Origin: Ignavibacteriales bacterium | Lineage (GTDB): Bacteria > Bacteroidota > Ignavibacteria > UBA10030 > UBA6906 | Assembly: GCA_037441705.1 (NCBI GenBank) | Contig: JBBIRR010000008.1 | Location: 23,925 to 87,924 of the forward strand | Direction of reading: 5' to 3' | DNA: 64,000 bases | Part shown: one piece after another, positions 1-64,000 of the stretch | Layout: each line of letters starts with the position of its first letter | Numbering within the stretch: the stretch's first letter is position 1 | Made by a program: the position numbers and the translations under genes | Notes under the pieces: model-generated | Seen by the model: only the letters and a program-made list of their open reading frames with translations | Told to the model about the DNA's origin: nothing | Database searches by the model: none

Positions 1-966
1 TCGCTGGGCAAAGCTCTTGCGCTCTGGTTTGCCGTTGCGGTTATCCTCATGGCCACGATGGGAAGCGGCAACATGGCGCAATCGAATTCCATTGCCCTCG
101 CGCTGAACAGCGATTTCGGCGTCCCGTTCTTTGTAACGGGCATCGGCCTGGCACTTCTTGTCGGTCTCGTCATCATCGGTGGAGTGAAACGCATTGCAGC
201 AGTTACCGAGCGCTTGGTGCCGGGCATGATCGTGCTCTACATGGGTGCCGGCATCTATGTCATCCTTACCAATCTCCTGATCGTTCCCGATATCCTGATG
301 GTGGTGTTGCAATCCGCTCTGACCAATGAAGCGATCGTCGGCGGCTTCCTCGGGCATACCGTCAAAGAGGCAATCCGATTCGGCGTGGCGCGAGGAACGC
401 TCTCGAACGAATCCGGCATCGGTTCCTGCTCCATTCCTGCGGCCGCAGCCAAGGGCAACGAGGCTGCTGCCCAGGGCATGGTTGCCATGATGGGAACGTT
501 CATTGATACGATCATCGTCTGCAGCATGACGACGTTCGTTATCCTTGCCTCGAATTTGCATCCGCACACGACGGGACTCACGAGTACACAACTCACGAAG
601 TCTGCCTTTGCTGTCGGCTTGGGAACTGACTTTGGAGGGTGGATCGTCAGCCTGAGCAGCTTCCTGTTCGGCTACACAACACTCATCGGTTGGTCGTACT
701 ACGGCGAGCAGGGGGCGAAATATCTGTGGGGTGTGAAGAGCGTGATGCCCTATCGCTATCTCTTCTGTGTGTTTGTCTTTCTCGGGGCGATCCTCCAAGG
801 GAGGCATCTACAGATTGTGTGGAACTTCGGAGACATCGGGAACGCACTGATGGCTATTCCCAATCTCATCGGATTGATCTTGCTCGGCAAGGTTGTGAGG
901 GATGTAACAGATGATTATCTGAACCGATGGGACAATCAGCAGATCACAAGACCCTTCGGAGATTGA
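1..966 (+). CDS. Alanine/glycine:cation symporter (AGCS family), 5'-truncated by window edge
   Basis: Frame open from base 1; motifs GNMAQSNS, GGVKRIA, GVARGTLSNESGIGS, FIDTIIVC, GWSYYGE, LMAIPNLIG. Confidence 0.92.
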   Translation, partial: SLGKALALWFAVAVILMATMGSGNMAQSNSIALALNSDFGVPFFVTGIGLALLVGLVIIGGVKRIAAVTERLVPGMIVLYMGAGIYVILTNLLIVPDILMVVLQSALTNEAIVGGFLGHTVKEAIRFGVARGTLSNESGIGSCSIPAAAAKGNEAAAQGMVAMMGTFIDTIIVCSMTTFVILASNLHPHTTGLTSTQLTKSAFAVGLGTDFGGWIVSLSSFLFGYTTLIGWSYYGEQGAKYLWGVKSVMPYRYLFCVFVFLGAILQGRHLQIVWNFGDIGNALMAIPNLIGLILLGKVVRDVTDDYLNRWDNQQITRPFGD

Positions 967-1002
967 AGGCCTCAGCGGACGAATCCTCCATCAGGAGTCT
1001 TC

Positions 1003-1110
1003 TCACGGACTCCGATCTTTGTGCTTGAGAATCCTGGCGAAGCAGAATACCGTCAGCGCGGTGACGCCCAGCCACGTTGCGAGCATAAGAATGACTGCGC
1101 CTGCACTCAT
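1003..1110 (-). CDS. 35-aa single-TM micro-protein, putative MetS-like small subunit of the NSS transporter
   Basis: MSAGAVILMLATWLGVTALTVFCFARILKHKDRSP; its ATG overlaps the upstream stop (ATGA at 1110-1107); one hydrophobic helix plus basic tail. Confidence 0.6.
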   Translation of the reverse strand: MSAGAVILMLATWLGVTALTVFCFARILKHKDRSP

Positions 1111-2969
1111 GCGAACTCCTCCGGATCGTTCTTGCGTTTTCTCCAGACCACGGCAATCATCGCTGTAAACGCGGCGAAGAACCCGATGATGATGATGCGT
1201 GCCAGCCAGATGTACGACGAGCGATCGAGAGCCTCGATGGCGATCGTGATTGCCACATCTTTCTTTTCGACGTTTCCCTGCGGGTTCTTCTCTTCGTAGC
1301 GAAGCCCCATCAGCTCGAGCCATCGTTGTAGCTTTTCGGCAGTCAATGCGCGTTCGAGGGATGGATCGGCCGCATAGTTGGTTACGGTTATCGTTCCGTC
1401 ATGTCCCAACCGCACCCCGGCCCATGCCTTGAGGTCGCGGCCGCTTGCCTGGACGGCGCGTCGGATTTCCTCTTCGATTGCTTGAACTGAAGAACTCCCC
1501 CCTGTGACGAACTTTCCCGGATAGAGGTGGCGGTCAACAACATTCCAGTTGATTTTTGGAGTGGGGGAAAGGTTCGCCTGAAGCGCCCAGGCAAGGAATA
1601 TGCTGATCAGTCCAAGTGGCGTGATGTACTTCAGGATGAACATGAACAACCGCGGAACGCGGATGAGGGCTCCGTCGTGAAGTTCTTCCCACCCTTTCGA
1701 CGTTCCCAGTACCCACGAAAAGAGAACAACCTCGACAATTGCCAGTGCAACCAGCCCGATCGTTCCTGCCCAGAAATCAAACTCGTCCAGCACGCCATAC
1801 TTGTAAAAGAAAATCACCGGCAGCGATCCCAGTATCCACAACAAACCGAGGATGGTTGCCGAAACACCGCGGCTCAACTTCGCTTCATCCTGAAGGAACG
1901 CCATCACCGGCTGAGCGATGGCGACCGAGCTGGTGAACGCGGCGAAGAACAGAAGCAGAAACCAGATTGTTCCGAAGAACGGCAGGCCCGGCGTCGAGCG
2001 AAGAATCTCCGGCATCGAAACCATCCCGATCGAAAATGTCCCGCTGCCGGCGATGGCTTCGATCTGACCGGGACCGAAGAAAATTGCGGCAGCCGGGATG
2101 GCAATCATGCTACCAAAAATAATCTCGACAAACTCGTTTGTGGATGCGGTGGTGAGGGAGGTGAGTGCAATGTCCTGCTTCGAGCGAACGTAGCTTGCGA
2201 AGCACTCCAACGCGCCGAAGCCAACACCCAGCGTGAAGAAAATCTGTCCCGCCGCTGCAATCCAGACTTGAGGATTGGTGAGGGCGCTGAAGTTCGGGGT
2301 CCAGAGGTACGCCAGACCGTCGAGCGCCGTTCCTTCGATCTTGCCAAGCGTGAGCACACGAACGGCGAGCGCCACGCAGAAAATCAACAGCAGCGGGATG
2401 GCAATCTTGGCGAGTCGCTCGATTCCCTTCATGATGCCCTGCGAGAGTATCCACACGTTCAGCAGCACGACGATGAGAAGGAAGCCCAGCGCAGGCATGA
2501 CTCCGGAGAAGTAGGAGCTTGAGGTCGCATCGCCGAGATACTCGCGCAGGAACACCGACAGATCCACCGTATACCCCGGAGCGTTTGTGTATCCTGCGGT
2601 GAGCGAGAAATAGGCGTAGGCAAGACACCACGATTCGATGTATGTGTAGTAGAGACAAAACACCACCGGAATGGCAAGGCCTAACACGCCCAGATATTTC
2701 GAGGCAGGCTTTTTCCAGATAACGTCGAACATGCCGGGCAGGCTGCTGTGTCCGAACCTGCCGCCGTATCGGCCGACGGCCCACGCCACCCACATCAACG
2801 GAAGTCCGAACAGCAGAAGCGAGACAAGATAGGGAATGATGAACGCACCGCCGCCGTTTTGTGCGGCCTGTGCAGGGAATCGAAGAAGATTGCCGATGCC
2901 GATAGCGTTGCCGGCCGCAGCGAGAATCAGCCCGATCCGTGAACCCCATGCTTCGCGAGTTGTTGCCAT
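1107..2969 (-). CDS. Sodium-dependent transporter, NSS/SNF (LeuT-like) family
   Basis: REAWGSRIGLILAAAGNAIGIGNLLRFP, GGGAFIIPY, WIAAAGQIFFTL motifs; many TM helices. Confidence 0.95.
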   Translation of the reverse strand: MATTREAWGSRIGLILAAAGNAIGIGNLLRFPAQAAQNGGGAFIIPYLVSLLLFGLPLMWVAWAVGRYGGRFGHSSLPGMFDVIWKKPASKYLGVLGLAIPVVFCLYYTYIESWCLAYAYFSLTAGYTNAPGYTVDLSVFLREYLGDATSSSYFSGVMPALGFLLIVVLLNVWILSQGIMKGIERLAKIAIPLLLIFCVALAVRVLTLGKIEGTALDGLAYLWTPNFSALTNPQVWIAAAGQIFFTLGVGFGALECFASYVRSKQDIALTSLTTASTNEFVEIIFGSMIAIPAAAIFFGPGQIEAIAGSGTFSIGMVSMPEILRSTPGLPFFGTIWFLLLFFAAFTSSVAIAQPVMAFLQDEAKLSRGVSATILGLLWILGSLPVIFFYKYGVLDEFDFWAGTIGLVALAIVEVVLFSWVLGTSKGWEELHDGALIRVPRLFMFILKYITPLGLISIFLAWALQANLSPTPKINWNVVDRHLYPGKFVTGGSSSVQAIEEEIRRAVQASGRDLKAWAGVRLGHDGTITVTNYAADPSLERALTAEKLQRWLELMGLRYEEKNPQGNVEKKDVAITIAIEALDRSSYIWLARIIIIGFFAAFTAMIAVVWRKRKNDPEEFA

Positions 2970-3183
2970 AGAAAAGCGTCTGCTTGTCGGTTAATGCGGT
3001 TTGGTTTGGATGAAGCGGCGAGCGGCGGGTTGGTTGCTCGCCGCACGAGTGTGAACATAGCGAATTGAAACAGAAGATTCAAGAATTCCAGAACCAGCAT
3101 CCTCAATCCAGCCTCCCTGAATTGCATCTCACACAGTTGTTGGATAGATTTTACGCCGACATTATCAAACAAATTGGTTGGAT

Positions 3184-4149
3184 ATGAAGAAGATTGGCGT
3201 TTTCACCAGCGGAGGCGATGCGCCGGGGATGAATGCCTGCGTGCGCGCCGTCGTCCGCTGCGGGATTTACAACGGCCTGGAGGTTGTCGGGATTCAATAC
3301 GGCTATGAGGGGATGATCAAAGGAATGTTTGTTGACCTTCAGGCGCGCTCGGTGTCCAACATCATCCAGCGCGGCGGAACGATCTTGCGCACGGCGCGGT
3401 CGGAGCAGTTCAAGACGAAGGAGGGACGCGCACAAGCAGCGGCGAACCTGAAATCCGCCGGTATTGATGGCCTCGTGGCTATCGGCGGTGATGGAACATT
3501 CCAGGGCGCAACGTACCTCATCGAAGAACATCACATTCCCGTCATCGGTGTGCCGGGCACGATTGATAACGATCTGTTTGGCACGGACTACACGATCGGC
3601 TACGATACGGCTGTCAATACGGCGATGGAAGCGATAGACAAAATTCGTGACACTGCCGCCTCGCACGACCGGTTGTTCTACGTCGAGGTGATGGGGCGCG
3701 ACGCGGGCTTCATCGCACTCGATGTCGGCATTTCTTCAGGTTCCGAGCACATTGCCATTCCTGAAACACACACCAACATCCAGGACCTGAAAGAAGCGCT
3801 CATGGCTTCGAAGGCACACAAGTCCAGCGCCATCATCATTGTCGCCGAAGGCGAGGAGTCGGGAGGCGCGCTGAGCCTTGCCGAGAAGATCAAAGATGCG
3901 GCAGGCTATGACTACCGCATCTGCGTGTTGGGGCACATTCAGCGGGGCGGAAGTCCCACTGCGCGTGACCGCCTGCTTGCGAGCCGTCTCGGCGTTGCCG
4001 CGGTGGATGCGTTGCTCGAAGGACAATCCGGCGTCATGGTCGGCGAGATTCACGGAAAGATTGCATTCACCCCGCTCAAAGATGCCTGGACAAAACGCAA
4101 GACAATCGATAACGATCTGTGGCGTCTGGCGAATATTCTGGCAACGTGA
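3184..4149 (+). CDS. pfkA: ATP-dependent 6-phosphofructokinase
   Basis: TSGGDAPGMNA, IGGDGT, PGTIDND, EVMGR, LGHIQRGG motifs. Confidence 0.97.
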   Translation: MKKIGVFTSGGDAPGMNACVRAVVRCGIYNGLEVVGIQYGYEGMIKGMFVDLQARSVSNIIQRGGTILRTARSEQFKTKEGRAQAAANLKSAGIDGLVAIGGDGTFQGATYLIEEHHIPVIGVPGTIDNDLFGTDYTIGYDTAVNTAMEAIDKIRDTAASHDRLFYVEVMGRDAGFIALDVGISSGSEHIAIPETHTNIQDLKEALMASKAHKSSAIIIVAEGEESGGALSLAEKIKDAAGYDYRICVLGHIQRGGSPTARDRLLASRLGVAAVDALLEGQSGVMVGEIHGKIAFTPLKDAWTKRKTIDNDLWRLANILAT

Positions 4150-4298
4150 GTATGATGTGTGAGCAGCGCGGCCGGGCGCGGTTGCTTCGCCTCTGCGAAG
4201 GCTTTTGGATACGATTTTGGATGTTCTCCTCGTTACTCCTTTTCCAAGGAAAAATAGCAACCCGAGCGTTGCGGTCTTTGATCGTGCTGCAAACATCT

Positions 4299-4378
4299 GT
4301 CATTCTGAGCGAAGCGAAGAATCCAGATCTTGGCTCGGCTCTGGATTCTCGGTCGTTAGCAGGCGGCCTCAGAATGAC
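4299..4378. repeat. Intergenic nested palindromic REP/MITE-like element
   Basis: Outer inverted repeat GTCATTCTGAG (4299-4309)/CTCAGAATGAC (4368-4378); inner GAATCCAGA (4319-4327)/TCTGGATTC (4340-4348); GAGCGAAGCGAAG core. Confidence 0.75.
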
Positions 4379-4576
4379 GGACCGCCTGAGGGTTTGGGTT
4401 CTGCTGCGACGATTGAGCTGCGTGCGTTAGGCGCCCGGAGGGTGGTGCCGTTGTTTGGCGCCAGTGCCGCCACGATGTGTGTGGCGGCACGGGAGCGAAG
4501 CGTACCCCGTAGGGCGCCGACGGCGCTGCGAAGCGCTTAGCGCCGGAACGCCCATAATTTTTGTGATTGGGAAGCT

Positions 4577-4605
4577 TTGCCTGATAGGCTGAGATGTTGT
4601 ATATT
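4577..4605 (+). promoter_or_regulatory. Sigma70-type promoter for the carB operon
   Basis: TTGCCT-17 bp-TATATT about 30 bp upstream of the TTG start. Confidence 0.55.
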
Positions 4606-4635
4606 GAAACCCAATGAAACTTCGGGGAACTGTTC

Positions 4636-6114
4636 TTGCCGAAACGTACCGACCTTAGTTCAATCCTTGTCATAGGCGCCGGGCCGATTGTTATCGGGCA
4701 GGCGTGCGAGTTTGATTATTCGGGAACGCAGGCTTGCAAGGTGCTGCGCGAAGAGGGCTATCGCGTCATCCTCATCAACAGCAATCCGGCCACGATCATG
4801 ACCGACCCGGAGCTTGCCGACCGAACGTACATCGAACCCATCACCCCATATTTTGTCGAGCGCATCATCGAGCGCGAGCGCCCGGATGCCCTGCTGCCGA
4901 CGATGGGCGGGCAAACGGCGCTCAATACCGCCGTTGCCCTTGCCCGCAATGGAACCCTTGCGCGGTACAACGTCGAACTGATCGGCGCGAAGCTCGAGGC
5001 GATTGAGAAGGCGGAAGACCGCGAGCTGTTCAAGAAAACGATGGGTGAAGCGGGGCTTGAAACTCCCCGCGGCGGTTTCGTCCGGACCATTGAAGAGGCA
5101 TTGAAGCTTGCAGGCTTCATCGGGTTTCCCATCATTATTCGCCCTTCCTTCACGCTCGGTGGCACCGGCGGAGGCATCGCCGAAAACGCCGATGAGTTCG
5201 TCGAGAAGGTAACGCACGGACTTGAATCAAGTCCCATTCACGAGGTGCTGTTGGAAGAGTCCGTGTTAGGATGGAAGGAATATGAGCTTGAGGTGATGCG
5301 CGACTTGCGTGACAATGTCGTCATCATCTGCTCCATCGAAAACTTCGATCCGATGGGTGTACACACGGGTGACTCGATCACGGTCGCGCCGCAGCAGACG
5401 CTCACCGACAAGGAATACGAAGCGATGCGCGACGACGCGCTGAAAATCATCCGCGCGATCGGCGTGGAGACGGGCGGCTCGAACATTCAATTCGCCGTCA
5501 ATCCGAACAACGGGCGCCGCCTGGTGATTGAAATGAATCCACGCGTCTCCCGTTCGTCGGCACTTGCATCGAAAGCCACCGGCTTCCCGATTGCCAAGAT
5601 CGCAGCGAAACTTGCTATCGGCTACACGCTGGATGAAATCCCCAACGACATCACGAAACTGACGCCGGCGTCGTTCGAGCCAACGATCGACTACACCGTC
5701 GTGAAGATTCCGCGCTGGGACTTCGAGAAGTTCAAGGGCGTTGATGGCATGCTCGGCATTCAGATGAAGTCCGTGGGTGAAGCGATGGCGTTCGGCAGGA
5801 CGTTCAAGGAGGCGCTGCAGAAAGCGCTGCGCTCACTGGAACAGGGACGCTACGGTCTCGGTGCCGACGGCAAGGACCTCTTCGACATTGACCATCTTTC
5901 CGACGAGCAGAAACAGCGGTGGCGCGAACGTGTTCGCCAACAGCTCTCGCGGCCGCGGCCCGAAAACATCTTTTACCTTCGCTACGGTTTCCAGCTCGGG
6001 ATGACCATTGACGAGTTGCACGCTATCACCAAGATTGATCCGTGGTTTCTTTACAACATCAAACAAATCGTTGATCTGGAAGAAGAGTTGAAGACGTATG
6101 ACATCGAGGCGTGA
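4636..6114 (+). CDS. carB: Carbamoyl-phosphate synthase large subunit, N-terminal part (carboxyphosphate domain plus start of oligomerisation domain)
   Basis: [49 protein letters not shown]; ends [26 protein letters not shown]. Confidence 0.95.
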
Positions 6115-6595
6115 AGGAAGGATCCGAGCGGGAGTTCTCTCGATCGCTGTATTTGTAACTTCGCTGCAGGGGCAGACTATACCCGCGGATAAGGCGGAGC
6201 TTGAGTCGGGAGCCGGAGCGGGAATGGCAAAGTACGCCGAACTGAACAGCTACCCCGGTCCCAAGCATGTCCTTGAATTGCAGGATTCGCTTCGCCTCAC
6301 AGCGGAACAGAAACGAGCGATCGAACTCATCTTTGATCACATGAAGGCTGAAGCGGTGGCGAAGGGGAGGCTTATTGTGCGGAAAGAGGAAGAGCTGGAG
6401 GCGTTGTTCCGGAGCCGCCGCGCCACGGAAAAGGAAGTGGAAAGGAAGTCCCGCGAAATCGGCGCCCTGCGCGGAGAGCTGCGGGCAATTCACCTTCGTG
6501 CACACATCAAGGCGCACGCGATACTTTCCGCCGAGCAAATCAAGCGATACAACACGATTCGCTATGGGTTGAATCAACCGGGGCACACGCATTGA
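6098..6595 (+). CDS. Exported helical protein, Spy/CpxP/periplasmic metal-sensor-like
   Basis: Signal-peptide-like N-terminus; [26 protein letters not shown] and ILSAEQ (LTxxQ) motifs; overlaps both carB halves. Confidence 0.75.
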
Positions 6596-8457
6596 AGAAA
6601 ATAACGGCAGACATACTCCTCAAAGCAAAACAATACGGGTTCTCCGATCGGCAGCTTGCGACGATCTGGAAAACGGATGAAGAGACGGTCAGGCGTTTGC
6701 GGAAGCGTTTCGGGGTGACGGCGGTGTTCAAGACCGTCGACACGTGCGCGGCAGAGTTTGCCGCACAGACGCCCTACCATTATTCCACCTATGAGATGGA
6801 AAATGAATCGGTGCGTTCTCCGAGAAAGAAGATCATCATTCTCGGCGGCGGGCCGAATCGTATCGGGCAGGGTATCGAGTTCGACTACTGCTGCGTGCAT
6901 GCCGTGATGGGTTTGCGTGAAGAGGGGTATGAAACCATCATGATCAATTGCAACCCCGAAACCGTCTCGACCGACTATGACACGACGGACAAGCTGTACT
7001 TCGAGCCTCTCACGTTGGAAGATGTGCTGAACATCTGCGAGCATGAACAGCCGGATGGGATTGTCGTCACGTTCGGAGGGCAGACGCCGTTGAAGATTGC
7101 CAAGGCTCTGGAGGATCATGGGTTCAGAATCATCGGCACATCGACTGAAGGCATCGATCTTGCTGAAGATCGGAAGCGGTTCGGGAAGCTTCTGGAATCG
7201 CTGCAGATTCCGTGTCCGCCGTGGGGCACCGCGTCAAATGTGGAAGAAGCGCTCGAGGTGACAAAAAAGATAGGCTACCCTGTGCTGGTTCGGCCGTCGT
7301 ACGTTCTTGGCGGGCGGGCAATGGAGATTTGCTACGGCGATGATGCGTTGCGGGAGTACATGGCAAAGGCCGTGAACGTTTCGCCCGAGCATCCCGTGCT
7401 CATTGACCGGTTCCTTGAGGATGCGTTCGAATTCGACGTTGATGCGGTTTGCGACGGCGAGGATGTGTACATCGGCGGAGTGATGCAGCACATCGAAGAA
7501 GCGGGTGTTCATTCCGGTGACAGCTCCTGCGTGCTGCCGCCGTATCAGGTGACGGCGCAGCAACTGCACACGCTCATGACGTACACACGCAAGCTTGCAC
7601 TTGCGCTGAACGTTGTGGGGCTGGTGAACGTGCAGTATGCGATGCAAGACGGCGTCGTGTATGTGCTGGAAGTGAACCCCCGCGCCTCGCGTACGGTGCC
7701 GTTCGTCAGCAAGGCGACGGGTGTGCCGCTTGCCAAGATTGCGGCAAAGCTTATGGTCGGCAGAAAGTTGAAGGAATTGGGAGTGAAGGGGTTCAGCTGG
7801 GCCAAGCACGTATCGGTAAAAGAATCCGTCTTTCCGTTCAACAAGTTTCCGACGGCACGTCACTTCCTCGGACCTGAGATGCGCTCGACCGGCGAGGTGA
7901 TGGGGATTGCCGACAGCTTCGGCGTTTCGTTCGCGAAGGCCTCGATTGCGGGAGGGATGCCGCTGCCGCAGTCGGGCACGGTGTTCGTGAGCTTGAATGA
8001 TAACGACAAACGCGAGCGTGCCGTGAACATCGTGCGCAGCTACGTCCGCCTGGGCTTCAATATCCTTGCTACAGAAGGGACGTCGCGCTTCCTGACCGAA
8101 CACGGCATTCCCAACCGTCCGGTGCTGAAAGCCGGCAACTGGACGTTGAACATCATCGACATCATCAAGAACGGCTGGGTACAGCTTATCATCCTCACGC
8201 CGTTGGGCCAGACCTCGCGCGCCGACGAGCACGCCATCGGCCAGACGGCGATGGAGTACAAAGTTCCCTTCATTACGACTCTTGCGGCTGCCGCCTCGGC
8301 CAGCAAGAGCATCGAGGAGATGCGGAAGAACCAACTTTCGGTGATGAGTGTGCAGGAGCATCATGAACTTGCGGCGCAGGGCGGCGAAGCACGCCCCGTG
8401 GAAACGCTCGAGGACTGCGAGCGGATGGTCGAGTATATCCGCTCTTTTCAGATGTAA
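6592..8457 (+). CDS. carB: Carbamoyl-phosphate synthase large subunit, C-terminal part (carbamate phosphorylation and MGS domains)
   Basis: Begins [23 protein letters not shown]; VDTCAAEF, GGPNRIGQGIEFDYCC, GVHSGDS, EVNPRASRTVPF, GPEMRSTGEVMG. Confidence 0.95.
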   Translation: MKKITADILLKAKQYGFSDRQLATIWKTDEETVRRLRKRFGVTAVFKTVDTCAAEFAAQTPYHYSTYEMENESVRSPRKKIIILGGGPNRIGQGIEFDYCCVHAVMGLREEGYETIMINCNPETVSTDYDTTDKLYFEPLTLEDVLNICEHEQPDGIVVTFGGQTPLKIAKALEDHGFRIIGTSTEGIDLAEDRKRFGKLLESLQIPCPPWGTASNVEEALEVTKKIGYPVLVRPSYVLGGRAMEICYGDDALREYMAKAVNVSPEHPVLIDRFLEDAFEFDVDAVCDGEDVYIGGVMQHIEEAGVHSGDSSCVLPPYQVTAQQLHTLMTYTRKLALALNVVGLVNVQYAMQDGVVYVLEVNPRASRTVPFVSKATGVPLAKIAAKLMVGRKLKELGVKGFSWAKHVSVKESVFPFNKFPTARHFLGPEMRSTGEVMGIADSFGVSFAKASIAGGMPLPQSGTVFVSLNDNDKRERAVNIVRSYVRLGFNILATEGTSRFLTEHGIPNRPVLKAGNWTLNIIDIIKNGWVQLIILTPLGQTSRADEHAIGQTAMEYKVPFITTLAAAASASKSIEEMRKNQLSVMSVQEHHELAAQGGEARPVETLEDCERMVEYIRSFQM

Positions 8458-8595
8458 CCTATCAGCCAAAACAGGGTCGGGCGGTGTGGCTTGTGACACA
8501 TCCCCCGAAAGCATTTTATATATCTTGGAACCCACTACGCTTTTGCTTATCATTGGGCAACAACAAACTCCTGGGACACTAACGACGGGATAGCT

Positions 8596-10413
8596 ATGTA
8601 CATTCTTGGCATATCATGCTACTACCACGATTCGGCAGCCGCGCTGATCAAAGACGGCAAAATTGTTGCGGCTGCGCAAGAAGAGCGGTTCACGCGCAAG
8701 AAGCATGATTTCAATTTTCCAACACATGCCATTGCCTATTGTTTGAAGGAAGGCGGCATCACGGCGAAAGACCTGAGCTACGTAGCCTTTTACGATAAGC
8801 CGCTGCTCAAGTTCGAGCGCTTACTCGAAACCTACATCGCGTACGCCCCCAGGGGTCTCAAGTCTTTCTTCATGGCGATGCCTCTGTGGCTGAAGGAGAA
8901 GCTGTGGATCCCCTCGATGATCGAGCGCGATCTGGGGTTTGAAGGGGAGATTCTCTTTCCCGAGCATCATGAGTCGCACGCCGCATCCGCGTTCTATCCC
9001 TCTCCGTTCCAGGAAGCGGCATTCCTGACGTTGGACGGCGTCGGGGAGTGGACCACGACGAGTTACGGCGTGGGCAAAGACAATATGATCCAGATTCACG
9101 GCGAGTTGAACTTCCCGCACTCGCTCGGCTTACTGTATTCGGCGTTTACCTATTTCACCGGCTTCAAAGTCAACTCCGCAGAGTACAAGGTGATGGGACT
9201 GGCGCCCTATGGCGAGCCAAAGTATGTGAAGCAGATTTACGATCATCTCCTTGATTTGAAGGAAGACGGATCGTTCAAGATGAACATGGAGTATTTCGAC
9301 TATTGCGCGGGCTTGACGATGACCAATGGGAAGTTTGCCGAGCTGTTCGGCGGCCCGCCGCGTCAGCCTGAAACGAAACTCACGCAGCGCGAGATGGATC
9401 TTGCACGCTCGGTGCAGGAGGTGACCGAGGAGATTATGCTGCGCCAGGCACGCCACGTCCACAAAGAGACGGGACAAAAATACCTCGTGCTTGCCGGCGG
9501 TGTAGCGCTCAACTGCGTGGGCAACGGGCGGCTCTTGCGCGAAGGGCCATTCGAGAAGTTGTGGATCCAGCCGGCGGCCGGCGATGCGGGCGGCGCGCTC
9601 GGCGCAGCACTGTACGTCTGGCATGCGTATCTGGGCAACCCCCGCAAGGCCAATCCGAACAAAGACGCGCAGATGGGCTCCTATCTGGGGCCGTCCTACT
9701 CCGACGAAGAGATCGAGCACTTCCTGCGGATGAACGAGATCGTGTATCAGAAAGTCTCGCCCGAGGATCTTCCGGAGATTGTCGCCGATCTGATTGCGCA
9801 GGAAAATGTCATCGGCTGGTTCCAGGGAAGGATGGAGTTTGGTCCACGCGCTCTCGGCAGCCGCAGCATCATTGGAGATGCGCGATCGCCCAAGATGCAA
9901 TCCATCATGAATCTGAAAATCAAGTTTCGCGAGTCGTTCCGGCCGTTCGCACCGTCGGTCTTACGCGAGAAAGTGTCGGATTACTTTGAGATGGACTGCG
10001 AAAGCCCCTACATGCTGTTGGTGGCACCCGTGCGCCAAGAGCGGCGCGTGAAGATGACGGAAGAGCAGGAGAAACTCTTCGGCATCGACAAACTGAACGT
10101 TCCGCGCTCGGACATTCCGGCCGTCACGCACGTGGATTACTCGGCGCGCATTCAAACGGTGGAACGCGAGGATCATCCGCTCTATTACGACATGATCAAT
10201 GCTTTCTACAAGAAAACGGGATGCGCCGTTATCATCAATACGTCGTTCAACGTGCGCGGCGAGCCCATCGTCTGCCGACCGATCGAGGCGTACAAATGCC
10301 TCATGCGAACAAACATGGATTATCTGGTGATGGGAAACTATATCATCGCCAAGACGGAACAGAAACCCCTCGAACAGGATATTGATTGGATGAAGGAGTT
10401 CGAACTTGACTAA
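8596..10413 (+). CDS. O-carbamoyltransferase (NodU/CmcH/TobZ/SxtI family)
   Basis: HDSAAALI..AAQEERFTRKKH, EHHESHAASAF, DGVGE, EYKVMGLAPYG, GRMEFGPRALG, RESFRPFAP, INTSFNVRGEPIV. Confidence 0.95.
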   Translation: MYILGISCYYHDSAAALIKDGKIVAAAQEERFTRKKHDFNFPTHAIAYCLKEGGITAKDLSYVAFYDKPLLKFERLLETYIAYAPRGLKSFFMAMPLWLKEKLWIPSMIERDLGFEGEILFPEHHESHAASAFYPSPFQEAAFLTLDGVGEWTTTSYGVGKDNMIQIHGELNFPHSLGLLYSAFTYFTGFKVNSAEYKVMGLAPYGEPKYVKQIYDHLLDLKEDGSFKMNMEYFDYCAGLTMTNGKFAELFGGPPRQPETKLTQREMDLARSVQEVTEEIMLRQARHVHKETGQKYLVLAGGVALNCVGNGRLLREGPFEKLWIQPAAGDAGGALGAALYVWHAYLGNPRKANPNKDAQMGSYLGPSYSDEEIEHFLRMNEIVYQKVSPEDLPEIVADLIAQENVIGWFQGRMEFGPRALGSRSIIGDARSPKMQSIMNLKIKFRESFRPFAPSVLREKVSDYFEMDCESPYMLLVAPVRQERRVKMTEEQEKLFGIDKLNVPRSDIPAVTHVDYSARIQTVEREDHPLYYDMINAFYKKTGCAVIINTSFNVRGEPIVCRPIEAYKCLMRTNMDYLVMGNYIIAKTEQKPLEQDIDWMKEFELD

Positions 10414-10855
10414 CAAACTGAAAATCGACAGGTCACCCGACGCCGTCAGGAAGACGGGGAAGGCATTTCTTATCGGCTTCAGCATTATCGGTGCCGTGCT
10501 GTTGATAGCCCACAGCGGCTGGTTCCGATTCGATTTTGCTCAGGGCGTGCAGAGCATCGGATGGCGGTGGTTTGCAGGATTGGGCGTGGGTCTGTTTATT
10601 CTCAGCCGCGTCGCCTATCCGTTGATGAAGCCCATCCACATCGCCTGGATGACACTCGCCTTTGCCTTAGGATGGTTCAACACAAGGCTGCTCTTGGGGA
10701 TCTTCTTCTACCTTATCCTCACACCCATAGGCGTTGTGATGAGGTTACTGGGTGTAGATTTGATCGATCAAAAAATCGATCGGCGTGCAGAGAGCTATTG
10801 GAAGAAGCGCGACCTCAGCAAATTCGACCCGAAGCATGTAACGCGAACGTTCTGA
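10406..10855 (+). CDS. SxtJ-family membrane protein
   Basis: WMTLAFALGWFNTRLLLGIFFYLILTPIG..SYW pattern; overlaps the carbamoyltransferase stop. Confidence 0.8.
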   Translation: MTNKLKIDRSPDAVRKTGKAFLIGFSIIGAVLLIAHSGWFRFDFAQGVQSIGWRWFAGLGVGLFILSRVAYPLMKPIHIAWMTLAFALGWFNTRLLLGIFFYLILTPIGVVMRLLGVDLIDQKIDRRAESYWKKRDLSKFDPKHVTRTF

Positions 10856-10895
10856 TGTTATTCACTACACTCATACACACTGGAGGAGCAGAATA

Positions 10896-11060
10896 ATGGC
10901 ACGCAGCAAATTTGCCATCCTGGGGGAACTGTGGGAGTTCATGAAGGTGAGGAAGAAGTGGTGGCTTGGTCCCATCGTGTTCATGCTGCTTGCGCTGGGC
11001 CTGCTGTTGGTGTTCACGCAAGGCTCGGCACTGGCACCGTTCATCTACACGCTGTTCTAA
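10896..11060 (+). CDS. SxtK/DUF5989-family small membrane protein (54 aa, not in ORF track)
   Basis: MARSKFAILGELWEFMKVRKKWWLGPIVFMLLALGLLLVFTQGSALAPFIYTLF*; GGAGGA RBS; RKKWWL.P and APFIYTLF signature. Confidence 0.88.
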   Translation: MARSKFAILGELWEFMKVRKKWWLGPIVFMLLALGLLLVFTQGSALAPFIYTLF

Positions 11061-11134
11061 TTACACTGTCGGTCGGCATTTCTCGAACGGACACTCGAAC
11101 GTCGAGTGTCCGTTGTGCTTTGATGCTCCAACCT

Positions 11135-12340
11135 TTATCTGGTTGTTTGCACGGGGGGACGCTCGTGCACAGCATTCACCATGTTTCGTTGTGCGGGGAT
11201 GCGCTGCATCGGCGTTGCCTTCAAATACTCGCACAGTGCGCGCCCCACAATGTTGTGTCCTTCCGGCGTCAGGTGCCCATCCACGGCAAAGAATAATGGA
11301 GGTCCGATCAGATTGTGCCGGAGAACGGGAAGGGCGTCAACGAATTCGATTCCCGACGTTGAGAAAAAGTCACGCAACAACCGTTGGGGTTTCTCCAGAT
11401 CGTACTCGCGTGGGTCGAGCTGGAGGGCTGCAATATATTCATCCCATGTCGTCTTGTACACCTGGTAGCTCGCGGGCAGGATCAGCACGATGAGTCGCTC
11501 CTGATGCTCGGCTGTTTCCTGCGCCAGATACTGCAGGATCGTTTGCGTGTAGCCCCAGTTTCGCTGCATCCGTTCTGAAAACTCTCGCCGACAGAAATCC
11601 GGAGGAAGATTGTAGGGCCTCAACCCGAAGAGCGACAGAAGCTGCGAACTCCGGTCGCGCAGAAAGACGTACAGATGTGAATTCATACTGAGATAGGCCC
11701 GCAGGGGTTGCGTGAGGCGCCGCACGAAGCTGTGTTCCCTTTCACCCGATAGCTTGGACACAAGATTGCCGTCAACCACCTGCAGTGTCGGGTTTCCCGT
11801 CGCGTCGTAGAGGTCAGCCGATTCGACGAAGTCGTTCCCCACAAAGAAGGCGAGGAGAACAATGTCGGGCTGCAAGTGCGAGCGATACTTCTGAAGGAAG
11901 CGATGTTCCTGCAGCGGACTGTAGGCCGGAACGCCGCAGTTGATTACCTCCACCGGATGAGCGACGGTCGAGATGCATGCTTCGAGGCGCTTGAGGAATG
12001 TTTGTTCGAGCGTCACGCCGTTACCGAACGTAAATGAGTCTCCCAGACCGATGATGCGCGTCGCGTGGAGCGTTTTTGGTGGAATCTCGTTGTCTCGTAC
12101 CCCGAAGCTGTTGATTTCCACCGGAATGGAGAACTCATAACTGGAGTGGATCGTTCGATATCCTTTTTGCATCGAGAAAACGAGCGTGCTATCCGGCTCG
12201 AAACACGCGAGGTTGTTGTCCAGACGTTGGGGGCTGAGCAGGCGAATGAAGAGTTCGCCCGCAAGGAGTGCCAGAAGGATTCCTGGCACCGAGAGAAGCA
12301 TTGACTTGAGGAATGAATTCACGCGGCTTGGGGATTTCAT
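11135..12340 (-). CDS. Membrane-anchored SGNH/GDSL (AlgX/AlgJ-like) hydrolase or acyltransferase
   Basis: N-terminal TM; LGDSFTFG, INCGVPAYS, FVGND, DGHLTPEGH blocks. Confidence 0.88.
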   Translation of the reverse strand: MKSPSRVNSFLKSMLLSVPGILLALLAGELFIRLLSPQRLDNNLACFEPDSTLVFSMQKGYRTIHSSYEFSIPVEINSFGVRDNEIPPKTLHATRIIGLGDSFTFGNGVTLEQTFLKRLEACISTVAHPVEVINCGVPAYSPLQEHRFLQKYRSHLQPDIVLLAFFVGNDFVESADLYDATGNPTLQVVDGNLVSKLSGEREHSFVRRLTQPLRAYLSMNSHLYVFLRDRSSQLLSLFGLRPYNLPPDFCRREFSERMQRNWGYTQTILQYLAQETAEHQERLIVLILPASYQVYKTTWDEYIAALQLDPREYDLEKPQRLLRDFFSTSGIEFVDALPVLRHNLIGPPLFFAVDGHLTPEGHNIVGRALCEYLKATPMQRIPAQRNMVNAVHERPPVQTTR

Positions 12341-12515
12341 CCGTACGAGCTTGGTCCAGCTAATCGTGTATACTTGTTCTCGGAGCTGGGTTGCTGAAGC
12401 CCGGAGACGACTTCAAAGAACAAAGCGAGCTTCTTGTGTAAGCGGGCACAAGATAAGCAAACGACCTGCGACTATCAAATGAAATCTGCCCTGAACTGCC
12501 AAGAGTGCGGAGGTG

Positions 12516-12544
12516 AAAAAAAAGGCGGTACCGTAAGTACCGCC
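12516..12544 (-). terminator. Rho-independent terminator after the GH9 gene
   Basis: Stem GGCGGTAC/GTACCGCC (12524-12544) with 5-nt loop, followed by T8 on the minus strand. Confidence 0.85.
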
Positions 12545-12563
12545 CTTTCGGTGGGAATGAAAT

Positions 12564-14657
12564 CTATCGTGTCAGGATCATTTTTCGGGTTTCCACAAAA
12601 TCTCCAGAAATCATCTGGTAAAAGTAGATGCCTGAAGATGTCACATTGCCCGCGTTGTCGCGCCCATCCCAAGTGACTTCCGTAAACCCTCGTTCGTATG
12701 TACCATTCACCAGTGTCCGTACCTCTTGCCCAAGCACATTGTAGATGGTCAGGCGAACGGTGGTGGATCGTGGAACCGCAAAGCGGATCGTGGTTGAGGG
12801 ATTGAAAGGATTCGGGTAGTTTTGTTCGAGCCAGAAGTCGCGCGGCAGGTTGTCCTCTTCTTGTGTAGAGGCCGGTCCCCCGCGGGCATACCTGCGAGCT
12901 GCATAAAGATTGTAGAGGAGCGCAGCATTCCAGTTAATGGCGACCTCGTTCGTTGACCAACTGTCATTGTCGGTAAAGCGTCCCTCCACAGGCTCGTTTC
13001 CGTTGCGGGGATTGGCCGGGTCACCCCAGTATCCCCAGATCGGGAACGGTTGGTTATTCGGGTAGGAGACATCGTTCCCGTCCGGCCATTGATTCGGTCC
13101 GCCGGCAAGCGCGCCCGGGAAATGCCACGGGTTGGCATTGAGGGCCTTCATCCAGTGGTGGAATCCGCGCAGCCGCGGCTTGGAAACGCCGGTGACACCA
13201 CTCAGGTAGCACTGGTTCATATAGTTTCTGCCAAAAATCCACTCGAGATTGAACAGTGCCTGATCGAGATCGGCCGTTCGTGTCGTATCCAGATAGTATG
13301 CTCTCCAGGAAAACTGTCCGCTGCGATGCATTCCGTTGCTGGCGCTTCCCCAGTAGTAGTGCGTTGCGAATTGGAAGGGATGCGTGTTGCCATCATTGCG
13401 GACGCCATCAGCCATCTGAAAGATCCTCTGCCGAATCTCCTCCTTTCGTGCAGAGCTGGCGCCGGAGGGGACGCGAAGATACAGGCTTGCCGCAAAGCCT
13501 TCGCTCTTGCTGAACGAACTGATCCAACCGATCGGTTCATAGTATTGTTGAAAGGCCGCCTCGTACTGCGTCTCACCGGTCGCGTAGAGTAACCCTGCTG
13601 CCGCCCACATCCGGTTGGTTCTCAACAGGTGTGCGTCGTTTCCCTGAGCGTAGTTGTTGAAGTTAATCCCGCCGCAGCCGGCGCATCCGTCGTACGTGGC
13701 ATTGGGGTTTGCAAGCATCCATGTCCAGCCGCTGCGGGCCGCTGCAAGACATCGGTTTGCGAAGGCTTGGTCGTACGAACGAAAGATACCCGAAGCATAT
13801 CCGAGAACGGCAATAGCTTTGGCAGTGGCCTGGACGGTTGGCGGGACGGTCTTCATGTACGGTGAGACACTTTGCGGAAACGTTGTACCGTACGGATACG
13901 AGTTGGTTCCGTTGTTTGCAGTGGCGTTGCACCAGAAGCCGCCGTTTGCGTCTTGCATGGACAGCAGCCACTCGAGACCCCACCGCGCCTCATCCAGAAG
14001 ATCCGGGACGCCGTTTCCGCTTTCAGGAATGTTCATGTTGTCATCCATCGGACGGAAGTCCGACCACGCCTCCAGCATCCAGAAGATGGACTGAGTCATC
14101 GTCGCATTGTACACCGTGAGGTCGCCTGCATCATGCCATCCTTTGACGACACCCGCAGGAGCCAGGTGCGCATCCGTCGGATGATACCAGGGTCCTTCGG
14201 CGTGCGTCTGCAGGATAGCTGTGAAGGCGCGCTGATAATAGAAGAAGCGAAACGTCGCGCGCAGGGGCTGATCAAAGATATCCGATCGAATATCAAACGG
14301 ATAAGATTCGAGATTCCCGATGACGATCTTGTATCGGCCGGGAGTTCGGAAGGACGAAAAATCTCCCACCCAAACCGTCGCGCCGTTCAGCACCCCTTGC
14401 TGATCGTTCACCGAGCGAAGCGGTCCACCACCTGTGAACACGGTGGCATTGTCACTCACACGCCTGATCGTGAACGAACTGAACTGCGACGGTGAAGTAA
14501 ACTGTTTCTTGCTGTTGGGTAGGAAACCAAGCTGCGTTGCGGCAATCTTATCGAACGCCAGAATGCCGCTGGGTCCGTTGGGATTGTCTTGCGCCGTCAG
14601 AGGAGAGTTGCACAGGACAAGGATGGCGGCCAATGAAATCCACTTCAAGCACGTCAT
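12564..14657 (-). CDS. Secreted glycoside hydrolase family 9 with Ig-like N-domain and C-terminal FlgD-Ig/T9SS type A sorting domain
   Basis: Signal peptide; GWHDAGD, PESGNGVPDLLDEARW, DSWSTNEVAINWNA; tail LEQNYPNPFNPSTTIRF...SGIYFYQM...RKMILTR. Confidence 0.9.
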   Translation of the reverse strand: MTCLKWISLAAILVLCNSPLTAQDNPNGPSGILAFDKIAATQLGFLPNSKKQFTSPSQFSSFTIRRVSDNATVFTGGGPLRSVNDQQGVLNGATVWVGDFSSFRTPGRYKIVIGNLESYPFDIRSDIFDQPLRATFRFFYYQRAFTAILQTHAEGPWYHPTDAHLAPAGVVKGWHDAGDLTVYNATMTQSIFWMLEAWSDFRPMDDNMNIPESGNGVPDLLDEARWGLEWLLSMQDANGGFWCNATANNGTNSYPYGTTFPQSVSPYMKTVPPTVQATAKAIAVLGYASGIFRSYDQAFANRCLAAARSGWTWMLANPNATYDGCAGCGGINFNNYAQGNDAHLLRTNRMWAAAGLLYATGETQYEAAFQQYYEPIGWISSFSKSEGFAASLYLRVPSGASSARKEEIRQRIFQMADGVRNDGNTHPFQFATHYYWGSASNGMHRSGQFSWRAYYLDTTRTADLDQALFNLEWIFGRNYMNQCYLSGVTGVSKPRLRGFHHWMKALNANPWHFPGALAGGPNQWPDGNDVSYPNNQPFPIWGYWGDPANPRNGNEPVEGRFTDNDSWSTNEVAINWNAALLYNLYAARRYARGGPASTQEEDNLPRDFWLEQNYPNPFNPSTTIRFAVPRSTTVRLTIYNVLGQEVRTLVNGTYERGFTEVTWDGRDNAGNVTSSGIYFYQMISGDFVETRKMILTR

Positions 14658-14838
14658 AGTACCCCCTCTTGATTGAATGGGTTTCTTGGCACAACCGGCA
14701 CCTGAAATATAATGAATAAATCAGGTAAAGCAAGCTCGCGCGGTGGAAATACCGATTAAAAATCAGTAATAACAGTCAAATGATTGAGAGGAGAGAATTC
14801 CAGTGGGATGAGTCGGATGGATAAGGCAGGCCCTCGGC

Positions 14839-15804
14839 TTACCATTTCACCGTGAGCGTGAACATATGCGATGGTTGGTAGTAGCGTCTGGTATACCTGT
14901 ATCCGTAGTCGAACGCGAATTGCGAGTAGGAGATCCCGAGTCCGAACCGCGGTTCCAGGTCGCTACCCCTGAAAACGAAACCGCCTCTTACAGCGGCGCG
15001 GAAGGCATCGGCCGACCAGAAAGGATAGTACTCTCCACCAAACTTAAAGATGATTCCTCGCTCGCCAACAACCTTTTCATTTTGAAATGCCAGAACAATC
15101 TTTTCTGTTTGATCCGCGAAGGGATAGTCAATCGCAACCGAGAGGGCGAGGACTCTTGATATTCGTGGTGTAAACACATCCGTACGCAGGACGGGCGCAA
15201 CCACCTTGTAATCCGTGCTGATGCCTTTTACGCTCAGGCCGTAGCGAATGTAGCGCGAGGGGGCGTACGCGAGTCCGAAGTCGCCGCCGAATGCCCAAAC
15301 CGAATTCGGGCCGGTTGTTGAAGTGATAGCCTGGACGTTGATTCCGATCGCTAACGCCTCAGCGATTTCTCTTCCATATCCCAGACCTGTGCGCAGTTCG
15401 TATCCGAGGTTGCGCACACTCGCGTTCGTGTAGAAGTCCGTGCCGCCAAAATGCAGGATGTCCACCGCAAAAGCGATTCCGTCCACGCGCGTTGCCTTGT
15501 ATGCGACTCCCAAATGTTCGAACGTAATTCCCTTCTGTACTCTGAGAAAGCTGTAATCAACAAGCGAGGTTGTGAGAAGTCCGAGCACGGCCGGGTTGGT
15601 ACCGAAACCGGAGAAGTTATCGAGAACCGGGTCGGCAGCATCCGCCATCCCCATCAGTCGAGCACTGCTTGCTATGAACGGGAACTGCGGGCCTACTTTC
15701 TGGCCAACCGGCTGAGCATGGGCTGTGTGTGATCCCAACAGGAGAAGACCGACAAGGAAAGCGGACTGGTAATGATGCTTCAAAACAAACGCGAGTGTTT
15801 TCAT
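14839..15804 (-). CDS. Outer-membrane beta-barrel, PorV/UPF0164-like
   Basis: Signal peptide AHA/QP; SARLMGMADA..NPAVL motif; amphipathic beta-strands; C-terminal aromatic residue. Confidence 0.6.
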   Translation of the reverse strand: MKTLAFVLKHHYQSAFLVGLLLLGSHTAHAQPVGQKVGPQFPFIASSARLMGMADAADPVLDNFSGFGTNPAVLGLLTTSLVDYSFLRVQKGITFEHLGVAYKATRVDGIAFAVDILHFGGTDFYTNASVRNLGYELRTGLGYGREIAEALAIGINVQAITSTTGPNSVWAFGGDFGLAYAPSRYIRYGLSVKGISTDYKVVAPVLRTDVFTPRISRVLALSVAIDYPFADQTEKIVLAFQNEKVVGERGIIFKFGGEYYPFWSADAFRAAVRGGFVFRGSDLEPRFGLGISYSQFAFDYGYRYTRRYYQPSHMFTLTVKW

Positions 15805-15822
15805 GGATGCCTTCAGCTAAGC

Positions 15823-16515
15823 TCAGCGTCCCACGTCGGTCAGTTGGATGATGGTAAAGATGAATGCAACATCGCGGAAGAACTCCCCAAAATCTTTGAT
15901 CACATTCTGCTGGCGCGGCACGAAGACAATTTCTCCCGGCTTCACTTTGGGAATGTTATCAATATCCGACCGGTCGAGGTAGTCTTCCAGGTTGACCTCA
16001 GTAGCGGGAACGGTTTTGTCTTTGTGAAAGATCTTGATCTTGTTGATGCGAGCCTCGGGAGTGTAGCCACCAGCCATCGAAATCAGTTCCAACAAATTGG
16101 TTTCAATGGAGACGGGGTAGTTTTCGGGTCGCACCACGGCACCCAGAATGGTAACCCGTTGTCCGATGGATGAAACGGCTGAAACAGTGATCTTGATGTC
16201 TCCCTGAATGTATTCCGCCAGCCTTTTCTCTAAACTTTTGATGAATTCGTCTTTGGTGAGACCTGCCGCTTTCACGTCACCGATGAGCGGCATGGTGAAC
16301 ATGCCGTTGTCCTTCACGGTTTGGGTTGTGGTAAACTCATTGTAACCCCAGACTGTAACTAAGAGCTGGTCACCCTTGTTGATGATATAGTCTGGCCCCT
16401 GGCCTCTTGCATTCGGTGCCAACGCAACAAACAACAGCACCACCGCAAGAAGCGCAACGATTCTCGAGCGACGAACCATTCGTGCATTAATCCTCATAAC
16501 CAATACCCTACTCAT
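15823..16515 (-). CDS. Polysaccharide export protein (Wza-like Poly_export + SLBB)
   Basis: YIINKGDQLLVTVWG, MPLIGDVKAAGLT, VTILGAVVRP, LISMAGG, PGEIVFVP. Confidence 0.9.
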   Translation of the reverse strand: MSRVLVMRINARMVRRSRIVALLAVVLLFVALAPNARGQGPDYIINKGDQLLVTVWGYNEFTTTQTVKDNGMFTMPLIGDVKAAGLTKDEFIKSLEKRLAEYIQGDIKITVSAVSSIGQRVTILGAVVRPENYPVSIETNLLELISMAGGYTPEARINKIKIFHKDKTVPATEVNLEDYLDRSDIDNIPKVKPGEIVFVPRQQNVIKDFGEFFRDVAFIFTIIQLTDVGR

Positions 16516-16857
16516 GGATGTGATCTTGCTGCATGCGTACTGTCGAATATCGCATGTTTGTTGCCCAATGTAACAAAATGGGCTCCGAAATCCAATCGTT
16601 TTTCGTTGTCGGAATTGTCAATCAAGGCTTGCAAAATGTTCAGGTGTTCATTTCTCAGCGGTGAAGGACCAGCCCCAGAGGTGTTGTCGGTAACAAAAGT
16701 GTTATCCTGCAGGGGTTAAGGTGATTTTCCCCACCATTCCGTCAGCAGGTTTGTTCGATATTCAGATGTGCCGATGTGAGGTGTTACTTTCTTACACACA
16801 TTGCCGATGGTCGCAGAGAAGGGCGTGGTTTTCTTGTGGAGTTGGAGGCTTTCGGTG

Positions 16858-16872
16858 TGGCACAAAGGTTGA
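16858..16872 (+). promoter_or_regulatory. Putative sigma54 (-24/-12) promoter for the gumC operon
   Basis: TGGCAC-AAAGG-TTGA about 80 bp upstream of the ATG; GA instead of GC at -12. Confidence 0.45.
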
Positions 16873-16950
16873 CTCACCTTAACTGATTTACTATCTTTTC
16901 TCACAAAGTTTGACGAGATTGTTTCGCACACCAATCGAGCGAAGGGCGTT

Positions 16951-18276
16951 ATGAAGACGTATGTGACGGTTTCAGAGATCGTGGATATCATTCGGAGACG
17001 GAAGCAATTCTTCATCATTCCGTTTCTGATTATCTCTCTTATCAGCGTCATCGGCGCATACATCCTTCCGAAGCGCTATGAATCCTATACGACGATTCTG
17101 ATCCAGAAAGAGAAGACGCTCAATCCGCTTCTGGACTGGGGCCGGGCGGTGATGTTTGCGATGGCGGATAACCAGCTTGCGTCGTTTAACGAAATTGTTC
17201 TCAGTCGGACGACGATTCAGACCATGCTGGACAGTCTCGGCATCAAGCCGTCGAAGGGCGAGAAGCTCGATGATCTCATCGAGGCCACGCGTCGAAAAAT
17301 CTGGACCGACTTGCGCGGGAACGATTCGTTCAGAATCGGATTTGTGGACAGCGACCCGTATATCTGTCAGCGGGCGGCGACGATTCTATGCAACATTTAC
17401 ATTCACAAGAGCCTCCAGTCGGATCGCCAGCAGGCTGAGGAGACGGTGAGATTCCTCGAGCAGAAGGTTGAAGAACTTCGTCTCCAGTACGAAGCACAGC
17501 AACGGGAATATCTTGAGACGCGCCAGCGCGGGCTGGCCTCGGCACCGATCGGCGAAACGGGCTTGCAGGGCATGTTGGGGAGAGTTCAGGAACAGCTTAC
17601 CGAGAAAGAGCGAGAATTGGAGCAGCAGCAGCGGGCCCTGAGTCAGCTCAAACTTTTTCAGAACAACTTGGATAATCCGGGCGTGGTCAGTCAGATCGCC
17701 GCGCTCGATCCCCAGGGTGGAACGATCCTCTATGTGGACACGCTCAAGGCCGTGTCGCTGCGGTACAACCAAATGCTCAGCCGGTACAAGCCAACGTACC
17801 CGGCCGTACAATCTTTACGTCGGGAGCTTTCCGATCTCCTTGCCAAGAGCATCGACGCTCTGGAAGCGCGCGTCGAGCAAACGAAAGCCGAGCGGGCAAG
17901 TCTTGCCAACCGCCGCGAGAAGACGCAACACGATATTTCCAGTTCGATCAATGTTGATATCGTACAGGGCGCCCGCGGCAGCGAGTATATCCGTGTGAAA
18001 GAGAATTATGACGGCGCGAAACAGAAGCTCGATCAGGCTCGCATCGCGAAGGAGCTTACCGACCGAGGCGCAAGCCGCTACGTGATTCTGGATCCTGCGG
18101 AAGTACCGACGACACCCACGAAGCCCAAGAAGCCGGTCATCATCGGCGGCGGCATGGTGCTGGGGTTTATCGTTGGCCTTGCGGCAATGTTCTTGATGGA
18201 ATACTACGATCCGACGATTCGGCGAAAGCAGGATATCGAAATCTTTCACAAACCCATCATCGGCTATCTGCCATGA
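16951..18276 (+). CDS. Polysaccharide co-polymerase (GumC/Wzc membrane part)
   Basis: Two TMs flanking a coiled-coil periplasmic region; PKRYESYTTILI, ILDPAEVPTTPTKP, DPTIR motifs. Confidence 0.88.
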   Translation: MKTYVTVSEIVDIIRRRKQFFIIPFLIISLISVIGAYILPKRYESYTTILIQKEKTLNPLLDWGRAVMFAMADNQLASFNEIVLSRTTIQTMLDSLGIKPSKGEKLDDLIEATRRKIWTDLRGNDSFRIGFVDSDPYICQRAATILCNIYIHKSLQSDRQQAEETVRFLEQKVEELRLQYEAQQREYLETRQRGLASAPIGETGLQGMLGRVQEQLTEKERELEQQQRALSQLKLFQNNLDNPGVVSQIAALDPQGGTILYVDTLKAVSLRYNQMLSRYKPTYPAVQSLRRELSDLLAKSIDALEARVEQTKAERASLANRREKTQHDISSSINVDIVQGARGSEYIRVKENYDGAKQKLDQARIAKELTDRGASRYVILDPAEVPTTPTKPKKPVIIGGGMVLGFIVGLAAMFLMEYYDPTIRRKQDIEIFHKPIIGYLP

Positions 18277-18337
18277 GGGTCGTGCTGCATGTGCTTGTGA
18301 ATGAATAACTCCAGAGGATTTTAATCATTAGAAACTC

Positions 18338-19084
18338 ATGACTCCGAATATCGAAGACGACAATCTCGCGTCAGACTACAGCAAGTACGAGGATGATGCC
18401 GAGCGGGAACGCTCTCGGCAGCAGCTCATCCGCAAAGGGAAGCTGCTCTTCTATAACCGAAAAGTCACGCCTGAGCTGGACGAATCGGTCGTATCGGTTC
18501 AGCGGTATCACGCGTTTGGGACGAGTCTGTTTCCGAGCAACAACGCCGATGCGCGATTCACCGTAGGCATTACCAGCGCCGGCACCGGAGAGGGGAAAAC
18601 CGTTGTTGCAGCAAACCTCGCGACGTTTCTCGCGCTCGACACGGACGATGACACGGTTCTGATCGATCTCAACTTTTCCAACCCCCGGCAGCATGCTGTG
18701 TTCGGCGTTCCGTCTTCGCCCGGGATGCTCGATGCCGTGCACAACGATACGATCACGCTCTCGCGGACATCCATCAAGGGGTTGTGGCTTGTACCGTTAG
18801 GCTCGCTTGAAGAAAGCAAGGGAGGCCTGAGCAGGATTCTTGAAATCCGAGAGGTTGTTGCCACGCTCAAGCAGCACTTCCGGTTTGTGGTGATCGACCT
18901 TCCCTCGGCGAAGGATCAGAATTTTCCTGCTATGCTCACGAGTCAGCTTGATGGATACATCGTTGTCGTCTCCGTGGGCAAAACGAAGAAGACCGAGATC
19001 AGCAATATCATGCCGATGCTGAACGAGAATAAGGTCATCGGCTTCGTGATGAATCGTGTGTCACACGCGCCGCCGCAAACATGA
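18338..19084 (+). CDS. CpsD/CapB-family BY-kinase-like P-loop protein
   Basis: ITSAGTGEGKT Walker A, VLIDLN, VVIDLP, GFVMN. Confidence 0.85.
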   Translation: MTPNIEDDNLASDYSKYEDDAERERSRQQLIRKGKLLFYNRKVTPELDESVVSVQRYHAFGTSLFPSNNADARFTVGITSAGTGEGKTVVAANLATFLALDTDDDTVLIDLNFSNPRQHAVFGVPSSPGMLDAVHNDTITLSRTSIKGLWLVPLGSLEESKGGLSRILEIREVVATLKQHFRFVVIDLPSAKDQNFPAMLTSQLDGYIVVVSVGKTKKTEISNIMPMLNENKVIGFVMNRVSHAPPQT

Positions 19085-19353
19085 TCGCAATTCTGTTCGT
19101 CCTTGCAGGTATCTACTACGTTGCCTATGTGGAATCGCGCCCGAAACCGGAGAGGGCGCACCCGCTGAAGCGCATGTTTTTTGTCGCGTGCATGGTTGCC
19201 GTTTGCATGTATGGTTACTCGCATTACAAAGCGAACCGGCCGCCCATTGTGGATTACTACCGCATAGGCTGGTATTATCAGATTCGGGATCTCAACGCGT
19301 ACTTTATGCAAATGGGCAGTCGGAACCAGATTCCACTCCCTGAGGGTTGGTAG
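19081..19353 (+). CDS. Small 2-TM hypothetical protein
   Basis: ATGA overlap with the upstream gene and overlap with the downstream gene; two hydrophobic segments. Confidence 0.6.
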   Translation: MIAILFVLAGIYYVAYVESRPKPERAHPLKRMFFVACMVAVCMYGYSHYKANRPPIVDYYRIGWYYQIRDLNAYFMQMGSRNQIPLPEGW

Positions 19354-20954
19354 TGGGCCGTCGATTCAACCTGCTTTCTCTTCCATTTATTGAGCGGTGG
19401 GGGACAACGCTGTGGACGTGGGGCGGCGTCATCCTCGTTTCCGGGATCGCCGGCGCCCTTAACGTCATCTCACAAGGGGATGTCCTCTCCATCCTGTTGC
19501 TGACCGGCTTAGCGTTGATTATCGGTCTCTCGCTCCTTCGCCCAACGCTCAGTCTGTATTTCCTCGTCTTTCTTGCCTTGGCCGTTGAGCAGGTTGCGGA
19601 TTACTATAGCTGGACGTTTGATATCCCCTACCACAAGAATATGAACAACATCCATCCCCGGTTTAGCGGCATTGCGATCAATCCGCTGGAGATTCACATT
19701 GCCTGCATGATCGTGGGGATGGCTCTTCGGTTTTCGCTGCTCAAAGAAAAACCGATGCCGATTCTGGTGAAGGCCCCGTTATTCCTCTACGGTTCCTCGA
19801 TTCTTTTTTTTGTTGTGTACGGCATTATGCGCGGCGGATCGATGTTGCCCGCAATCTGGGAGGTGCGCGGCATCTTTTATTTGCTTGTGCTCATTCTGCT
19901 TGTCCCTCAGCTCATCCGCACGCGGGAGCAGGTCACGGCGATGGTTTGGACGATCCTCGCCGCTCTCACATTCAGGGCCATTGAAGTCTCCTTCCACTTC
20001 ATCAGTGCAGGGTTCACGATTGAGGGGAGCACGGGGGGGTGGGGCAATCATGAAGACGCGGGGCTTCAAGCAACATTCGTTGTGTTTGTTGCCGGGCTGT
20101 ATGTGTTGAAGCAGGGCAGTAAGAAGCAAAAGGTTGTTCTCACCGCCTTGATGATCCCTGTCCTTCTTGCCATTGTCGCATCGGATAGGCGAACCGTGTA
20201 TCCTGTGTTTGCGGCGAGCTTCACGCTGCTGGCCGTGATGATGCCGGGGGAGTTTCAAAAGAGAGTACTGCGCATCGGCTGGAAACTGGGGATTCTCTTT
20301 ATTATCTACGTCGCAGTGTTCTGGAATTCTCGAAGCGAGAGCATCTTCTTGATGCCGGTGAAGAATATCCGCGAAGGATTGGCCGGTGAAGACCAGGAAG
20401 CAGCCGGAGAGTCATACTCCTCCAACCTCTATCGCAAAGTGGAAAACTACGACCTCTTTTCCATGATCAAATCCGAACCGCTTCTCGGGCACGGCTACGG
20501 CGTGCTGCTGGACTATCGCATGCCGGTGCCTGTTCAGTGGGACCTGGGTTTCTACATTCCTCACAATCAGATTGTGGGAGTGTTTGCCAAAACGGGTGCC
20601 GTGGGGTTTCTGATCTTCCTGCTGTTTTATCTATCTGTCTCGGCGCGTGTTGCGCGTGGATTCGGCGAGCTCGATGAGCGTGATTATCATCGGGCGATCC
20701 TCGTTTTGGTCGGCGCTGCCATCATCAACCACATTGTGTATTCGTTCTTCGATATCATGTTGACGTACTATCGAAATAACATCTATCTCGGCATTCTGCT
20801 GGGATTGGCAGGCGTGATTTTCGGTTTGCGGCGACAAGAGATGGAACAAACACCGGAGGCAGCGCCTGCGCAGGAGGAAGTCATCACGCCGCCGGTTCAT
20901 CAACTTTTGCAACCGCATTCGGAGGAAGTGCCTCTGCTGCGGCTTCGTGAATAG
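19347..20954 (+). CDS. Wzy polymerase/O-antigen ligase family protein
   Basis: About 12 TMs; S.RR motif, PLLGHGYG and PHN in the periplasmic loop. Confidence 0.82.
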   Translation: MVVGRRFNLLSLPFIERWGTTLWTWGGVILVSGIAGALNVISQGDVLSILLLTGLALIIGLSLLRPTLSLYFLVFLALAVEQVADYYSWTFDIPYHKNMNNIHPRFSGIAINPLEIHIACMIVGMALRFSLLKEKPMPILVKAPLFLYGSSILFFVVYGIMRGGSMLPAIWEVRGIFYLLVLILLVPQLIRTREQVTAMVWTILAALTFRAIEVSFHFISAGFTIEGSTGGWGNHEDAGLQATFVVFVAGLYVLKQGSKKQKVVLTALMIPVLLAIVASDRRTVYPVFAASFTLLAVMMPGEFQKRVLRIGWKLGILFIIYVAVFWNSRSESIFLMPVKNIREGLAGEDQEAAGESYSSNLYRKVENYDLFSMIKSEPLLGHGYGVLLDYRMPVPVQWDLGFYIPHNQIVGVFAKTGAVGFLIFLLFYLSVSARVARGFGELDERDYHRAILVLVGAAIINHIVYSFFDIMLTYYRNNIYLGILLGLAGVIFGLRRQEMEQTPEAAPAQEEVITPPVHQLLQPHSEEVPLLRLRE

Positions 20955-21131
20955 AAGGTGATCTCGCGAAGCACAGTACGTTGCACAGAATTGCCTGCTA
21001 CAGACGAGAACCAGAAATGCCGATACAACAACATTCAGTTGGAATTCCTGTCTACACGCCGTGCACGGGGGTGAGGGTCGGATTCGCTGCAACCGAAAAC
21101 CATATCAGGAAGCGAGACTGACCAAGGCGCC

Positions 21132-22616
21132 ATGAACGAAACGACCGCCTCGATTGCGCGCAACACCAAGGCCATGATGTTCTCCCAGATCGTGACGTGG
21201 GCGTCATCCTTCGTGTTGATGCTTTTCCTGCCGCGTTATCTCGGTGCTGAAGACTACGGACGCCTCTACTTCGCCATCAGCATCAACGCGCTGGGAGCCT
21301 TGGCGATGGATCTGGGATTCACGGCGCTCATCGTGAAAGAAATCGCCCGCGATCGCGCAAAGGCCAACAGTCTCGCCATCAATGCAGGCGTTCTGCGTGT
21401 ATTGCTGTGGATTGTTTCTCTGGCGTGCACGATGGCATTCGTGAAGCTTGCCGGTTATTCGAGAGAGGCGATGTTTGTCGTGTTGGTGTTGGGGGGTGCC
21501 AACCTGTTCTTTGGGTTGTATGACCTGTTGCATCGCGTGTTTGTCGGTTTGGAGCGAATGGAGTTCCGCTCTTATGCCCTCATCGTGGAGAAAGTGTTCC
21601 TTGCCCTCGCGGGCGTGGGCTTGTTGTTGATGGGAGCCAATTCCCTCGTCATCGCAGGGGTGATGCTGGTGAGCATGGCGCTCAACTTTCTCGTGAGCGC
21701 GCATTTCCTGCGCAAGATTGTTCCGGTGAAGCTCGACATTGATCCGTCGAGCTGGCGCCCGTTGCTACGGGCCGGCCTACCGTTCATGATCTCGACAGTG
21801 TTGGGGTTTATTTACTACCGTATCGATGTGATGATGCTTTCTACGATGACAAACGAGAAAGTTGTTGGCTGGTATGGCGCCCCGTACAAGTTGTTCGATA
21901 CGCTGATGTTCTTTCCGACGATTCTCAACACGGCTGTCTATCCCGTCCTTGCACGGCTCTATCACACATCGAAAGAGAGCATGGTGGAGACCTCCCGGAA
22001 GATTCTCGACCTGACAATGATCATCGCCGTCCCGATTGCCGTCGGCATGGTGGCACTGGCGCGGCCCATCATTTCGTTTCTATTCGGGCTGAACGAGTTC
22101 GAACAGTCGGTTATTCTGTTGCAGGTGCTGGCACCAAGTCTTCTTCTGGTCTATGTGGATTTCGTGCTGAACACCGTTCTGATCTCCAATGATAGACAGA
22201 AGAAGCTTGTCATCGTTTCCATCGTGGCAACGGTGATAAATGTCACCGTGAATTACTACGCGATCGCCTACTTTCAACGCAACGCAGGGAACGGCGCAAT
22301 CGGTGCAGCGATCACAACGGCCATCACCGAGCTGTGTGTCATGAGCATGTCGATCGCCATTCTTCCGAAGGGATGCTTTGGCGTCCCCAATGTGCTGCTT
22401 GCGGGGAAGACACTTGTTGCGGGAGCCGTCATGGGGGCCGTCATCTGGGGATTGGATCATCAGGGCGTGTGGTGGGTTCTTGCCGGAGCAATCGGAACGG
22501 TGGTGTACGGTGGGGCGTTGTTCATCCTGAAGGTCGTCACCAAACGCGAGGTCAGATTCTTCTCGAACCTCTTGCCGTTTCGCAAAGTCGCGGTGACATC
22601 GTCGTCGAATAATTAG
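21132..22616 (+). CDS. Wzx flippase
   Basis: IARNT, PRYLGAEDYG, YYRIDVMML..VGWYGAPYKL, GAIGAAITT. Confidence 0.92.
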   Translation: MNETTASIARNTKAMMFSQIVTWASSFVLMLFLPRYLGAEDYGRLYFAISINALGALAMDLGFTALIVKEIARDRAKANSLAINAGVLRVLLWIVSLACTMAFVKLAGYSREAMFVVLVLGGANLFFGLYDLLHRVFVGLERMEFRSYALIVEKVFLALAGVGLLLMGANSLVIAGVMLVSMALNFLVSAHFLRKIVPVKLDIDPSSWRPLLRAGLPFMISTVLGFIYYRIDVMMLSTMTNEKVVGWYGAPYKLFDTLMFFPTILNTAVYPVLARLYHTSKESMVETSRKILDLTMIIAVPIAVGMVALARPIISFLFGLNEFEQSVILLQVLAPSLLLVYVDFVLNTVLISNDRQKKLVIVSIVATVINVTVNYYAIAYFQRNAGNGAIGAAITTAITELCVMSMSIAILPKGCFGVPNVLLAGKTLVAGAVMGAVIWGLDHQGVWWVLAGAIGTVVYGGALFILKVVTKREVRFFSNLLPFRKVAVTSSSNN

Positions 22617-22633
22617 GGGAAGTGATTGTACAG

Positions 22634-23890
22634 ATGAAGTTGTTGATGATCTTTCAAACATCGCCGTATCCTCCGGACCTCGGACCGACAAAGAGGAACA
22701 TTCCGCTGTTTCTGGAGAACATCAAGCGGCACGAGGTCTCCGTCCTCGCGTTTGGAACCGAGGAGGAGGAGAAACGATTCCGGGAGATGTACGGCGCGCG
22801 GTGCAAACACATTGTGTTTGTCAACAACAAGCGTCCCCGCATCGTCAATTTCCTTCTGCGTCTCTGGCTGCTGGCGACCGGACGGAGTTCGTTTCGGCGG
22901 TTCTACACCCGGAAGTTCGCACGCGCACTGGACGAGCTTTTGAAGCAGGAACGATTCGACCTTATCCACTGCTGCACGACGATCCTCGGATACTATCAAC
23001 TGCCCGCAAACATTCCGCTGGTAGGCGACACACATAACGTCGAGTACGACAACATCTACCGGGCATTCAAGCAGTCTCATAATCTCATTCTCAAAGCATA
23101 TTTCTACTGGGACCATCTGCGCTTGAAGCATGAGGAATTGGAGATTACGAGGAAGTTCGACGTCGTCGTAACGACCACCGAACGTGATCGGCAGTTGTAC
23201 CTCAAGGAGTTGCCGGACAAGCCCATGGTCGTCATCCCCAACGGTGTTGAGCCGGCGTTCTTTCAGCGACTTGAGATTGCGGAAGAGCCGAAGACGATGG
23301 TGTTTACGGGACTGATGAACTATCTTCCGAATCATCACGGGGTTACGTATTTTCTTGACGAGATTTTTCCGTTGATCCTCGAACGCGAACCCGATGCGCG
23401 TGTCATGATTGTGGGGGCTTTCCCTCCGAAGAAACTCTTGCGACGGGCAAGTGCAAACGTAATCGTGACGGGATGGGTGGACGATGTGCGCCCGTATTTT
23501 CTGCGCGGTCAGGTCTTTATCATTCCGCTGCTGATCGGCGGCGGTATTCGCGGCAAAGCGCTCGAGGCTATGGCGATGCGCCGCCCGATTGTGACAACCA
23601 CTATCGGCTGCGAGGGCATCAACCTGAAACACGAAGAGTCTGCCCTCTTTGCCGACACGCCGAGGGAATTTGCCGACGCTGTTGTGCGTCTGTTCAACGA
23701 CCCGACGCTCAGAGCACGGCTTGCCGAAAATGCGTATCGTAGTGTCGTCGAAGGGTATAGCTGGGAGGTCAACGGCCTTGCATTCGAGCGCGTGTATCAG
23801 TCTCTTGTCCGCTCCAACGGCGAGGACGATCCCTTCCGTCGGGACGAGGCTCGCGCGTCTGTGCGCGCCAATGCCGTTGATGTCCTCTGA
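22634..23890 (+). CDS. Glycosyltransferase family 4
   Basis: HNVE, VIPNGV, GGGIRGKALEAMAMRRPIVTT; alternative GTG start at 22622. Confidence 0.9.
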   Translation: MKLLMIFQTSPYPPDLGPTKRNIPLFLENIKRHEVSVLAFGTEEEEKRFREMYGARCKHIVFVNNKRPRIVNFLLRLWLLATGRSSFRRFYTRKFARALDELLKQERFDLIHCCTTILGYYQLPANIPLVGDTHNVEYDNIYRAFKQSHNLILKAYFYWDHLRLKHEELEITRKFDVVVTTTERDRQLYLKELPDKPMVVIPNGVEPAFFQRLEIAEEPKTMVFTGLMNYLPNHHGVTYFLDEIFPLILEREPDARVMIVGAFPPKKLLRRASANVIVTGWVDDVRPYFLRGQVFIIPLLIGGGIRGKALEAMAMRRPIVTTTIGCEGINLKHEESALFADTPREFADAVVRLFNDPTLRARLAENAYRSVVEGYSWEVNGLAFERVYQSLVRSNGEDDPFRRDEARASVRANAVDVL

Positions 23891-23925
23891 TCTTTCTCAC
23901 ATCATCACCTGTACAGGATGAAGCG

Positions 23926-25053
23926 ATGAGTCTCTTGATTCACACCGATTGCCGCTTCTACAAAGGCGCCATGCCGTGCCAGTTCCACAAGCGCGACGGC
24001 AGGCTTTGCGATGGCTGTCAGGATTACGATCCGATCACATTTCGCATTCTCATCGTCAAACTCGCCGCCGTCGGGGACGTGTTGCGGACGACGTCGATCC
24101 TGCCGGCCCTGAAGAAGAAATACGCGGGCGCCGAAATCACGTGGGTGACGAAAACGAGTGCCGCTCCGCTCTTGCGCGGCAACCCTCACATCGATCGTGT
24201 GTTTGTTACCGAGGGCAGCTTCCTGGAATATCTCCAGAACGAAGAGTTCGACCTCGGCATCTGTCTGGATGCAGACCCGCAGAGTGCGACCATCCACAGC
24301 GTGGCGCGGTGCAAGGAACGGCGCGGGTTCATCTGCGACAAGGCGGGTCGTGTGCGGCCGGTGGATGAGCGCGCGCTCGAATGGTGGGAGATGGGTTTGA
24401 ACGATCAGAAGAAAAAAGCGAACCGCAAGACCTATCAGCACATCATGTACGAAATCTGCGGCCTTGATCTGCCGACCGTTCCGCCGCAGTTGATTCTCAA
24501 CGGTGCGGCCGGTCGCTTCGGGGAACGGTTCGTGCAGGCGCATTCGGGATTGAAGAATGTTCGCAAGATTCTCGGTGTCAACACCGGCGGTGGCGGACGC
24601 TGGCAATACAAGAAGTGGACGTTCGAAGGTTACGTCGGCTTTCTTGATTTGATGAAGCAGCGCCACCCCGATGTGGGGCTGGTGATTGTGGGCGGACCCG
24701 AAGAGGTTGACCTCAATCGTCGCATCATGGCGGCGGTGGGAAGCGGCGTCGTGGACGCAGGATGCAACAATTCGCTCGATGAATTTGCCGCCATCATCAG
24801 CACCTTCGATGTTCTTCTGACCTCCGATAGTTTGGGGATGCACATGGGCGTGGCGCTGGGAAAGCCCACCGTCGTTCTGGTTGGCCCGACCTCGCCCTGG
24901 GAATTGGATGTGTTCGGCAAGGGAGAGGTTGTCTACAGCGACATCGAATGCCTCGTGTGCTATCTCTCGCGGTGCGATAAAACGATGACCTGTATGAATA
25001 CGCTCTCGCCGGAGTACGTTCTCTCGCGTGTGGAGAAGCATCTCGCCATGTAA
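23926..25053 (+). CDS. Glycosyltransferase family 9 (heptosyltransferase-like) with Cys-rich termini
   Basis: IVKLAAVGDVL, KKW, SDSLGMHMGVALGKPTVVLVGPT, C-terminal CLVC..C....CM. Confidence 0.9.
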   Translation: MSLLIHTDCRFYKGAMPCQFHKRDGRLCDGCQDYDPITFRILIVKLAAVGDVLRTTSILPALKKKYAGAEITWVTKTSAAPLLRGNPHIDRVFVTEGSFLEYLQNEEFDLGICLDADPQSATIHSVARCKERRGFICDKAGRVRPVDERALEWWEMGLNDQKKKANRKTYQHIMYEICGLDLPTVPPQLILNGAAGRFGERFVQAHSGLKNVRKILGVNTGGGGRWQYKKWTFEGYVGFLDLMKQRHPDVGLVIVGGPEEVDLNRRIMAAVGSGVVDAGCNNSLDEFAAIISTFDVLLTSDSLGMHMGVALGKPTVVLVGPTSPWELDVFGKGEVVYSDIECLVCYLSRCDKTMTCMNTLSPEYVLSRVEKHLAM

Positions 25054-25074
25054 GGAACAATCCCCGATGCGCTC

Positions 25075-26013
25075 ATGACACCAACAGATATTCCCCTTGA
25101 GGCAACCGCGTCTGGAAGAAAGGAATCCCTTCTGCGTGCCTACATAAAGCTCATCCGCCCGAAGCAGTGGATCAAGAATCTCTTCGTCTTCGCTCCGCTC
25201 ATTTTTGCTCAGGAGCTGTTTGATCCGGTGCACCTTCTTCTTGCGTTGAAGGCATTTGCCGGCTTCTGCCTTGTTGCCAGTGCTGTGTATATCGTGAACG
25301 ATATCACCGACAGGGAAGCCGACCGAATGCATCCCGAAAAGAAATTCCGTCCGCTTGCAGCAGGAACGATCTCGATGTCCGGCGCTTACATCGCTGCGGG
25401 AATCCTTTTGGCAGGAGCCGCGCTTCTCTCCTTCAATATGGATCATGGGTTCATCATTCTCCTCTGCATGTACTTCCTGTTGAACCTTGCGTACTCGTTG
25501 AAGTTAAAGGAGGTCGTCCTGTTGGATGTTTTCATCATTGCTGCCGGCTTCATGATCCGTGTGGTCGGGGGGGCGTATGCCATTCAGGTCGAAACCTCCA
25601 CGTGGCTTGTGCTGTGCACGCTGTTCATTTCGCTCTTCCTTGGTTTTGCCAAACGACGAAGTGAACTCATGCAGATACCCGATGCAAACTTTGCCGAGCG
25701 CAAGGTGCTGGGGCATTATCGTGTCAGTTTTCTTGATCAGATGTTGACCATCTCGGCGGCGGGCGCGGTGATCTCGTATGCGCTCTACACGGTTGCCCGA
25801 CGGACCATGGAACTGTTCGGAACGGACAAGCTTATTTACACGACCGTGTTTGTCATTTACGGCGTGTTCAGATATTTGTATCTCATCCACACGACCACGA
25901 CCACGGACAAGCCTGCCGACGTCGTTACGTCGGATGTGCCGATTCTCCTTACGGCGATTCTCTGGGTGCTTGCCTGCGTCCTGCTCATCTACTTTCGGGA
26001 GGCTCTATTCTGA
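25075..26013 (+). CDS. UbiA-family polyprenyl-phosphate phosphoribosyltransferase (DPPR synthase-like)
   Basis: RPKQWIKNLFVF, YIVNDITDREADRMHPEKKFRPLAAG, KRRSE. Confidence 0.88.
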   Translation: MTPTDIPLEATASGRKESLLRAYIKLIRPKQWIKNLFVFAPLIFAQELFDPVHLLLALKAFAGFCLVASAVYIVNDITDREADRMHPEKKFRPLAAGTISMSGAYIAAGILLAGAALLSFNMDHGFIILLCMYFLLNLAYSLKLKEVVLLDVFIIAAGFMIRVVGGAYAIQVETSTWLVLCTLFISLFLGFAKRRSELMQIPDANFAERKVLGHYRVSFLDQMLTISAAGAVISYALYTVARRTMELFGTDKLIYTTVFVIYGVFRYLYLIHTTTTTDKPADVVTSDVPILLTAILWVLACVLLIYFREALF

Positions 26014-26027
26014 AACACGGCGGCGAT

Positions 26028-27194
26028 ATGAGAGTCCTCGCGCTCTTCTACGACATCCCACGGCCGGACTTCGAGGAACTGAAAAGACTTGAGGACCAGG
26101 ATCAAACTCCCCGTGCGACCATTTTCACGACGGAGTTCAATGCCGACGTGCTCGATCGGAAGATGCTTCAGCGTGCACCGGCGCTGCGGCGGTTCGTCTA
26201 TCGTTTCTTGCCCGTTCCGCTGGCGCAGGTTATCGAAGCCTTCTGCATTGTTCGTCGGTACGATCTCGTGCTGTCGTGGCAGGAAAAGATTGCGTTCCCG
26301 TTTGCGCTGCTCTGCAAGATCACCGGGAATCGGTCGGTTCCTCACGTTGCGCTCTGCAGCTGGCCGGGCAAGGGGCTGAAGGGGCTGTTGCTGCGCTTCG
26401 TGCACTCGCACATCGACCGCCTGATTCTCTGGTCGAGCGTGCAGCGGAGGTTGCTGATTGAGAAGTACAACATCCCCTCAACAAAGATATCTTTCATTCA
26501 CTACTTTGTTGATCAAAAATTCTTCCGCCCGCAACAGAGGGAGACGGACATGATCCTCTCGATAGGAAGCGAGATGCGTGACTTCCCAACATTGCTCAAG
26601 GCGTTGGATGGTTTGGAGATCAAATGCCATGTTGCTGCAGGCGAGTTGAAGGGGGTGAAGACGGAGTGGGTCAAGAAGGTCGAAACGGCCTCCTATATCC
26701 CTCCGAACATCACCGTGGGAAGGAAGAACGCGCTTGAACTGCGCGAGCTGTATGCGCGCTCGCGGTTTGTTGTTCTTCCTCTTCTTCCGACGCAAACAGA
26801 CAACGGCATTACGTGCATGCTCGAGGCGATGGCGATGGGAAGACCTGTCATCTGTTCTCGAACCGAAGGGCAAGTCGATGTGCTGAAGGACGGCGAGACC
26901 GGTCTCTTTGTGCCGCCCGGCGACCCGCAGGCGCTGCGTGCAGCCATCGAGTATCTCTGGAACAACCCCGACCTGGCGGATCGAATGGGGCGCGCGGCTC
27001 GCCGCTACGTTGAAGAATTCCAAACGCTGGATAAGTTCGTTGGGGACATCAAGCAAATCGTGAATGAAGTCCTTTCCGCCCGCAGCCAACAAAGAGCGCA
27101 GCGAACAATCAAGAGCGCCCCATCTCCGAAGCCAGAAAATGGCGAAACGACCGCCGAGGACGCCCACGAACAAAGGGTTCATGCCAACCGTTAG
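26028..27194 (+). CDS. Glycosyltransferase family 4
   Basis: RDFPTL, GITCMLEAMAMGRPVI, GETGLFVPPGD. Confidence 0.9.
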   Translation: MRVLALFYDIPRPDFEELKRLEDQDQTPRATIFTTEFNADVLDRKMLQRAPALRRFVYRFLPVPLAQVIEAFCIVRRYDLVLSWQEKIAFPFALLCKITGNRSVPHVALCSWPGKGLKGLLLRFVHSHIDRLILWSSVQRRLLIEKYNIPSTKISFIHYFVDQKFFRPQQRETDMILSIGSEMRDFPTLLKALDGLEIKCHVAAGELKGVKTEWVKKVETASYIPPNITVGRKNALELRELYARSRFVVLPLLPTQTDNGITCMLEAMAMGRPVICSRTEGQVDVLKDGETGLFVPPGDPQALRAAIEYLWNNPDLADRMGRAARRYVEEFQTLDKFVGDIKQIVNEVLSARSQQRAQRTIKSAPSPKPENGETTAEDAHEQRVHANR

Positions 27195-27338
27195 GTTGGT
27201 ATTCGGGCAGTCAGAAGCTATGTGAAGAATTTCTCGATGCCCGAATTAGGCTGGATAACTTTTACACACACCCCGTGGCGGGGAACGGTCGTTTCAGGCA
27301 AACCCATGAAGAATCGAACGTATTTGCTGAAGTGGGAT

Positions 27339-27353
27339 TGGCATGTCGCTTGA
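27339..27353 (+). promoter_or_regulatory. Putative sigma54 promoter for the second EPS operon
   Basis: TGGCAT-GTCGC-TTGA about 70 bp upstream of the GT2 start; same GA variant as at 16858. Confidence 0.45.
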
Positions 27354-27423
27354 ACGGCTCTTGATGAATCATTGTATGATGAGATAGAATGCAAGCCGGC
27401 CTTCATTCCATAAAGGACTGATC

Positions 27424-28629
27424 TTGATCGAAATCGTTATTACCATACTTCAGGCCCCACTGCTGGTCATTGCGCTTTGCCTGTCCTTGTACCTCCTGCT
27501 GCTGACGATCGTTCCGTTTATTGTTTCTGCAGGACCCAAAAGGCGTCCGTCCGACCGCAAGAAATTCGCCATCATCATCCCTGCTCATAATGAAGAGAAG
27601 GTGATTGAGAAAACGCTCCGCAGTGTTTTCCGTGTGGACTACCCGAAGGAGTTGTATGATGTGATTGTTGTTGCCGACAACTGCACCGATCAGACGGCGA
27701 AGATCGCCCTGGAGTGCGGAGCGATTGTTTTTCAGCGCGTCGATGCTGCCCGTCGAGGCAAAGGCTACGCGTTGAACTGGGTGACCCCTCAGGTGCTGGA
27801 GCGCCTCCCCGCTCCCGGCTACGACGCCTGTGTGTTTATGGACGCCGATTCGATCATGATGCCCGCGTTTCTCGAAGAGATGAACCGGTCGCTGCACGAA
27901 GGGCATCGCATTATTCAGAGCAGTGACCTGGTGCTCGATAACAGTACCTCGTGGCGAGTGCAATTGATTCTGATAGCATTTGCGCTGCAGAACTACGTTC
28001 GTCTGCTCGGCAAATCGCGCCTGGGGCTTTCCGTCCTTCTCAAGGGAAACGGCATGTGCTTCGATGCGTCCCTCCTGCGCACCGTCAAGTGGGACGAATC
28101 CTCGCTTGGCGAAGACCTGGATATGGGAGTCGACCTCATCCGCAGAGGTGAGAAGATTCACTTCAACCCGGATGCCGTGGTCTACGCACTTATGCCCGAG
28201 CAGGCCTCGAGCGCCACAACACAACGCATGCGATGGGAAGGCGGACGATTTGCCAGCCTGCGGCGAAGGGTTCCCAAGCTCCTGCGTGAAGCATGGAAGA
28301 AGAAGAGCATCGATCTCTTGGAAGCGGCGGTGGACGCGGCGTTTCCTCCGCTGGCCGTACTGCTGTTTGGCGCAGGCACGTTTGTCGCAATCAACGCACT
28401 GCTCATTACCGCGGGCATCGTGACCGGCACGCTGATGCTCTGGGGTTGGCTTTGTGTGCTTTTGACCATAGCGCTGCACTGCGTACTGGGTTTGATCATT
28501 GCGCGCGTGCGGTTCCGCAACCTGGTTGCCCTGTTGTATGTGCCGCGCTATCTTGTGTGGAAGCTCCGTGTCTACTTCGCGATGCTTCTCGGCAAAACGG
28601 AAAAAGGATGGATTCGCACAGAGCGATGA
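27424..28629 (+). CDS. Membrane glycosyltransferase family 2 (CESA-like)
   Basis: IIPAHNEE, VADNCTD, GKGYAL, DAD, GED, QRMRW motifs. Confidence 0.92.
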   Translation: MIEIVITILQAPLLVIALCLSLYLLLLTIVPFIVSAGPKRRPSDRKKFAIIIPAHNEEKVIEKTLRSVFRVDYPKELYDVIVVADNCTDQTAKIALECGAIVFQRVDAARRGKGYALNWVTPQVLERLPAPGYDACVFMDADSIMMPAFLEEMNRSLHEGHRIIQSSDLVLDNSTSWRVQLILIAFALQNYVRLLGKSRLGLSVLLKGNGMCFDASLLRTVKWDESSLGEDLDMGVDLIRRGEKIHFNPDAVVYALMPEQASSATTQRMRWEGGRFASLRRRVPKLLREAWKKKSIDLLEAAVDAAFPPLAVLLFGAGTFVAINALLITAGIVTGTLMLWGWLCVLLTIALHCVLGLIIARVRFRNLVALLYVPRYLVWKLRVYFAMLLGKTEKGWIRTER

Positions 28630-28698
28630 GGCAAACGTGTTTGATTTCCTTTTCGATCGTCGAGATGATTCCAACTCACCATTTGTTCGGGGGGAAAT

Positions 28699-29487
28699 AT
28701 GTCGTTGGATGACAAATCCGTGATGGACGATTCGTTTGAATCTGCCCTGGGTGGAGAGTTGCTTCAAACACGCCCGGTCTCTGCCGCGCGCGTTACCTCT
28801 CCGATCGCCAGCAAACCGGGAATTGTACGCGCCTACAGGGCATTGTTTGCGCGGATTAAAGTTCTGGTGTGGACGGCGGTCGTGGCTTCACGCGATCCGG
28901 CGAAGCGCGTGTTCGACATCATCGGGGCAGCAACCCTGTTGGTGCTGACCTCACCTCTCTTTTTGATTATCAGTATTGCGATCAAGTTGTACGATGGCGG
29001 CCCCGTGATCTTCACACAAACCCGCATCGGAAAATGGGGGAGGCCCTTCAAGTTCTACAAGTTTCGGTCGATGGTCGTGAATGCCGAAGACTTGAAATCG
29101 AAGCTGATGCAATTCAATGAAATGAAGGGCGTTACGTTCAAGATGAGAAACGATCCGCGCGTAACACCGGTCGGACGGATCATCCGCAGATTGAGTCTCG
29201 ATGAGCTTCCACAATTGTGGTGTGTGCTGAAGGGAGACATGTCGCTGGTGGGACCTCGCCCGCCGCTGCCGACGGAAGTGGCGCTCTACAACAATCGCCA
29301 CCTCTATCGGCTGGATGGGATGCCCGGACTGACCTGCTTCTGGCAGGTGAAGGGACGCAACGAGATTCAATTCGAGGATCAGGTGAAAATGGACGTCGAG
29401 TATCTTCACAAACGCTCTCTGAAGGAAGATATTCTCTTGTTGATTCAAACCGTCAAGGCAGTGGTCACAGGGCGGGGGGCATCGTGA
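28699..29487 (+). CDS. Priming phosphoglycosyltransferase (Bac_transf, WcaJ/PglC-like)
   Basis: KRVFDI, YKFRSM, DPRVT..GR, SLDELPQL, GDMSLVGPRP, PGLT. Confidence 0.95.
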   Translation: MSLDDKSVMDDSFESALGGELLQTRPVSAARVTSPIASKPGIVRAYRALFARIKVLVWTAVVASRDPAKRVFDIIGAATLLVLTSPLFLIISIAIKLYDGGPVIFTQTRIGKWGRPFKFYKFRSMVVNAEDLKSKLMQFNEMKGVTFKMRNDPRVTPVGRIIRRLSLDELPQLWCVLKGDMSLVGPRPPLPTEVALYNNRHLYRLDGMPGLTCFWQVKGRNEIQFEDQVKMDVEYLHKRSLKEDILLLIQTVKAVVTGRGAS

Positions 29488-31034
29488 ATCGAACCGGCGA
29501 GGGAATCCCGACCTACCCCACCGTTATCCTGGGGGTTCCATTCAGCACTCTCACGAACGAAGAGACGCTGCAATGTTTTGATCGGTTGATGGACCAGCGC
29601 TCGCATCATATCATCATCACCGCGAATCTGGACTGTGTTGTGCGAGCCATGAGAAACCCGATCCTCAAGCGCATTATGTACGATGCCGCGTTGGTAACTC
29701 CGGATGGCATGCCGCTGGTGTGGTCGGGTCGCACGATGAATCCGCCGCTAACGGAGCGTGTGGCCGGTTCCGATTTCATTCCTGTGCTGTTGGAACGAGC
29801 CGCTGCGAGAGGGCGTTCGGTGTACTTTCTTGGCGGGCGTGAGGGTATTGCGCAACGCGCTGCCGAGCGATGTAAGCAGATGTACCCCGGTCTGCGCATT
29901 GCCGGCACATACTCGCCTCCCTTCGGCACCGTGTGGGAAATGGAGAATCAGGCCATTGTCGAACGCATTAACGGTGCGGCGCCCGATATTCTGCTCGTTG
30001 CGTTCGGCAATCCCAAGCAGGAATATTGGATGTCGATGAATCACCGCAAGCTTCAGGTTCCGATCTCTATCGGCGTGGGGGCGACGCTGGATTTTCTTTC
30101 GGGCGCCGTTCCTCGTGCGCCCGAATGGATGAAGCGATCCAGCACCGAATGGCTGTTTCGCCTCATGCTCGAGCCACGCCGCCTGGGCAAACGCTACGCG
30201 CAAGACATCTGGTACGGACTGGTGCCTCTCGTCCTCCAAACGGTTGCTAACGGCGTGATGCGTCTTCTCACGCCTGCCCTGCATGCCGGCGATGAAGCCC
30301 GGATGCACATCAGGGACATGAACGTCACGGCGCACGATGGCCCGCTCACGATTGTCGTCGTGCAGGGATGCCACAAGCACGACCTGGCACTGTTTGCATC
30401 AAAGCTCGGCGAATACTCCTGCGACGCGGTGATTGTCAATTTGCAGCGCTGCACACATCTCGACTCGGAGGCCCTTTCGGCGCTCGTTGCCATTGATCGT
30501 CACATGCGCCGTCGGTCGAAGCACTGTCTCGTGGTGACCGGGATGGTCTCGCGGCAGATCCTCCGTATCGCCCGTCTCCACGACCTGTTCGCAACGCATG
30601 CTTCGATGGACGCTGCCCTCGAATCGCTCCGGTTCATGGGGAAGCATCCGCTGCGGATTCGGGAGACTCGTATCGGCGACGATGTGCGGGTGATTGCGTT
30701 GCATGGCGAGCTGACCAATCTTACTGCTTCTATGCTTGATGTTCTTCGGTTCGATACAGACGGCGGGAAGCCTGTGGTGTTCGACGTGCGGGGCTTGCGT
30801 TTTCTGGATACCGGCGGGCTGCAATATCTCCTCGATCACTGGATGGAGCAGCGAGGACTGGAAGTTGTTCACTGCGTTACGACAAATCAATTTGTTGCTT
30901 CAATACTTCAAACCGATGGCCTGCGAGAACATTTTCGCGTCCACTCTTCGCCGGACGCGATAATCCGGCGTACCAATGGCAGGGCATCCTCGTCAGATTT
31001 GTACCGGCTGCCGTCGGCAGCAGATGTGCACTAA
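29484..31034 (+). CDS. WecB/TagA/CpsF (GT26) glycosyltransferase fused to two C-terminal STAS-like domains
   Basis: GTG overlapping upstream TGA; TANLD, PDGMP, ERVAGSD, FGNPKQE, GVGATLDF, RAP.W..EWLFRL..EPRRL.KRY; then VNLQRCTHLDSEAL and FDVRGLRFLDTGGL. Confidence 0.85.
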   Translation: MNRTGEGIPTYPTVILGVPFSTLTNEETLQCFDRLMDQRSHHIIITANLDCVVRAMRNPILKRIMYDAALVTPDGMPLVWSGRTMNPPLTERVAGSDFIPVLLERAAARGRSVYFLGGREGIAQRAAERCKQMYPGLRIAGTYSPPFGTVWEMENQAIVERINGAAPDILLVAFGNPKQEYWMSMNHRKLQVPISIGVGATLDFLSGAVPRAPEWMKRSSTEWLFRLMLEPRRLGKRYAQDIWYGLVPLVLQTVANGVMRLLTPALHAGDEARMHIRDMNVTAHDGPLTIVVVQGCHKHDLALFASKLGEYSCDAVIVNLQRCTHLDSEALSALVAIDRHMRRRSKHCLVVTGMVSRQILRIARLHDLFATHASMDAALESLRFMGKHPLRIRETRIGDDVRVIALHGELTNLTASMLDVLRFDTDGGKPVVFDVRGLRFLDTGGLQYLLDHWMEQRGLEVVHCVTTNQFVASILQTDGLREHFRVHSSPDAIIRRTNGRASSSDLYRLPSAADVH

Positions 31035-31054
31035 AGACCATCACCCACAGCGCT

Positions 31055-32311
31055 ATGGCACACATACGCAGAGCGGGACCCTTGACTCGAACACTTCATC
31101 GTGCGGACGGCATTCCATCGGCACGCATCGGGACCGCACGATCGTTTGTTGCGCTGTCGGACAAGCTCAATGCTGCTGCTGATGAGTACGCAGCCGTGCG
31201 CGAAGCGGTTGAAGGGGTGACTGCCATTCTCGAGGCACACGCGGGACTAATGTTTTTCCCACCTCCCGTGGATTTGCTTTATTCGCTGTATCGTCATCCG
31301 TCGGAGTCGTTCGCCCGCTTCGAGAGAATGGTGCGGGAGCGTGGCGAGCGGATGATCGAACTCCTCGGACTCGAGCCGCACAAACGAACGCATGAGGTGG
31401 ATGGTCTGCTGCTTGTTCCGTTACCGTGGGGACAGAGAACGATCGGCCTTGCCGCATTCGACCGGGACGGACGCAAGCTTCCCATGAACGTCGAGGCGAA
31501 TCTGATCGGCTTGTGCAATCACATCGCCGCCATCGTCGGATTGAAGGCGCAGCAGGTACAGGCGGGTGCCTCTTCCACGACGTCTCTGAAAACCCTGGAG
31601 GATGCCGTTGCCGTGCAGAAGAGCCTCTTGCCGGATATTCCGCCGTCGAACGTGTGCGGCCTCAGCATTGCCGTTCACACGCAAGCAGCCGAGCTTGTCG
31701 GCGGCGATTACTTTGATCTCATCTTGCTCGATCAAAAAAAGATCGGCATAGCCATTGCCGATGTCGAGGGGAAGGGTGTTTCGGCCGCCTTGTTCGGGAA
31801 TATGCTGCGTTCGACGGTGCACTTCCTTGCGCGTGAAACTCATTCCACCGCCTCGGTCGTGCGAAAGATCAACACCATTCTCCACAAGGACGCGCTTGCG
31901 TCACAGAAACTCTTCTCGCTCTTCTATGCGGTGTATGATCCATCCGTCAAGATTCTATCGTATACCGGTTCCGGTCACGTGCATCCCATGGTGCTCCGCT
32001 CGCAAGGGGGGATGGTGGAACGGCTCCACTCCGATGGCATGCTCATCGGCATCGAGCCGATGCAGCCTCTTCGCGAGCGTTCAGCACTCGTGCATGAAGG
32101 CGATCTGCTTCTCTTCTTTACCGACGGTGTAACCGATCGCATGAATGCGATGGGCGAAACATTTGGCGATCTTCGCCTGGCCGAACTTCTTCGTCGCTGC
32201 AGCGGGAAACCCGTTGAGGAGGGTATGCAATGTATCCTGCACAACCTCGAGGCGTTCACCTCACTCCCGTATGCGGACGACATGACACTTATGCTCGCGA
32301 AAGTTTTGTAG
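31055..32311 (+). CDS. PP2C/SpoIIE (RsbU-like) Ser/Thr phosphatase with GAF-like N-terminus
   Basis: VGGDYFD, IADVEGKG, GH, FTDGV, DDMT. Confidence 0.92.
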   Translation: MAHIRRAGPLTRTLHRADGIPSARIGTARSFVALSDKLNAAADEYAAVREAVEGVTAILEAHAGLMFFPPPVDLLYSLYRHPSESFARFERMVRERGERMIELLGLEPHKRTHEVDGLLLVPLPWGQRTIGLAAFDRDGRKLPMNVEANLIGLCNHIAAIVGLKAQQVQAGASSTTSLKTLEDAVAVQKSLLPDIPPSNVCGLSIAVHTQAAELVGGDYFDLILLDQKKIGIAIADVEGKGVSAALFGNMLRSTVHFLARETHSTASVVRKINTILHKDALASQKLFSLFYAVYDPSVKILSYTGSGHVHPMVLRSQGGMVERLHSDGMLIGIEPMQPLRERSALVHEGDLLLFFTDGVTDRMNAMGETFGDLRLAELLRRCSGKPVEEGMQCILHNLEAFTSLPYADDMTLMLAKVL

Positions 32312-32321
32312 AGGGGAGAGG

Positions 32322-32669
32322 ATGACGATTCAAGAACTCACGGATGTGGGAATAATCCTGATCGAGCCGGGCAGTCGGCTGACGCTGGCGAACGCTCAGG
32401 AGTTGCTGCGCGCCGTCCAGGCTCTCCCGCGCGGAGTCGCACCGGTGATCGTGGTGAATATGGAGCGCGTCGGCGTTGTCGATAGCGCCGGCATCGGCTC
32501 GATGGTCAAAGCCCAGAAGCACGTCCAGGCCGTTGGCGGGACACTCTGCCTCGCGGGTCTTCGGCCGGAGATTCACCGCATGTTTCAGATGATGAACCTC
32601 CATCGCGTGTTCGAGATGTACGAGAATGTAGAACTCGCACGCAAGCAATTCTCGACCCGCAGAGTATAG
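32322..32669 (+). CDS. STAS anti-sigma-factor antagonist (RsbV/SpoIIAA-like)
   Basis: VNMERVGVVDSAGIG phospho-Ser motif; 115 aa; GAGGGGAGAGG RBS. Confidence 0.92.
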   Translation: MTIQELTDVGIILIEPGSRLTLANAQELLRAVQALPRGVAPVIVVNMERVGVVDSAGIGSMVKAQKHVQAVGGTLCLAGLRPEIHRMFQMMNLHRVFEMYENVELARKQFSTRRV

Positions 32670-32672
32670 GCT

Positions 32673-34364
32673 ATGCACACTACCGCCAAGGGAATCATTT
32701 TGCCATCAACGAATGCGGATGCGTTCAAGCCGCTCACCTACCAGATGCCGGTCGGGATGCTGCCCGTTGTCAACAAGCCCATCATGGAACATCAAATCGA
32801 GTTCCTTGTACGCAACGGCATCAAGAACATCCGCATCAGCTGCAATCATCTTTCCAACAAAGTCCAGGCGTATTTCGGCGACGGCGCACGGTGGGGAGCG
32901 AACACAACGTACAACTTCGAGCGGCCCCCTTTTGGATTCGTTGCCGCGCTGCGGCAAGTGCGTCCGTATCTTGAAGGCGAAACGTTGGTCATTCTGCTCT
33001 CGAACATCGTTGCCGATATTGACCTGCGTGAGGCTCTGGAATTCCACTGGGCCAAGCGCGCCGATGCAACCTTTCTCTACATGACCACCGAAGCTCCCCA
33101 ACCGGGCCTCTCGATCGTCGTTGATGAGAACGATCGCATCAGCGCCGTCGGTACGCAGAGCCACAATCCCCTCAAGCGGCTTCCGCTGGAGACGGGAATA
33201 TGTATCGTCGAGCCGGAGACGTTGGATCTGCTTACCGACACGCTGGGTCATAATCTCCTGCAGGCCTGCTGGCTGGCAAGCCAGACCGTCCGGCTGCATC
33301 TGTTCGGCTATCCTGTGGAGGGGCCGCTGACGCGCATAACGGGTTGGGATTCGTACACGCAAGTCCAGAAGGACATTCTCCTCGGCAAATATCCCGGCGT
33401 CGTCATTCCCGGCATCGAACTGCAGCCCGGCGTATGGGTGGGAAAGAACATCAGCGCGTCAAGTGCCGTTTCGTTCGAGGCGCCGCTGCTCATCGGTGAC
33501 AATTGCCGCATCGGGAAAGGGGTGAGTCTGGGAAAGGAAACGATTATCGGGCACGACGTGATAATGGATGTCGGGGCGAGTTTACAGAACGCCATCATTC
33601 TGTCCGACACGTTCGTCGGCCCGCAGACGCTCATCCGCGACGCGATCATTCAAGGCAACTTGATGATTGACCTCGCCAAGAAGTCGTTTACCGCGATCCA
33701 GGACAGACTCGCAGCCTTCGAAATTCCTCACACCAAGCCGGGCTACAAGTTTTACATTCTCCTGAACCGATGGGTGGCGCTCCTTCTGTGTGTGGGGCTT
33801 TCGCCCTTCTTGCTCGTGTTGTTCGTGCTCCTGATCCTGGGCTTGAAATTTCCGCTGATCACGCGTGTCCGTAGACTTGCGCCGGACTTGCGAGAGCTTG
33901 CGGCTGGGAAACTCCGTCTGCGGGTGTTCGATTTGATCTACATCGGTCCTGCCGACCTGACCAAACGCGCCGTGGGCCATAACCCCGACCCGTTTACAAC
34001 GCTGCCGCACGTGATTGCCCGGCTCGGAAATCTCTTCAACGTGGTCAACGGCGATATCATGCTGGTGGGCAATAGACCGTCGGATCCGGAAGTGGCATTC
34101 GCGATTACCGAAGAGTATCGCCGCACGCGCCTGAAAAGTCAGGCCGGCGTCATCAGCATTCTGGATACCAACGAAGTAGATGACAGCACCGAAGAGGAAC
34201 AGATCATCTCCGAAGGGTACTACGCGGTCAATCGGAATTTCTGGATGGACATGAGCATCCTCATCCGCGGGCTGTGGAGATTGTTCTGGCGCCTGGTAGG
34301 GTTGAAGAAAGTTGTGCGCGAGTACAAGCCGATTCCTCCGGAAGAATCTCCTTCGTTCGACTGA
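32673..34364 (+). CDS. Degenerate NDP-sugar pyrophosphorylase (GMPP-like) + left-handed beta-helix + degenerate Bac_transf fusion
   Basis: PLT..P..MLPVVNKP, YFGDG..WG, hexapeptide repeats, a TM, then NVVNGDIMLVGNRP and YYAVNRNFWMD. Confidence 0.78.
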   Translation: MHTTAKGIILPSTNADAFKPLTYQMPVGMLPVVNKPIMEHQIEFLVRNGIKNIRISCNHLSNKVQAYFGDGARWGANTTYNFERPPFGFVAALRQVRPYLEGETLVILLSNIVADIDLREALEFHWAKRADATFLYMTTEAPQPGLSIVVDENDRISAVGTQSHNPLKRLPLETGICIVEPETLDLLTDTLGHNLLQACWLASQTVRLHLFGYPVEGPLTRITGWDSYTQVQKDILLGKYPGVVIPGIELQPGVWVGKNISASSAVSFEAPLLIGDNCRIGKGVSLGKETIIGHDVIMDVGASLQNAIILSDTFVGPQTLIRDAIIQGNLMIDLAKKSFTAIQDRLAAFEIPHTKPGYKFYILLNRWVALLLCVGLSPFLLVLFVLLILGLKFPLITRVRRLAPDLRELAAGKLRLRVFDLIYIGPADLTKRAVGHNPDPFTTLPHVIARLGNLFNVVNGDIMLVGNRPSDPEVAFAITEEYRRTRLKSQAGVISILDTNEVDDSTEEEQIISEGYYAVNRNFWMDMSILIRGLWRLFWRLVGLKKVVREYKPIPPEESPSFD

Positions 34365-34372
34365 TTCTCCGC

Positions 34373-36562
34373 CTATTTCCTTCCTTTCGCGTACGCCTGT
34401 GCCGCGGCAAGCACATACACCAACTGCGCGCTCTGGTTCACCGCTACTTCATTAGTCGACCAGCTATCGTTGTCCGTGTAGCGCTGGTCGATCGGCGTAT
34501 CGGGTGGTTTGTTGTAGCCGCTGCCGAACAGGCCGAGATTGCGTTCGTTGGGATCAGGATTCTCGTTCGGTCCGCCGGGCAGGATGCCCGGAAAATTGTG
34601 CGGCGTTGCATCGAGTGCCTTCAGCCAGTGATGGAAGGCATTCTTCATGCTGTTGACGCCGAAGCCGCTGAAGTACACAAAGCTCAACGAGTTCTGTCCG
34701 AACGTGTAATGCAGTTGTTGTTGAGCGGTGAACAGGGAGTTGTAATTCTTGTTCAGCCGCCAGTCCAGAATGTTGTAGTTCCCAACACGCGCGAAGCTGG
34801 TTCCGAGCGATCCCCAATAGTAGTAACCGACAAATCCGAACGGATGCGCATCGCGATCGCGGTTGGCTTCCTCAGCACGGCTGATCAGCAAGTTGCGGAT
34901 CTCCGCCTGTTTGGTAGGATCGGCTCCGGGCGTGCGGAGGTAGAGGAGGTACGCGAGATTCGTTTGGTTGTTGAAATCTGAAATCCAGTTGCTTCCCGGA
35001 TCTTTCGTGAGGAAGAAGGTATGATACTTTTGTTCGCCGGTGGCAAGGAACAGCGCCGCGGACGCAAAGAACCGAGCGTGAATGTCGTCGGCGTCCTGAT
35101 ACCCGTCGCAATTCTCCGTAATGCTGATTTGGTCGGGATGGGCTTCGAGCCAGCTCCATCCGCGCAGCGCGGCTCGCTTCATGCGCGCGGCATACGCCGG
35201 ATCGAACTCGGTATAAATCGTTGAAGCGTACGCAAGCATTGCCGAGGCCGCCGCGGTTGCCGCCGTGGTCTTGTTCGTCAACTCGTAGCCGGTAATCGTC
35301 AGAGGCGTCGTTCGGCCGTAAGAGTAGGGGGAGTTCTTCAGGACGCACATGTTGTGGAAGAAACCGCCGTCGGTCGTGTCCTGCATGTCAAGAATCCAAT
35401 CGAGACCCCAACGCAGCTCGTCGATCAGGTCGGGCACGCCGTTGCCCGATTCGGGAATGTTGAGACTGTCGGAGCTGAAACGGAAATCCTGCCACGCCAG
35501 CGCAAGCCAGAAGCACGCATAGGTGTGATTCGGCATGTAGATGGCGAGGTCGCCGGCGTCATGCCAGCCTTTACGGACGTAGTGCGTTCCTCCCATGGAA
35601 CGGGGTTTCAAGACTAACTCCTTTTCGTCCTTTGCGTGCACCCAGGGACCTTCTGCATAGGGCATCTCGATGGCGGTGTTGTTCCGCTGGTAGTAGAAGA
35701 AGCGTATCGCCGCGCGCAGCGTCGCATCGTACACATTGGGACCGATCTCGAACGGATATGACGTTGTTCCGTTGTCGAGTTTGATGACATAGCGGCCCGG
35801 CGTCTCGAACTTCGTAAAGTTGCCGACGTACACCACAACATCTCCCACCGCGCGATGCATCACCTTGCGCTTGTCGGTGCCCGTGTACATCACTTTGTTG
35901 TCGCTGACGCGAACGATCTGATATGATTGATATTCTTCTGCCGAGAACGTTTTGTACCCGTACGTGTCGTAGCCGATCTGATCGGCGTAGATGCCTTTGA
36001 TGGAGGGAGGCTCTCCCTTTCCGGCATACAGTCGCACGTGAGAGATTCTGATATCATCGAGGTGGACGGTGGCGCTGCTGACGCCGCTGAAGATGAACTT
36101 TACGTCATTCAACGGTCTGCTGACAACGGCGGCGGGAAGGAGAACGTCGTACTGTTTCCATTGGTTCGCCTCGCCAACGTCGCGCATGGGAATAACGTCG
36201 TATTGCCCTTCCATCAACCCCAACTGCACGCTGAATCGGATTTTGTCGCTGCTCGGCCGAATCCAGAAACTGAGGTAGGAATTCTCATGCACCCAGAACA
36301 CCGTCGTGTCTTTGTCCCAACCGCCCCACAGAAGGTGCATGCCGCTGACGTTGCTGATGTCCCAGCGCCAGCTTGCCTTCCCGTTTTTGAAGACGTTCTT
36401 ATCAATCGAAGCGTTTCCTCCCCACATCTGCGTGACGATGCCTTTTGCGACATCATCCTGAAAGAACACCAGGTTCGTCGGGTACAGGCCGCCTGACGGC
36501 TCCTTGTACTGTGCTGCGGCGTGCAGATACACGAAGGCGAACAAGATGAATCCGGGGCGCAT
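34373..36562 (-). CDS. Second secreted GH9 with N-terminal CBM-like beta-sandwich; no T9SS tail
   Basis: Signal peptide; GWHDAGD, PESGNGVPDLIDELRW, FHHWLKAL, DNDSWSTNEVAVN; clearly paralogous to 12564..14657. Confidence 0.88.
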   Translation of the reverse strand: MRPGFILFAFVYLHAAAQYKEPSGGLYPTNLVFFQDDVAKGIVTQMWGGNASIDKNVFKNGKASWRWDISNVSGMHLLWGGWDKDTTVFWVHENSYLSFWIRPSSDKIRFSVQLGLMEGQYDVIPMRDVGEANQWKQYDVLLPAAVVSRPLNDVKFIFSGVSSATVHLDDIRISHVRLYAGKGEPPSIKGIYADQIGYDTYGYKTFSAEEYQSYQIVRVSDNKVMYTGTDKRKVMHRAVGDVVVYVGNFTKFETPGRYVIKLDNGTTSYPFEIGPNVYDATLRAAIRFFYYQRNNTAIEMPYAEGPWVHAKDEKELVLKPRSMGGTHYVRKGWHDAGDLAIYMPNHTYACFWLALAWQDFRFSSDSLNIPESGNGVPDLIDELRWGLDWILDMQDTTDGGFFHNMCVLKNSPYSYGRTTPLTITGYELTNKTTAATAAASAMLAYASTIYTEFDPAYAARMKRAALRGWSWLEAHPDQISITENCDGYQDADDIHARFFASAALFLATGEQKYHTFFLTKDPGSNWISDFNNQTNLAYLLYLRTPGADPTKQAEIRNLLISRAEEANRDRDAHPFGFVGYYYWGSLGTSFARVGNYNILDWRLNKNYNSLFTAQQQLHYTFGQNSLSFVYFSGFGVNSMKNAFHHWLKALDATPHNFPGILPGGPNENPDPNERNLGLFGSGYNKPPDTPIDQRYTDNDSWSTNEVAVNQSAQLVYVLAAAQAYAKGRK

Positions 36563-36592
36563 AACTCTCCTTCTCTTCGTTGTTGGGACAGC

Positions 36593-37564
36593 TTAGTTTG
36601 ACGTGAGACTGATTGCGCTTCGCGCGAGGGGGCGGGTGAGATGATCCTCGAACCCAATACCTTCACTGATGATGTAGAGCGGCCGTTGTTTGACTTCGTC
36701 GTAAATTCTGCCGATGTACTCTCCGATGACTCCCAGCGTCATCAGAATCAGCCCGCCAAGGAATGTGATGGTACAAATGGTGGATGCCCATCCCAGGATA
36801 GCCTTGTTGGTGAAGAGCTTCTCATACACAACGAAAAGCCCACCCCCGAACGCCACGAGAGCCGAAAGGAAACCGACGTAGGAGGCGACGCGCAGCGGAA
36901 CATTCGAAAAAGAAAAGATGCCGTCGAGCGCTAACTGCAACAGTCGGCCGAAGGACATCTGCGGCTCGCCCGCAAACCGCGGGTCGCGATCGTACTCGAT
37001 TCCAATCTGACGGAATCCGACCCACGCGCGCAGACCGCTGATGTAGCGGTGTCGCTCCGGAATCTGCCGCAGCACTTCGACCACCTTCCTGTCCATGAGG
37101 GAGAAGTTTCCCGCATCCATCGGGATTTGAATGGAGGAGAGTGCGTGGAGGACACGATAGAACGTCTTGAACGCGAAACGTTTCAGGCGGTTCTCTTTCC
37201 GGCTGGTCTTGACCGTGTAAACGACCTGGTACCCTTCCTTCCATTTGTCGATCATCTTGGGAAGAAGTTCTGGCGGGTCCTGAAGGTCTCCATCCATCAG
37301 AATCACGGCCTCGCCGCGCGCAAAATCCAGCCCTGCGGAGATCGCCACCTGATGGCCGAAGTTGCGCGAGAGGCGCAGCACCTTGAAGCGCGCATCGGCC
37401 GCGTGAATCTGTCTGAGCAGCTCGAACGAATTGTCCTTGCTCCCATCGTCAATGAGGATCACTTCGAACGTCTCACCGAGCGGATGGAGCGCGCTCACCA
37501 GTCGCTCCTGCAATACCGGGAGCGTCTGCTCTTCATTATAGATAGGAATGATAATGGAGTACAT
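36593..37564 (-). CDS. Polyprenol-phosphate glycosyltransferase (GtrB/ArnC-like GT2)
   Basis: IPIYNEE, DDGSKD, SRNFGHQ, DGDLQDPPE, GEYIGRIY.EVK.RPLY. Confidence 0.92.
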   Translation of the reverse strand: MYSIIIPIYNEEQTLPVLQERLVSALHPLGETFEVILIDDGSKDNSFELLRQIHAADARFKVLRLSRNFGHQVAISAGLDFARGEAVILMDGDLQDPPELLPKMIDKWKEGYQVVYTVKTSRKENRLKRFAFKTFYRVLHALSSIQIPMDAGNFSLMDRKVVEVLRQIPERHRYISGLRAWVGFRQIGIEYDRDPRFAGEPQMSFGRLLQLALDGIFSFSNVPLRVASYVGFLSALVAFGGGLFVVYEKLFTNKAILGWASTICTITFLGGLILMTLGVIGEYIGRIYDEVKQRPLYIISEGIGFEDHLTRPLARSAISLTSN

Positions 37565-37751
37565 GCGCGGGTCGCCTTGTTCCGAACGCCGATTCAGTAT
37601 AACCGATTAGCTCTAAAGATGCAATGCGTGGGCACCGTGATAGAGCGCAGCCTTCGGGGCGCGCGTATTGCAGTCCTGTGCGGAGTTGTGTATATTGCTT
37701 CGCAGTTTTCACTCCCCTGAAAGCATCAATCCACGATTTACTGGGGTTTCC

Positions 37752-38915
37752 ATGACGAAAGTCATGATCATCGATGACGACGACGCCATCTGCGCCATCT
37801 TGAAAGATGTGCTGGAGATCGAGGGCTACGACGTCAGCTATTCGCTCAGCGGCGAGGAGGGCATCAAGAAGTACATGGAGGAGTTGCCTTCCGTCCTGCT
37901 GCTCGACCTTCGCCTGCCGGGCATGGACGGGCTGCAGGTGCTCAAAGAAGTCATCTCGTTCGATCCGGATGCCATTGTTATCATGATTACCGGTTATGGC
38001 TCGGTGGACTCGGCCGTGCATGCCATTCGCATGGGTGCCACCGACTATCTTCAGAAGCCCCTCAGCAACGACGAGATCACCTACAAAATCGAGACGGCGC
38101 TGCGGAACCGAACCCTGCAGAAAGAGCTGAACTATCTCAAAGAGTACATCAACAAGCGCTTCACGATGAACAACATCATCCGCGAGAGCGAAGCTATGAC
38201 CGCCGCGGTTGATATGCTCCAAAAAATCGCTGCCTACGATAAGCCCTTGTTGATTGCCGGGGAACCCGGAACCGGCAAAGACCTCGCGGCATGGGCCGTC
38301 CATCACAGCGGTCGAAGAAAAGAGAAACCGATGGTTGTGTTCGACTGCGCCGCCTATCCCCCCAACATCATGGAAACCGAGCTGTTCGGGGATGGCAAGC
38401 CGACGGCCCCGCGCAAGGTCGGCAAGATCGAAGAGGCTAATATGGGTACCCTGTATCTCGATCGAATCGATTGGCTTGCATTGCCGGCGCAGGGGATCAT
38501 TCTCAATATCTTGCAGACCAAAACGTTCAAGCCGCGATACGGCGGCGCGCCCATTCCGTGCGACATCCATTTGATCGCGTCAACAACATCCGACCTGAAG
38601 ACACTCAGCCGTCAAGGAAAGTTCAACGCGCAGTTATATGAGTTGATACGTCAGTATGAGGTGGTGCTGCCGCCGTTGCGCGAACGCGAGAACGACATCC
38701 CCTTGCTGGCGATGCACTTTGTGGAAGAGGCGAACAGAGAGTTTAACCTTGCCATCAGCGGGTTCGAGCCGGGAGCGATGCGTAAACTCCTCAACCACTC
38801 GTGGCCCGGTAATGTGCGCGAGCTGCGCAACGTTGTCCGCTCAGCGATCACGCAAGCTCAAGGGACCATCAAAGAGAAGGATATCGTCATCCATCGGCAA
38901 GGGATTGTGAACTGA
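37752..38915 (+). CDS. NtrC-like response regulator (REC + AAA+) with degenerate sigma54-contact motif and no HTH
   Basis: REC IIDDD/LLDLRLP/KP; GEPGTGKD; LPPLRER; WPGNVREL; GAFTGA position reads GKPTAP; Walker B reads LYLDRI. Confidence 0.85.
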   Translation: MTKVMIIDDDDAICAILKDVLEIEGYDVSYSLSGEEGIKKYMEELPSVLLLDLRLPGMDGLQVLKEVISFDPDAIVIMITGYGSVDSAVHAIRMGATDYLQKPLSNDEITYKIETALRNRTLQKELNYLKEYINKRFTMNNIIRESEAMTAAVDMLQKIAAYDKPLLIAGEPGTGKDLAAWAVHHSGRRKEKPMVVFDCAAYPPNIMETELFGDGKPTAPRKVGKIEEANMGTLYLDRIDWLALPAQGIILNILQTKTFKPRYGGAPIPCDIHLIASTTSDLKTLSRQGKFNAQLYELIRQYEVVLPPLRERENDIPLLAMHFVEEANREFNLAISGFEPGAMRKLLNHSWPGNVRELRNVVRSAITQAQGTIKEKDIVIHRQGIVN

Positions 38916-38936
38916 GGGGATTTCTGCCCCGAAGCG

Positions 38937-39344
38937 TTACTTCTGCTTCACCACCGGATAGCCTTTCTCATTCCATCGTACCATCCCACCTTCAACGTTG
39001 TACACGTCGAAGCCGTGCTTTGCCAGAATCTCCGTTGCGGTCGCGCTTCGGCGTCCCGTGCGGCAGATAGCGAGAATCCGTTTGCTCTTGAACTGTTCGA
39101 GTTCTCCGATACGTTTTTCCAGCTCCTGAATGGGAATGAGAAGTGAGTGGTTGATGTGGCCGAGGGGGCCTGTGTACTCCTCGGGCGTTCGGACATCAAC
39201 AACAATGACCGTCGAATCGCCGATGAGATGCTCCGCCTCCTCGACGGAAACGGCATGCTTGTGCGTTGTTCGTTGACCGAAGAGAATCGTTCCGGCAGCG
39301 ACGGCGAGAACGATACCAATACTCCGCAACAGTATTTTCATCAC
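38937..39344 (-). CDS. Exported single-domain rhodanese
   Basis: Signal peptide; DVRTPEEY, GHI, CRTGRRS, GGMVRW. Confidence 0.9.
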   Translation of the reverse strand: MMKILLRSIGIVLAVAAGTILFGQRTTHKHAVSVEEAEHLIGDSTVIVVDVRTPEEYTGPLGHINHSLLIPIQELEKRIGELEQFKSKRILAICRTGRRSATATEILAKHGFDVYNVEGGMVRWNEKGYPVVKQK

Positions 39345-39366
39345 GATTCCTCTATCTCAGTCCTGA

Positions 39367-40476
39367 TCATGCGCTCACCATCGGGCGGACGACCGGATAG
39401 CCGCGCTCGATCCATCCGAACGTTCCGCCGCGCAAGTTGAGCACGTGTGCATAGCCGTGCTGCTGCAGCAGATGAGCCGCTTCGAGCGACCGGTTGCCGC
39501 TCGCGCAAATGCTCACGATGGTTGTGGACTTGTCCTGAGGGAGTTCATGCAGCCGCGTCTTGAGAATGCGGACGGAAATATTATGGACTCCTTCGATGGC
39601 TCCTGTCGTCATCAACTCGATCGGCTCGCGGACGTCAAGCAAGAACACTCTTGAATCTTTCTGCAGGAGTGCGTGAAGCTCGTCAGGTGAGACGCTCTGG
39701 AACGAATCGGTTGGTTGAGGTACTCGCTGCACGCCGCACTGCAACGTCATCTTTCCTCCGGCAGCGGAAGCCTCGGCGAGCGGCGGAAAGAAGTCCTGAA
39801 CGAACTGTACGTATTCGGCTTTCGTCCGCCGCTGCAGGAACGGATTGGTTTTCTTCTCATCGCCGAGCAGGGCATAGGTGTTGTCTTCGTAGTCATGCCC
39901 CGGATACATCTTCGTGTCATCGGGGAGGGGAAGGATTTTGTGCATCAGGCTGTCGTATTGTTCTTCGGGATTGCCGCCCGGGAGGTCGCTGCGGCCCGCC
40001 TGGCCGATTAGAAGAAGGTCACCCGTGAACAGATTGTTGCCGACGAAGAGCGCAATGTGATTGTCGGTGTGTCCGGGAGTAAAGAGAACGAGAATGCTCA
40101 TCGTTCCGCTCGTCACCACGTCGCCATCGTTGACGTAGATGTCGATGGGGATTTCGGCATTCGCCCGCAGCGTGTCGCCGATGCCGAAGGCGTCTCCCTG
40201 ATCCACGATCTTCCACTTGTTCTTCGTGTTCTCGTGCATGACGATGGGCGCGCCGAAGAGATTCTGCAACTTCTCTGCACCGGAGATGTGATCGGCGTGC
40301 GTGTGGGTATCGAAGATGTGCGTGAGGCGGGCGTGCGTCGAGCGAACAAGGTCTGCAATTCGTTCGACATCTTCCTGATTGGGATCGATAAGGATTGCGG
40401 AAGACGTTGTTTCGTCAATGACCAGATACGACAGTGTACCTGTGCCATCGGTTGATCGGATCTGATGGACGATCAT
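39367..40476 (-). CDS. MBL-fold persulfide dioxygenase-rhodanese fusion
   Basis: THTHADH, TPGHT, FTGD, GRSDL, YPGHDY; C-terminal DVREP..CASGNRS. Confidence 0.88.
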   Translation of the reverse strand: MIVHQIRSTDGTGTLSYLVIDETTSSAILIDPNQEDVERIADLVRSTHARLTHIFDTHTHADHISGAEKLQNLFGAPIVMHENTKNKWKIVDQGDAFGIGDTLRANAEIPIDIYVNDGDVVTSGTMSILVLFTPGHTDNHIALFVGNNLFTGDLLLIGQAGRSDLPGGNPEEQYDSLMHKILPLPDDTKMYPGHDYEDNTYALLGDEKKTNPFLQRRTKAEYVQFVQDFFPPLAEASAAGGKMTLQCGVQRVPQPTDSFQSVSPDELHALLQKDSRVFLLDVREPIELMTTGAIEGVHNISVRILKTRLHELPQDKSTTIVSICASGNRSLEAAHLLQQHGYAHVLNLRGGTFGWIERGYPVVRPMVSA

Positions 40477-40624
40477 TGTGGTCCCTCCTTATCTTTATCA
40501 ATGAACAGAATCAAGCGTCGGCGAATTGCACGCAGGAAGGATAACGAATCCGTCAATAGCATTCAAGTCCCCCGCCCTCGAGTAAGGTAGCGCGGTGCCG
40601 TCCGTATCTTGCCCGACCCGCTGC

Positions 40625-40653
40625 TTGACAAACCCGTTGGTTTTCCGTATGCT
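40625..40653 (+). promoter_or_regulatory. Near-consensus sigma70 promoter ahead of a structured non-coding segment
   Basis: TTGACA-17 bp-TATGCT. Confidence 0.6.
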
Positions 40654-40870
40654 TGGGTGGCTCTTCGTTCTCAAGCGGGTGGATTTCTCTCCTGGGGAGG
40701 GCGGGTTCCTTCCGCGCCCAACGCTCCGAGCCTTGCTGGTGGAGCACCAAGATACTTGCGGGTTACAATACTTCCGTGCTTTCTTTCGCGCATAGCGCCG
40801 GCTGCAAAAACCCGGCAAAGGTTGATATGTTACCACTCAACCAAAGCACTCGAGCTGATGCGTCGTCATC

Positions 40871-40899
40871 TTGCATTCCCCTGCCAATTCCTGTAACTT
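40871..40899 (+). promoter_or_regulatory. Sigma70-type promoter for the EVE operon
   Basis: TTGCAT-17 bp-TAACTT about 30 bp before the ATG. Confidence 0.45.
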
Positions 40900-40927
40900 C
40901 TACGCGCACGACAAGAGGATTTCTTCC

Positions 40928-41332
40928 ATGGCCTACTGGCTGCTGAAGACCGAACCATCCACGTACTCCTACGCTGATCTGGAACGGGACAAGAAAACAA
41001 CGTGGGACGGCGTGAGCAACAATCTCGCGCTCAAGCATCTGCGCGCGATGCAGAAGGGCGACCTTGCGCTGATTTACCACTCGGGCGACGAAAAGGCAAT
41101 CGTCGGAGTTGCCGAAATCGTCTCCGCGCCGTATCCCGATCCCAAGCAGAAGGACCCAAGGTTGGTTGTTGTTGATGTGAAGCCAAAAGAACGGCTGCGC
41201 AACCCCGTGCCCCTTGCCCTGGTGAAAGCCAGGAAAGAGCTTGCCCGCTTCGAGCTTGTTCGCATGCCGCGACTTTCGGTGATGCCGGTCTCCCGAGACA
41301 TCTGGATGATGCTGCTGGCCATGGGGAAATAG
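40928..41332 (+). CDS. EVE domain protein
   Basis: MAYWLLKTEP, WDGV.N, GD..LIYHS, RLSVMPV. Confidence 0.93.
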   Translation: MAYWLLKTEPSTYSYADLERDKKTTWDGVSNNLALKHLRAMQKGDLALIYHSGDEKAIVGVAEIVSAPYPDPKQKDPRLVVVDVKPKERLRNPVPLALVKARKELARFELVRMPRLSVMPVSRDIWMMLLAMGK

Positions 41333-41338
41333 CATCGC

Positions 41339-42643
41339 ATGGAATTCATATCCGTAGTGTTGAAGCTCGCGGCGGTGTTCGCGTTGGTGTTCATGAACGG
41401 CTTCTTCGTCGCCGCCGAGTTTGCCATCGTCAAGGTTCGCTCGACGCAAATCGAACCGCTGCTGCGCCGGGGCCAGAAGCGCGCAGAGATTGCCCACCAC
41501 GTCATAACGCATCTCGATGCGTACCTCTCCGCCACGCAATTGGGCATCACGCTTACAAGTTTGGGTTTAGGATGGCTGGGCGAGCCGTTTGTTGCCCATC
41601 TGCTGGAGCCGGTCTTCTTCCTCGCCGGCATCACGAATCCCACCGTACTGGCAACAGTCTCATTCGCCGTCGCGTTCGCATTCATCACCTTCCTGCACAT
41701 CGTGCTGGGTGAGCTTGCACCGAAGTCTCTTGCCATTCAACGAGCGCAAAGCGTTACCCTGGGCGCCTCCGGCCCGCTCCATCTTTTCTTCATCATCTTC
41801 AAGCCGGCGATCTGGGCACTGAATGGAACGGCGAATGCCTTTCTGCGCGCTGTCGGCATCCAGCCGGTCAGCGAAAGCGACCTTGCTCACTCCGAAGAGG
41901 AACTCCGTCTCCTGCTGAGTTACGGCAAGAACATCTCCACCCTCAGCAAAAGTATTCTGCTGAAGGCGATGGAACTGCGGAAGCGCACCGTGCGCGAGGT
42001 GATGGTGCCGCGCACCGAAGTCGTCTTTCTCTCGACCGATAAGACGCTCGAGGAGAATATCGCAATTGCCCTCGACCATCAGTTCACGCGCTACCCGCTG
42101 TGCGAACGCGACCTCGACAACATTCTCGGGATGATCCACCTCAAGGACTTGTTCAGGCTGCAGAATCAGAAAGGCCCCGGAACGGGACTTCTGGCGATCA
42201 AGCGCGAGCTGTTGTTCGTGCCCGAAACCACCGATGTAGAGAAACTGCTTGCGAACTTTCTCGCGAAGAAGATTCTCATGGCGATTGCCGTGGATGAGTA
42301 CGGCGGAACGGCGGGGTTGATCACCCTGGAAGATGTGTTAGAAGAATTGGTGGGGGAGATTCGCGATGAGTTCGACGTGGAACCGCTGATGGTACAGCGT
42401 GTGAGTGAACACGAATTCGTGATCGACGGAACCATGCCTCTCCACGATTTTGCGCGGATGTTCGACGTTGTACCCGATACGAAGGATGTTGTGACACTGA
42501 GCGGCTATGTTGTTCACCTCCTGGGTCGCGTGCCGGAAAAGGGAACCGAGCTTCGCCTTGCCCAATGGCATGCAACGGTCGAGGCCGTGGATGGGAAGAA
42601 AGTGAAACAACTGAGGATCAAGAAGTCCGGAGGCGCAACGTGA
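41339..42643 (+). CDS. CNNM/CBS/CorC-HlyC (TlyC 'hemolysin' family) membrane protein
   Basis: NGFFVAAEFAIV, QLGIT, GELAPK, MVPR, VDEYGGTAGLITLEDVLEELVGEI. Confidence 0.94.
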   Translation: MEFISVVLKLAAVFALVFMNGFFVAAEFAIVKVRSTQIEPLLRRGQKRAEIAHHVITHLDAYLSATQLGITLTSLGLGWLGEPFVAHLLEPVFFLAGITNPTVLATVSFAVAFAFITFLHIVLGELAPKSLAIQRAQSVTLGASGPLHLFFIIFKPAIWALNGTANAFLRAVGIQPVSESDLAHSEEELRLLLSYGKNISTLSKSILLKAMELRKRTVREVMVPRTEVVFLSTDKTLEENIAIALDHQFTRYPLCERDLDNILGMIHLKDLFRLQNQKGPGTGLLAIKRELLFVPETTDVEKLLANFLAKKILMAIAVDEYGGTAGLITLEDVLEELVGEIRDEFDVEPLMVQRVSEHEFVIDGTMPLHDFARMFDVVPDTKDVVTLSGYVVHLLGRVPEKGTELRLAQWHATVEAVDGKKVKQLRIKKSGGAT

Positions 42644-43350
42644 CGAGCGGCCGGTACCTCCTCTGCACAGCGCTGCTGCTGTGTTGTTGTGTATCTCCGG
42701 CTCACGCGCAGTACTACGAACACATGCCGACACATCCCAGCAGCCGCTTTGTGTATATCGGCTTCGTTGTGCAGCGCTTCCAGCCGCGCAGCACGAATAC
42801 ACAAGCGGACTCGCTTCGTATTTCCTACCGCCGCATCATGCCGACGGTGGGTTACAGACAGGGACTCGTGGACATTACCGCCGGATATACTCGCTTTTCG
42901 CTTCGTGGAGAGAGCAGGACAGCACTCTTTGTCGGCCTTGCAGTTGGTCACGAACTTCCTATCGCTCACACTGCAACAGGTGGTCTCTTGCTTCGCCTGC
43001 TGGTTTCCAGCGACTATACACGCGCGGAAAGCACCGGAAGTGATAAAGAGGACTTCATCGTTGGCAGCGCCGGCGTTGGCGCGGGACTGACCTACCGTCT
43101 GCGCCAGCGCGGATGGGAGTTCTCGCTCGCTGCGACAGAGGCCGTGCACGGAAGTTTTGAGACCTTCAGCACGGGAATCGGATTCTCGGCGGCAACCACA
43201 GCAGAAGCGCTGTTGCTGCTCCACAACGTGCTTCTGTTCGATGGTATTGCTCTCGGCTATCGTTTGCGCTACCAGACGTGGAACATGAACAACGCAAAGT
43301 TCGACTGCAAGGCTCTTTCACACGGTGCATTTGTTGGGGTGATGTTTTGA
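42640..43350 (+). CDS. Hypothetical outer-membrane beta-barrel protein
   Basis: GTG overlapping upstream TGA; signal peptide AHA/QY; alternating beta-strands; C-terminal Phe. Confidence 0.6.
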   Translation: MTSGRYLLCTALLLCCCVSPAHAQYYEHMPTHPSSRFVYIGFVVQRFQPRSTNTQADSLRISYRRIMPTVGYRQGLVDITAGYTRFSLRGESRTALFVGLAVGHELPIAHTATGGLLLRLLVSSDYTRAESTGSDKEDFIVGSAGVGAGLTYRLRQRGWEFSLAATEAVHGSFETFSTGIGFSAATTAEALLLLHNVLLFDGIALGYRLRYQTWNMNNAKFDCKALSHGAFVGVMF

Positions 43351-43483
43351 GCCTTGCCGTACGTTGACCCGGTTGAGCATTTCGGAATCTGCCGCGAACG
43401 CGGTATTGATTTTATTGTGTGAACTGTTTTCTTACCCACAGTTGTTCGCTCGCAGCACGTTCCACGTCAATGCATGATGCCCG

Positions 43484-44707
43484 ATGGTGCGTCGCTCTGT
43501 GGTGTTTTCTTTCCTTGGCATGGTCGTCCTTGCCGCCGGTTCGTACTTCATCCTGCGTCCTGCCGCCACGCCTCCTCAAGAAACCTCCGCTGCGTCTGGT
43601 GAATCTGCTGCCGACGTCCTTTTTCCGGTGACGGTTGCCGTTGCCGAACAAGGGAATCTCATAAAAAGCATCGCCACCAACGGTACGCTCCGCGCACGAC
43701 GCGAGGTAGAGTTGCTTGCGCGGGTCAGCGGCGATGTTGTCGGGGTGCATGCGCACAACGGCAAGCGTGTGGCACAGGGAGATCTGTTAGTGAAATTGGA
43801 TGATCGGGAGTTTCGACTTGCGTTTGAGAAGGCCTCGGCAGCGCTGCTTGCCGCGCAGATTGAATACCGGACGCTCAGCACGTCGGAGGTGCTTGCCGGG
43901 CCCGATTCGGCGCGTGTGCAGGAAGAACTTGCCCGCGCCCGCGCGCGGCTTGCCGAAGCCGAAAGCGCCTTTCGGGCAAAGAGGATCGACGAGGCCGTAT
44001 TGCTGCGCGCCCGTCGTGAGTACGATGCGGCCATGGCGTATCTGCACGTGGATCGGGGCGACATCATTGCCAACAAGAGCGGACTTGCAGCAGCGCAGGA
44101 AGCACACACCCGCGCCAAACTGGACTTAGAGGCGACGGAACTCCGCTCGCCGTTTGCCGGCTACGTCGGCAACCTTGAGCTGACGCCGGGCAAGCGCATC
44201 CAGGCAGGCACTGCGGTGTGCACCATTGTTGATCTCTCGACGCTCCTGGTAGATGTTGATGTGATTGAAAGCGAAGCGCCGCGTGTGCAGGTGGGGCAAC
44301 GTGCCGAGCTGACTGTTGCGGCCCTGCCGGGCAAGAGCTTCACGGGCAAAGTCCTCACCCGCAACCCGATGATTGATCCGAAAACCAAAACCCTCCGTGT
44401 AACAATAGAACTCACCAACCCTCCGACATCTAACTCATTGATGCCGGGGATGTATGCAACAGTGCGGATACAGACCGAACAGTTTCCCAAGCGCTTGCTT
44501 GTGCCGAAGGCCGCGCTGCTGGTGCGCGACCAGCGAACGTTAGTGTTCGTGGCGCAGCAAGGGCTTGCCAAATGGCACTACGTAGATGTCGAAGATGAGA
44601 ACGAACGCTTCATTGCCATCCGCTCCGGCATCGCGCCGGGCGATACGGTGATTGTGGATGGACACTACACCCTGGCGCATGATGCGAGGATACGCATAGC
44701 ACCGTAG
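43484..44707 (+). CDS. RND efflux periplasmic adaptor (MFP)
   Basis: N-terminal TM, lipoyl half motifs (V.G.V..V..GDLLVKLD; LRSPFAG), hairpin, LMPGMYA, VPKAAL. Confidence 0.93.
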   Translation: MVRRSVVFSFLGMVVLAAGSYFILRPAATPPQETSAASGESAADVLFPVTVAVAEQGNLIKSIATNGTLRARREVELLARVSGDVVGVHAHNGKRVAQGDLLVKLDDREFRLAFEKASAALLAAQIEYRTLSTSEVLAGPDSARVQEELARARARLAEAESAFRAKRIDEAVLLRARREYDAAMAYLHVDRGDIIANKSGLAAAQEAHTRAKLDLEATELRSPFAGYVGNLELTPGKRIQAGTAVCTIVDLSTLLVDVDVIESEAPRVQVGQRAELTVAALPGKSFTGKVLTRNPMIDPKTKTLRVTIELTNPPTSNSLMPGMYATVRIQTEQFPKRLLVPKAALLVRDQRTLVFVAQQGLAKWHYVDVEDENERFIAIRSGIAPGDTVIVDGHYTLAHDARIRIAP

Positions 44708-44743
44708 CTGAAGCAGTCTCCCTCTCACTTGGAGGTATATTTC

Positions 44744-45190
44744 GTGTCAATAGATACCTCAATACTGAAAACTTGGATACGCGAGAACCCGGAGAAAGCA
44801 CTTAGTGCCAAAGTTGTTGCAGTACAATTTAAGGTAAGCGTTCATACGCTGTATAAAGAATTCATCAGAAAGGAGGGTATGTCAGTTGGCCGGTTCATAG
44901 ATGACACACGACTTGAGGCGGTGAAGCGGCTCTTGCTCAGAACGGATAAGAAGGTCTTCGAAGTTGCGCACGAGTTTACATTCGGCCGCGAAGATGTTCT
45001 CGCCCGATGGTTCAAGACCCGAACGGGAATGACCATGAGAGAGTTTCGGGAGAAAAACGGATGGCACCGAAGTGTTGGCGGGGGGGTAAGATTGCAAACT
45101 AAAAGTGCAAACCAAAATTGCAAAGAGAATTTTCTTGATTTCGGGCACGGCGGGATGTATTATGTTGACGACCTGAGGGATAGACTGTGA
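44744..45190 (+). CDS. Stand-alone AraC-family HTH regulator (MarA/SoxS-size)
   Basis: GGAGG RBS + GTG; VA..F.VS..TL...F, RLEAVKRLL..TD..V.EVA, FK..TGMT..EFR. Confidence 0.8.
   Translation: MSIDTSILKTWIRENPEKALSAKVVAVQFKVSVHTLYKEFIRKEGMSVGRFIDDTRLEAVKRLLLRTDKKVFEVAHEFTFGREDVLARWFKTRTGMTMREFREKNGWHRSVGGGVRLQTKSANQNCKENFLDFGHGGMYYVDDLRDRL
45092..45163 (+). promoter_or_regulatory. Cassette-1 operator/promoter: three 13-bp-period repeats + sigma70 promoter
   Basis: TGCAAA at 45093, 45106, 45119; GAGAAT; TTGATT(45135)-17-TATTAT. Confidence 0.72.
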
Positions 45191-45223
45191 TCTTCATTTC
45201 CATTCACACTGAAGCATGAGATC

Positions 45224-45700
45224 GTGCGCACCCTTGCCGAATTCAAAAGATTGCTACCAACGTTTTCTTGTGTGCTGATCGCGGTCATCTTCTTTGTTGC
45301 AGCGATTGACAAGACCGCACATATGGCTCGTTTTGAAAGAGCTCTCGAGGCCCAAGGGATTATTCCGGTGTTCTTCTTGCCGACGGTGGCTAAGGCGATC
45401 GTAGCTTTGGAGTTCATTATCAGCCTCGCTTTGCTGGCTCGGCCGTTCCGCAGGGTTGCCTTGCTCGGAGCTTTGGTTCTGCTTGTTGCCTTTATCGTTG
45501 TTCTTCTGGTTCTTTCGTCGAGCAGTTCGATCAGTGACTGTGGCTGTGGCAGTCTCTTCGCAAATGTCCCTATTCCATGGAAAATTGGACAAGACGTTAT
45601 CATGGTGATTCTTGCGGCCTGGACACTCTACATGCTGAAGCGCAGCAGTCAGCGAATGTGCCCTCAAGGCCCACCATGTCTTGATACCTATTCTCAGTGA
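45224..45700 (+). CDS. MauE/DoxX-family membrane protein
   Basis: Four TMs; AAIDK, conserved Glu in TM2, DCGCG motif. Confidence 0.8.
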   Translation: MRTLAEFKRLLPTFSCVLIAVIFFVAAIDKTAHMARFERALEAQGIIPVFFLPTVAKAIVALEFIISLALLARPFRRVALLGALVLLVAFIVVLLVLSSSSSISDCGCGSLFANVPIPWKIGQDVIMVILAAWTLYMLKRSSQRMCPQGPPCLDTYSQ

Positions 45701-45733
45701 TTGCTAACCTTTCAATACATGTGGAGGTCCAGT

Positions 45734-45985
45734 ATGAAACCCAACAACGTCCTGACAACTGTCGGAATGATGGCCTTCTTGATGGTCATGGTCGTAAGTA
45801 TTTATGTGACATACCAGGAGAAGGCCTACGCGTGTGAGGGAAACTGTTGCGCTCAATGCGGGCGAGACGGAGACGAATGGCGGTGCTTCACACGACTGAG
45901 TTGGGGCGCGAACTGGTGTATGGTGGATGGCCGGGGCGAGTCGTGTACTGTCTTTGGTTCCTGTGGTGGTGGCCCAGCGAAGTAA
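45734..45985 (+). CDS. Secreted Cys-rich micro-protein 1 (8 Cys in about 50-aa mature part)
   Basis: GGAGG RBS; MKPNNVLTTVGMMAFLMVMVVSIYVTYQEKAYA/CEGNCCAQCGRDGDEWRCFTRLSWGANWCMVDGRGESCTVFGSCGGGPAK. Confidence 0.78.
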   Translation: MKPNNVLTTVGMMAFLMVMVVSIYVTYQEKAYACEGNCCAQCGRDGDEWRCFTRLSWGANWCMVDGRGESCTVFGSCGGGPAK

Positions 45986-46008
45986 CCATCATATCAAGAG
46001 GCGAAAAC

Positions 46009-47151
46009 GTGACGTTCGCGGGCGTACTCTCTTCCTGCACCACCATTGCGCGCTTGGGGTTGCTATGTATGTTCCTCAGTGCGTGCGAGCGACGAGCGCA
46101 ACAACCGGCAGCGGAACCGAGGCACGTTTCGACCGAATCTTCGCGTACAGAGACAAGCACCGAAATTCGGCGCCTTCCGCCTCTGCTCAAGGAAGGCCAG
46201 GAAGCCCCCGGTGCGCACAATTATGATTGGCATGACATCAGCACCGATGGGGATGATACACTGTACGTCAGCGACAACTCTCAACTCTGTGTGCGTGTGC
46301 TGGTAGCTGAGTCCGGTCGGCAGGTCGCGCAGTTTGGTCGCAAGGGGCAGGGGCCGGGTGAATTTATGTTCATTGCGCGCGTGAGATACCTGGAAGGACT
46401 TGGACTTGCTGTGCTCGACAACATCCTGCGCCGCATTACCCTGTTCACGAGTGAGGGCAAGGTCATACGAACTGTGCCGTTGGATCGCATGAGCGATGAT
46501 GTTGCTCAGCTGAGTTCCGAAAGTCTGGTCGTCAGCAGCTACAGCCTGGAACAGGGATACAAACCGCTAAGGACGATATCCCTTGCCAATGGCAACGTGG
46601 GTTCGGAATTCGGCGCCACGCTTGAGCCGCAGGTAGGCATTCGCGCACAGATACTGCAGTCGCCCGCTGGGCCCCGAGATATGCTTTTGTATTCTTTTGC
46701 GGGTATGACCCGGATCCTTTACATCCGACACCGTCCCATTTTGATTTACTCGCAGCGTCATCCATATTTTCTCATTCTGTTTCGGGATAGAGATCAAGCT
46801 GGTAAGCGGATCGATGCTGCCCTTCCTTTTTCTACAGCCGACAGTATGGAATATGTTGTCAAGGAGAGTCAACGTACAGCCACAATTCGCCGCAGCGGCG
46901 CGGTGCTTGATCCATTATATGTGGCGGGGAAGAATGCCTTTATTGTGGCAGCATTCAATAGTTCTGCACAAATGAATGTTTTAGATGTTTACAACCTCGA
47001 AGGACAACTCCGAAAGCGCTTGGCGTTGCCCGCCCTGGAGCATGGCGTCAAGCCGGTCTCAGCAGCTTTGCTTCGCGATAGTATCCTGACAATTCTTGTC
47101 CGGGACAAAGACCGGATCTACTGGATCGAGCGGTTCTCGATTATGTTTTAG
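46009..47151 (+). CDS. 6-bladed beta-propeller (NHL/TolB-like) lipoprotein 1
   Basis: Lipobox LSAC; LYVSD, FGRKGQGPGEF, RRITLF..G; start uncertain (GTG 46009 chosen). Confidence 0.8.
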   Translation: MTFAGVLSSCTTIARLGLLCMFLSACERRAQQPAAEPRHVSTESSRTETSTEIRRLPPLLKEGQEAPGAHNYDWHDISTDGDDTLYVSDNSQLCVRVLVAESGRQVAQFGRKGQGPGEFMFIARVRYLEGLGLAVLDNILRRITLFTSEGKVIRTVPLDRMSDDVAQLSSESLVVSSYSLEQGYKPLRTISLANGNVGSEFGATLEPQVGIRAQILQSPAGPRDMLLYSFAGMTRILYIRHRPILIYSQRHPYFLILFRDRDQAGKRIDAALPFSTADSMEYVVKESQRTATIRRSGAVLDPLYVAGKNAFIVAAFNSSAQMNVLDVYNLEGQLRKRLALPALEHGVKPVSAALLRDSILTILVRDKDRIYWIERFSIMF

Positions 47152-47268
47152 CGAGTCCTCATGCGGTGTCAGACGAAGGAGAGCAGAGGCTCGAAGCAGG
47201 ACGTTTTGAATTGCTGAATGCGTACATCATCAGTAACGCACAGCGATTGCTGAGACATCCGGAATGTG

Positions 47269-47415
47269 TCCGCGCCGCCTTGGCAGTCAGTGTTCTTCGT
47301 GTAATGTTCGACACGCACATGTCCCTCAGCTCCCTCTCGACATCCCGCCCCGTCACGGTGCTGATGTTCTACATCGGCGTGGTGATGCCTGGGGTGATCG
47401 TGTTCTTCCATCTGA
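47269..47415 (+). repeat. Direct-repeat copy (truncated gene fragment) of the leader and first ~30 codons of the RND gene at 50936
   Basis: Near-identical to 50885-51032, including exact CATGTCCCTCAGC...CGGCGTGGTGATGC; encodes MSLSSLSTSRPVTVLMFYIGVVM, then diverges and stops. Confidence 0.92.
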
Positions 47416-47461
47416 CTGAGGCGGGGGGCAAACCCAAGTGACGATAGTGTCATGTCCGAAA

Positions 47462-47521
47462 TTGCAAACCGAAAGTGCAAAGAGAATTTTTTTTGACTTG
47501 AAATGTATGCCTTGCTACATT
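47462..47521 (+). promoter_or_regulatory. Cassette-2 operator/promoter
   Basis: TGCAAA at 47463 and 47476; GAGAAT; TTGACT(47493)-17-TACATT with TGn extension. Confidence 0.72.
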
Positions 47522-47565
47522 GGTTGGCGAAATCACTTAATCACCAATTCTTCCGAGGAGGAGTT

Positions 47566-47781
47566 ATGAAGAGGGTCCGTGAGTTTTCTGCCGTTTTACT
47601 CTTGGCATCGGCACTGCTCATTGCAATATTGGTTTCGTTGCCGCGCACGGCATGTTCTGCTCCGCGCTGGACCGTTTGCATCGTCACCGGCGGCGGTGGT
47701 ACGTCCTATTGTGCGGAGTGCCCTTCAGGCAGTAACTGTGTGTCGTGTTCGGGGCAGGATTGCTTTGCCGATGGGGATTGA
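47566..47781 (+). CDS. Secreted Cys-rich micro-protein 2 (6 Cys in about 40-aa mature part)
   Basis: GAGGAGG RBS; MKRVREFSAVLLLASALLIAILVSLPRTACS/APRWTVCIVTGGGGTSYCAECPSGSNCVSCSGQDCFADGD. Confidence 0.8.
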   Translation: MKRVREFSAVLLLASALLIAILVSLPRTACSAPRWTVCIVTGGGGTSYCAECPSGSNCVSCSGQDCFADGD

Positions 47782-47851
47782 ATTCATTCCGAGCAAAATC
47801 AATCAGTGCCGGCCAGATGTCCCTTCAGATCACGCGCTACGACTTTTATCC

Positions 47852-48928
47852 ATGTGCAAGGCTCAACTTCTCACTGTTCTGCATTCGATATTGCTGCTAT
47901 CATGCGGCGAAAAATCGGAACACGCAAGCCCAAAGGTTCCGGCTGCATTTCGTGACAGACTTGCAACGGTTTCGCGCATCGAGGATGTTTTCTCCGAAAA
48001 ACATGCGATTGCCTTGGAGGCTTCTGACAGCAGCTTTGTTGGCGACATCACCTATCTACACATTGCTCCCGATGGGTCTCTTGGGGTCATTCATCGCGCC
48101 AGCCGTGTGCCGGCAATTTTCGATAGCACGGGTCGGTTCGTCGGCAAAGTCGGCAGGGCGGGGAAAGGGCCGGGTGAATTTGGGAGCGCAGCTGCTCTTG
48201 TTTGGGTAGGAGATGAATCGTCGTGGTATGTTGCCGATAATGCCTCTCGGAGGATTTCAGTGTTCGGACGTGATCTGACCTACAACAACAGCTTTTCGGT
48301 CGACGACAGGATTCATTCGATGGAAGTCGGGCCGAAGGGCGCTTTGCTGCTTTTTGCCCCAGGGATGGCGGATGTGAAGAACCTCATTGTTATGATCAGC
48401 CGCGACGGAGAGAAACTGCGTCGCTTCTATGCAACGCCCGCGATCATCAAAGAAGTCCCTTACTACGTTCGAGGCGGCGGGCTTTGTGTAAGTGAAAACA
48501 GGATTTTCACCTCATACTACCTTGACAGTGAACTGCTATGCTTCAATGAAGTTGGAGAATTGATCGCCGCAAGCTCGCTTCAGCCAATGCGCAACTACGT
48601 TTCAGCCGACCTGAGAAAGGTAAGCGACCCCCATGAATTCCTTTACGAATGCACCGGCATTCTTAGAGTGCTCAAAGGTCCGGAACATACGATCGTTGTG
48701 GAGTACGGAAACCTTGTCCTTCAAAAAGAGCGAAAGGATCTCCAACGCCAACTCTACTTAGCGTTCTTTGACTTGAACGGAAAACTCATTGCCAGCGGCA
48801 TCAAGACCGAAGACGAGGTTCTGGCTTCTGACGGCGCCGGAAGCCTGTACTCCGTCCATTACGAGGAGACGGACCGGACAGAACAAAATAACCCAGTGCT
48901 CCACAAATGGTCAGTCTCTCCCCGATAA
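47852..48928 (+). CDS. 6-bladed beta-propeller lipoprotein 2
   Basis: Lipobox LLSC; VGRAGKGPGEF, WYVAD...RRISVF. Confidence 0.8.
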   Translation: MCKAQLLTVLHSILLLSCGEKSEHASPKVPAAFRDRLATVSRIEDVFSEKHAIALEASDSSFVGDITYLHIAPDGSLGVIHRASRVPAIFDSTGRFVGKVGRAGKGPGEFGSAAALVWVGDESSWYVADNASRRISVFGRDLTYNNSFSVDDRIHSMEVGPKGALLLFAPGMADVKNLIVMISRDGEKLRRFYATPAIIKEVPYYVRGGGLCVSENRIFTSYYLDSELLCFNEVGELIAASSLQPMRNYVSADLRKVSDPHEFLYECTGILRVLKGPEHTIVVEYGNLVLQKERKDLQRQLYLAFFDLNGKLIASGIKTEDEVLASDGAGSLYSVHYEETDRTEQNNPVLHKWSVSPR

Positions 48929-49527
48929 CAGTCTCATCGGCTTCCTGCAAAGTTCTGTTTTTGATGGCTGCCTTCGGCGTATGCATCCTTACGTGGTTGA
49001 ATCTGATGGCAAAGGAGAATATTGACGAACTCAAGCACGAGGTGGGATCTCTCAGGGAGTACAAAGAGCAAACACTGCGAGAAAAAGCAACCATAGGTAC
49101 GCAGTTACCTGTCAGTCTCCAGATAGCATTGCGCGCCGCCTCATATTCCACTTCCGAAGAACCTCAGTTCTGGCTCATCTACTTTGTTTCGGCGTCTTTG
49201 TGCAGACCTTGTTTTCAAGAAGACATTCAGGTTTTTCGTAATATGGTTCAGCGAAAGGGGAAATGTCTTGGCGTTTTCTTTGTCGGTCCAAGCCTCTCGA
49301 GCCGCGAGTTCTTGGGAATAAAGTCCTTTTTTGATGTGAATTTCCCGGCTACGCCAATTTCTTTTGACCCTGGTGCCCTGGGCATAGATAAGTACCCCAC
49401 GACTCTTCTTACAGACCGGCAAGGTGTCATACTTCTTCAAGCTGCGACAGTTGCCCACGATACGTTGTCTGCGTCTATTTCCCGACTTGCTTTTTATCAG
49501 CTGGTTGAGAACCTTTCCTGTAAATGA
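48907..49527 (+). CDS. Membrane-anchored thioredoxin-fold protein (TlpA/MauD-like)
   Basis: N-terminal TM + coiled coil; LIYFVSASLCRPC; YPTTLLTDRQGVI cis-Pro motif. Confidence 0.7.
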   Translation: MVSLSPITVSSASCKVLFLMAAFGVCILTWLNLMAKENIDELKHEVGSLREYKEQTLREKATIGTQLPVSLQIALRAASYSTSEEPQFWLIYFVSASLCRPCFQEDIQVFRNMVQRKGKCLGVFFVGPSLSSREFLGIKSFFDVNFPATPISFDPGALGIDKYPTTLLTDRQGVILLQAATVAHDTLSASISRLAFYQLVENLSCK

Positions 49528-49567
49528 TGGCAGTTGTTCCGCCAACTCGAATGCAGTCGGGATTGAA

Positions 49568-50881
49568 ATGTTCGTCAATAACATGTCTTTATCTTGTTCT
49601 CTATCTTTGATTCACACTTCCAAGCAGCGCGCCTTGAAAATCGCTGTTGTGTTATTACTTGGAACACCTCAACAGGGTCCTGCACAAGGTTTCTACGAAC
49701 GAGCTATTGAACATTTTGCCGCGGGTGAATATCGTTCAGCCCTCTCGTTCTTCGACTCTCTTCTCACACAACAACCGGGGAACCACCGGTTCCATTATCT
49801 CGGTGGATTGTGCAGATACTATATGGCCGACTATCAAGGGTCGGCAAAAGCAATGGAGGCTGCACTTCGTGGCGACTCCTTGTCGTCGCAGTATCACTTC
49901 GGATTAGGCAGGGCATATGCGGCCCTGAATCTTTTTCCGGCAGCCCGCGTTGCGTTTGAGAATGCAATCCGGCTGGACACGAATGCCGCTGTTGCGCGTC
50001 TTGAGCTGGTGCGCGTGTTGTGCATGATGAAACAGTTTGATGAGGTGAAACATTTGTTGGGTCTGACTCCAACGTTTGATGAACTCTTGGTGGTGGGAAA
50101 GGCCCTCCTCGGTGCAGGTAAGCTTCAGGAAGCGTTAGAGTATGGAACACGGGCTGTTTCGATGGACTCGACAACGTTCTCGTCCCGGCTTCTTCTTGCA
50201 GATGCGTATTTCGCTGCGCAACAGTACGATGACGCATTTGCTCTTTATGCTTCTCTGATGATGGAGGACCAGGATGCAGCTCATGTTGCACGGAAGCTGG
50301 CTTTCTGTTATGAGAAGCAAGGCTCACGCGGCATTCCGGTCGCGATCCTGATGATGCAAAAGTACATGAGACTCACCGGCGATACGACGGCAACCGATCT
50401 TGCTCGGATCGGATCGTGGTTCTACGCTCGCCGACACTTTGATTCTTCGGCTGTGTACTATGCGCTTGCCGCGGCGCGTGATTCAACGAGCGCGGAAGTG
50501 CGCTACAATTACGGACTTGCACTTTTCCGGCTGGGCAAGCTCCGTGACGCGGAGCGCGAACTTCGTACAGCAGAGCAGCTTTCCACGTCCGCGATGAAGT
50601 TTCAGGTGTCAATTGCCAATACGATTGCCGCCGTGCTGCTCCAACGAAAAGCGCCAAGTCAGGCGATTCAGTACTATCAGAAAGCATTGCGTATGGATCC
50701 GGCGAATCACGAGGCGATGTACGAGCTGGCGGTTTCGTACGACAGATCAAGGAAACAGACACAAGCCATCCGGTGGTACAAGAAATTCCTCAATAGTGTA
50801 CCACCCCGCCGTCAAGACGATGAGATGGTGGAGAATGCCCGCGCGCGTCTAGAGGAACTCGGTAGGCTCGGTAATCGCTAA
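49568..50881 (+). CDS. Exported tetratricopeptide-repeat protein
   Basis: Multiple TPR patterns (YNYGLALFRLG, AIQYYQKALRMDPANHEAMYELA); start may be TTG 49634. Confidence 0.85.
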   Translation: MFVNNMSLSCSLSLIHTSKQRALKIAVVLLLGTPQQGPAQGFYERAIEHFAAGEYRSALSFFDSLLTQQPGNHRFHYLGGLCRYYMADYQGSAKAMEAALRGDSLSSQYHFGLGRAYAALNLFPAARVAFENAIRLDTNAAVARLELVRVLCMMKQFDEVKHLLGLTPTFDELLVVGKALLGAGKLQEALEYGTRAVSMDSTTFSSRLLLADAYFAAQQYDDAFALYASLMMEDQDAAHVARKLAFCYEKQGSRGIPVAILMMQKYMRLTGDTTATDLARIGSWFYARRHFDSSAVYYALAAARDSTSAEVRYNYGLALFRLGKLRDAERELRTAEQLSTSAMKFQVSIANTIAAVLLQRKAPSQAIQYYQKALRMDPANHEAMYELAVSYDRSRKQTQAIRWYKKFLNSVPPRRQDDEMVENARARLEELGRLGNR

Positions 50882-50884
50882 GTA

Positions 50885-51032
50885 TCCGCGCCGCGCAGGC
50901 GAGTCAGTGTTCTTCGTGTAATGTTTGACAGGCTCATGTCCCTCAGCTCCCTCTCGACATCCCGCCCCGTCACGGTGCTGATGTTCTACATCGGCGTGGT
51001 GATGCTTGGCGTTATCGCGTTCTTCAGTCTGA
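50885..51032 (+). repeat. Second copy of the direct repeat (intact RND 5' end)
   Basis: Matches 47269-47415. Confidence 0.92.
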
Positions 51033-54000
51033 GCGTAGACTTCCTTCCTCCCATCAAAATCTCGAAGCTGACGGTTCAAACATCCTATCCCAACACATCG
51101 CCGGAAGAAGTTGAGCGACGAGTGACGCAACCGGTGGAGGCGGCGCTTGCGACGGTGATTGGCGCTAAGCGGGTCGCTTCCGTCTCGCGCGGCGGACAGT
51201 CGGTGGTGACCGTGGAATTCTACTGGGGAACAGACATGGATTTTGCCCTGCTGGAAGTCCGTGAGAAGTTGGACCAGATGCGCGGCGCGCTGCCGCGTGA
51301 AGCCGGCCGCCCGACAATTCTGCGCGTCGATCCATCCACCGAGCCGATCATGACAATTGTGCTGGCTGCCGCCCCGAAACAGGAGCCGCGCATGCAGACG
51401 GTGGTGGACACTCTTCCGCTTCAGTCATCCCGACAAACGTTGTCGGGCTTTGCTGCGCACAGGGTGACGCCCGGCGGAAGCGACTTGACGGAGCTGAAAG
51501 AAACGGCGCGGGCACTCGTCAAGAAGCGCATCGAGCAGATTGACGGCGTTGCGCAGGTGAGCGTCCTGGGCGGCGTCGAGCGGGAGATTCACGTCATCGC
51601 AGACGAGCAGAAGTTGGACGCGCTCGGCATTTCACTCGACCAGGTGTCGCAGGCGCTCGCGCAGTCGAATGTGAGCCTCCCCGGCGGCTCGATCAGAAAG
51701 GGGCTGTTCCGTTATCCACTGCGCGCGTTGGGCGAGTTTGCGTCGCTGGACGACATTCGCTCGGTTGTCGTGCACACAACGCCTGCAGGACGGCTCGTCC
51801 GCATCTCCGACGTTGCCGTTGTATGTGACACGATCAAGGAACGCACGGGCATCACCCGCTACAACGGCAGTGAAGTTATCGGTCTGCACGTCCGCAAAGA
51901 GGCGGGCACGAATACGATTGAAGTCTCGCGCACGATTCACGAAGTGCTGAACCAGCTTCGCCGCGACTATCCTACGCTGCAGCTTAGCGTCATTGCCGAT
52001 CAGGCGGAGTTCATCGCGCAATCCATCGCCGATGTGCAGCAGGCAATTGCCATCGGAGCGGTGCTGGCGTTTCTCGTGCTCTTCCTCTTTCTGCGCCGGG
52101 CACGCTATCCGTTCATCATCGGCGTTACGATTCCCGTCTCGCTGCTTGCAACGTGCATCGTCATGTATTTTCTCGACATCAATCTCAACATCATCTCGCT
52201 CACGGGACTTGCGCTCGGCATCGGGATGTTGGGAGATAACGCCATCATCGTGATCGAAAATGTCACCCGTCTGCGCGAGAAAGGTATGCCGCTGCTCGAT
52301 GCCGTGTTGGAAGGCGCCAAAGAAATCAATCTCGCCGTCACCGCATCAACACTGACCAACGTTGCCATCTTTCTGCCGATAATCTTTGTCGAAGGCGTCG
52401 CATCGAAACTCTTTGTGGATATGGGCGTGACGATGTCGGTCTCGCTGCTCGTCTCGTTGTTTGTTGCCGTCACGCTCGTGCCGATGCTGCTCTCGCGCGA
52501 GCGCTCACGTCCGGCACAGGGGAGCGGCGGTGTCCTTGATCGCCTCGTTGTGCGAGTGAGGGAAACGAGTGAAGCGGCTTTGGACAGCTACCTCAGGTGG
52601 GGACTTGAGCATCGGTGGAAGGTGATCGGCTGGACGCTCCTCGCGTTTGCCGCAGCAATTGCAGTGGCCTTCACCATCCGCAGCGAGCCGGCGCCGGATA
52701 TTGATCAGAGTCGCTTTACGATTCAGATGACGTTTCCCAAAGGCGCGACGCTCGAAGCTGTGTCGAACAGCGTTGCGGAGCTTGAACGCCGCCTGCTTGA
52801 CGTGCGCGATGTCGAAGGCGTCTATTCTTCCATCGGCATCACGGATGAGACGAGCATCTGGCGCATCGGTGATGCCGCGCTCGAACGAGCGACGCTGGAG
52901 GTGCGAGTGAAGCGCGGTGCTTCGACGCGGAGTGTTCTGGAGGACGCGAGAACCATTGTCGCCTCGTTGCAGCGAGGGACGGCGGGCGTGGAGTTCGCGC
53001 TGCGTTCGCGCGGCACAACGTTCGAGCAAATCCTTCGCCCGGACGTGAACGACCTGCGGGTTCGGGTCACGGGCAAAGACCCGTCGGCTGTGGCACGGAT
53101 TGCCGCAAGCTTCTCCCTCCAACTGCAAGCGGTGCAAGGCGTTACGGACATCCGCACGTCGCAGCAGCTCGGCACGCCTGAGTACAGAATCGAGATTGAC
53201 CGCGATGAGGCGAAGCGTCACGGTTTGAGCGTGAAGAGCATTGCGGCGTTCATCAAGCAGCAGGTGCAAGGTGAAGAGGCGACGGCGCTGAGCGACTTCG
53301 ATCGAAAGGTGACAATCCGCGTTCGCAACGCGCGGGTCGACGATTTTGCATCGGTGCTCGATGCGAAGATTGGCGATGTCCCGCTGCGGAAGTTGGTGCA
53401 CTGGCAAGAGACGACAGGCGAAGGAGAAATCTGGCGCGAGAACCAGCAGCGCGCACACGTGATACTGGCCAACGTGCATGGACGTTCGTTGGGAAGTGTT
53501 GTGGATGAACTCGAGCGGCGCGCGGCGTCGGCGGTGCTGCCCGCCGGATATGCAATCAGTATCGGCGGAGAGAATGAGGAGATACGCGAGTCGTTCCGCA
53601 GTCTCTTCATTGTCATTCTGCTTTCGATCTTTCTCGTGTACATGATTCTTGCGGCGCAGTACGAATCGGTGCTCTACCCGTTCGTCATTTTACTCACGAG
53701 TCCGTTAGCGTTCATCGGCGCCATAGGCGCGATGGCGCTGACGGGACAAGCTTACAATGTCATGTCGCTCATCGGACTGGTGATCATGATCGGGGCGGTG
53801 GATAACGATGCGGTGATTGTGGTGGATGTGATCACGGCGTTGCGTCGGAGCGGTGTGCCGCTGCACGATGCAATTCGCAACGGCATGCAACAACGCCTTC
53901 GCCCGATTCTGATGACAACGGCGACAACGGTGCTCGGCATTATTCCGCTCTTCTTCGAGTTCGGCACCGGCTCCGAGCTTGTGCGGGCACTGACGGTGCC

Positions 54001-54088
54001 GATTGTGGGGGGACTCGTTGCGTCCACGCTGTTCACCGTAGTGGCCATCCCGGTTGTGTACACGTTCATTGATAGACGAGCCGCGTAG
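50936..54088 (+). CDS. RND permease 1 (AcrB/AcrD/AcrF family)
   Basis: RPV, SPEEVE..VT.P.E, GMLGDNAIIVIEN, RLRPILMTT; about 1050 aa. Confidence 0.95.
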   Translation: MSLSSLSTSRPVTVLMFYIGVVMLGVIAFFSLSVDFLPPIKISKLTVQTSYPNTSPEEVERRVTQPVEAALATVIGAKRVASVSRGGQSVVTVEFYWGTDMDFALLEVREKLDQMRGALPREAGRPTILRVDPSTEPIMTIVLAAAPKQEPRMQTVVDTLPLQSSRQTLSGFAAHRVTPGGSDLTELKETARALVKKRIEQIDGVAQVSVLGGVEREIHVIADEQKLDALGISLDQVSQALAQSNVSLPGGSIRKGLFRYPLRALGEFASLDDIRSVVVHTTPAGRLVRISDVAVVCDTIKERTGITRYNGSEVIGLHVRKEAGTNTIEVSRTIHEVLNQLRRDYPTLQLSVIADQAEFIAQSIADVQQAIAIGAVLAFLVLFLFLRRARYPFIIGVTIPVSLLATCIVMYFLDINLNIISLTGLALGIGMLGDNAIIVIENVTRLREKGMPLLDAVLEGAKEINLAVTASTLTNVAIFLPIIFVEGVASKLFVDMGVTMSVSLLVSLFVAVTLVPMLLSRERSRPAQGSGGVLDRLVVRVRETSEAALDSYLRWGLEHRWKVIGWTLLAFAAAIAVAFTIRSEPAPDIDQSRFTIQMTFPKGATLEAVSNSVAELERRLLDVRDVEGVYSSIGITDETSIWRIGDAALERATLEVRVKRGASTRSVLEDARTIVASLQRGTAGVEFALRSRGTTFEQILRPDVNDLRVRVTGKDPSAVARIAASFSLQLQAVQGVTDIRTSQQLGTPEYRIEIDRDEAKRHGLSVKSIAAFIKQQVQGEEATALSDFDRKVTIRVRNARVDDFASVLDAKIGDVPLRKLVHWQETTGEGEIWRENQQRAHVILANVHGRSLGSVVDELERRAASAVLPAGYAISIGGENEEIRESFRSLFIVILLSIFLVYMILAAQYESVLYPFVILLTSPLAFIGAIGAMALTGQAYNVMSLIGLVIMIGAVDNDAVIVVDVITALRRSGVPLHDAIRNGMQQRLRPILMTTATTVLGIIPLFFEFGTGSELVRALTVPIVGGLVASTLFTVVAIPVVYTFIDRRAA

Positions 54089-54162
54089 GGCGATCTCGCC
54101 AACGGTGTTGAACTCTTACGGATGGGAAGGGCGAACGATTCGTTCCGCTCTCTCCCCATCAA

Positions 54163-54501
54163 CTATTCGTAGACTTCGATGAAGCCATACTCTTCCGAGA
54201 CTTCGAGAGCTTCGATGTCGTTCTTTCGCTTAAGGAGGACTTCTTTCAGAAAGGTAGTTTGTTGATTTCCCATGCGAAGGAGTACCAGTTTCGGTGGAAA
54301 ACCTCGTTGAAGCTGCAGGCGAAGAAAATCTTCATCATTTCTCACGATTGTGTACTCGTTTGTTTTGGCGTACTGCCAGATTTCTTCATCTGCGGCGGGT
54401 TGAGACGTCGGGATGTTCTTGACATGTTCGATACCGGGATAGTGGGCGGCCAAATGTTGGCACAATCGCCACGAAAGGTTGGCATCGAGCAAGAGTTTCA
54501 T
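54163..54501 (-). CDS. DUF5615 PIN-like toxin (VapC45-like)
   Basis: MKLLLDANLS, DEEIWQYA, D.DF, LRMGN. Confidence 0.88.
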   Translation of the reverse strand: MKLLLDANLSWRLCQHLAAHYPGIEHVKNIPTSQPAADEEIWQYAKTNEYTIVRNDEDFLRLQLQRGFPPKLVLLRMGNQQTTFLKEVLLKRKNDIEALEVSEEYGFIEVYE

Positions 54502-54502
54502 T

Positions 54503-54730
54503 TCAGGTCAGAACGATTCTGCCTGATTGCTCGCGATGTGCAGCAAATGCTAATGCAGCGCGAATGCTCTCCTCACTCAACTCAGGGTAGTCTTGCAGGA
54601 TGTCTCCGATCGACATACCCGAAGCAAGCCAGGTGAGTATGTCTGCAACGGCGATGCGCGTGCCTCTGATGCAGGGTTTGCCGAAGCGGATTGAGGGATC
54701 AATGGAGATATGTTCGGTGAATGGTTTCAT
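54503..54730 (-). CDS. DUF433 antitoxin
   Basis: IDPSIRFGKPCIRGTRIAV..IL..LASG...ILQDYPEL....IRAALAFAA. Confidence 0.92.
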   Translation of the reverse strand: MKPFTEHISIDPSIRFGKPCIRGTRIAVADILTWLASGMSIGDILQDYPELSEESIRAALAFAAHREQSGRIVLT

Positions 54731-54845
54731 AACTGCCGATATCAATATACCACCGTTGCAGTTGTCCCGCAAGTAGTCGGACGGGTAAGCCTAGACTGGC
54801 GTTCACATCAATACTCACATTCTCTCATTGGTTAGGAGGTGAGCC

Positions 54846-55180
54846 ATGGGAACCGCACTCGACGATGTGATGATCTGGATCGATCTGCATCTTGATGCAA
54901 TAGAAACTATTACTGACGTTGCAGCCCACTTCGGAGTCGCTGAGGAAACACTCCGAAAGACTTTTGCGCGGGCCGAAGGTGTACCGCTCTCCGATTATCT
55001 CCGCAAGAAACGGGTAGAAGTCATGAATCATCTGCTTGCAACCAGCGACTCGAAATGTTATGCCATTTGCGGCAAGTAGGCATCAAGAGAGAGGACACGG
55101 GTGTGAAGCTGTTCAAACGGATGACGATGAATGAATACAGACGATTGCACGGCAACAGCGTCAAGAAGTGGGGGGGGTGA
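54846..55180 (+). pseudogene. Frameshifted stand-alone AraC regulator, paralogue of 44744..45190
   Basis: AGGAGG RBS; ORF stops at 55079 but homology continues in another frame as QVGIKREDTGVKLFKRMTMNEYRRLHG...WGG* (compare FGREDVLARWFKTRTGMTMREFREKNG). Confidence 0.78.
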
Positions 55181-55210
55181 GCTTAAACGACGATGATGTT
55201 ATGTCCCCAA

Positions 55211-55282
55211 TTGCCAACCGCTATCGCCAACCGCAATTGCCAAGAGAATGTGCTTGACTTCGCTCTTTGACGAGACTATCTT
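55211..55282 (+). promoter_or_regulatory. Cassette-3 operator/promoter
   Basis: YGCCAA at 55212, 55225, 55238; GAGAAT; TTGACT(55254)-17-TATCTT. Confidence 0.7.
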
Positions 55283-55562
55283 TGTTCAGCGCGCAAGTCA
55301 ACAAAGGATGCAGGAGATTACCGGAAGAATCCTCATCAATCCTCAGGCAGGAAAGGTCATCGTCTCGGGAATGACGTTCGTCTTTCTAAAGCCCTCTGTC
55401 TTTACCGCTGGGAGACGAGGAGTTGAGAACCAAAAAGCGGGAGCTATCCCCGGGAGGTAACATGTTTGCTTCAACACACCTTCAAGGCGCAAAATTTCCC
55501 CAGGGAATTCTTCGTCAGCAGGTTTACTCAATGACCCATCCCAAGGATTGTCGTCTGTTTGC

Positions 55563-56609
55563 ATGAAAACGCGCTCCATATATCTGGCTAGCTTTATATG
55601 TATGATTGTCGCAGGTTATTTCGTTGGATACAGATTTGGACCTGAAACCGGAGACGCCAGTGTCATTTCCCAACCCGGGAGCCTAAAATGGAAAGTGCCA
55701 TCCTTCGTAAACTCCGGACCTCGTGTTTGGAAGTCTGTGAATACAAGAATCTTGAGAATAGTGTCTCAAGAAACTCAGCCGTTGTACCATCCGACGACGC
55801 TCAAAGTCGATCAAGAGGCAAATATTTTTGTCATGGATTGGGGTGATCTGAGGATAAAGAAATACTCCTCCAATGGTCGTCTCCTTAATGTTGTGGGAAA
55901 GGGGAAGGGTAGTGGGCCTGGTGAGTTCCTGAATCCGTTGTGTTTTGACATTGCGGCAAACGGAAGTATCTGGGTATGTGATTCGGAAACAGGAAGGCTG
56001 AGTGTATTCAGGCACGACGGCGTACTTGAGCAGACAATAGGAACCACCCTTATTCCTTCGAGGGTGGTAGCGTTGACCGCGGGAAACTCCATCGTGCTTG
56101 GCCAGCACGGTGATGAGCTGTTTGCATTACTTGATTCTGAAGGAACCATACTCCGAAGGTTCGGCAGCTTCGTGACGGACCAGATCAAGAACAAGCTCAT
56201 CCTTGACGGATGGATAGCCCGTAACGGGAATGACGGGTTCGTCTATGCGCCGCTGTACGCAAGTATTCTCGCTGGTTATTCATCGCACGGGAGAGAGAAA
56301 TTCATTGTCGAGCTCGTGGATCCGGTCCCTCGACCCGCCCTGACCGTGACGAAGCAAGGCGTATACATCAACCCTGCGACTCCACTCGTTACCTTGTCCG
56401 TCAACAGATGGGGTGAACATGTGTACCTGCTGAATCGGTCTGCCTCGGTAGGCAGGGATGAGAATGCAAGTATTATTGATGCATACAATGCTGAGGATGG
56501 CAAGTACGCATACTCATTGAAGATTCCTGAACGTTCGCGTGAAGCATACATTACAGCACAAGCAGTTTATACGCTTGCTGATACAAGCATTACCGTTTGG
56601 AAACGGTAG
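55563..56609 (+). CDS. 6-bladed beta-propeller protein 3 (N-terminal membrane anchor)
   Basis: IFVMD, GKGKGSGPGEF.NP, IWVCD...RLSVF..DG. Confidence 0.82.
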   Translation: MKTRSIYLASFICMIVAGYFVGYRFGPETGDASVISQPGSLKWKVPSFVNSGPRVWKSVNTRILRIVSQETQPLYHPTTLKVDQEANIFVMDWGDLRIKKYSSNGRLLNVVGKGKGSGPGEFLNPLCFDIAANGSIWVCDSETGRLSVFRHDGVLEQTIGTTLIPSRVVALTAGNSIVLGQHGDELFALLDSEGTILRRFGSFVTDQIKNKLILDGWIARNGNDGFVYAPLYASILAGYSSHGREKFIVELVDPVPRPALTVTKQGVYINPATPLVTLSVNRWGEHVYLLNRSASVGRDENASIIDAYNAEDGKYAYSLKIPERSREAYITAQAVYTLADTSITVWKR

Positions 56610-56760
56610 GCAGAGAAGTGAGTGCACCGGCTAATGGGCCTTCTGCTAAACGACACAATCACGTCATTTCACGAGTTGCTTTTCCTCACACGAACCGTTA
56701 TTATGATAACGACACATTCAGCAAGCTGGCCAGCAACCTTCCCTTCTTTGTGTAGAAGAG

Positions 56761-59700
56761 GTGAGCATCCTGGTTCCAAACCTTCTCCACCGCCCCGTCG
56801 CCGTCAGCATGATATGCGGTGCGGTGGTGCTTGCCGGACTCTTCGCCTTCACGCGGCTTCCCATCGAACTTGCCCCGTCGATTGATTTCCCGAGTCTCAC
56901 GATTAACACGTCGTGGGGCAGCACATCTCCCGAAACGGTTGAGCAATTCGTCACCGCTCCGATCGAAGAAGTGGTGAACACCGTCGCCGGTGTAAAGAAT
57001 GTTCGCTCGCGTTCTTCCGAAGGCCGCTCGTCGGTGGATGTGGAGTTTGAACAGGGAACGGATATGAGTTTCGCGCGGCTCGAGTTGTACGAGAAGTTGG
57101 CCGCGCTCGCCGAGACATTTCCTGCCGGCGTTCGCTCGCCGCAGATCGCCCCGTATGTGCCGGAAGATTTCAAGGAACTGCAAGGATTTCTTACATTCGC
57201 TCTGTCATCGGACTTGAATGCTGCCGCGCTGCGAACGTACGCGATGGAACGCATTGTGCCCGGACTCATGTCCGTCAAGGGGGTCTCGCGCGTCGAAATC
57301 CTCGGCGGGGAAGAGCGCGAACTGCATGTGCTTCTTGATCCGAAGCGAGTCACCGCAGCCGGATTGACCGTTGATGCCGTTCTTGCCGAACTGCGTGATG
57401 TGGAGTTCAGCGCACCGGTGGGGATGGTGCACGAGGGCACAGCGAGAATGATTCTCGCCGTCAGCAACACGAACGCACGCACGGACGACATTCTCGACCT
57501 TCCGCTGTGCGTGAAAGGAAGCGCGCTGCTGCGGCTGCGCGATGTGGCGACCGTACGTGATACGATCGCTGAAACACGCAGCATCTACCGCATTGACGGC
57601 AGACCTTCCATCACACTTGTCGTTGACAAAGAGCCGCATGTCAACACCATCGAAGTCGCCGACCGGGTGCTTGCCCGTCTGAAGGAGCTTGTCGCTGCGT
57701 TCCCGGGCAATCTCTCATTCACAAAAGTCGTGGACAAGAGCGAGCAGATGCGCGAGGAGTTGGAGAATTTGCGACGGGAGGTCTTCTTCTCGATTCTCTG
57801 CATCTGGCTTGTAATGGTAGTGGCATTGGGAAATTTACGCGCTCCGCTGGTGCTTATGTCCTCGCTCGTCATTTCTCTTGCCGGGACGCTGCTCGTGTTC
57901 TGGCTGCTCGGCCTCAGCCTGCATTTGCTGACGCTGGCGGGCCTCGTTCTCGGCTTCGGACGCGTGGTGGATGATTCGATTGTCGTACTTGACAACATTC
58001 AGCGGCGTAGCGCAGGGATGGTCACTGATGGCGGTATCGTTCACGCGGTCGCACAGGTTCGGCTTCCCGTCATCGCCTCGACCATCACAACGGTGGGCGC
58101 GCTGCTGCCGATTGCATTTCTGCCTCCGGACTTGAAGCCGTACTTCCGTGAGTTCGGCCTTGCAGTCGGGATTGCGTTGGTGATGTCGTTGTTCGTCTCG
58201 TTCACCATCATTCCGGTGATGATTCGCAACGCGCCGGACGCACTGAAAACGAGCGGACGATTCGATGCACAAGGCGATCGTATTCTTTCTGCTTACCGCC
58301 ACGTGCTGAGCTGGTGTTTGCGTTGGCGGAAGAGTGTGCTTGCCGTTGTTGTGCTTGCGTTCGGCTTGCCTGTGTGGCTCTTGCCGGAGCGGATTGATGC
58401 GGACCATCTTCCGGCTCGCATCTACAACCTTGTCTTTTCCAGTGAACCTGTCATCGCTGCACGCCCCTCCATCAACATGCTGCTCGGCGGAGCGTTGCAT
58501 CTTTTCTCTACAAAAGTCATGAAAGGTGAAGTGTGGGAATGGGGGAACGAGACGTATCTTGTTGTCCGCGTGGGATTTCCGCAAGGGACGGAGCTTCAGC
58601 GATACGATGACGTTGCGCGCCTCGTCGAGCGTGAAGTGCAGGCCGCGCCTGAAGGCGTAAGCCGCATGACAACGCGCGTTGTTGACGATTATGCTTCCGT
58701 TCGAGTAGACTTCGATGAGAAGTCTGCAATGACTGCACTGCCGTACGTGATGAAGAACCGTCTGACGGTACTTGCGGCACAAACGGGCGGCGCCACGATT
58801 TCGGTGGCGGGATTCGGTCCGGGGTTCTACTCCGGCGGCGAATCGGCCCCGACCTTTTACGTCAAGGTGTTAGGATACAACTACACGAAAGTGAAAGAGC
58901 TTGCCGAGCAGTTCAAGCAGAAGCTGGAACGCAATCCGCGCATTGCCGACGTTGATATTGACCGGACGTTCGGCCGCTGGCCGAAATCTACAGAAGTGGT
59001 GATGCGTTTTGATCGCGACGCGATCGCCGCGCATCATCTCACTGTTGCCGACCTCATGCCGTGGGTTGGCAGTATGACGCGCGGAACGGTGGATTGGCAC
59101 ACCTTCACGCTCGGAGGCGAGCGTCTTCCGCTGCTCGCGAAAATACAAGGGTTCGATTCCGCATCTGTTCAAGACATCTCGCGCGAACGGATTGTGAATG
59201 CGCGCAGCGAAATAGTGCCGCTCGGAACGCTCATCAGACTCGACGAGCAGCGCGTGATGTCGCAGATAACGCGTGAGAACCAGCAGTATGTGCGGTGGAT
59301 TTCCTTCGAGTACAGGGGACCGTACCGGTACGGCGATCAGTTCGTCGAATCCACCATCAACGCAATGACGCTGCCGCACGGCTACAAGTTCGACAGATCG
59401 TTTACGTGGTTCATCCTTTCCGAACGCGACAAAAGCTCAATGCTCTGGCTTGCCCTTGTGGCCCTGTTGATCGTCTTCATCGTCACTGCCGCGCTCTATG
59501 AGTCGTTCACCAAACCGTTCCTCGTTATCCTCACCGTGCCGCTGTCGCTGATCGGGTTGTTCCTCGCGTTTTATTGGACGGACACGCCTTTTGGCCGCGG
59601 GGGATACGCTTCCGTCATGTTGTTGATGGGAATTGTCGTCTCGAACGCGATTCTTCTGATTGATTACGTTGCGAAGCGTTTTCAATCACACCCGGCTTCG

Positions 59701-59922
59701 GTGGACGAACTTGTGCTTGCCTCGGCCGACCGGCTTCGTCCGATTCTGATGACCTCGATGACCACCATCGGTGCGTTGCTTCCTCTCTTACTCTGGAGCG
59801 CCCGATCGAGTGTGTGGTACTCGCTTGCCCTCGGAACGATCGGAGGGCTGCTCTCCTCAACTCTCCTGACTCTTCTTGTTGTGCCGACAGTGCTTGCGGT
59901 CGTGTACAAGGTGCGGTCGTAG
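56761..59922 (+). CDS. RND permease 2 (AcrB/AcrD/AcrF family)
   Basis: RPVA, SPETVE.FVT.PIE, VVDDSIVV, RLRPILMTS; 1053 aa. Confidence 0.95.
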   Translation: MSILVPNLLHRPVAVSMICGAVVLAGLFAFTRLPIELAPSIDFPSLTINTSWGSTSPETVEQFVTAPIEEVVNTVAGVKNVRSRSSEGRSSVDVEFEQGTDMSFARLELYEKLAALAETFPAGVRSPQIAPYVPEDFKELQGFLTFALSSDLNAAALRTYAMERIVPGLMSVKGVSRVEILGGEERELHVLLDPKRVTAAGLTVDAVLAELRDVEFSAPVGMVHEGTARMILAVSNTNARTDDILDLPLCVKGSALLRLRDVATVRDTIAETRSIYRIDGRPSITLVVDKEPHVNTIEVADRVLARLKELVAAFPGNLSFTKVVDKSEQMREELENLRREVFFSILCIWLVMVVALGNLRAPLVLMSSLVISLAGTLLVFWLLGLSLHLLTLAGLVLGFGRVVDDSIVVLDNIQRRSAGMVTDGGIVHAVAQVRLPVIASTITTVGALLPIAFLPPDLKPYFREFGLAVGIALVMSLFVSFTIIPVMIRNAPDALKTSGRFDAQGDRILSAYRHVLSWCLRWRKSVLAVVVLAFGLPVWLLPERIDADHLPARIYNLVFSSEPVIAARPSINMLLGGALHLFSTKVMKGEVWEWGNETYLVVRVGFPQGTELQRYDDVARLVEREVQAAPEGVSRMTTRVVDDYASVRVDFDEKSAMTALPYVMKNRLTVLAAQTGGATISVAGFGPGFYSGGESAPTFYVKVLGYNYTKVKELAEQFKQKLERNPRIADVDIDRTFGRWPKSTEVVMRFDRDAIAAHHLTVADLMPWVGSMTRGTVDWHTFTLGGERLPLLAKIQGFDSASVQDISRERIVNARSEIVPLGTLIRLDEQRVMSQITRENQQYVRWISFEYRGPYRYGDQFVESTINAMTLPHGYKFDRSFTWFILSERDKSSMLWLALVALLIVFIVTAALYESFTKPFLVILTVPLSLIGLFLAFYWTDTPFGRGGYASVMLLMGIVVSNAILLIDYVAKRFQSHPASVDELVLASADRLRPILMTSMTTIGALLPLLLWSARSSVWYSLALGTIGGLLSSTLLTLLVVPTVLAVVYKVRS

Positions 59923-59991
59923 GTGGGGTTATCCTTGCAGATACCAGCGCATTTACTTTTCTTACACACGAAAATTTCAGATGTTCTCAGT

Positions 59992-60990
59992 ATGAAAGCA
60001 ATGGTTCTCGAATCCCGGGCGGCACCCTTCGTGATGCGAGACGTCCCCACGCCGTCCTTGAACAGCGGCGACGTTCTCATCAAGCTCAAAGCCTCCGCCC
60101 TCAATCACCGCGATTACTACATTCAGCAGGGCACGTATCCTCGCACGAAGTATCCCATCATTGTCGGGTCGGACGGCGCGGGCGTCGTGGAAGCCGTTGG
60201 AGCAGATGTTTCGCCTGCACTCGTCGGCTCGGAGGTCATTATCAATCCTGCGCACGATTGGGGAGACAATCCAAACGTCCAGCAAAAGGACTTCAAGGTC
60301 CTCGGCTTCCCTGACAACGGAACTCTTGCCGAATACATTGCCGTGCCTGCGCGGTACGTGCAGCCCAAACCGCGGCACCTGACATTCGAAGAAAGCGCGG
60401 CGGTTGCGCTCGTCGGCTTAACCGCCTACCGTGCGTTGTTTACGCGCGGCAAACTCCAGCGCGGCGAAACAGTTCTCGTCACCGGCATCGGCGGGGGTGT
60501 GGCTGTAACGGCGATGCAGTTCGCGCTTGCTGTCGGTGCGAGAGTGTGGGTCACGTCAGGGTCCGATGAGAAGATCAAGAGGGCGATGGCGATGGGTGCA
60601 GACGGCGGTGTGAATTACCAGGCTACCGGCTGGGGCGATGAGTTGAAGAAGCGTGCCGGGGGTTTCGATGTGATCGTTGACGGTGCAGCCGGAGCCGGCT
60701 TTGCAAACCTTCTGGATGTTGCGGCCGCAGCAGGACGCATTGTGATCTACGGTTCGGTACAGGGGAAAATTCAGAACGCCGAAGCTGCGCGCATCTACTG
60801 GAAGCAGCTTTCTATTCTCGGCTCGACGATGGGAACGGAAGAGGAGTTTGCCGCGATGCTGCAGTTCCTCGAAACGCATTCCATCAGGCCGGTGATTGAT
60901 AGTGTGTACTCGCTGGTGGATGCGGAGAAAGCGATGCAACGGCTATCGAGCGGTAAGCAGTTTGGGAAAGTGGTATTGAAGAATGAGTAG
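59992..60990 (+). CDS. MDR-family NADPH:quinone oxidoreductase (zinc-binding dehydrogenase family)
   Basis: ALNHRD, GSDGAG, TAYRAL, VLVTGIGGGVA, GSTMG, FGKVVL. Confidence 0.9.
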   Translation: MKAMVLESRAAPFVMRDVPTPSLNSGDVLIKLKASALNHRDYYIQQGTYPRTKYPIIVGSDGAGVVEAVGADVSPALVGSEVIINPAHDWGDNPNVQQKDFKVLGFPDNGTLAEYIAVPARYVQPKPRHLTFEESAAVALVGLTAYRALFTRGKLQRGETVLVTGIGGGVAVTAMQFALAVGARVWVTSGSDEKIKRAMAMGADGGVNYQATGWGDELKKRAGGFDVIVDGAAGAGFANLLDVAAAAGRIVIYGSVQGKIQNAEAARIYWKQLSILGSTMGTEEEFAAMLQFLETHSIRPVIDSVYSLVDAEKAMQRLSSGKQFGKVVLKNE

Positions 60991-61110
60991 CTGCCTTCTG
61001 TTCGCCCTTTGAAACATTGCCGTCTTCTCTCCGTTTAACCTTCCACGTATCAAAGAAACTCGTCCGGGCATTCCGGGACGACACGTACATTCACATCACG
61101 GGACCAAGAA

Positions 61111-61578
61111 ATGGTGGAGGAATTCATCAATGTTCTTCATATTCTCGCAACTGCCGTCTGGATTGGTGGCGCGTCGTTCGTGCATTTCATTCTGAAACCG
61201 GCCTCGCGTGCGATCGACGCGCAGCAGGCGGGCAAGCTGTTTGGGCTTGTCGCTCAACGCTTCTCGAAGGTAGCATGGGGAAGCATCATCACTCTTCTGA
61301 TCACCGGGTATCTGAAAACACCCAACGGACTGATGTTCGACACGTCGTCCGAGATGGGAGTGATGCTGACGATCAAGCACATTCTGGTGGCGGGAGTCCT
61401 TGTCGTTGGATTGACGATCGGGTTGTATGTTGTGCCCAAGATGCAGAAAGCGGCGCCGAAGCCGGGTGAAGCGCCGTCGGCGACGTTCATCGGATATCAA
61501 AACAAACTCAACACGTTTGCCTCTCTCAACCTCGTCCTGGGCGTTCTGGTGGTGATCGTTGCATCGATGTTGTGGTAA
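61111..61578 (+). CDS. CopD/DUF4149-like 4-TM membrane protein
   Basis: LHIL...WIGG motif, TG and K motifs, four TMs. Confidence 0.65.
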   Translation: MVEEFINVLHILATAVWIGGASFVHFILKPASRAIDAQQAGKLFGLVAQRFSKVAWGSIITLLITGYLKTPNGLMFDTSSEMGVMLTIKHILVAGVLVVGLTIGLYVVPKMQKAAPKPGEAPSATFIGYQNKLNTFASLNLVLGVLVVIVASMLW

Positions 61579-61591
61579 AATTCCGAGGAGG

Positions 61592-62980
61592 TTACTTCCT
61601 GTACTTCGAAATAAACTCCTCTACCTCCGGAACGCCGCCTTGAAAAATGAGATAGCCGTTGCTCGGCTCGCGCTCGGTGATTTCGCCGGCTATCGGCGTC
61701 AGCATGATCTCTTTCACTTTCTCTAAGTCATTCGTCTGTCCTAACGCCCACCCCAATTTCACGTAGGCGACTTCGGGCAGCATGTTCGCGGCCGGGACGA
61801 CGCCCAGCTCCATCATGTCGCGGCCCGTGTCGTACACGTACATCTGAACGTAGCCCCACAGCGTCTGCACCGTCATGTACACGGCGATGCCCTTGTCCTG
61901 TGCGCGCTTCAGCGCCGGATAGAGCGGCTTGTTGACGTGGCCAAGTCCTGTGCCTGCAATGACGATGCCGCGATAGTTGTTGTCGATGAGCGCGTCCAGA
62001 ATATCGGGCCGCATGTTGGGATAGTAATACACGATCGCCACCATCTCTTCGAACGCAGTATTGAGGATGACGTTCGTGTCCGTCCTTCGACGGTTGTAGT
62101 CCTGCCGCAGCGGCTTGATGAATTCTCTGCTGACCATGGCGATAGGAATGTCGCCGATGGTGCGGAACGTGGAGCGGTAGCTGGAGTGCATCTTGCGCAC
62201 GCGGGTGCCGCGGTGCAGCAATCCGTACTCGTCGGAGGTCGGCCCGAACATACACACCATCACCTCGGCGATGTCGCTTTCCGCCGCGGTTTTTACGCTG
62301 TGCATCAGGTTCAGCGCCGCGTCGGACGACGGCCTGTCGCTCGAGCGCTGCGAGCCGACCATCACGATCGGGATGGGCGAGTTCTGAACCATGAAAGAAA
62401 GGATTGCCGCCGTGTGATGCATCGTGTCCGTGCCGTGTCCGATGACGATGCCGTGCACCCCTTTCGTGATCTCTCGCGCAATGGCCTCTGCCGTTCCCTT
62501 CCATTGTTCGGGACCCATATTTTCGCTGAACACGCCGTAGAGTTTCTCGGTTTCGAGGTTGCAGATGTCTGCAAGCTCGGGCACCGAGCCGTACAACTCG
62601 CCGGGTGAGAATGCCGGAATCACCGCGCCCGTTCTGTAATCGAGCCTGCTGGCGATCGTTCCGCCCGTCCCTAGAAGTTTCACCTTGGGTTTCTTCGGGT
62701 CGTACGGGAATTCCTTCTCGGGGATTTTGTAGCGCGCCTCCTTGCGGCCGCCGACTCTGATCGCGCGGATGCGGCGTGCGGCGATGCCGATGTTGTAGCC
62801 GACGCGTAGCTTGAGAACGATGTGATGCGGATCGGCTGTTTCCGAGCGAGGAAGAACGATGCCCGAAAACGTTCCGGTGTCTGTCGAAATCTCGACGTCA
62901 CTCCACACCTCCGCGTTGTGGCGTTTCAGCGTTTCGAGTGCCTCGCCGCGGTAGCCTTTGTACGCCTCACCGGTACTCAT
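61592..62980 (-). CDS. gatD: Glu-tRNA(Gln) amidotransferase subunit D (archaeal-type)
   Basis: GatD N-domain HIVLKLRVGYNIGI; asparaginase motifs TGGTIASRLDYRTGAV, HGTDTM; GSQRSSDRPSSDA; RKMHS; MLPEVAYVKLGWALG. Confidence 0.93.
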   Translation of the reverse strand: MSTGEAYKGYRGEALETLKRHNAEVWSDVEISTDTGTFSGIVLPRSETADPHHIVLKLRVGYNIGIAARRIRAIRVGGRKEARYKIPEKEFPYDPKKPKVKLLGTGGTIASRLDYRTGAVIPAFSPGELYGSVPELADICNLETEKLYGVFSENMGPEQWKGTAEAIAREITKGVHGIVIGHGTDTMHHTAAILSFMVQNSPIPIVMVGSQRSSDRPSSDAALNLMHSVKTAAESDIAEVMVCMFGPTSDEYGLLHRGTRVRKMHSSYRSTFRTIGDIPIAMVSREFIKPLRQDYNRRRTDTNVILNTAFEEMVAIVYYYPNMRPDILDALIDNNYRGIVIAGTGLGHVNKPLYPALKRAQDKGIAVYMTVQTLWGYVQMYVYDTGRDMMELGVVPAANMLPEVAYVKLGWALGQTNDLEKVKEIMLTPIAGEITEREPSNGYLIFQGGVPEVEEFISKYRK

Positions 62981-63999
62981 CGCCCAAGTTCCTCCGCAAT
63001 CTGTTCCGCAGCAATCGTGTGTTCTATTCTTCCTCTGAGTCTGTTCATCACGAGTCCCATGAGAATCTCTCGTTTCTTTTCCGGGTGATGGATGTTCATT
63101 CGATTCAGTGACATGATGGCTTCACCGATGGTGGTGTGGAGTTCTTCCGCCGAGCACGGGGCAGGCAACAACTCCTCAGTGAAGCGGCCGTGGCGAGCCA
63201 TCTCTCGCAAAACATAGTAGATGGCATCCTTCGGGATTCTTCCTTGCTTGTATGCTGCGATGAGGCATTGCACCATCGTTTCATCCACCAATGCGGCGTT
63301 GAAGCCTTCTCTCTTCAGACGTTTTGGATACTGGATCAGAATCGCTGCTGCGAGTTGTGGCAGGATGTGCCCTTCGTTGATGAGCGATTCGAACAGCGGC
63401 GCAAAACGGGACACGGCAAGCGATGGCACAAGGTCTTCGGGCACGCCGAGCGAGCGGTAGCGATCCTCTCTGTTCCAGAAATCCAGCGGCAGCGTTGCGC
63501 GTATCCGCGCACGGCGTTCCTCGGTGATGCGGATAGGCGGAAGATCGGTGTCGGGGTACATTCTGTCGGCGCCGGGAAGGATGCGCTCGAAGCCGTTGGT
63601 GCCGTCGCGCAGCGCCTGACGCGTTTCGGAAGGAACGCCGATGGTTGCCTCTCTCGCTCGAATGATAACCTCCTTCGCACCGGTGATAGCATCCTGGGCG
63701 TTGCCCCACACCAGAACGAGCGTGTCGTCGTCGGTCGCACCGACCGCTTTCTTGATTGACTGCCACTCCGCCGTGGAGAGCGATTCACTCGGGCTGTCGG
63801 AATGCAGGATGTTGGGAAGCGTGGTGAGACAGGCGATGACGCGCACGCGGTCGGAGATTTCTTTGGAGAAGTACGTGCCGGTTTGGGTTTGCCAGCGCAA
63901 CAGGCCACGGAAGCCGCGGAGAACGACACACTGGACGAGCATGTTGCTTGCAAGCGCATCCTGCAGCGGCTGGTATTTCGTTCTGCGCAGCAGTTTCGT
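62977..63999 (-). CDS. gatE: Glu-tRNA(Gln) amidotransferase subunit E, 5'-truncated by window edge
   Basis: GAD-type insert (HSD) then GVPSETRQALRDGTNGFERILPGADRMYPDTDLPP; C-terminal LMGLVMNRLRGR; 4-nt overlap with gatD. Confidence 0.9.
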   Translation of the reverse strand, partial: TKLLRRTKYQPLQDALASNMLVQCVVLRGFRGLLRWQTQTGTYFSKEISDRVRVIACLTTLPNILHSDSPSESLSTAEWQSIKKAVGATDDDTLVLVWGNAQDAITGAKEVIIRAREATIGVPSETRQALRDGTNGFERILPGADRMYPDTDLPPIRITEERRARIRATLPLDFWNREDRYRSLGVPEDLVPSLAVSRFAPLFESLINEGHILPQLAAAILIQYPKRLKREGFNAALVDETMVQCLIAAYKQGRIPKDAIYYVLREMARHGRFTEELLPAPCSAEELHTTIGEAIMSLNRMNIHHPEKKREILMGLVMNRLRGRIEHTIAAEQIAEELGR

Positions 64000-64000
64000 G

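What the first reader, a model, noticed from the sequence alone, without database searches (positions are those of the whole stretch)
44744..56609. Best candidate new system: cassette array of secreted disulfide-rich micro-proteins with cognate beta-propellers inside an RND exporter operon
Seen: three modules share the grammar [mini-AraC or remnant]-G tract-13-bp operator-promoter-[small ORF]-beta-propeller (all with GxGPGEF). Module 1: AraC, MauE-like, 8-Cys peptide, propeller lipoprotein. Module 2: 6-Cys peptide, propeller lipoprotein, CxxC thioredoxin, TPR. Module 3: broken AraC, propeller. The peptides have Sec signals and even Cys counts but unrelated cores, and the propellers are highly divergent. 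No rSAM, YcaO, LanM, MNIO or C39 enzyme is present. Inference: polymorphic peptide/partner pairs (toxin-immunity, signal-receptor or metal-binding) folded by MauE/thioredoxin and exported or sensed via the RND pump. It resembles Bacteroidota small-Cys-protein/propeller loci that, to my knowledge, are uncharacterised.
Basis: partly seen in the sequence, partly recalled or inferred. Interest (0 to 1): 0.9.

Follow-up and report, generated by a model that had tools for sequence, protein, structure and literature searches.

The report
Swappable peptide–propeller cassettes in pump operon
An efflux-pump operon of an uncultured Chlorobi-like bacterium carries exchangeable gene cassettes, each pairing a small secreted cysteine-rich peptide with a propeller-shaped partner protein plus its own folding and control genes, a combination that has not been described and whose purpose is still open.

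Summary
Between the adaptor (MFP) gene and the two RND genes of an MdtABC-like operon lie three modules. Each has a MarA-sized AraC gene or its remnant, 2-3 direct 13-bp TTGCAAAC repeats abutting a sigma-70-like promoter, and an NHL six-bladed propeller. Modules 1 and 2 also encode a hypervariable Sec-type peptide (8 and 6 Cys). Module 1 has MauE with a CGC motif. Module 2 has a ResA-like CxxC thioredoxin and a TPR protein. Module 3 is decayed.

Module 2's remnant is a 131-nt duplicate of the RND1 start.

Relatives carry different cassettes in the same slots, separated by RND-5' and MFP-3' stubs. One metagenome contig joins module 1 directly to RND1. Propeller genes sit beside paired-RND pumps in 9 of 20 class-level and 10 of 80 metagenome loci.

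Function is inferred, at about 0.4 confidence: peptides folded by the cassette's own disulfide machinery, each bound by its propeller in a toxin/immunity-like pair, with cassettes exchanged by recombination. A complex prediction gave weak support only. Export through the pump is unproven. No description was found in print.

The parts
43484..44707 (+). RND periplasmic adaptor (MFP); left conserved flank of the cassette slot
   Evidence: Matches TIGR01730 at 5.9e-60 and HlyD_D23. It is 80% identical in same-genus genomes.
44744..45190 (+). Mini-AraC 1, MarA-sized with HTH only.
   Evidence: Matches HTH_18 at 2.8e-15 and RamA/SoxS/MarA models below their cut-offs. Homologues 55-61% identical head the cassettes of relatives.
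45089..45163 (+). Operator 1 (three direct 13-bp TTGCAAAC-type repeats) plus promoter TTGATT-17-TATTAT
   Evidence: See (family D2). About 50 nt are 85-91% conserved behind each AraC gene in relatives.
45224..45700 (+). MauE-family membrane protein with a CGC motif; a DsbB-like oxidase
   Evidence: Matches PF07291 at 1.6e-23. The CXC motif is read. Function is inferred from the preprint read.
45734..45985 (+). pep1: an 83-aa precursor with a Sec-type signal and a 50-aa core holding 8 Cys
   Evidence: GGAGG lies 5 nt upstream of the ATG. No Pfam match. No relative in the 5.8-billion-cluster database.
46009..47151 (+). prop1: an NHL six-bladed propeller lipoprotein
   Evidence: Matches DUF5128. 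The AlphaFold2 model has pLDDT 92. Its best structural match is the Brat NHL domain, Z 25.8.
47285..47415 (+). Stub: a duplicate of the RND1 start, from 19 nt upstream through codon 37
   Evidence: 131 nt, 93% identical to 50902-51032. The same kind of stub lies between stacked cassettes in L013 and L014.
47416..47521 (+). AraC tail remnant, operator 2 (two repeats) and promoter TTGACT-17-TACATT
   Evidence: Positions 47420-47499 match AraC-end/operator segments of L013 at 76-81%.
47566..47781 (+). pep2: a 71-aa precursor with a core holding 6 Cys
   Evidence: GGAGGAG lies upstream of the start. Its single homologue, 86% identical, keeps all six core Cys but not the Cys at the cleavage site.
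47852..48928 (+). prop2: an NHL propeller lipoprotein
   Evidence: Matches DUF5128 at 35.3 bits. It is 20% identical to prop1.
48907..49527 (+). Membrane-anchored CxxC (CRPC) thioredoxin-fold protein
   Evidence: No Pfam or NCBIfam match. A profile of 10 cassette homologues matches ResA at E 1.1e-9, and also StoA and DsbE.
49568..50881 (+). Exported TPR protein of module 2. The start is uncertain; the ORF opens at 49424.
   Evidence: Matches TPR families. A homologue at E 5e-85 lies beside propellers in L055.
50921..54088 (+). RND permease 1
   Evidence: Matches ACR_tran at 8.4e-223. It is 82% identical in relatives.
54163..54772 (-). DUF5615 and DUF433 pair, toxin-antitoxin-like, inserted between RND1 and module 3
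   Evidence: Pfam E-values of 5.1e-29 and 1.5e-26. The pair is absent from this slot in L013.
54846..55175 (+). AraC 3, broken. Residues 1-77 are followed by a stop at 55077-55079, and the rest continues in another frame up to the GGG tail.
   Evidence: A full-length homologous stretch lies in L014, with the first 77 residues 74% identical.
55208..55282 (+). Operator 3 (three TTGCCAAC-type repeats) plus promoter TTGACT-17-TATCTT
   Evidence: It is 97% identical to L020 over 34 nt.
55563..56609 (+). prop3: an NHL propeller with an N-terminal anchor. Its MauE and peptide genes have been lost.
   Evidence: Matches NHL and TolB_like. In L020 the 83%-identical orthologue is preceded by a MauE gene and a small frameshifted ORF, about 770 nt in all, where the window has 219 unrelated nt.
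56761..59922 (+). RND permease 2; right conserved flank
   Evidence: Matches ACR_tran at 2e-163. It is 82-84% identical in relatives.

Best explanation
The locus is an MdtABC-like efflux operon (adaptor plus two RND paralogues) whose intergenic slots hold exchangeable accessory cassettes.

A complete cassette contains:
- A MarA-sized AraC activator.
- Its operator, made of 2-3 direct 13-bp repeats that touch the -35 of a sigma-70-like promoter.
- A Sec-exported, hypervariable peptide of 40-50 residues with an even number of cysteines.
- An extracytoplasmic NHL propeller, often a lipoprotein.
- Its own disulfide machinery: MauE as a DsbB-like oxidase and a membrane-anchored ResA-type CxxC thioredoxin.

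The gene content and its variability between genomes are shown. The rest is inferred:
- The peptide is folded by MauE and the thioredoxin in the periplasm.
- The propeller is a non-enzymatic, cognate binder of that peptide. The pair behaves like a polymorphic toxin/immunity or ligand/holder pair.
- The pump gives exit or protection.
- Cassettes are gained, stacked, swapped and decayed by recombination that uses the conserved AraC-operator and pump-gene ends as homology arms.
For: Anatomy.

Locus-specific elements: the operator occurs 3 times in the genome and PF17170 matches 3 genes, all in this locus.

Different cassettes in the same slots:
- Same-genus L013, L014, L015 and L017, and another genus (L018), all show AraC or MauE, a small Cys-rich ORF, a propeller and a CxxC protein.
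- In L013 and L014, an RND1-5' stub and an MFP-3' fragment separate stacked cassettes.
- L013 and L014 share one AraC gene at 90.8% nt identity, but the genes behind it are unrelated.
- A contig of run X4 joins 47179 to 50899, so module 2 is absent there (side 169).

Class-wide sample: 44 propeller ORFs in 20 loci that I picked from the top hits. Of these, 28 have an adjacent same-strand small ORF with a signal and Cys, and 23 have MauE within 2.5 kb. Cys counts are even in 28 of 32 adjacent peptides, against 29 of 48 control ORFs.

Coding constraint on the peptides:
- One peptide shared by L013 and L014 shows 5 synonymous and 1 non-synonymous change in the core.
- pep2's homologue keeps all 6 core Cys.

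Folding machinery:
- MauE has the CGC site. MauE replaces DsbB in E. coli according to preprint 10.64898/2026.03.05.709764 (abstract and passages read).
- The genome has a second MauE elsewhere and no DsbB or VKOR match, so the cassette copy is an extra.
- 3 of 5 long MauE homologues carry a C-terminal CxxC domain.
- The thioredoxin profile matches ResA at 1.1e-9.
- The propellers hold only 1-3 Cys, so the peptides are the only Cys-rich products of the cassettes.

Propeller as a binder: the model is a plain NHL fold nearest the Brat and TRIM NHL binding domains. Across 137 homologues the nearly invariant residues are Gly, Pro, Glu and Asp of the repeat motif.

Orphan propeller: module 3 keeps the propeller after losing the peptide and MauE genes. 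This is the pattern of orphan immunity genes.

Complex prediction, pep1 core with prop1: weak support. The median score was 0.35 (runs 0.57, 0.35, 0.10) and the best of 3 controls was 0.02. The mark was reached by 58 of 80 solved complexes and 2 of 110 mismatched pairs. At 0.60 or under it was reached by only 7 of those 80, and by both mismatches that passed. Partner pLDDT was at least 45 and the runs agreed in at least 67% of contacts.
Against: - No expression, secretion or binding data exist.
- The complex prediction is weak and the peptide's own fold is uncertain.
- In 80 metagenome loci my models found no MauE, thioredoxin or AraC. Only 11 loci had adjacent Cys-bearing small ORFs, yet 6 show MFP-propeller(n)-RND and tandem arrays of up to 7 propellers occur. 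The propeller can therefore work without a peptide encoded beside it. My MauE, thioredoxin and AraC models rest on 3-7 sequences and may miss distant members.
- In L014 one cassette keeps its peptide gene while its propeller gene is truncated. That fits poorly with an essential immunity role.
- Peptides of 4-5 kDa are large for an AcrB-type RND pathway (my own knowledge), so export through the pump is doubtful.
- ResA-type thioredoxins are usually reductants (my own knowledge), so the direction of the redox step is open.
- No toxic motif is recognisable in any peptide.
Confidence: 0.4

Rival explanations
1. The propellers are accessory periplasmic components of this paired-RND pump. They capture substrates, or are detoxifying proteins with different specificities. 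The peptides, MauE and thioredoxin are lineage-specific additions with a separate or modulating role.
For: MFP-propeller(n)-RND1-RND2 operons with gaps of 16-23 nt and no peptide genes occur in L100, L144, L146, L150 and L152. Arrays of propellers lie next to RND genes in L099, L119, L125 and L126. Pump genes and module genes are on the same strand in 18 of the 19 loci that hold both. Pumps linked to propellers are 29-45% identical to the window's RND1, against 24-31% for its five other RND paralogues in the same genome. Structural neighbours include lactonases and PAL at Z 19.7-21.4.
Against: No catalytic residues are conserved across 137 homologues. In the window's class, 28 of 44 propellers do have an adjacent Cys-rich ORF. 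The extreme divergence and the swapping between close relatives are unusual for a pump subunit. No such subunit is known for RND pumps (my own knowledge).
Confidence: 0.25
2. The cassettes are peptide natural-product (RiPP or bacteriocin) modules in which the propeller is a maturation factor, such as a leader-binding protein or a PAL-like lyase, rather than a binder of the mature peptide.
For: Some class-level precursors share a conserved leader (a membrane helix followed by an L..LG..I.LF....A motif) ahead of hypervariable Cys cores, and occur in 2-3 tandem copies (L061, L063, L068). One relative's cassette adds an ABC transporter, an S8 peptidase and a PP-binding protein (L017). Wzy_C-TPR proteins recur in L056 and L063. 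A genome-mining paper lists candidate RiPP families with mauE and mauD (PMC7794033, passages read). PAL is a structural neighbour at Z 21.4.
Against: The window peptides have plain Sec-type signals and no conserved leader. PAL's metal ligands are not conserved in the alignment (the ligand identities are recalled, not tested). Propeller arrays without peptide genes are not explained.
Confidence: 0.12
3. The propeller and the peptide form a two-subunit periplasmic enzyme, as in methylamine dehydrogenase or quinohaemoprotein amine dehydrogenase. There, a small cross-linked subunit sits on a propeller subunit and needs MauE and MauD.
For: The gene content parallels mauB/E/D/A: a propeller, MauE, a CxxC thioredoxin and a small exported Cys-rich polypeptide. 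An AraC-type regulator weakly matches QhpR at E 0.0044. Weak support for binding comes from the complex prediction: score 0.35 against a best control of 0.02, with the counts given under the best explanation.
Against: No MauA, MauB, MauG, QhpC, QhpD or QhpG model matched any cassette protein. The peptides are unrelated to one another and lack a conserved Trp pair. The fold is a six-bladed NHL propeller, whereas the dehydrogenase subunits are seven-bladed (recalled). A housekeeping enzyme would not be swapped between close relatives.
Confidence: 0.05
4. The pump operon is only a convenient landing site. Conserved flanking genes give homology arms for transfer, and the cassettes have no functional tie to the pump.
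For: Stubs of RND1 and MFP at cassette junctions show recombination through the pump genes. An unrelated toxin-antitoxin-like pair has landed in the same region. In 11 of the 20 class-level regions I fetched, no pump gene was found.
Against: The association recurs in different gene orders and in distant genomes: MFP-cassette-RND, RND-RND-MFP-cassette and cassette-RND-MFP-RND. It also recurs in metagenomes. RND1 starts 40 nt after the TPR gene, with no promoter found between them, so cassette promoters probably drive the pump genes.
Confidence: 0.1
5. The peptides are periplasmic metal-binding chaperones that feed a metal-exporting RND pump, as CusF does.
For: The peptides are Cys-rich and sit inside an RND operon. 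RND1 matches the CusA/CzcA model at 483 bits. A CopD-domain gene lies at 61111-61578.
Against: The CusA/CzcA match is below its cut-off of 701, and the multidrug model scores higher at 654 bits. The even Cys counts and a DsbB-like MauE point to disulfides rather than free thiols. The sequences are hypervariable, and there are no Met- or His-rich motifs.
Confidence: 0.04

Closest known systems
MdtABC-type RND efflux operon (adaptor plus two RND paralogues)
   Same: The gene order is MFP, RND, RND. ACR_tran and RND_mfp models match strongly, and MdtA/B/C models are among the hits.
   Different: All the equivalog scores are far below their cut-offs. No outer-membrane-factor gene lies beside the operon. 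Accessory cassettes with their own promoters sit in both intergenic slots.
Methylamine dehydrogenase genes mauB, mauE, mauD, mauA
   Same: The same four kinds of product are encoded: a beta-propeller, MauE, a CxxC thioredoxin-fold protein and a small exported disulfide-rich polypeptide. MauE and MauD are needed to mature the small subunit (passages read).
   Different: There is no MauG, MauA or MauB match. The propeller is a six-bladed NHL fold. The peptides are 40-50 residues long, mutually unrelated and swapped between strains.
MauE as a general DsbB-like oxidase (preprint 10.64898/2026.03.05.709764)
   Same: The family match is above the cut-off and the CXC (CGC) motif is present. Fusions to thioredoxin-like domains occur in homologous modules.
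   Different: This is an extra copy inside a cassette, beside a housekeeping-looking copy on another contig. Its activity has not been tested.
MarA/SoxS/RamA-type activators of RND pumps
   Same: The proteins are about 130-150 residues with the DNA-binding domain only. They match the RamA, SoxS and MarA models and are encoded next to a pump.
   Different: All scores are below the cut-offs. There is one regulator per cassette, encoded inside the operon. The operator is made of direct 13-bp repeats and is conserved 85-91% across cassettes.
Thioredoxin-NHL proteins NHLRC2 and SOQ1
   Same: They pair a ResA-like thioredoxin fold with an NHL propeller. The prop1 model aligns to both (Z 19.3 and 19.4). 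The thioredoxin profile touches SOQ1 weakly at E 0.23.
   Different: Those proteins are fused and are eukaryotic or plastid. Here the two are separate genes, and Brat and TRIM NHL domains are closer in structure (Z 22-26).
Bacteriocin or polymorphic-toxin loci with cognate and orphan immunity genes; Sec, then Dsb, then tripartite-pump export of heat-stable enterotoxins (both recalled, not tested)
   Same: The small exported peptides are hypervariable and sit next to a variable partner gene. Cassettes are stacked and decay, and a partner gene is retained after its peptide gene is lost. The peptides have a Sec signal, disulfides and a pump beside them.
   Different: There is no double-glycine leader, C39 transporter or known immunity family. 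The partner is an NHL propeller. The pump is RND-type rather than ABC-type. No toxicity has been shown.

Membership tests
RND efflux system with paired permeases (MdtABC-like) | An adaptor of the RND_mfp family followed by two ACR_tran permease paralogues in one operon | tested here: met
   TIGR01730 at 5.9e-60, above its cut-off. ACR_tran at 8.4e-223 and 2e-163. All three genes are on the + strand.
RND efflux system with paired permeases (MdtABC-like) | Equivalog-level match to MdtA, MdtB or MdtC | tested here: not met
   MdtC 418 bits against a cut-off of 1774. MdtB 388 against 1584. MdtA 93 against 391. The architecture is the same, but these are not orthologues.
MauE (PF07291), DsbB-like oxidase | A family match above the cut-off, and a CXC motif in the loop before the last helix | tested here: met
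   83.9 bits against a cut-off of 27. A CGC motif is present. The role of the motif comes from the preprint passages.
ResA/TlpA/DsbE-type membrane-anchored thioredoxin | A thioredoxin fold with CxxC behind an N-terminal membrane anchor | tested here: met
   The two Cys are the only invariant columns among 10 cassette homologues. The profile matches ResA 4nmu at E 1.1e-9. The single sequence matches no Pfam or NCBIfam model.
NHL-repeat six-bladed beta-propeller (Pfam DUF5128 / TolB_like) | A six-bladed fold with the NHL repeat signature | tested here: met
   DUF5128 scores above its cut-off for prop1 and prop2. NHL and TolB_like score above theirs for prop3. The model has pLDDT 92. Brat NHL aligns at Z 25.8, rmsd 2.6 over 259 residues.
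MarA/SoxS/Rob subfamily of AraC regulators | Two helix-turn-helix units with no ligand or dimerisation domain | tested here: inconclusive
   HTH_18 covers residues 31-108 of 153. The RamA, SoxS and MarA models match at 28-40 bits, far below their cut-offs. DNA binding was not tested.
Methylamine dehydrogenase (mau) system | MauA small subunit, MauB large subunit and MauG | tested here: not met
   No such NCBIfam or Pfam model matched any of the 22 proteins of the region at E<=0.01.
Integron gene cassettes | An IntI integrase, and attC inverted repeats at the cassette ends | tested here: not met
   No integrase was found among the 53 ORFs scanned. No inverted repeat of 12 nt or more lies at any cassette border.
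Double-glycine-leader bacteriocins with a C39 ABC exporter | A GG leader and a peptidase-C39 ABC transporter | tested here: not met
   The peptides have hydrophobic Sec-type N-termini. No C39 or ABC transporter is present in the window region.
NVEALA small proteins (PF14055) next to Bacteroides propellers (a lead from my own recall) | A match to PF14055 | tested here: not met
   None of the 30 peptides (28 class-level, pep1 and pep2) matched it at E<=1.
Known anti-phage defence systems (PADLOC) | A match of any cassette protein to a PADLOC model | tested here: not met
   0 families for the 11 proteins scanned at E<=0.001.

The most novel reading that the evidence does not exclude
NHL propellers are a widespread, undescribed class of specificity subunits for paired-RND pumps. 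Each recognises one disulfide-knotted peptide, the cell's own or a competitor's, and couples it to the pump. This would turn an efflux pump into a peptide exporter and immunity device. Strains would diversify by swapping whole peptide/propeller/foldase cassettes through recombination in the pump genes. If so, this is a new mode of interbacterial antagonism in Chlorobi- and Ignavibacteria-type bacteria and in sediment communities.
Probability: 0.2. Interest if true: 0.85.

Novelty: new variant of a known kind. Interest (0 to 1): 0.7.

Why it matters
If the pairs are cognate binders, this is a new family of polymorphic secreted peptides with a new kind of partner protein, an NHL propeller. It would also be a natural case of a cassette that carries its own DsbB-like oxidase.

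It would give a first functional context to several things:
- The large, uncharacterised DUF5128/NHL lipoprotein families.
- The accessory copies of MauE.
- The many MFP-propeller-RND operons seen in sediment metagenomes.

It also shows a simple way to build cassette arrays without an integrase, by recombination through conserved flanking genes. The many unrelated disulfide-rich 40-50-residue peptides are a ready set of candidates for activity screening.

Tried and rejected
- Literature searches found no paper describing this combination. 'DUF5128' gave 0 papers. 'NVEALA' gave 0. 'NHL repeat' with bacteriocin and thioredoxin gave 0. 'NHL repeat' with RND, efflux and operon gave 2 Geobacter transcriptome papers, seen as listing only. 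MauE with bacteriocin gave 10, and by their listing titles none concerns a MauE-peptide system apart from PMC7794033, already cited. Supplements were not seen.
- No RNA holder was listed for the region, so expression could not be examined.
- Run X2 shows no cover over 54141-54607. Its joints 45066->47435, 45144->50934 and 51068->45087 have sides of only 30-42 letters at repeated elements. I do not use them.
- The genome-contig scan gave only 4 loci, 2 of them generic NHL matches.
- The single-sequence search with prop3 found only itself in the own genome.
- The ESM Atlas search gave nothing for pep1 (best score 0.82).
- PADLOC gave no match.
- The integron reading was rejected.
- The C51 operator-like site was rejected as chance.
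- The 133 nt at 47152-47284 have no relative in any fetched locus.
- Only one peptide-propeller pair could be folded.

Full report
**What is there**

On the + strand, window 43484-59922 reads as follows:
- MFP at 43484-44707.
- Module 1 at 44744-47151.
- A 131-nt copy of the RND1 start.
- Module 2, about 47416-50881.
- RND1 at 50921-54088.
- A DUF5615/DUF433 pair on the minus strand.
- Module 3 at 54846-56609.
- RND2 at 56761-59922.

These readings come from the ORFs, Pfam and NCBIfam.

Module 1 holds:
- A 148-153-aa AraC protein with only the HTH_18 domain.
- A MauE-family protein.
- An 83-aa ORF with a hydrophobic N-terminus, an AYA|C site and 8 Cys.
- A propeller with the lipobox LSAC.

Module 2 holds:
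- A 71-aa ORF with 6 core Cys.
- A propeller with the lipobox LLSC.
- A membrane-anchored CRPC protein.
- A TPR protein.

Module 3 holds an AraC gene stopped after residue 77 and a propeller with an N-terminal anchor. It has no Cys-rich ORF.

The three propellers are about 20% identical to each other and share GxGPGEF.

**The regulatory grammar is real**

Each module has 2-3 direct repeats of a 13-bp TTGCAAAC-type unit, then GAGAAT, then a TTGAYT -35 hexamer with a 17-nt spacer to a -10 hexamer. The whole-region count of promoter-like sites is not above chance: 10 found against 7.3 +/- 2.6 expected. The point is that three of them sit at homologous places.

The element occurs nowhere else in the 3.83-Mb genome. 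One look-alike on contig C51 lies between unrelated genes.

The G run is not a separate signal. It encodes the GGG tail that ends the conserved part of these AraC proteins, here and in relatives. About 50 nt of operator are 85-91% conserved behind every AraC gene in four related genomes.

**The modules are cassettes**

With the MFP as query, 9 of 31 related genomes (the window's own included) had a match at E<=1e-40.

In the regions I fetched, the same slots hold different contents:
- L013 has two stacked cassettes: AraC, a peptide with 8 Cys, a propeller and a CGSC protein; then AraC, a peptide with 4 Cys, a propeller lipoprotein and a CKPC protein.
- L014 has a further cassette upstream of the MFP, with MauE, a 6-Cys peptide and a propeller 38% identical to prop3. 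It also has two cassettes downstream. One is partly deleted and the other has the order propeller, CTSC protein, peptide.
- L015 has AraC, a propeller lipoprotein, a 6-Cys peptide and a CMSC protein.
- L018 is from another genus, with an MFP 37% identical. It has a Cys-bearing ORF, a propeller lipoprotein and a CPTC protein between the MFP and RND genes.
- L017 has an ABC transporter, an S8 peptidase and a DUF5128 propeller behind the AraC gene.

The flanking pump genes are about 80% identical to the window's.

**How cassettes are gained and lost**

Between stacked cassettes lie an RND1-5' stub and an MFP-3' fragment. In the window, a stub 93% identical to the true RND1 start is fused to an AraC tail. 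L013 and L014 share one AraC gene at 90.8% nt identity, yet the genes behind it are unrelated. The breakpoints therefore fall at the operator and at the RND1 start.

This is what a single crossover of a circular piece would leave. Homology-facilitated illegitimate recombination between two alleles of the locus would leave the same. There is no integrase, and no inverted repeat at the borders.

A contig of an independent metagenome run (X4) joins 47179 to 50899, with 26 other letters in between. There prop1 is followed directly by RND1 and module 2 is absent.

In L020, the 83%-identical orthologue of prop3 is preceded by the operator, a MauE gene and a small frameshifted ORF. The window has 219 unrelated nt in that place. 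Module 3 is therefore a decayed cassette that kept its propeller.

**How wide the pattern is**

A profile of 22 propellers matched 112 of 301 genomes of the same class at E<=1e-8. The profile also sees generic NHL repeats. In the 1.84-billion-protein library, giant NHL proteins lead the list.

I picked 20 regions from the top of the list, favouring genomes with several hits. They hold 44 propeller ORFs of at least 280 aa. Of these:
- 28 have an adjacent same-strand small ORF with a hydrophobic N-terminus and at least 2 Cys.
- 23 have a MauE gene within 2.5 kb.
- 9 of the 20 regions hold MFP or RND genes, always on the same strand as the modules.

Cys counts of the adjacent peptides are even in 28 of 32 (binomial p 1.9e-5). 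For other small signal-like ORFs of the same regions the figure is 29 of 48.

None of 30 peptides matches a Pfam family.

Some precursors share a leader ahead of hypervariable cores and come in 2-3 tandem copies.

**Metagenome sample**

In 80 metagenome loci (the best 80 of 328 confirmed):
- 74 hold propeller ORFs of 280-480 aa, often in arrays of up to 7.
- 10 hold pump genes.
- 6 read MFP-propeller(n)-RND.
- 11 have adjacent Cys-bearing small ORFs.
- None matched my MauE, thioredoxin or AraC models, which are built from few sequences.

The propeller is thus the constant companion of this pump type. The peptide and foldase genes are frequent in the window's class, but I did not detect them everywhere.

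**Taxonomy**

Related loci carry record titles reading 'uncultured Chlorobi bacterium'.

**What the parts are**

prop1 folds with pLDDT 92 into a six-bladed NHL propeller. Its nearest solved structures are:
- The Brat, Mei-P26, TRIM2 and TRIM71 NHL binding domains, at Z 22-26.
- PAL at Z 21.4.
- A Bacteroides DUF4221 protein at Z 21.1.
- SOQ1 at Z 19.4 and NHLRC2 at Z 19.3.

Across 137 homologues only the Gly, Pro, Glu and Asp residues of the repeat motif are nearly invariant. That gives no hint of an active site. Of 136 homologues, 28 have a lipobox-like start and 79 have another hydrophobic start.

The CxxC proteins form a family whose profile matches ResA, StoA and DsbE.

MauE carries a CGC motif. 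A 2026 preprint reports that two MauE homologues replace DsbB in E. coli, that the CXC motif is required, and that 8.2% of MauE entries are fused to thioredoxin-superfamily domains (abstract and passages read). Three of five long MauE homologues in the class-level loci carry a C-terminal CxxC domain.

The genome has one other MauE, next to a large membrane protein on C12, and no DsbB or VKOR match.

The propellers hold 1-3 Cys. The peptides are therefore the obvious clients of this machinery.

**Are the peptide genes real?**

Both have strong ribosome-binding sites. pep2 has one database homologue, 86% identical, that keeps the six core Cys but not the Cys at the cleavage site. The peptide shared by L013 and L014 has 5 synonymous and 1 non-synonymous change in its core.

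pep1 is unique among 5.8 billion clusters. No RNA data were available.

**Does the peptide bind the propeller?**

One job was allowed. The pep1 core with prop1 gave 'weak support'. The median score was 0.35 (runs 0.57, 0.35, 0.10) and the best of 3 controls was 0.02.

The mark was reached by 58 of 80 solved complexes and 2 of 110 mismatched pairs. At 0.60 or under it was reached by only 7 of those 80, and by both mismatches that passed. Partner pLDDT was at least 45, and the runs agreed in at least 67% of contacts. This raises the odds a little and no more.

**Reading**

I commit to the following, at about 0.4:
- Cassette-encoded peptides are folded oxidatively by their own MauE and thioredoxin.
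- Each is bound by its neighbouring propeller.
- The pairs behave like polymorphic toxin/immunity or ligand/holder pairs.
- They are exchanged by recombination through the conserved AraC-operator and pump-gene ends.

The gene content, its variability and the recombination scars are shown. The redox role is inferred from family membership and the preprint. Binding, biological role and any use of the pump are inference.

The main rival, at 0.25, is that the propellers serve the pump itself and the peptides are a lineage-specific addition. The peptide-free MFP-propeller-RND operons speak for it.

**Comparison and novelty**

The pump resembles MdtABC in architecture but fails every equivalog cut-off. 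The regulators resemble MarA, SoxS and RamA. The four-gene content mirrors mauB/E/D/A, but the defining MauA, MauB and MauG are missing. The Trx-NHL pairing recalls NHLRC2 and SOQ1. It is not an integron, not a double-glycine bacteriocin locus, not NVEALA and not a PADLOC system.

My seven literature searches found no description of this combination.

I rate it a new variant of a known kind, namely polymorphic exported-peptide loci, with new parts and a new genomic setting.

Noticed in passing
window 54163-54772 (-): A DUF5615/DUF433 pair, toxin-antitoxin-like, sits between RND1 and module 3. This slot is empty in L013, where RND1 and RND2 are about 200 nt apart. In run X2 a contig runs on unlike the window upstream of 54801.
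   Followed up: partly
window 42565-43350 (+): A conserved ORF with no family match lies just upstream of the MFP. It is 59-69% identical in L013 and L014 and ends in GVMF. It looks like a small outer-membrane beta-barrel. No TolC-type gene lies near the operon.
   Followed up: no
window 61592-63942 (-): A GatD gene matches at equivalog level (TIGR02153, 517 bits). It is followed by a GatB_Yqey-domain gene, that is, a GatDE-like pair. GatDE is the archaeal type of amidotransferase (recalled), here in a bacterial genome.
   Followed up: no
G000 whole genome; C12:77824-78327: The genome has two MauE genes and no DsbB or VKOR match. MauE may therefore be this organism's general disulfide oxidase. 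The second copy lies beside a 516-aa multi-pass membrane protein.
   Followed up: partly
L017:694-9207 (-): In one same-genus genome the AraC and operator are followed by an ABC transporter, a Peptidase_S8-DUF1611 fusion, a small lipoprotein, a DUF5128 propeller and a PP-binding protein. This is a much larger cassette in the same slot.
   Followed up: partly
L056, L061, L063, L060, L071: Precursors share a leader (a membrane helix, then an L..LG..I.LF....A motif) ahead of unrelated Cys cores, in up to 3 tandem copies. In L056 and L063, proteins of 613-634 aa with an O-antigen-ligase-like (Wzy_C) domain plus TPR repeats lie nearby. This hints at peptide glycosylation or another modification.
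   Followed up: no
L082, L083, L101, L108, L111, L115, L116, L120, L149, L151: Metagenome loci have one or two conserved 4-Cys small membrane-like proteins directly upstream of shorter propellers of about 320 aa. These form a different, conserved peptide-propeller family.
   Followed up: no
one search hit table: Many propeller hits in relatives lie within about 1 kb of a contig end (for example G049, G118, G039, G199, G230). Assemblies seem to break at these loci, as expected for strain-variable or repeated regions.
   Followed up: no
window 4636-10855 (+): A split carbamoyl-phosphate synthase large chain is followed by a carbamoyltransferase and an SxtJ-like small protein.
   Followed up: no
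window 12564-37564: A large exopolysaccharide cluster holds Wza-, Wzz-, Wzy- and flippase-type genes and glycosyltransferases. It also holds two GH9 cellulase-like genes. One has a near-cut-off match to the type IX secretion sorting domain, which fits an FCB-group organism.
   Followed up: no

Follow-up and report, generated by a model that had tools for sequence, protein, structure and literature searches.

An intact gatE-gatD operon for an archaeal-type amidotransferase in Ignavibacteria and other bacteria

Background

The closest described counterpart of the system reported here is the archaeal amidotransferase GatDE, known from the solved structures of the Methanothermobacter thermautotrophicus enzyme with tRNAGln (2d6f) and of the Pyrococcus abyssi enzyme (1zq1). 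As characterized, it is an alpha2-beta2 complex that transamidates Glu-tRNAGln furnished by a non-discriminating GluRS; it comprises GatD, with a GatD_N domain and an asparaginase fold, and GatE, with a cradle, an AspRS-like insertion and a YqeY-like tail. The available text of a 2008 review (PMC2330236) terms GatDE an "archaeal signature protein", ascribes to GatD an active site made of a nucleophilic threonine and a Thr-Lys-Asp triad, and presents GatB as a paralog of GatE. According to the same text and to the portion available of a 2022 review (PMC9499178), the pair recognized by the characterized archaeal enzymes is A1-U72; the latter portion further states that GlnRS is encoded by no archaeon. 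An archaea-only GatDE underpins arguments on the origin of Gln-tRNAGln synthesis, the absence of GlnRS from archaea and the co-evolution of GatDE with A1-U72 tRNAGln.

In bacterial GatCAB, too, a glutaminase supplies a tRNA-dependent kinase/amidotransferase by way of a tunnel, but this role falls to GatA, of the amidase family, with GatC as a helper, rather than to an asparaginase-like GatD, and GatB is devoid of the AspRS-like insertion seen in GatE. GatCAB recognizes U1-A72 tRNAs, the kind present in the host studied here. The retention of GatCAB in Deinococcus and Thermus is explained by tRNA-dependent asparagine synthesis. As far as the accessible text of PMC4206432 goes, Deinococcus, Thermus and Bdellovibrio all keep an amidotransferase despite possessing both GlnRS and AsnRS.

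In the literature searched, which took in few subscription journals, GatDE still figures as archaeal only and nothing turned up on a tRNA-dependent GatDE from bacteria; public annotation already labels the bacterial protein GatD. Here we describe an intact gatE-gatD operon, under purifying selection, in a member of the Ignavibacteria. The operon is genuine, and we judge it probable on balance that it encodes an archaeal-type tRNA-dependent amidotransferase, that it is of archaeal origin and that its likeliest substrate is Glu-tRNAGln.

Results and discussion

Organization of the operon and conservation of its products

The window, i.e. the whole stretch of 64,000 nucleotides that was analyzed, ends together with contig C8 of the host genome, and this end cuts gatE, base 64000 being part of the next codon. 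The remainder of the gene lies on contig C49 (Table 1): the last residue of the C49 piece aligns with position 298 of the intact GatE of genome G001 and the first residue of the window piece with 299, an exact abutment. The two contigs were found to share no overlap of 11 bases or more at this junction, where the last base of C8 and the first base of C49 are both G. The 4-base overlap of the two genes indicates a coupled operon with gatE preceding gatD; the same 4-base overlap is seen in G001, and a stop/start overlap of one base in G006 and G025.

Table 1. Coordinates of the gatE-gatD features (window positions, unless a contig is named)
Feature	Coordinates	Strand	Description
gatD	61592..62980	-	complete, 462 aa, glutaminase/asparaginase subunit; GatD N-terminal domain and type I asparaginase fold
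gatE, C-terminal 340 residues	62977..63999	-	GAD insertion (AspRS-like) and YqeY-like tail; 5' end open
gatE stop / gatD start overlap, 4 bases	62977..62980	-	from ORF coordinates
gatE, N-terminal 298 residues	G000:C49:1-894	-	GatE equivalog models, 332.1 and 284.6 bits

The GatD protein passes both NCBIfam equivalog models, with 521.8 bits on NF003217 (cut-off 310) and 517.6 bits on TIGR02153 (cut-off 324), and shows the Pfam domains GatD_N (residues 24-76), Asparaginase (99-286) and Asparaginase_C (314-426). It matches the solved chains 1zq1_A and 2d6f_A with 412.9 and 410 bits, respectively, and its motifs GTGGTIAS (T108), HGTDTM (T184, D185) and RKMH (K263) align with those of both chains; in an alignment of 24 sequences these four residues are invariant or nearly so. 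We take the part played by each of them to be that of its counterpart in E. coli asparaginase II. Against the model of the type I asparaginase subfamily the core of GatD reaches 392.5 bits, and active-site motifs are common to GatD and type I L-asparaginase (AnsA). It is nevertheless set apart from a free asparaginase gene by the extra GatD_N domain, by passing the GatD equivalog cut-offs and by its coupling to gatE, and the type II asparaginase models give at most 157 bits as against 522 on the GatD model.

On account of the contig break GatE has to be judged in two halves. The half in the window corresponds to positions 285-624 of the 630-position GatE model and scores 200.8 and 176.9 bits on the two equivalogs, whose cut-offs are 456 and 319.55; either half alone, including that on C49 (scores in Table 1), falls under these cut-offs, and a simple sum of the halves lies over them. 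The Pfam matches in the window half are both barely above the gathering score, namely GAD with 24.7 bits (23.4) and GatB_Yqey with 31.8 bits (27). The intact GatE of G001 (637 aa), which is 90% identical to the C49 half and 71% identical to the window half (over residues 299-635 of G001), passes both equivalogs with 527.1 and 444.9 bits and matches the solved GatE chains with 300-339 bits. In the C49 half, the residues H29, E171 and E198 fall, in a gap-free alignment, opposite H15, E157 and E184 of 2d6f_C, which the available text of PMC2330236 identifies as Mg2+ ligands of the M. thermautotrophicus enzyme, with mutants losing both kinase and transamidase activity. The matches of GatD and GatE to their models lie far above chance (E values of 1e-156 and 1e-59).

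An earlier note, made from the DNA alone, had described a full GatD coupled to a GatE with its insertion domain, and the equivalog and Pfam matches together with the gene overlap bear this description out. It had also raised the prospect that the proteins might group with bacterial AnsA or GatB; the scores quoted above argue against the former, and the latter is contradicted by the GatE halves, which reach 332 and 201 bits on the GatE model and at most 110 bits on the GatB models, whose cut-offs are at least 315. The two subunits share with archaeal GatDE the domain architecture as well as the catalytic Thr/Thr-Asp-Lys set of GatD and the His/Glu/Glu set of GatE.

Distribution among bacteria

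The host is a bacterium, with a 16S rRNA matching the bacterial model at 1577 bits, and to this extent the earlier note, which reported GatDE in a bacterial genome, was correct; the operon is not an oddity of this one genome. GatD scores over the cut-off in 7 of 41 relatives and, within one genus, in 3 of 12 genomes. Across a sample of the class it occurs in 63 of 301 genomes, spread over 37 of 135 genera, with near-fixation in one family (f13, 22/23). In a sample of the phylum, 16 of 401 genomes have GatD over the cut-off, all of them from the class of the window. Of the best 80 GatD loci in species genomes, 47 bear bacterial labels, drawn from about 13 phyla, and share 64-84% identity with the window GatD; the archaeal loci among these 80 are at most 53% identical to it, with the exception of one (L087) at 65%. 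More than 120 clusters at the 90% identity level share at least 85% identity with the window protein. Hosts of this bacterial clade include Ignavibacteria, some Bacteroidales, Cloacimonadota, Zixibacteria, Gemmatimonadota and Acidobacteriota, among others. GatDE is hence not confined to Archaea: the host is bacterial, and the clade is found in a good number of the sampled genomes of its class and under the labels of many bacterial phyla.

Host tRNAs, synthetases and the predicted substrate

The earlier note had singled out the inventory of glnS, asnS and gatCAB and the 1-72 pair of tRNAGln as informative. All of these genes are present in the host besides GatDE (GlnRS 771 bits, GatA 629, GatB 569, GatC 103, AsnRS 497), with gatA, gatB and gatC standing apart on contigs C2, C15 and C3. 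The host thereby resembles Deinococcus, Thermus and Bdellovibrio in keeping an amidotransferase beside both direct synthetases; it differs from them in that their retained enzyme is GatCAB and here it is GatDE, and in the presence of AsnB-family genes. The two genes for tRNAGln, with anticodons CUG and UUG, carry the bacterial U1-A72 pair, with G73, rather than the archaeal A1-U72, which among the 47 tRNAs found in the host is seen in tRNATrp only. If tRNAGln is the substrate, the enzyme must therefore have changed its recognition relative to the archaeal form. The sole GluRS of the host has an arginine at the position aligned to R358 of Thermus thermophilus. This residue reportedly marks discriminating GluRSs that do not charge tRNAGln (Sekine et al. 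2001), a rule said not to be absolute, and the host enzyme accordingly looks discriminating.

By homology, GatE would bind a mischarged tRNA and phosphorylate its side-chain carboxylate with ATP and Mg2+, GatD would hydrolyze asparagine or glutamine, and the ammonia would pass through an intersubunit tunnel to yield the amide aminoacyl-tRNA. With Glu-tRNAGln as the most likely substrate, this might provide a second route to Gln-tRNAGln that does without GlnRS, or a means of cleaning up Glu-tRNAGln, and either role would require that GatDE accept the bacterial U1-A72 tRNAGln. Several observations count against a simple role of this kind, namely the presence of GlnRS, AsnRS and GatCAB, the U1-A72 pair, the arginine of GluRS, the occurrence of GlnRS in 59 of the 63 carriers in the class, and the double set of GatDE in the archaeon G329. 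Because of the first four of these we infer the substrate rather than reading it off the genome. Activity and physiological role are likewise inferred, in contrast to the genes and their integrity, the bacterial host, the phylogenetic placement, the purifying selection and the distribution, which the data show directly.

A tentative view, to which we assign clearly less than even chances, is that the bacterial-type GatDE constitutes a functionally distinct subfamily rather than a housekeeping Glu-tRNAGln amidotransferase, because in bacteria it nearly always occurs with GlnRS, in G329 it stands beside a canonical GatDE, and it is commoner in genomes from which GatCAB seemed to be missing. The enzyme might then serve as a dual or Asp-specific amidotransferase, as a quality-control enzyme clearing Glu-tRNAGln, or as an Asn-fed source of amide aminoacyl-tRNA under scarcity of glutamine. 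Were this so, GatDE would lose its value as an unambiguous marker of archaea, and the proposal that it co-evolved with A1-U72 tRNAGln would have to be reconsidered. On either view a GatDE lineage under selection in many bacteria, together with GlnRS and U1-A72 tRNAGln, offers a natural experiment on all three arguments that an archaea-only GatDE has underpinned.

A more specific alternative, which we consider unlikely, is a changed or widened substrate, with amidation of Asp-tRNAAsn, alone or alongside Glu-tRNAGln, replacing a lost GatCAB. It draws on a cross-tabulation of the 301 class genomes, in which a GatB match is missing from 28 of 63 GatD carriers as against 23 of 238 non-carriers; GatB alone served here as the marker for absence of GatCAB, and the counts overstate the signal because related genomes are not independent. 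The pattern is sharpest in family f23, where 10 of 11 carriers have no GatB match and only one of 12 GatB-positive genomes has GatD. At relaxed thresholds GatB was again absent from all five carriers re-checked, the matches being cross-hits to GatE only. The discriminating appearance of the host GluRS would fit as well, and so would the host tRNAs: tRNAGln and tRNAAsn are alike in U1-A72, G73 and 7-base D-loops (AAUGGCA and AAUGGUA), such that the 1-72 pair, to which this comparison of recognition elements extends, offers no difference between them. The available text of PMC2330236 has archaeal GatDE rejecting tRNAAsn by means of the first base pair and of positions 19/20 in the D-loop. The same text weighs against this alternative in that characterized GatDE refuses Asp-tRNAAsn and in that the AspRS-like insertion, which is kept in the bacterial protein, is modelled to clash with ND-AspRS. 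Moreover, AsnRS is found in the host and in 5/5 re-checked GatB-less carriers, and AsnB-family proteins score over the cut-off in 5/5 genomes checked, and therefore an Asp-tRNAAsn amidotransferase is not formally required; these AsnB-family matches may include paralogs from polysaccharide pathways.

Two related ideas were dropped. One was that GatDE provides the sole route to Asn-tRNAAsn in family f13, where AsnRS proved to be over the cut-off in 5/5 re-checked genomes; the other was that carriers are unable to make free asparagine, which the AsnB-family matches leave unsupported. The apparent lack of AsnRS in f13 at E <= 1e-90 (5/23) was spurious and arose because the model matched in two separate segments.

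Less probable again is that the operon is a dispensable leftover persisting by inertia, or that it acts outside translation, either as a tRNA-activated asparaginase/glutaminase or as an amidotransferase with another acceptor. Its formal redundancy with GlnRS, AsnRS and GatCAB would be in keeping with this, as would its patchiness within a genus and the decay seen in the sister species G003, where GatE survives only as residues 1-21 and 191-226 and GatD only as residues 340-462, a stretch that is still 95% identical. G003 was the only genome to show any such trace, with no remnant of gatD, gatE or the adjoining CopD-like gene detected in G007, G004 and G010 within 1.5 kb of the oxidoreductase ortholog. 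Nor was any neighbor beyond gatE and gatD themselves conserved in 53 bacterial loci such as might link the operon to a pathway, the next commonest family occurring in 4 loci. Set against this is the strength of purifying selection, with dN/dS values of 0.013-0.037 for gatD within the genus and of 0.04 and 0.11 for the N- and C-terminal halves of gatE, at synonymous divergences of about 1 or more. In addition, the catalytic residues checked are all conserved in both subunits, both domains that bind tRNA, the insertion and the tail, are kept, and the operon is near-fixed in some families such as f13.

Phylogeny and origin of the bacterial lineage

The trees bring all bacterial copies together in a single clade. 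In the GatD tree the bacterial copies group with the archaeal copy L087 at a support of 100 and together join the Asgard sequences at 95; in the GatE tree the 42 bacterial rows make up a clade with a support of 100, whose sister, at 80, is the GatE on contig C1 of the archaeon G329; and in a concatenated tree (43 rows, 1108 columns) both the bacterial-type clade and its union with Asgard receive 100, all of these being SH-aLRT values from quick searches. G329 encodes this bacterial-type GatDE besides a gatD-gatE pair of the canonical kind. Bacterial GatDE is a coherent clade, separate from the bulk of the archaeal enzymes, whose nearest relative is the second GatDE set of one archaeon, followed by Asgard GatDE, and this arrangement supports an old transfer from archaea to bacteria, in agreement with the inter-domain transfer that the earlier note had suggested. 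Against a firm direction of transfer stand the unresolved three-way split between Asgard, other archaea and bacteria in the GatE tree with four GatB sequences as its root, the very long branch bearing the asparaginase outgroup in the GatD tree, and the quick-search nature of the supports.

Gene order gives a similar picture. In 38 of 49 bacterial loci gatE lies directly upstream of gatD on the same strand, an order found also in the archaeal loci Jord, Odin and L082. Most archaeal loci examined differ, with gatD preceding gatE in 21 others; seven more, with L087 and L084 (labelled Asgard) among them, lack a gatE on the + strand of the locus. Within the bacterial clade the branching order disagrees with the phyla, and since its ancient, probably archaeal, origin the lineage has been shaped by inheritance, by loss and, probably, by passage among bacteria. 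On this account genes would have moved from Asgard-related archaea into bacteria of the Bacteroidota-related group in an event that can be dated.

That there was no transfer at all, and that an ancient lineage predating the split of the domains was inherited vertically and lost in most bacteria, strikes us as very improbable. The GatB-rooted GatE tree, which leaves it undecided whether the bacteria fall inside or beside the archaeal copies, gives this account some room, as does the older proposal of GatDE in LUCA related in the available portion of PMC9499178. It sits poorly with the restriction of GatD to a single class in the phylum sample and its patchiness elsewhere, with a grouping of bacteria and Asgard that excludes Hadarchaeota, Methanobacteriota, Bathyarchaeota and Nitrososphaerota (in both the concatenated and the GatD tree), with the gene order common to bacteria and the three archaeal loci named above, and with the failure of the branching inside the bacterial clade to follow the phyla.

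Genomic context and integrity of the assembly

The earlier note had described the genes as contiguous with typically bacterial ones and of similar composition, and so they are: the genes around the operon include RND pumps, PorV/PorQ of the type IX secretion system, sigma-54 regulators and PEP-CTERM/XrtA exopolysaccharide genes, and the last 2 kb have a GC fraction of 0.587 in a window that ranges from 0.495 to 0.592. It had also named contig chimerism as a danger, with read coverage near 61.5 kb as the check. In run X1 a single assembled contig covers 60080-63984 at a depth of 33.7, as against 34.1 across the adjoining contigs, and in run X2, from another study, a 13,922-base contig has the same arrangement and extends beyond the assembly break; by bridging the break, this independent metagenome contig excludes chimerism. 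That archaeal DNA was mis-assembled into a bacterial genome, or was placed in the same bin, can hence be set aside as improbable in the extreme, for all that a contig end cuts gatE and the assembly is in 92 contigs, since besides the data from both runs the host genome is 100% complete with 0.6% contamination, on one 87.9-kb contig 13 bases separate gatD from a CopD-like gene and about 600 bases separate it from an oxidoreductase and an RND pump, and GatD is present in closed single-contig genomes of the class (G083, G115, G259 and G272). In G001 a CopD-like gene again adjoins gatD on its far side, on a contig of 185 kb.

A gatE-gatD operon in a bacterial genome

ORF calling showed that positions 61592-63999 of the window are filled by two minus-strand ORFs, the gatE stop and the gatD start sharing a 4-base overlap. 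The 462-residue GatD scores 521.8 and 517.6 bits against two NCBIfam GatD equivalogs (cut-offs 310 and 324), contains the Pfam GatD_N, Asparaginase and Asparaginase_C domains and matches the solved GatD chains 1zq1_A and 2d6f_A at 410-413 bits. The gatE ORF spans positions 285-624 of the 630-position GatE model and includes both the GAD insertion domain and the GatB_Yqey tail domain. Hence, the equivalog scores, domains and overlap bear out the earlier note, which had described a full GatD coupled to a GatE with its insertion domain. The end of the window is also the end of contig C8. Because the piece on contig C49 stops at residue 298 of the intact 637-residue GatE of the same-genus genome G001 (90% identity) and the window piece begins at residue 299 (71% identity), gatE is, judging from the sequences, a whole gene split by assembly alone.

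Coordinates of gatE and gatD in the host genome and of their remnant in a same-genus genome
Feature	Location	Strand	Description
gatD	61592-62980	-	462 aa, complete; NCBIfam GatD equivalogs and Pfam domains
gatE, C-terminal part	62977-63999	-	340 aa, 5' end open; GatE model and Pfam domains
gatE, remainder	C49:1-894	-	start of contig C49; 332.1 and 284.6 bits
Decayed gatED remnant	G003:C14, ~10.3-10.8 kb		loci L131 / L026

The host is bacterial, and its contig is no chimera. Assembled as 3.83 Mb in 92 contigs (100% complete, 0.6% contamination), the genome carries a full-length bacterial 16S gene (1577 bits). In the window lie genes for PorV/PorQ (type IX secretion system), RND pumps and sigma-54 response regulators, as well as PEP-CTERM/XrtA exopolysaccharide genes; with nothing unusual in GC around the operon, the bacterial setting and similar composition noticed earlier hold. 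Proteins at least 85% identical to the window GatD bear NCBI names of Ignavibacteria, Ignavibacteriales or Bacteroidota bacteria, and the top species-genome locus for GatD is labeled Ignavibacteriales; the assignment of the host to this group is based on these names. In metagenome run X1, probably the one from which the genome derives, a single assembled contig covers 60080-63984 with zero differences at a depth of 33.7 (34.1 in a neighboring 9-kb contig). Run X2, from a different study, yielded a contig of 13,922 bases at about 98% identity, which covers 59000-60953 and 61594-64000 and extends 4.6 kb beyond the window end, thereby bridging the C8/C49 break. The even depth and the bridging contig rule out the chimerism that the earlier note had named among the things that would refute its claim.

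In contigs of runs X2, X3 and X4 about 640 bases (60954-61593), including a CopD-like gene (61111-61578), give way to some 330 bases of different sequence, with the oxidoreductase gene and gatD unmoved; this is a strain-level indel directly adjoining the operon. Elsewhere in the window the carbamoyl-phosphate synthase large subunit occurs as two separate ORFs (4636-6111 and 6592-8454, model positions 1-476 and 478-1056 of 1058) with about 480 bases between them.

Distribution of GatDE among bacteria

Reviews from 2008 (PMC2330236), 2021 and 2022 (PMC9499178) present GatDE as an archaeal signature found in archaea only. The searched literature, from which most subscription journals are missing, yielded no paper describing a tRNA-dependent GatDE in bacteria. 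The sequences themselves are not new, the name GatD having already been given to these genes by public annotation pipelines; the distribution, origin and paradoxical context of bacterial GatDE appear to be undescribed.

Far from being an oddity of one bacterial genome, GatD over the cut-off is present in 63 of 301 genomes (37 of 135 genera) sampled from the class, and GatDE occurs in other bacterial phyla. It was recovered in 7 of 41 close relatives and, in a phylum-wide sample, in 16 of 401 genomes, all 16 from the same class. Within the class sample it is near-fixed in family f13 (22/23) and was found over the cut-off in none of 35 genomes of family f14. A scan of species genomes returned at least 596 relatives among at least 601 pattern matches; 47 of the best 80 loci, which were examined, are labeled as bacteria: Bacteroidota (19), Cloacimonadota (4) and, with fewer each, Ignavibacteriota, Zixibacteria, Gemmatimonadota, Acidobacteriota, Rhodothermota, Planctomycetota, Bdellovibrionota, CSSED10-310 and others. 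A Krumholzibacteria locus comes in addition to these 47. The third-party bin labels Hyphomicrobiales, Eubacteriales and Rickettsiales may be unreliable, as the trees place those loci with Bacteroidales or other groups. Among the best 80, identity to the window GatD is 64-84% for bacterial copies and at most 53% for archaeal ones, with the exception of locus L087 (65%). The window GatDE belongs to a large bacterial clade. In 38 of 49 bacterial loci gatE immediately precedes gatD, and across 53 bacterial loci any further gene family turns up in at most 4; the two genes act as a self-contained cassette.

Protein P0122 is a natural fusion of 943 residues, in which a GatE lacking the C-terminal tail (residues 17-474, model positions 5-457 of 630) precedes a full GatD (residues 516-919; 59% identity to the window GatD). 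In the Bacteroidales/Cloacimonadota branch (L044-L066 and others) GatE can be aligned to the Ignavibacteria form only as far as residue 519 or so of 637, even though its ORFs run full length; the tail that binds tRNA has apparently diverged strongly or been replaced.

Origin of bacterial GatDE

In the GatD tree (81 rows) every bacterial row falls in one clade, whose sister is L087 (support 100), and both group with Asgard copies (Jord, Promethearchaeati, Heimdall, Odin; support 95). L087 is truly archaeal, with a thermosome gene (812 bits) beside it and an EF-2 of archaeal type (1133 bits) in its genome, G329. This genome carries a canonical adjacent gatD-gatE pair on C47 (L127/L122) and a second, unlinked set, a bacterial-type GatD on C16 (L126) and a bacterial-type GatE on C1 (L121), which is sister to all bacterial copies and could either mark the donor lineage or reflect back-transfer. 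With four GatB sequences as the root, the GatE tree unites the 42 bacterial rows (100), to which the G329 C1 GatE is sister (80); its deepest split is a three-way polytomy of Asgard, other archaea and bacteria. The concatenated tree (43 rows, 1108 columns) unites the bacterial-type clade (100), and this clade with Asgard (100), leaving Hadarchaeota, Methanobacteriota, Bathyarchaeota and Nitrososphaerota outside. The gatE-then-gatD order also occurs in Jord, Odin and L082 archaeal loci, 21 other archaeal loci having the opposite order; in seven further archaeal loci, including L087 and the Asgard-labeled L084, no gatE was found on the plus strand of the locus. An old archaea-to-bacteria transfer, as the earlier note suggested, is therefore well supported by the grouping with L087 and then Asgard, but falls short of proven because the supports are SH-aLRT values from quick searches and the rooting is not firm.

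The single in-frame TAG within a Jordarchaeales GatE match (L119, G331:C2:68515-70425, 685.9 bits) may stem from a sequencing error, mark a broken gene or be a recoded codon.

Functional context and lineage-specific loss

Residues H29, E171 and E198 of GatE line up, with no gap, with H15, E157 and E184 of the Methanothermobacter thermautotrophicus enzyme; according to the review PMC2330236 these three bind Mg2+, and mutating them abolishes both the kinase and the transamidase activity. The GatD motifs GTGGTIAS, HGTDTM and RKMH are kept in the alignment. Within the genus dN/dS is 0.013-0.037 for gatD and about 0.04 and 0.11 for the N- and C-halves of gatE, at synonymous divergences of about 1 or beyond. 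The enzyme is under selection and looks active from its residues.

The inventory of alternative routes proposed earlier found all of them alongside GatDE: GlnRS (771 bits), AsnRS (497), GatA (629), GatB (569) and GatC (103). gltX, glnS and asnS lie less than 9 kb apart on a single contig (G000:C30:12659-21163), where the glnS frame, at 667 residues, is longer than its 524-position model. In the class sample GlnRS is present in 59/63 GatD carriers versus 96/238 non-carriers, and a GatB match is missing from 28/63 versus 23/238, these being cross-tabulated genome rows in which related genomes are not independent. The genomes of family f23 are of two kinds: 10 have GlnRS and GatDE but no GatB, and the second kind has GatB but neither GlnRS nor GatDE. 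At relaxed thresholds five GatB-less carriers gave only GatE cross-hits for GatB; all five have AsnRS, and all four tested for them have AsnB-family proteins. GatDE is therefore formally required in none of the examined genomes, yet is strongly conserved.

In family f13 (G044, G056, G188, G196, G204) the asnS model aligns to AsnRS as two segments (about 285 and about 177 bits) separated by extra residues; the absence of AsnRS there is only apparent, a strict E-value filter missing the two-piece match.

Archaeal GatDE is described as recognizing A1-U72 and the D-loop (PMC2330236, PMC9499178). The 1-72 pair of host tRNAGln, singled out earlier for inspection, proved bacterial, unlike that of the archaeal substrate: U1-A72 with G73 occurs in both tRNAGln genes and in tRNAAsn, and A1-U72 in tRNATrp alone. 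Read by eye, the 7-base D-loops of tRNAGln and tRNAAsn are nearly the same, those of tRNAGlu being longer. The sole GluRS of the host has Arg at the position aligned to Thermus thermophilus R358, a residue that commonly, if not always, marks discriminating enzymes. The most economical explanation, which we favor with moderate confidence, is an active amidotransferase that would amidate bacterial-type Glu-tRNAGln as a parallel or corrective route. A substrate changed to Asp-tRNAAsn, or to this and Glu-tRNAGln together, seems unlikely. A dispensable or non-translational role is more doubtful still under the selection seen within the genus, even with decay in a sister species. There, in the same-genus genome G003 (100% complete), the operon has shrunk to GatE residues 1-21 and 191-226 plus GatD residues 340-462, the latter 95% identical to the window GatD. 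The remnant adjoins the orthologue of the oxidoreductase encoded near gatD in the window (59923-60990, beyond the CopD-like gene). Loss of gatED is thus still in progress.
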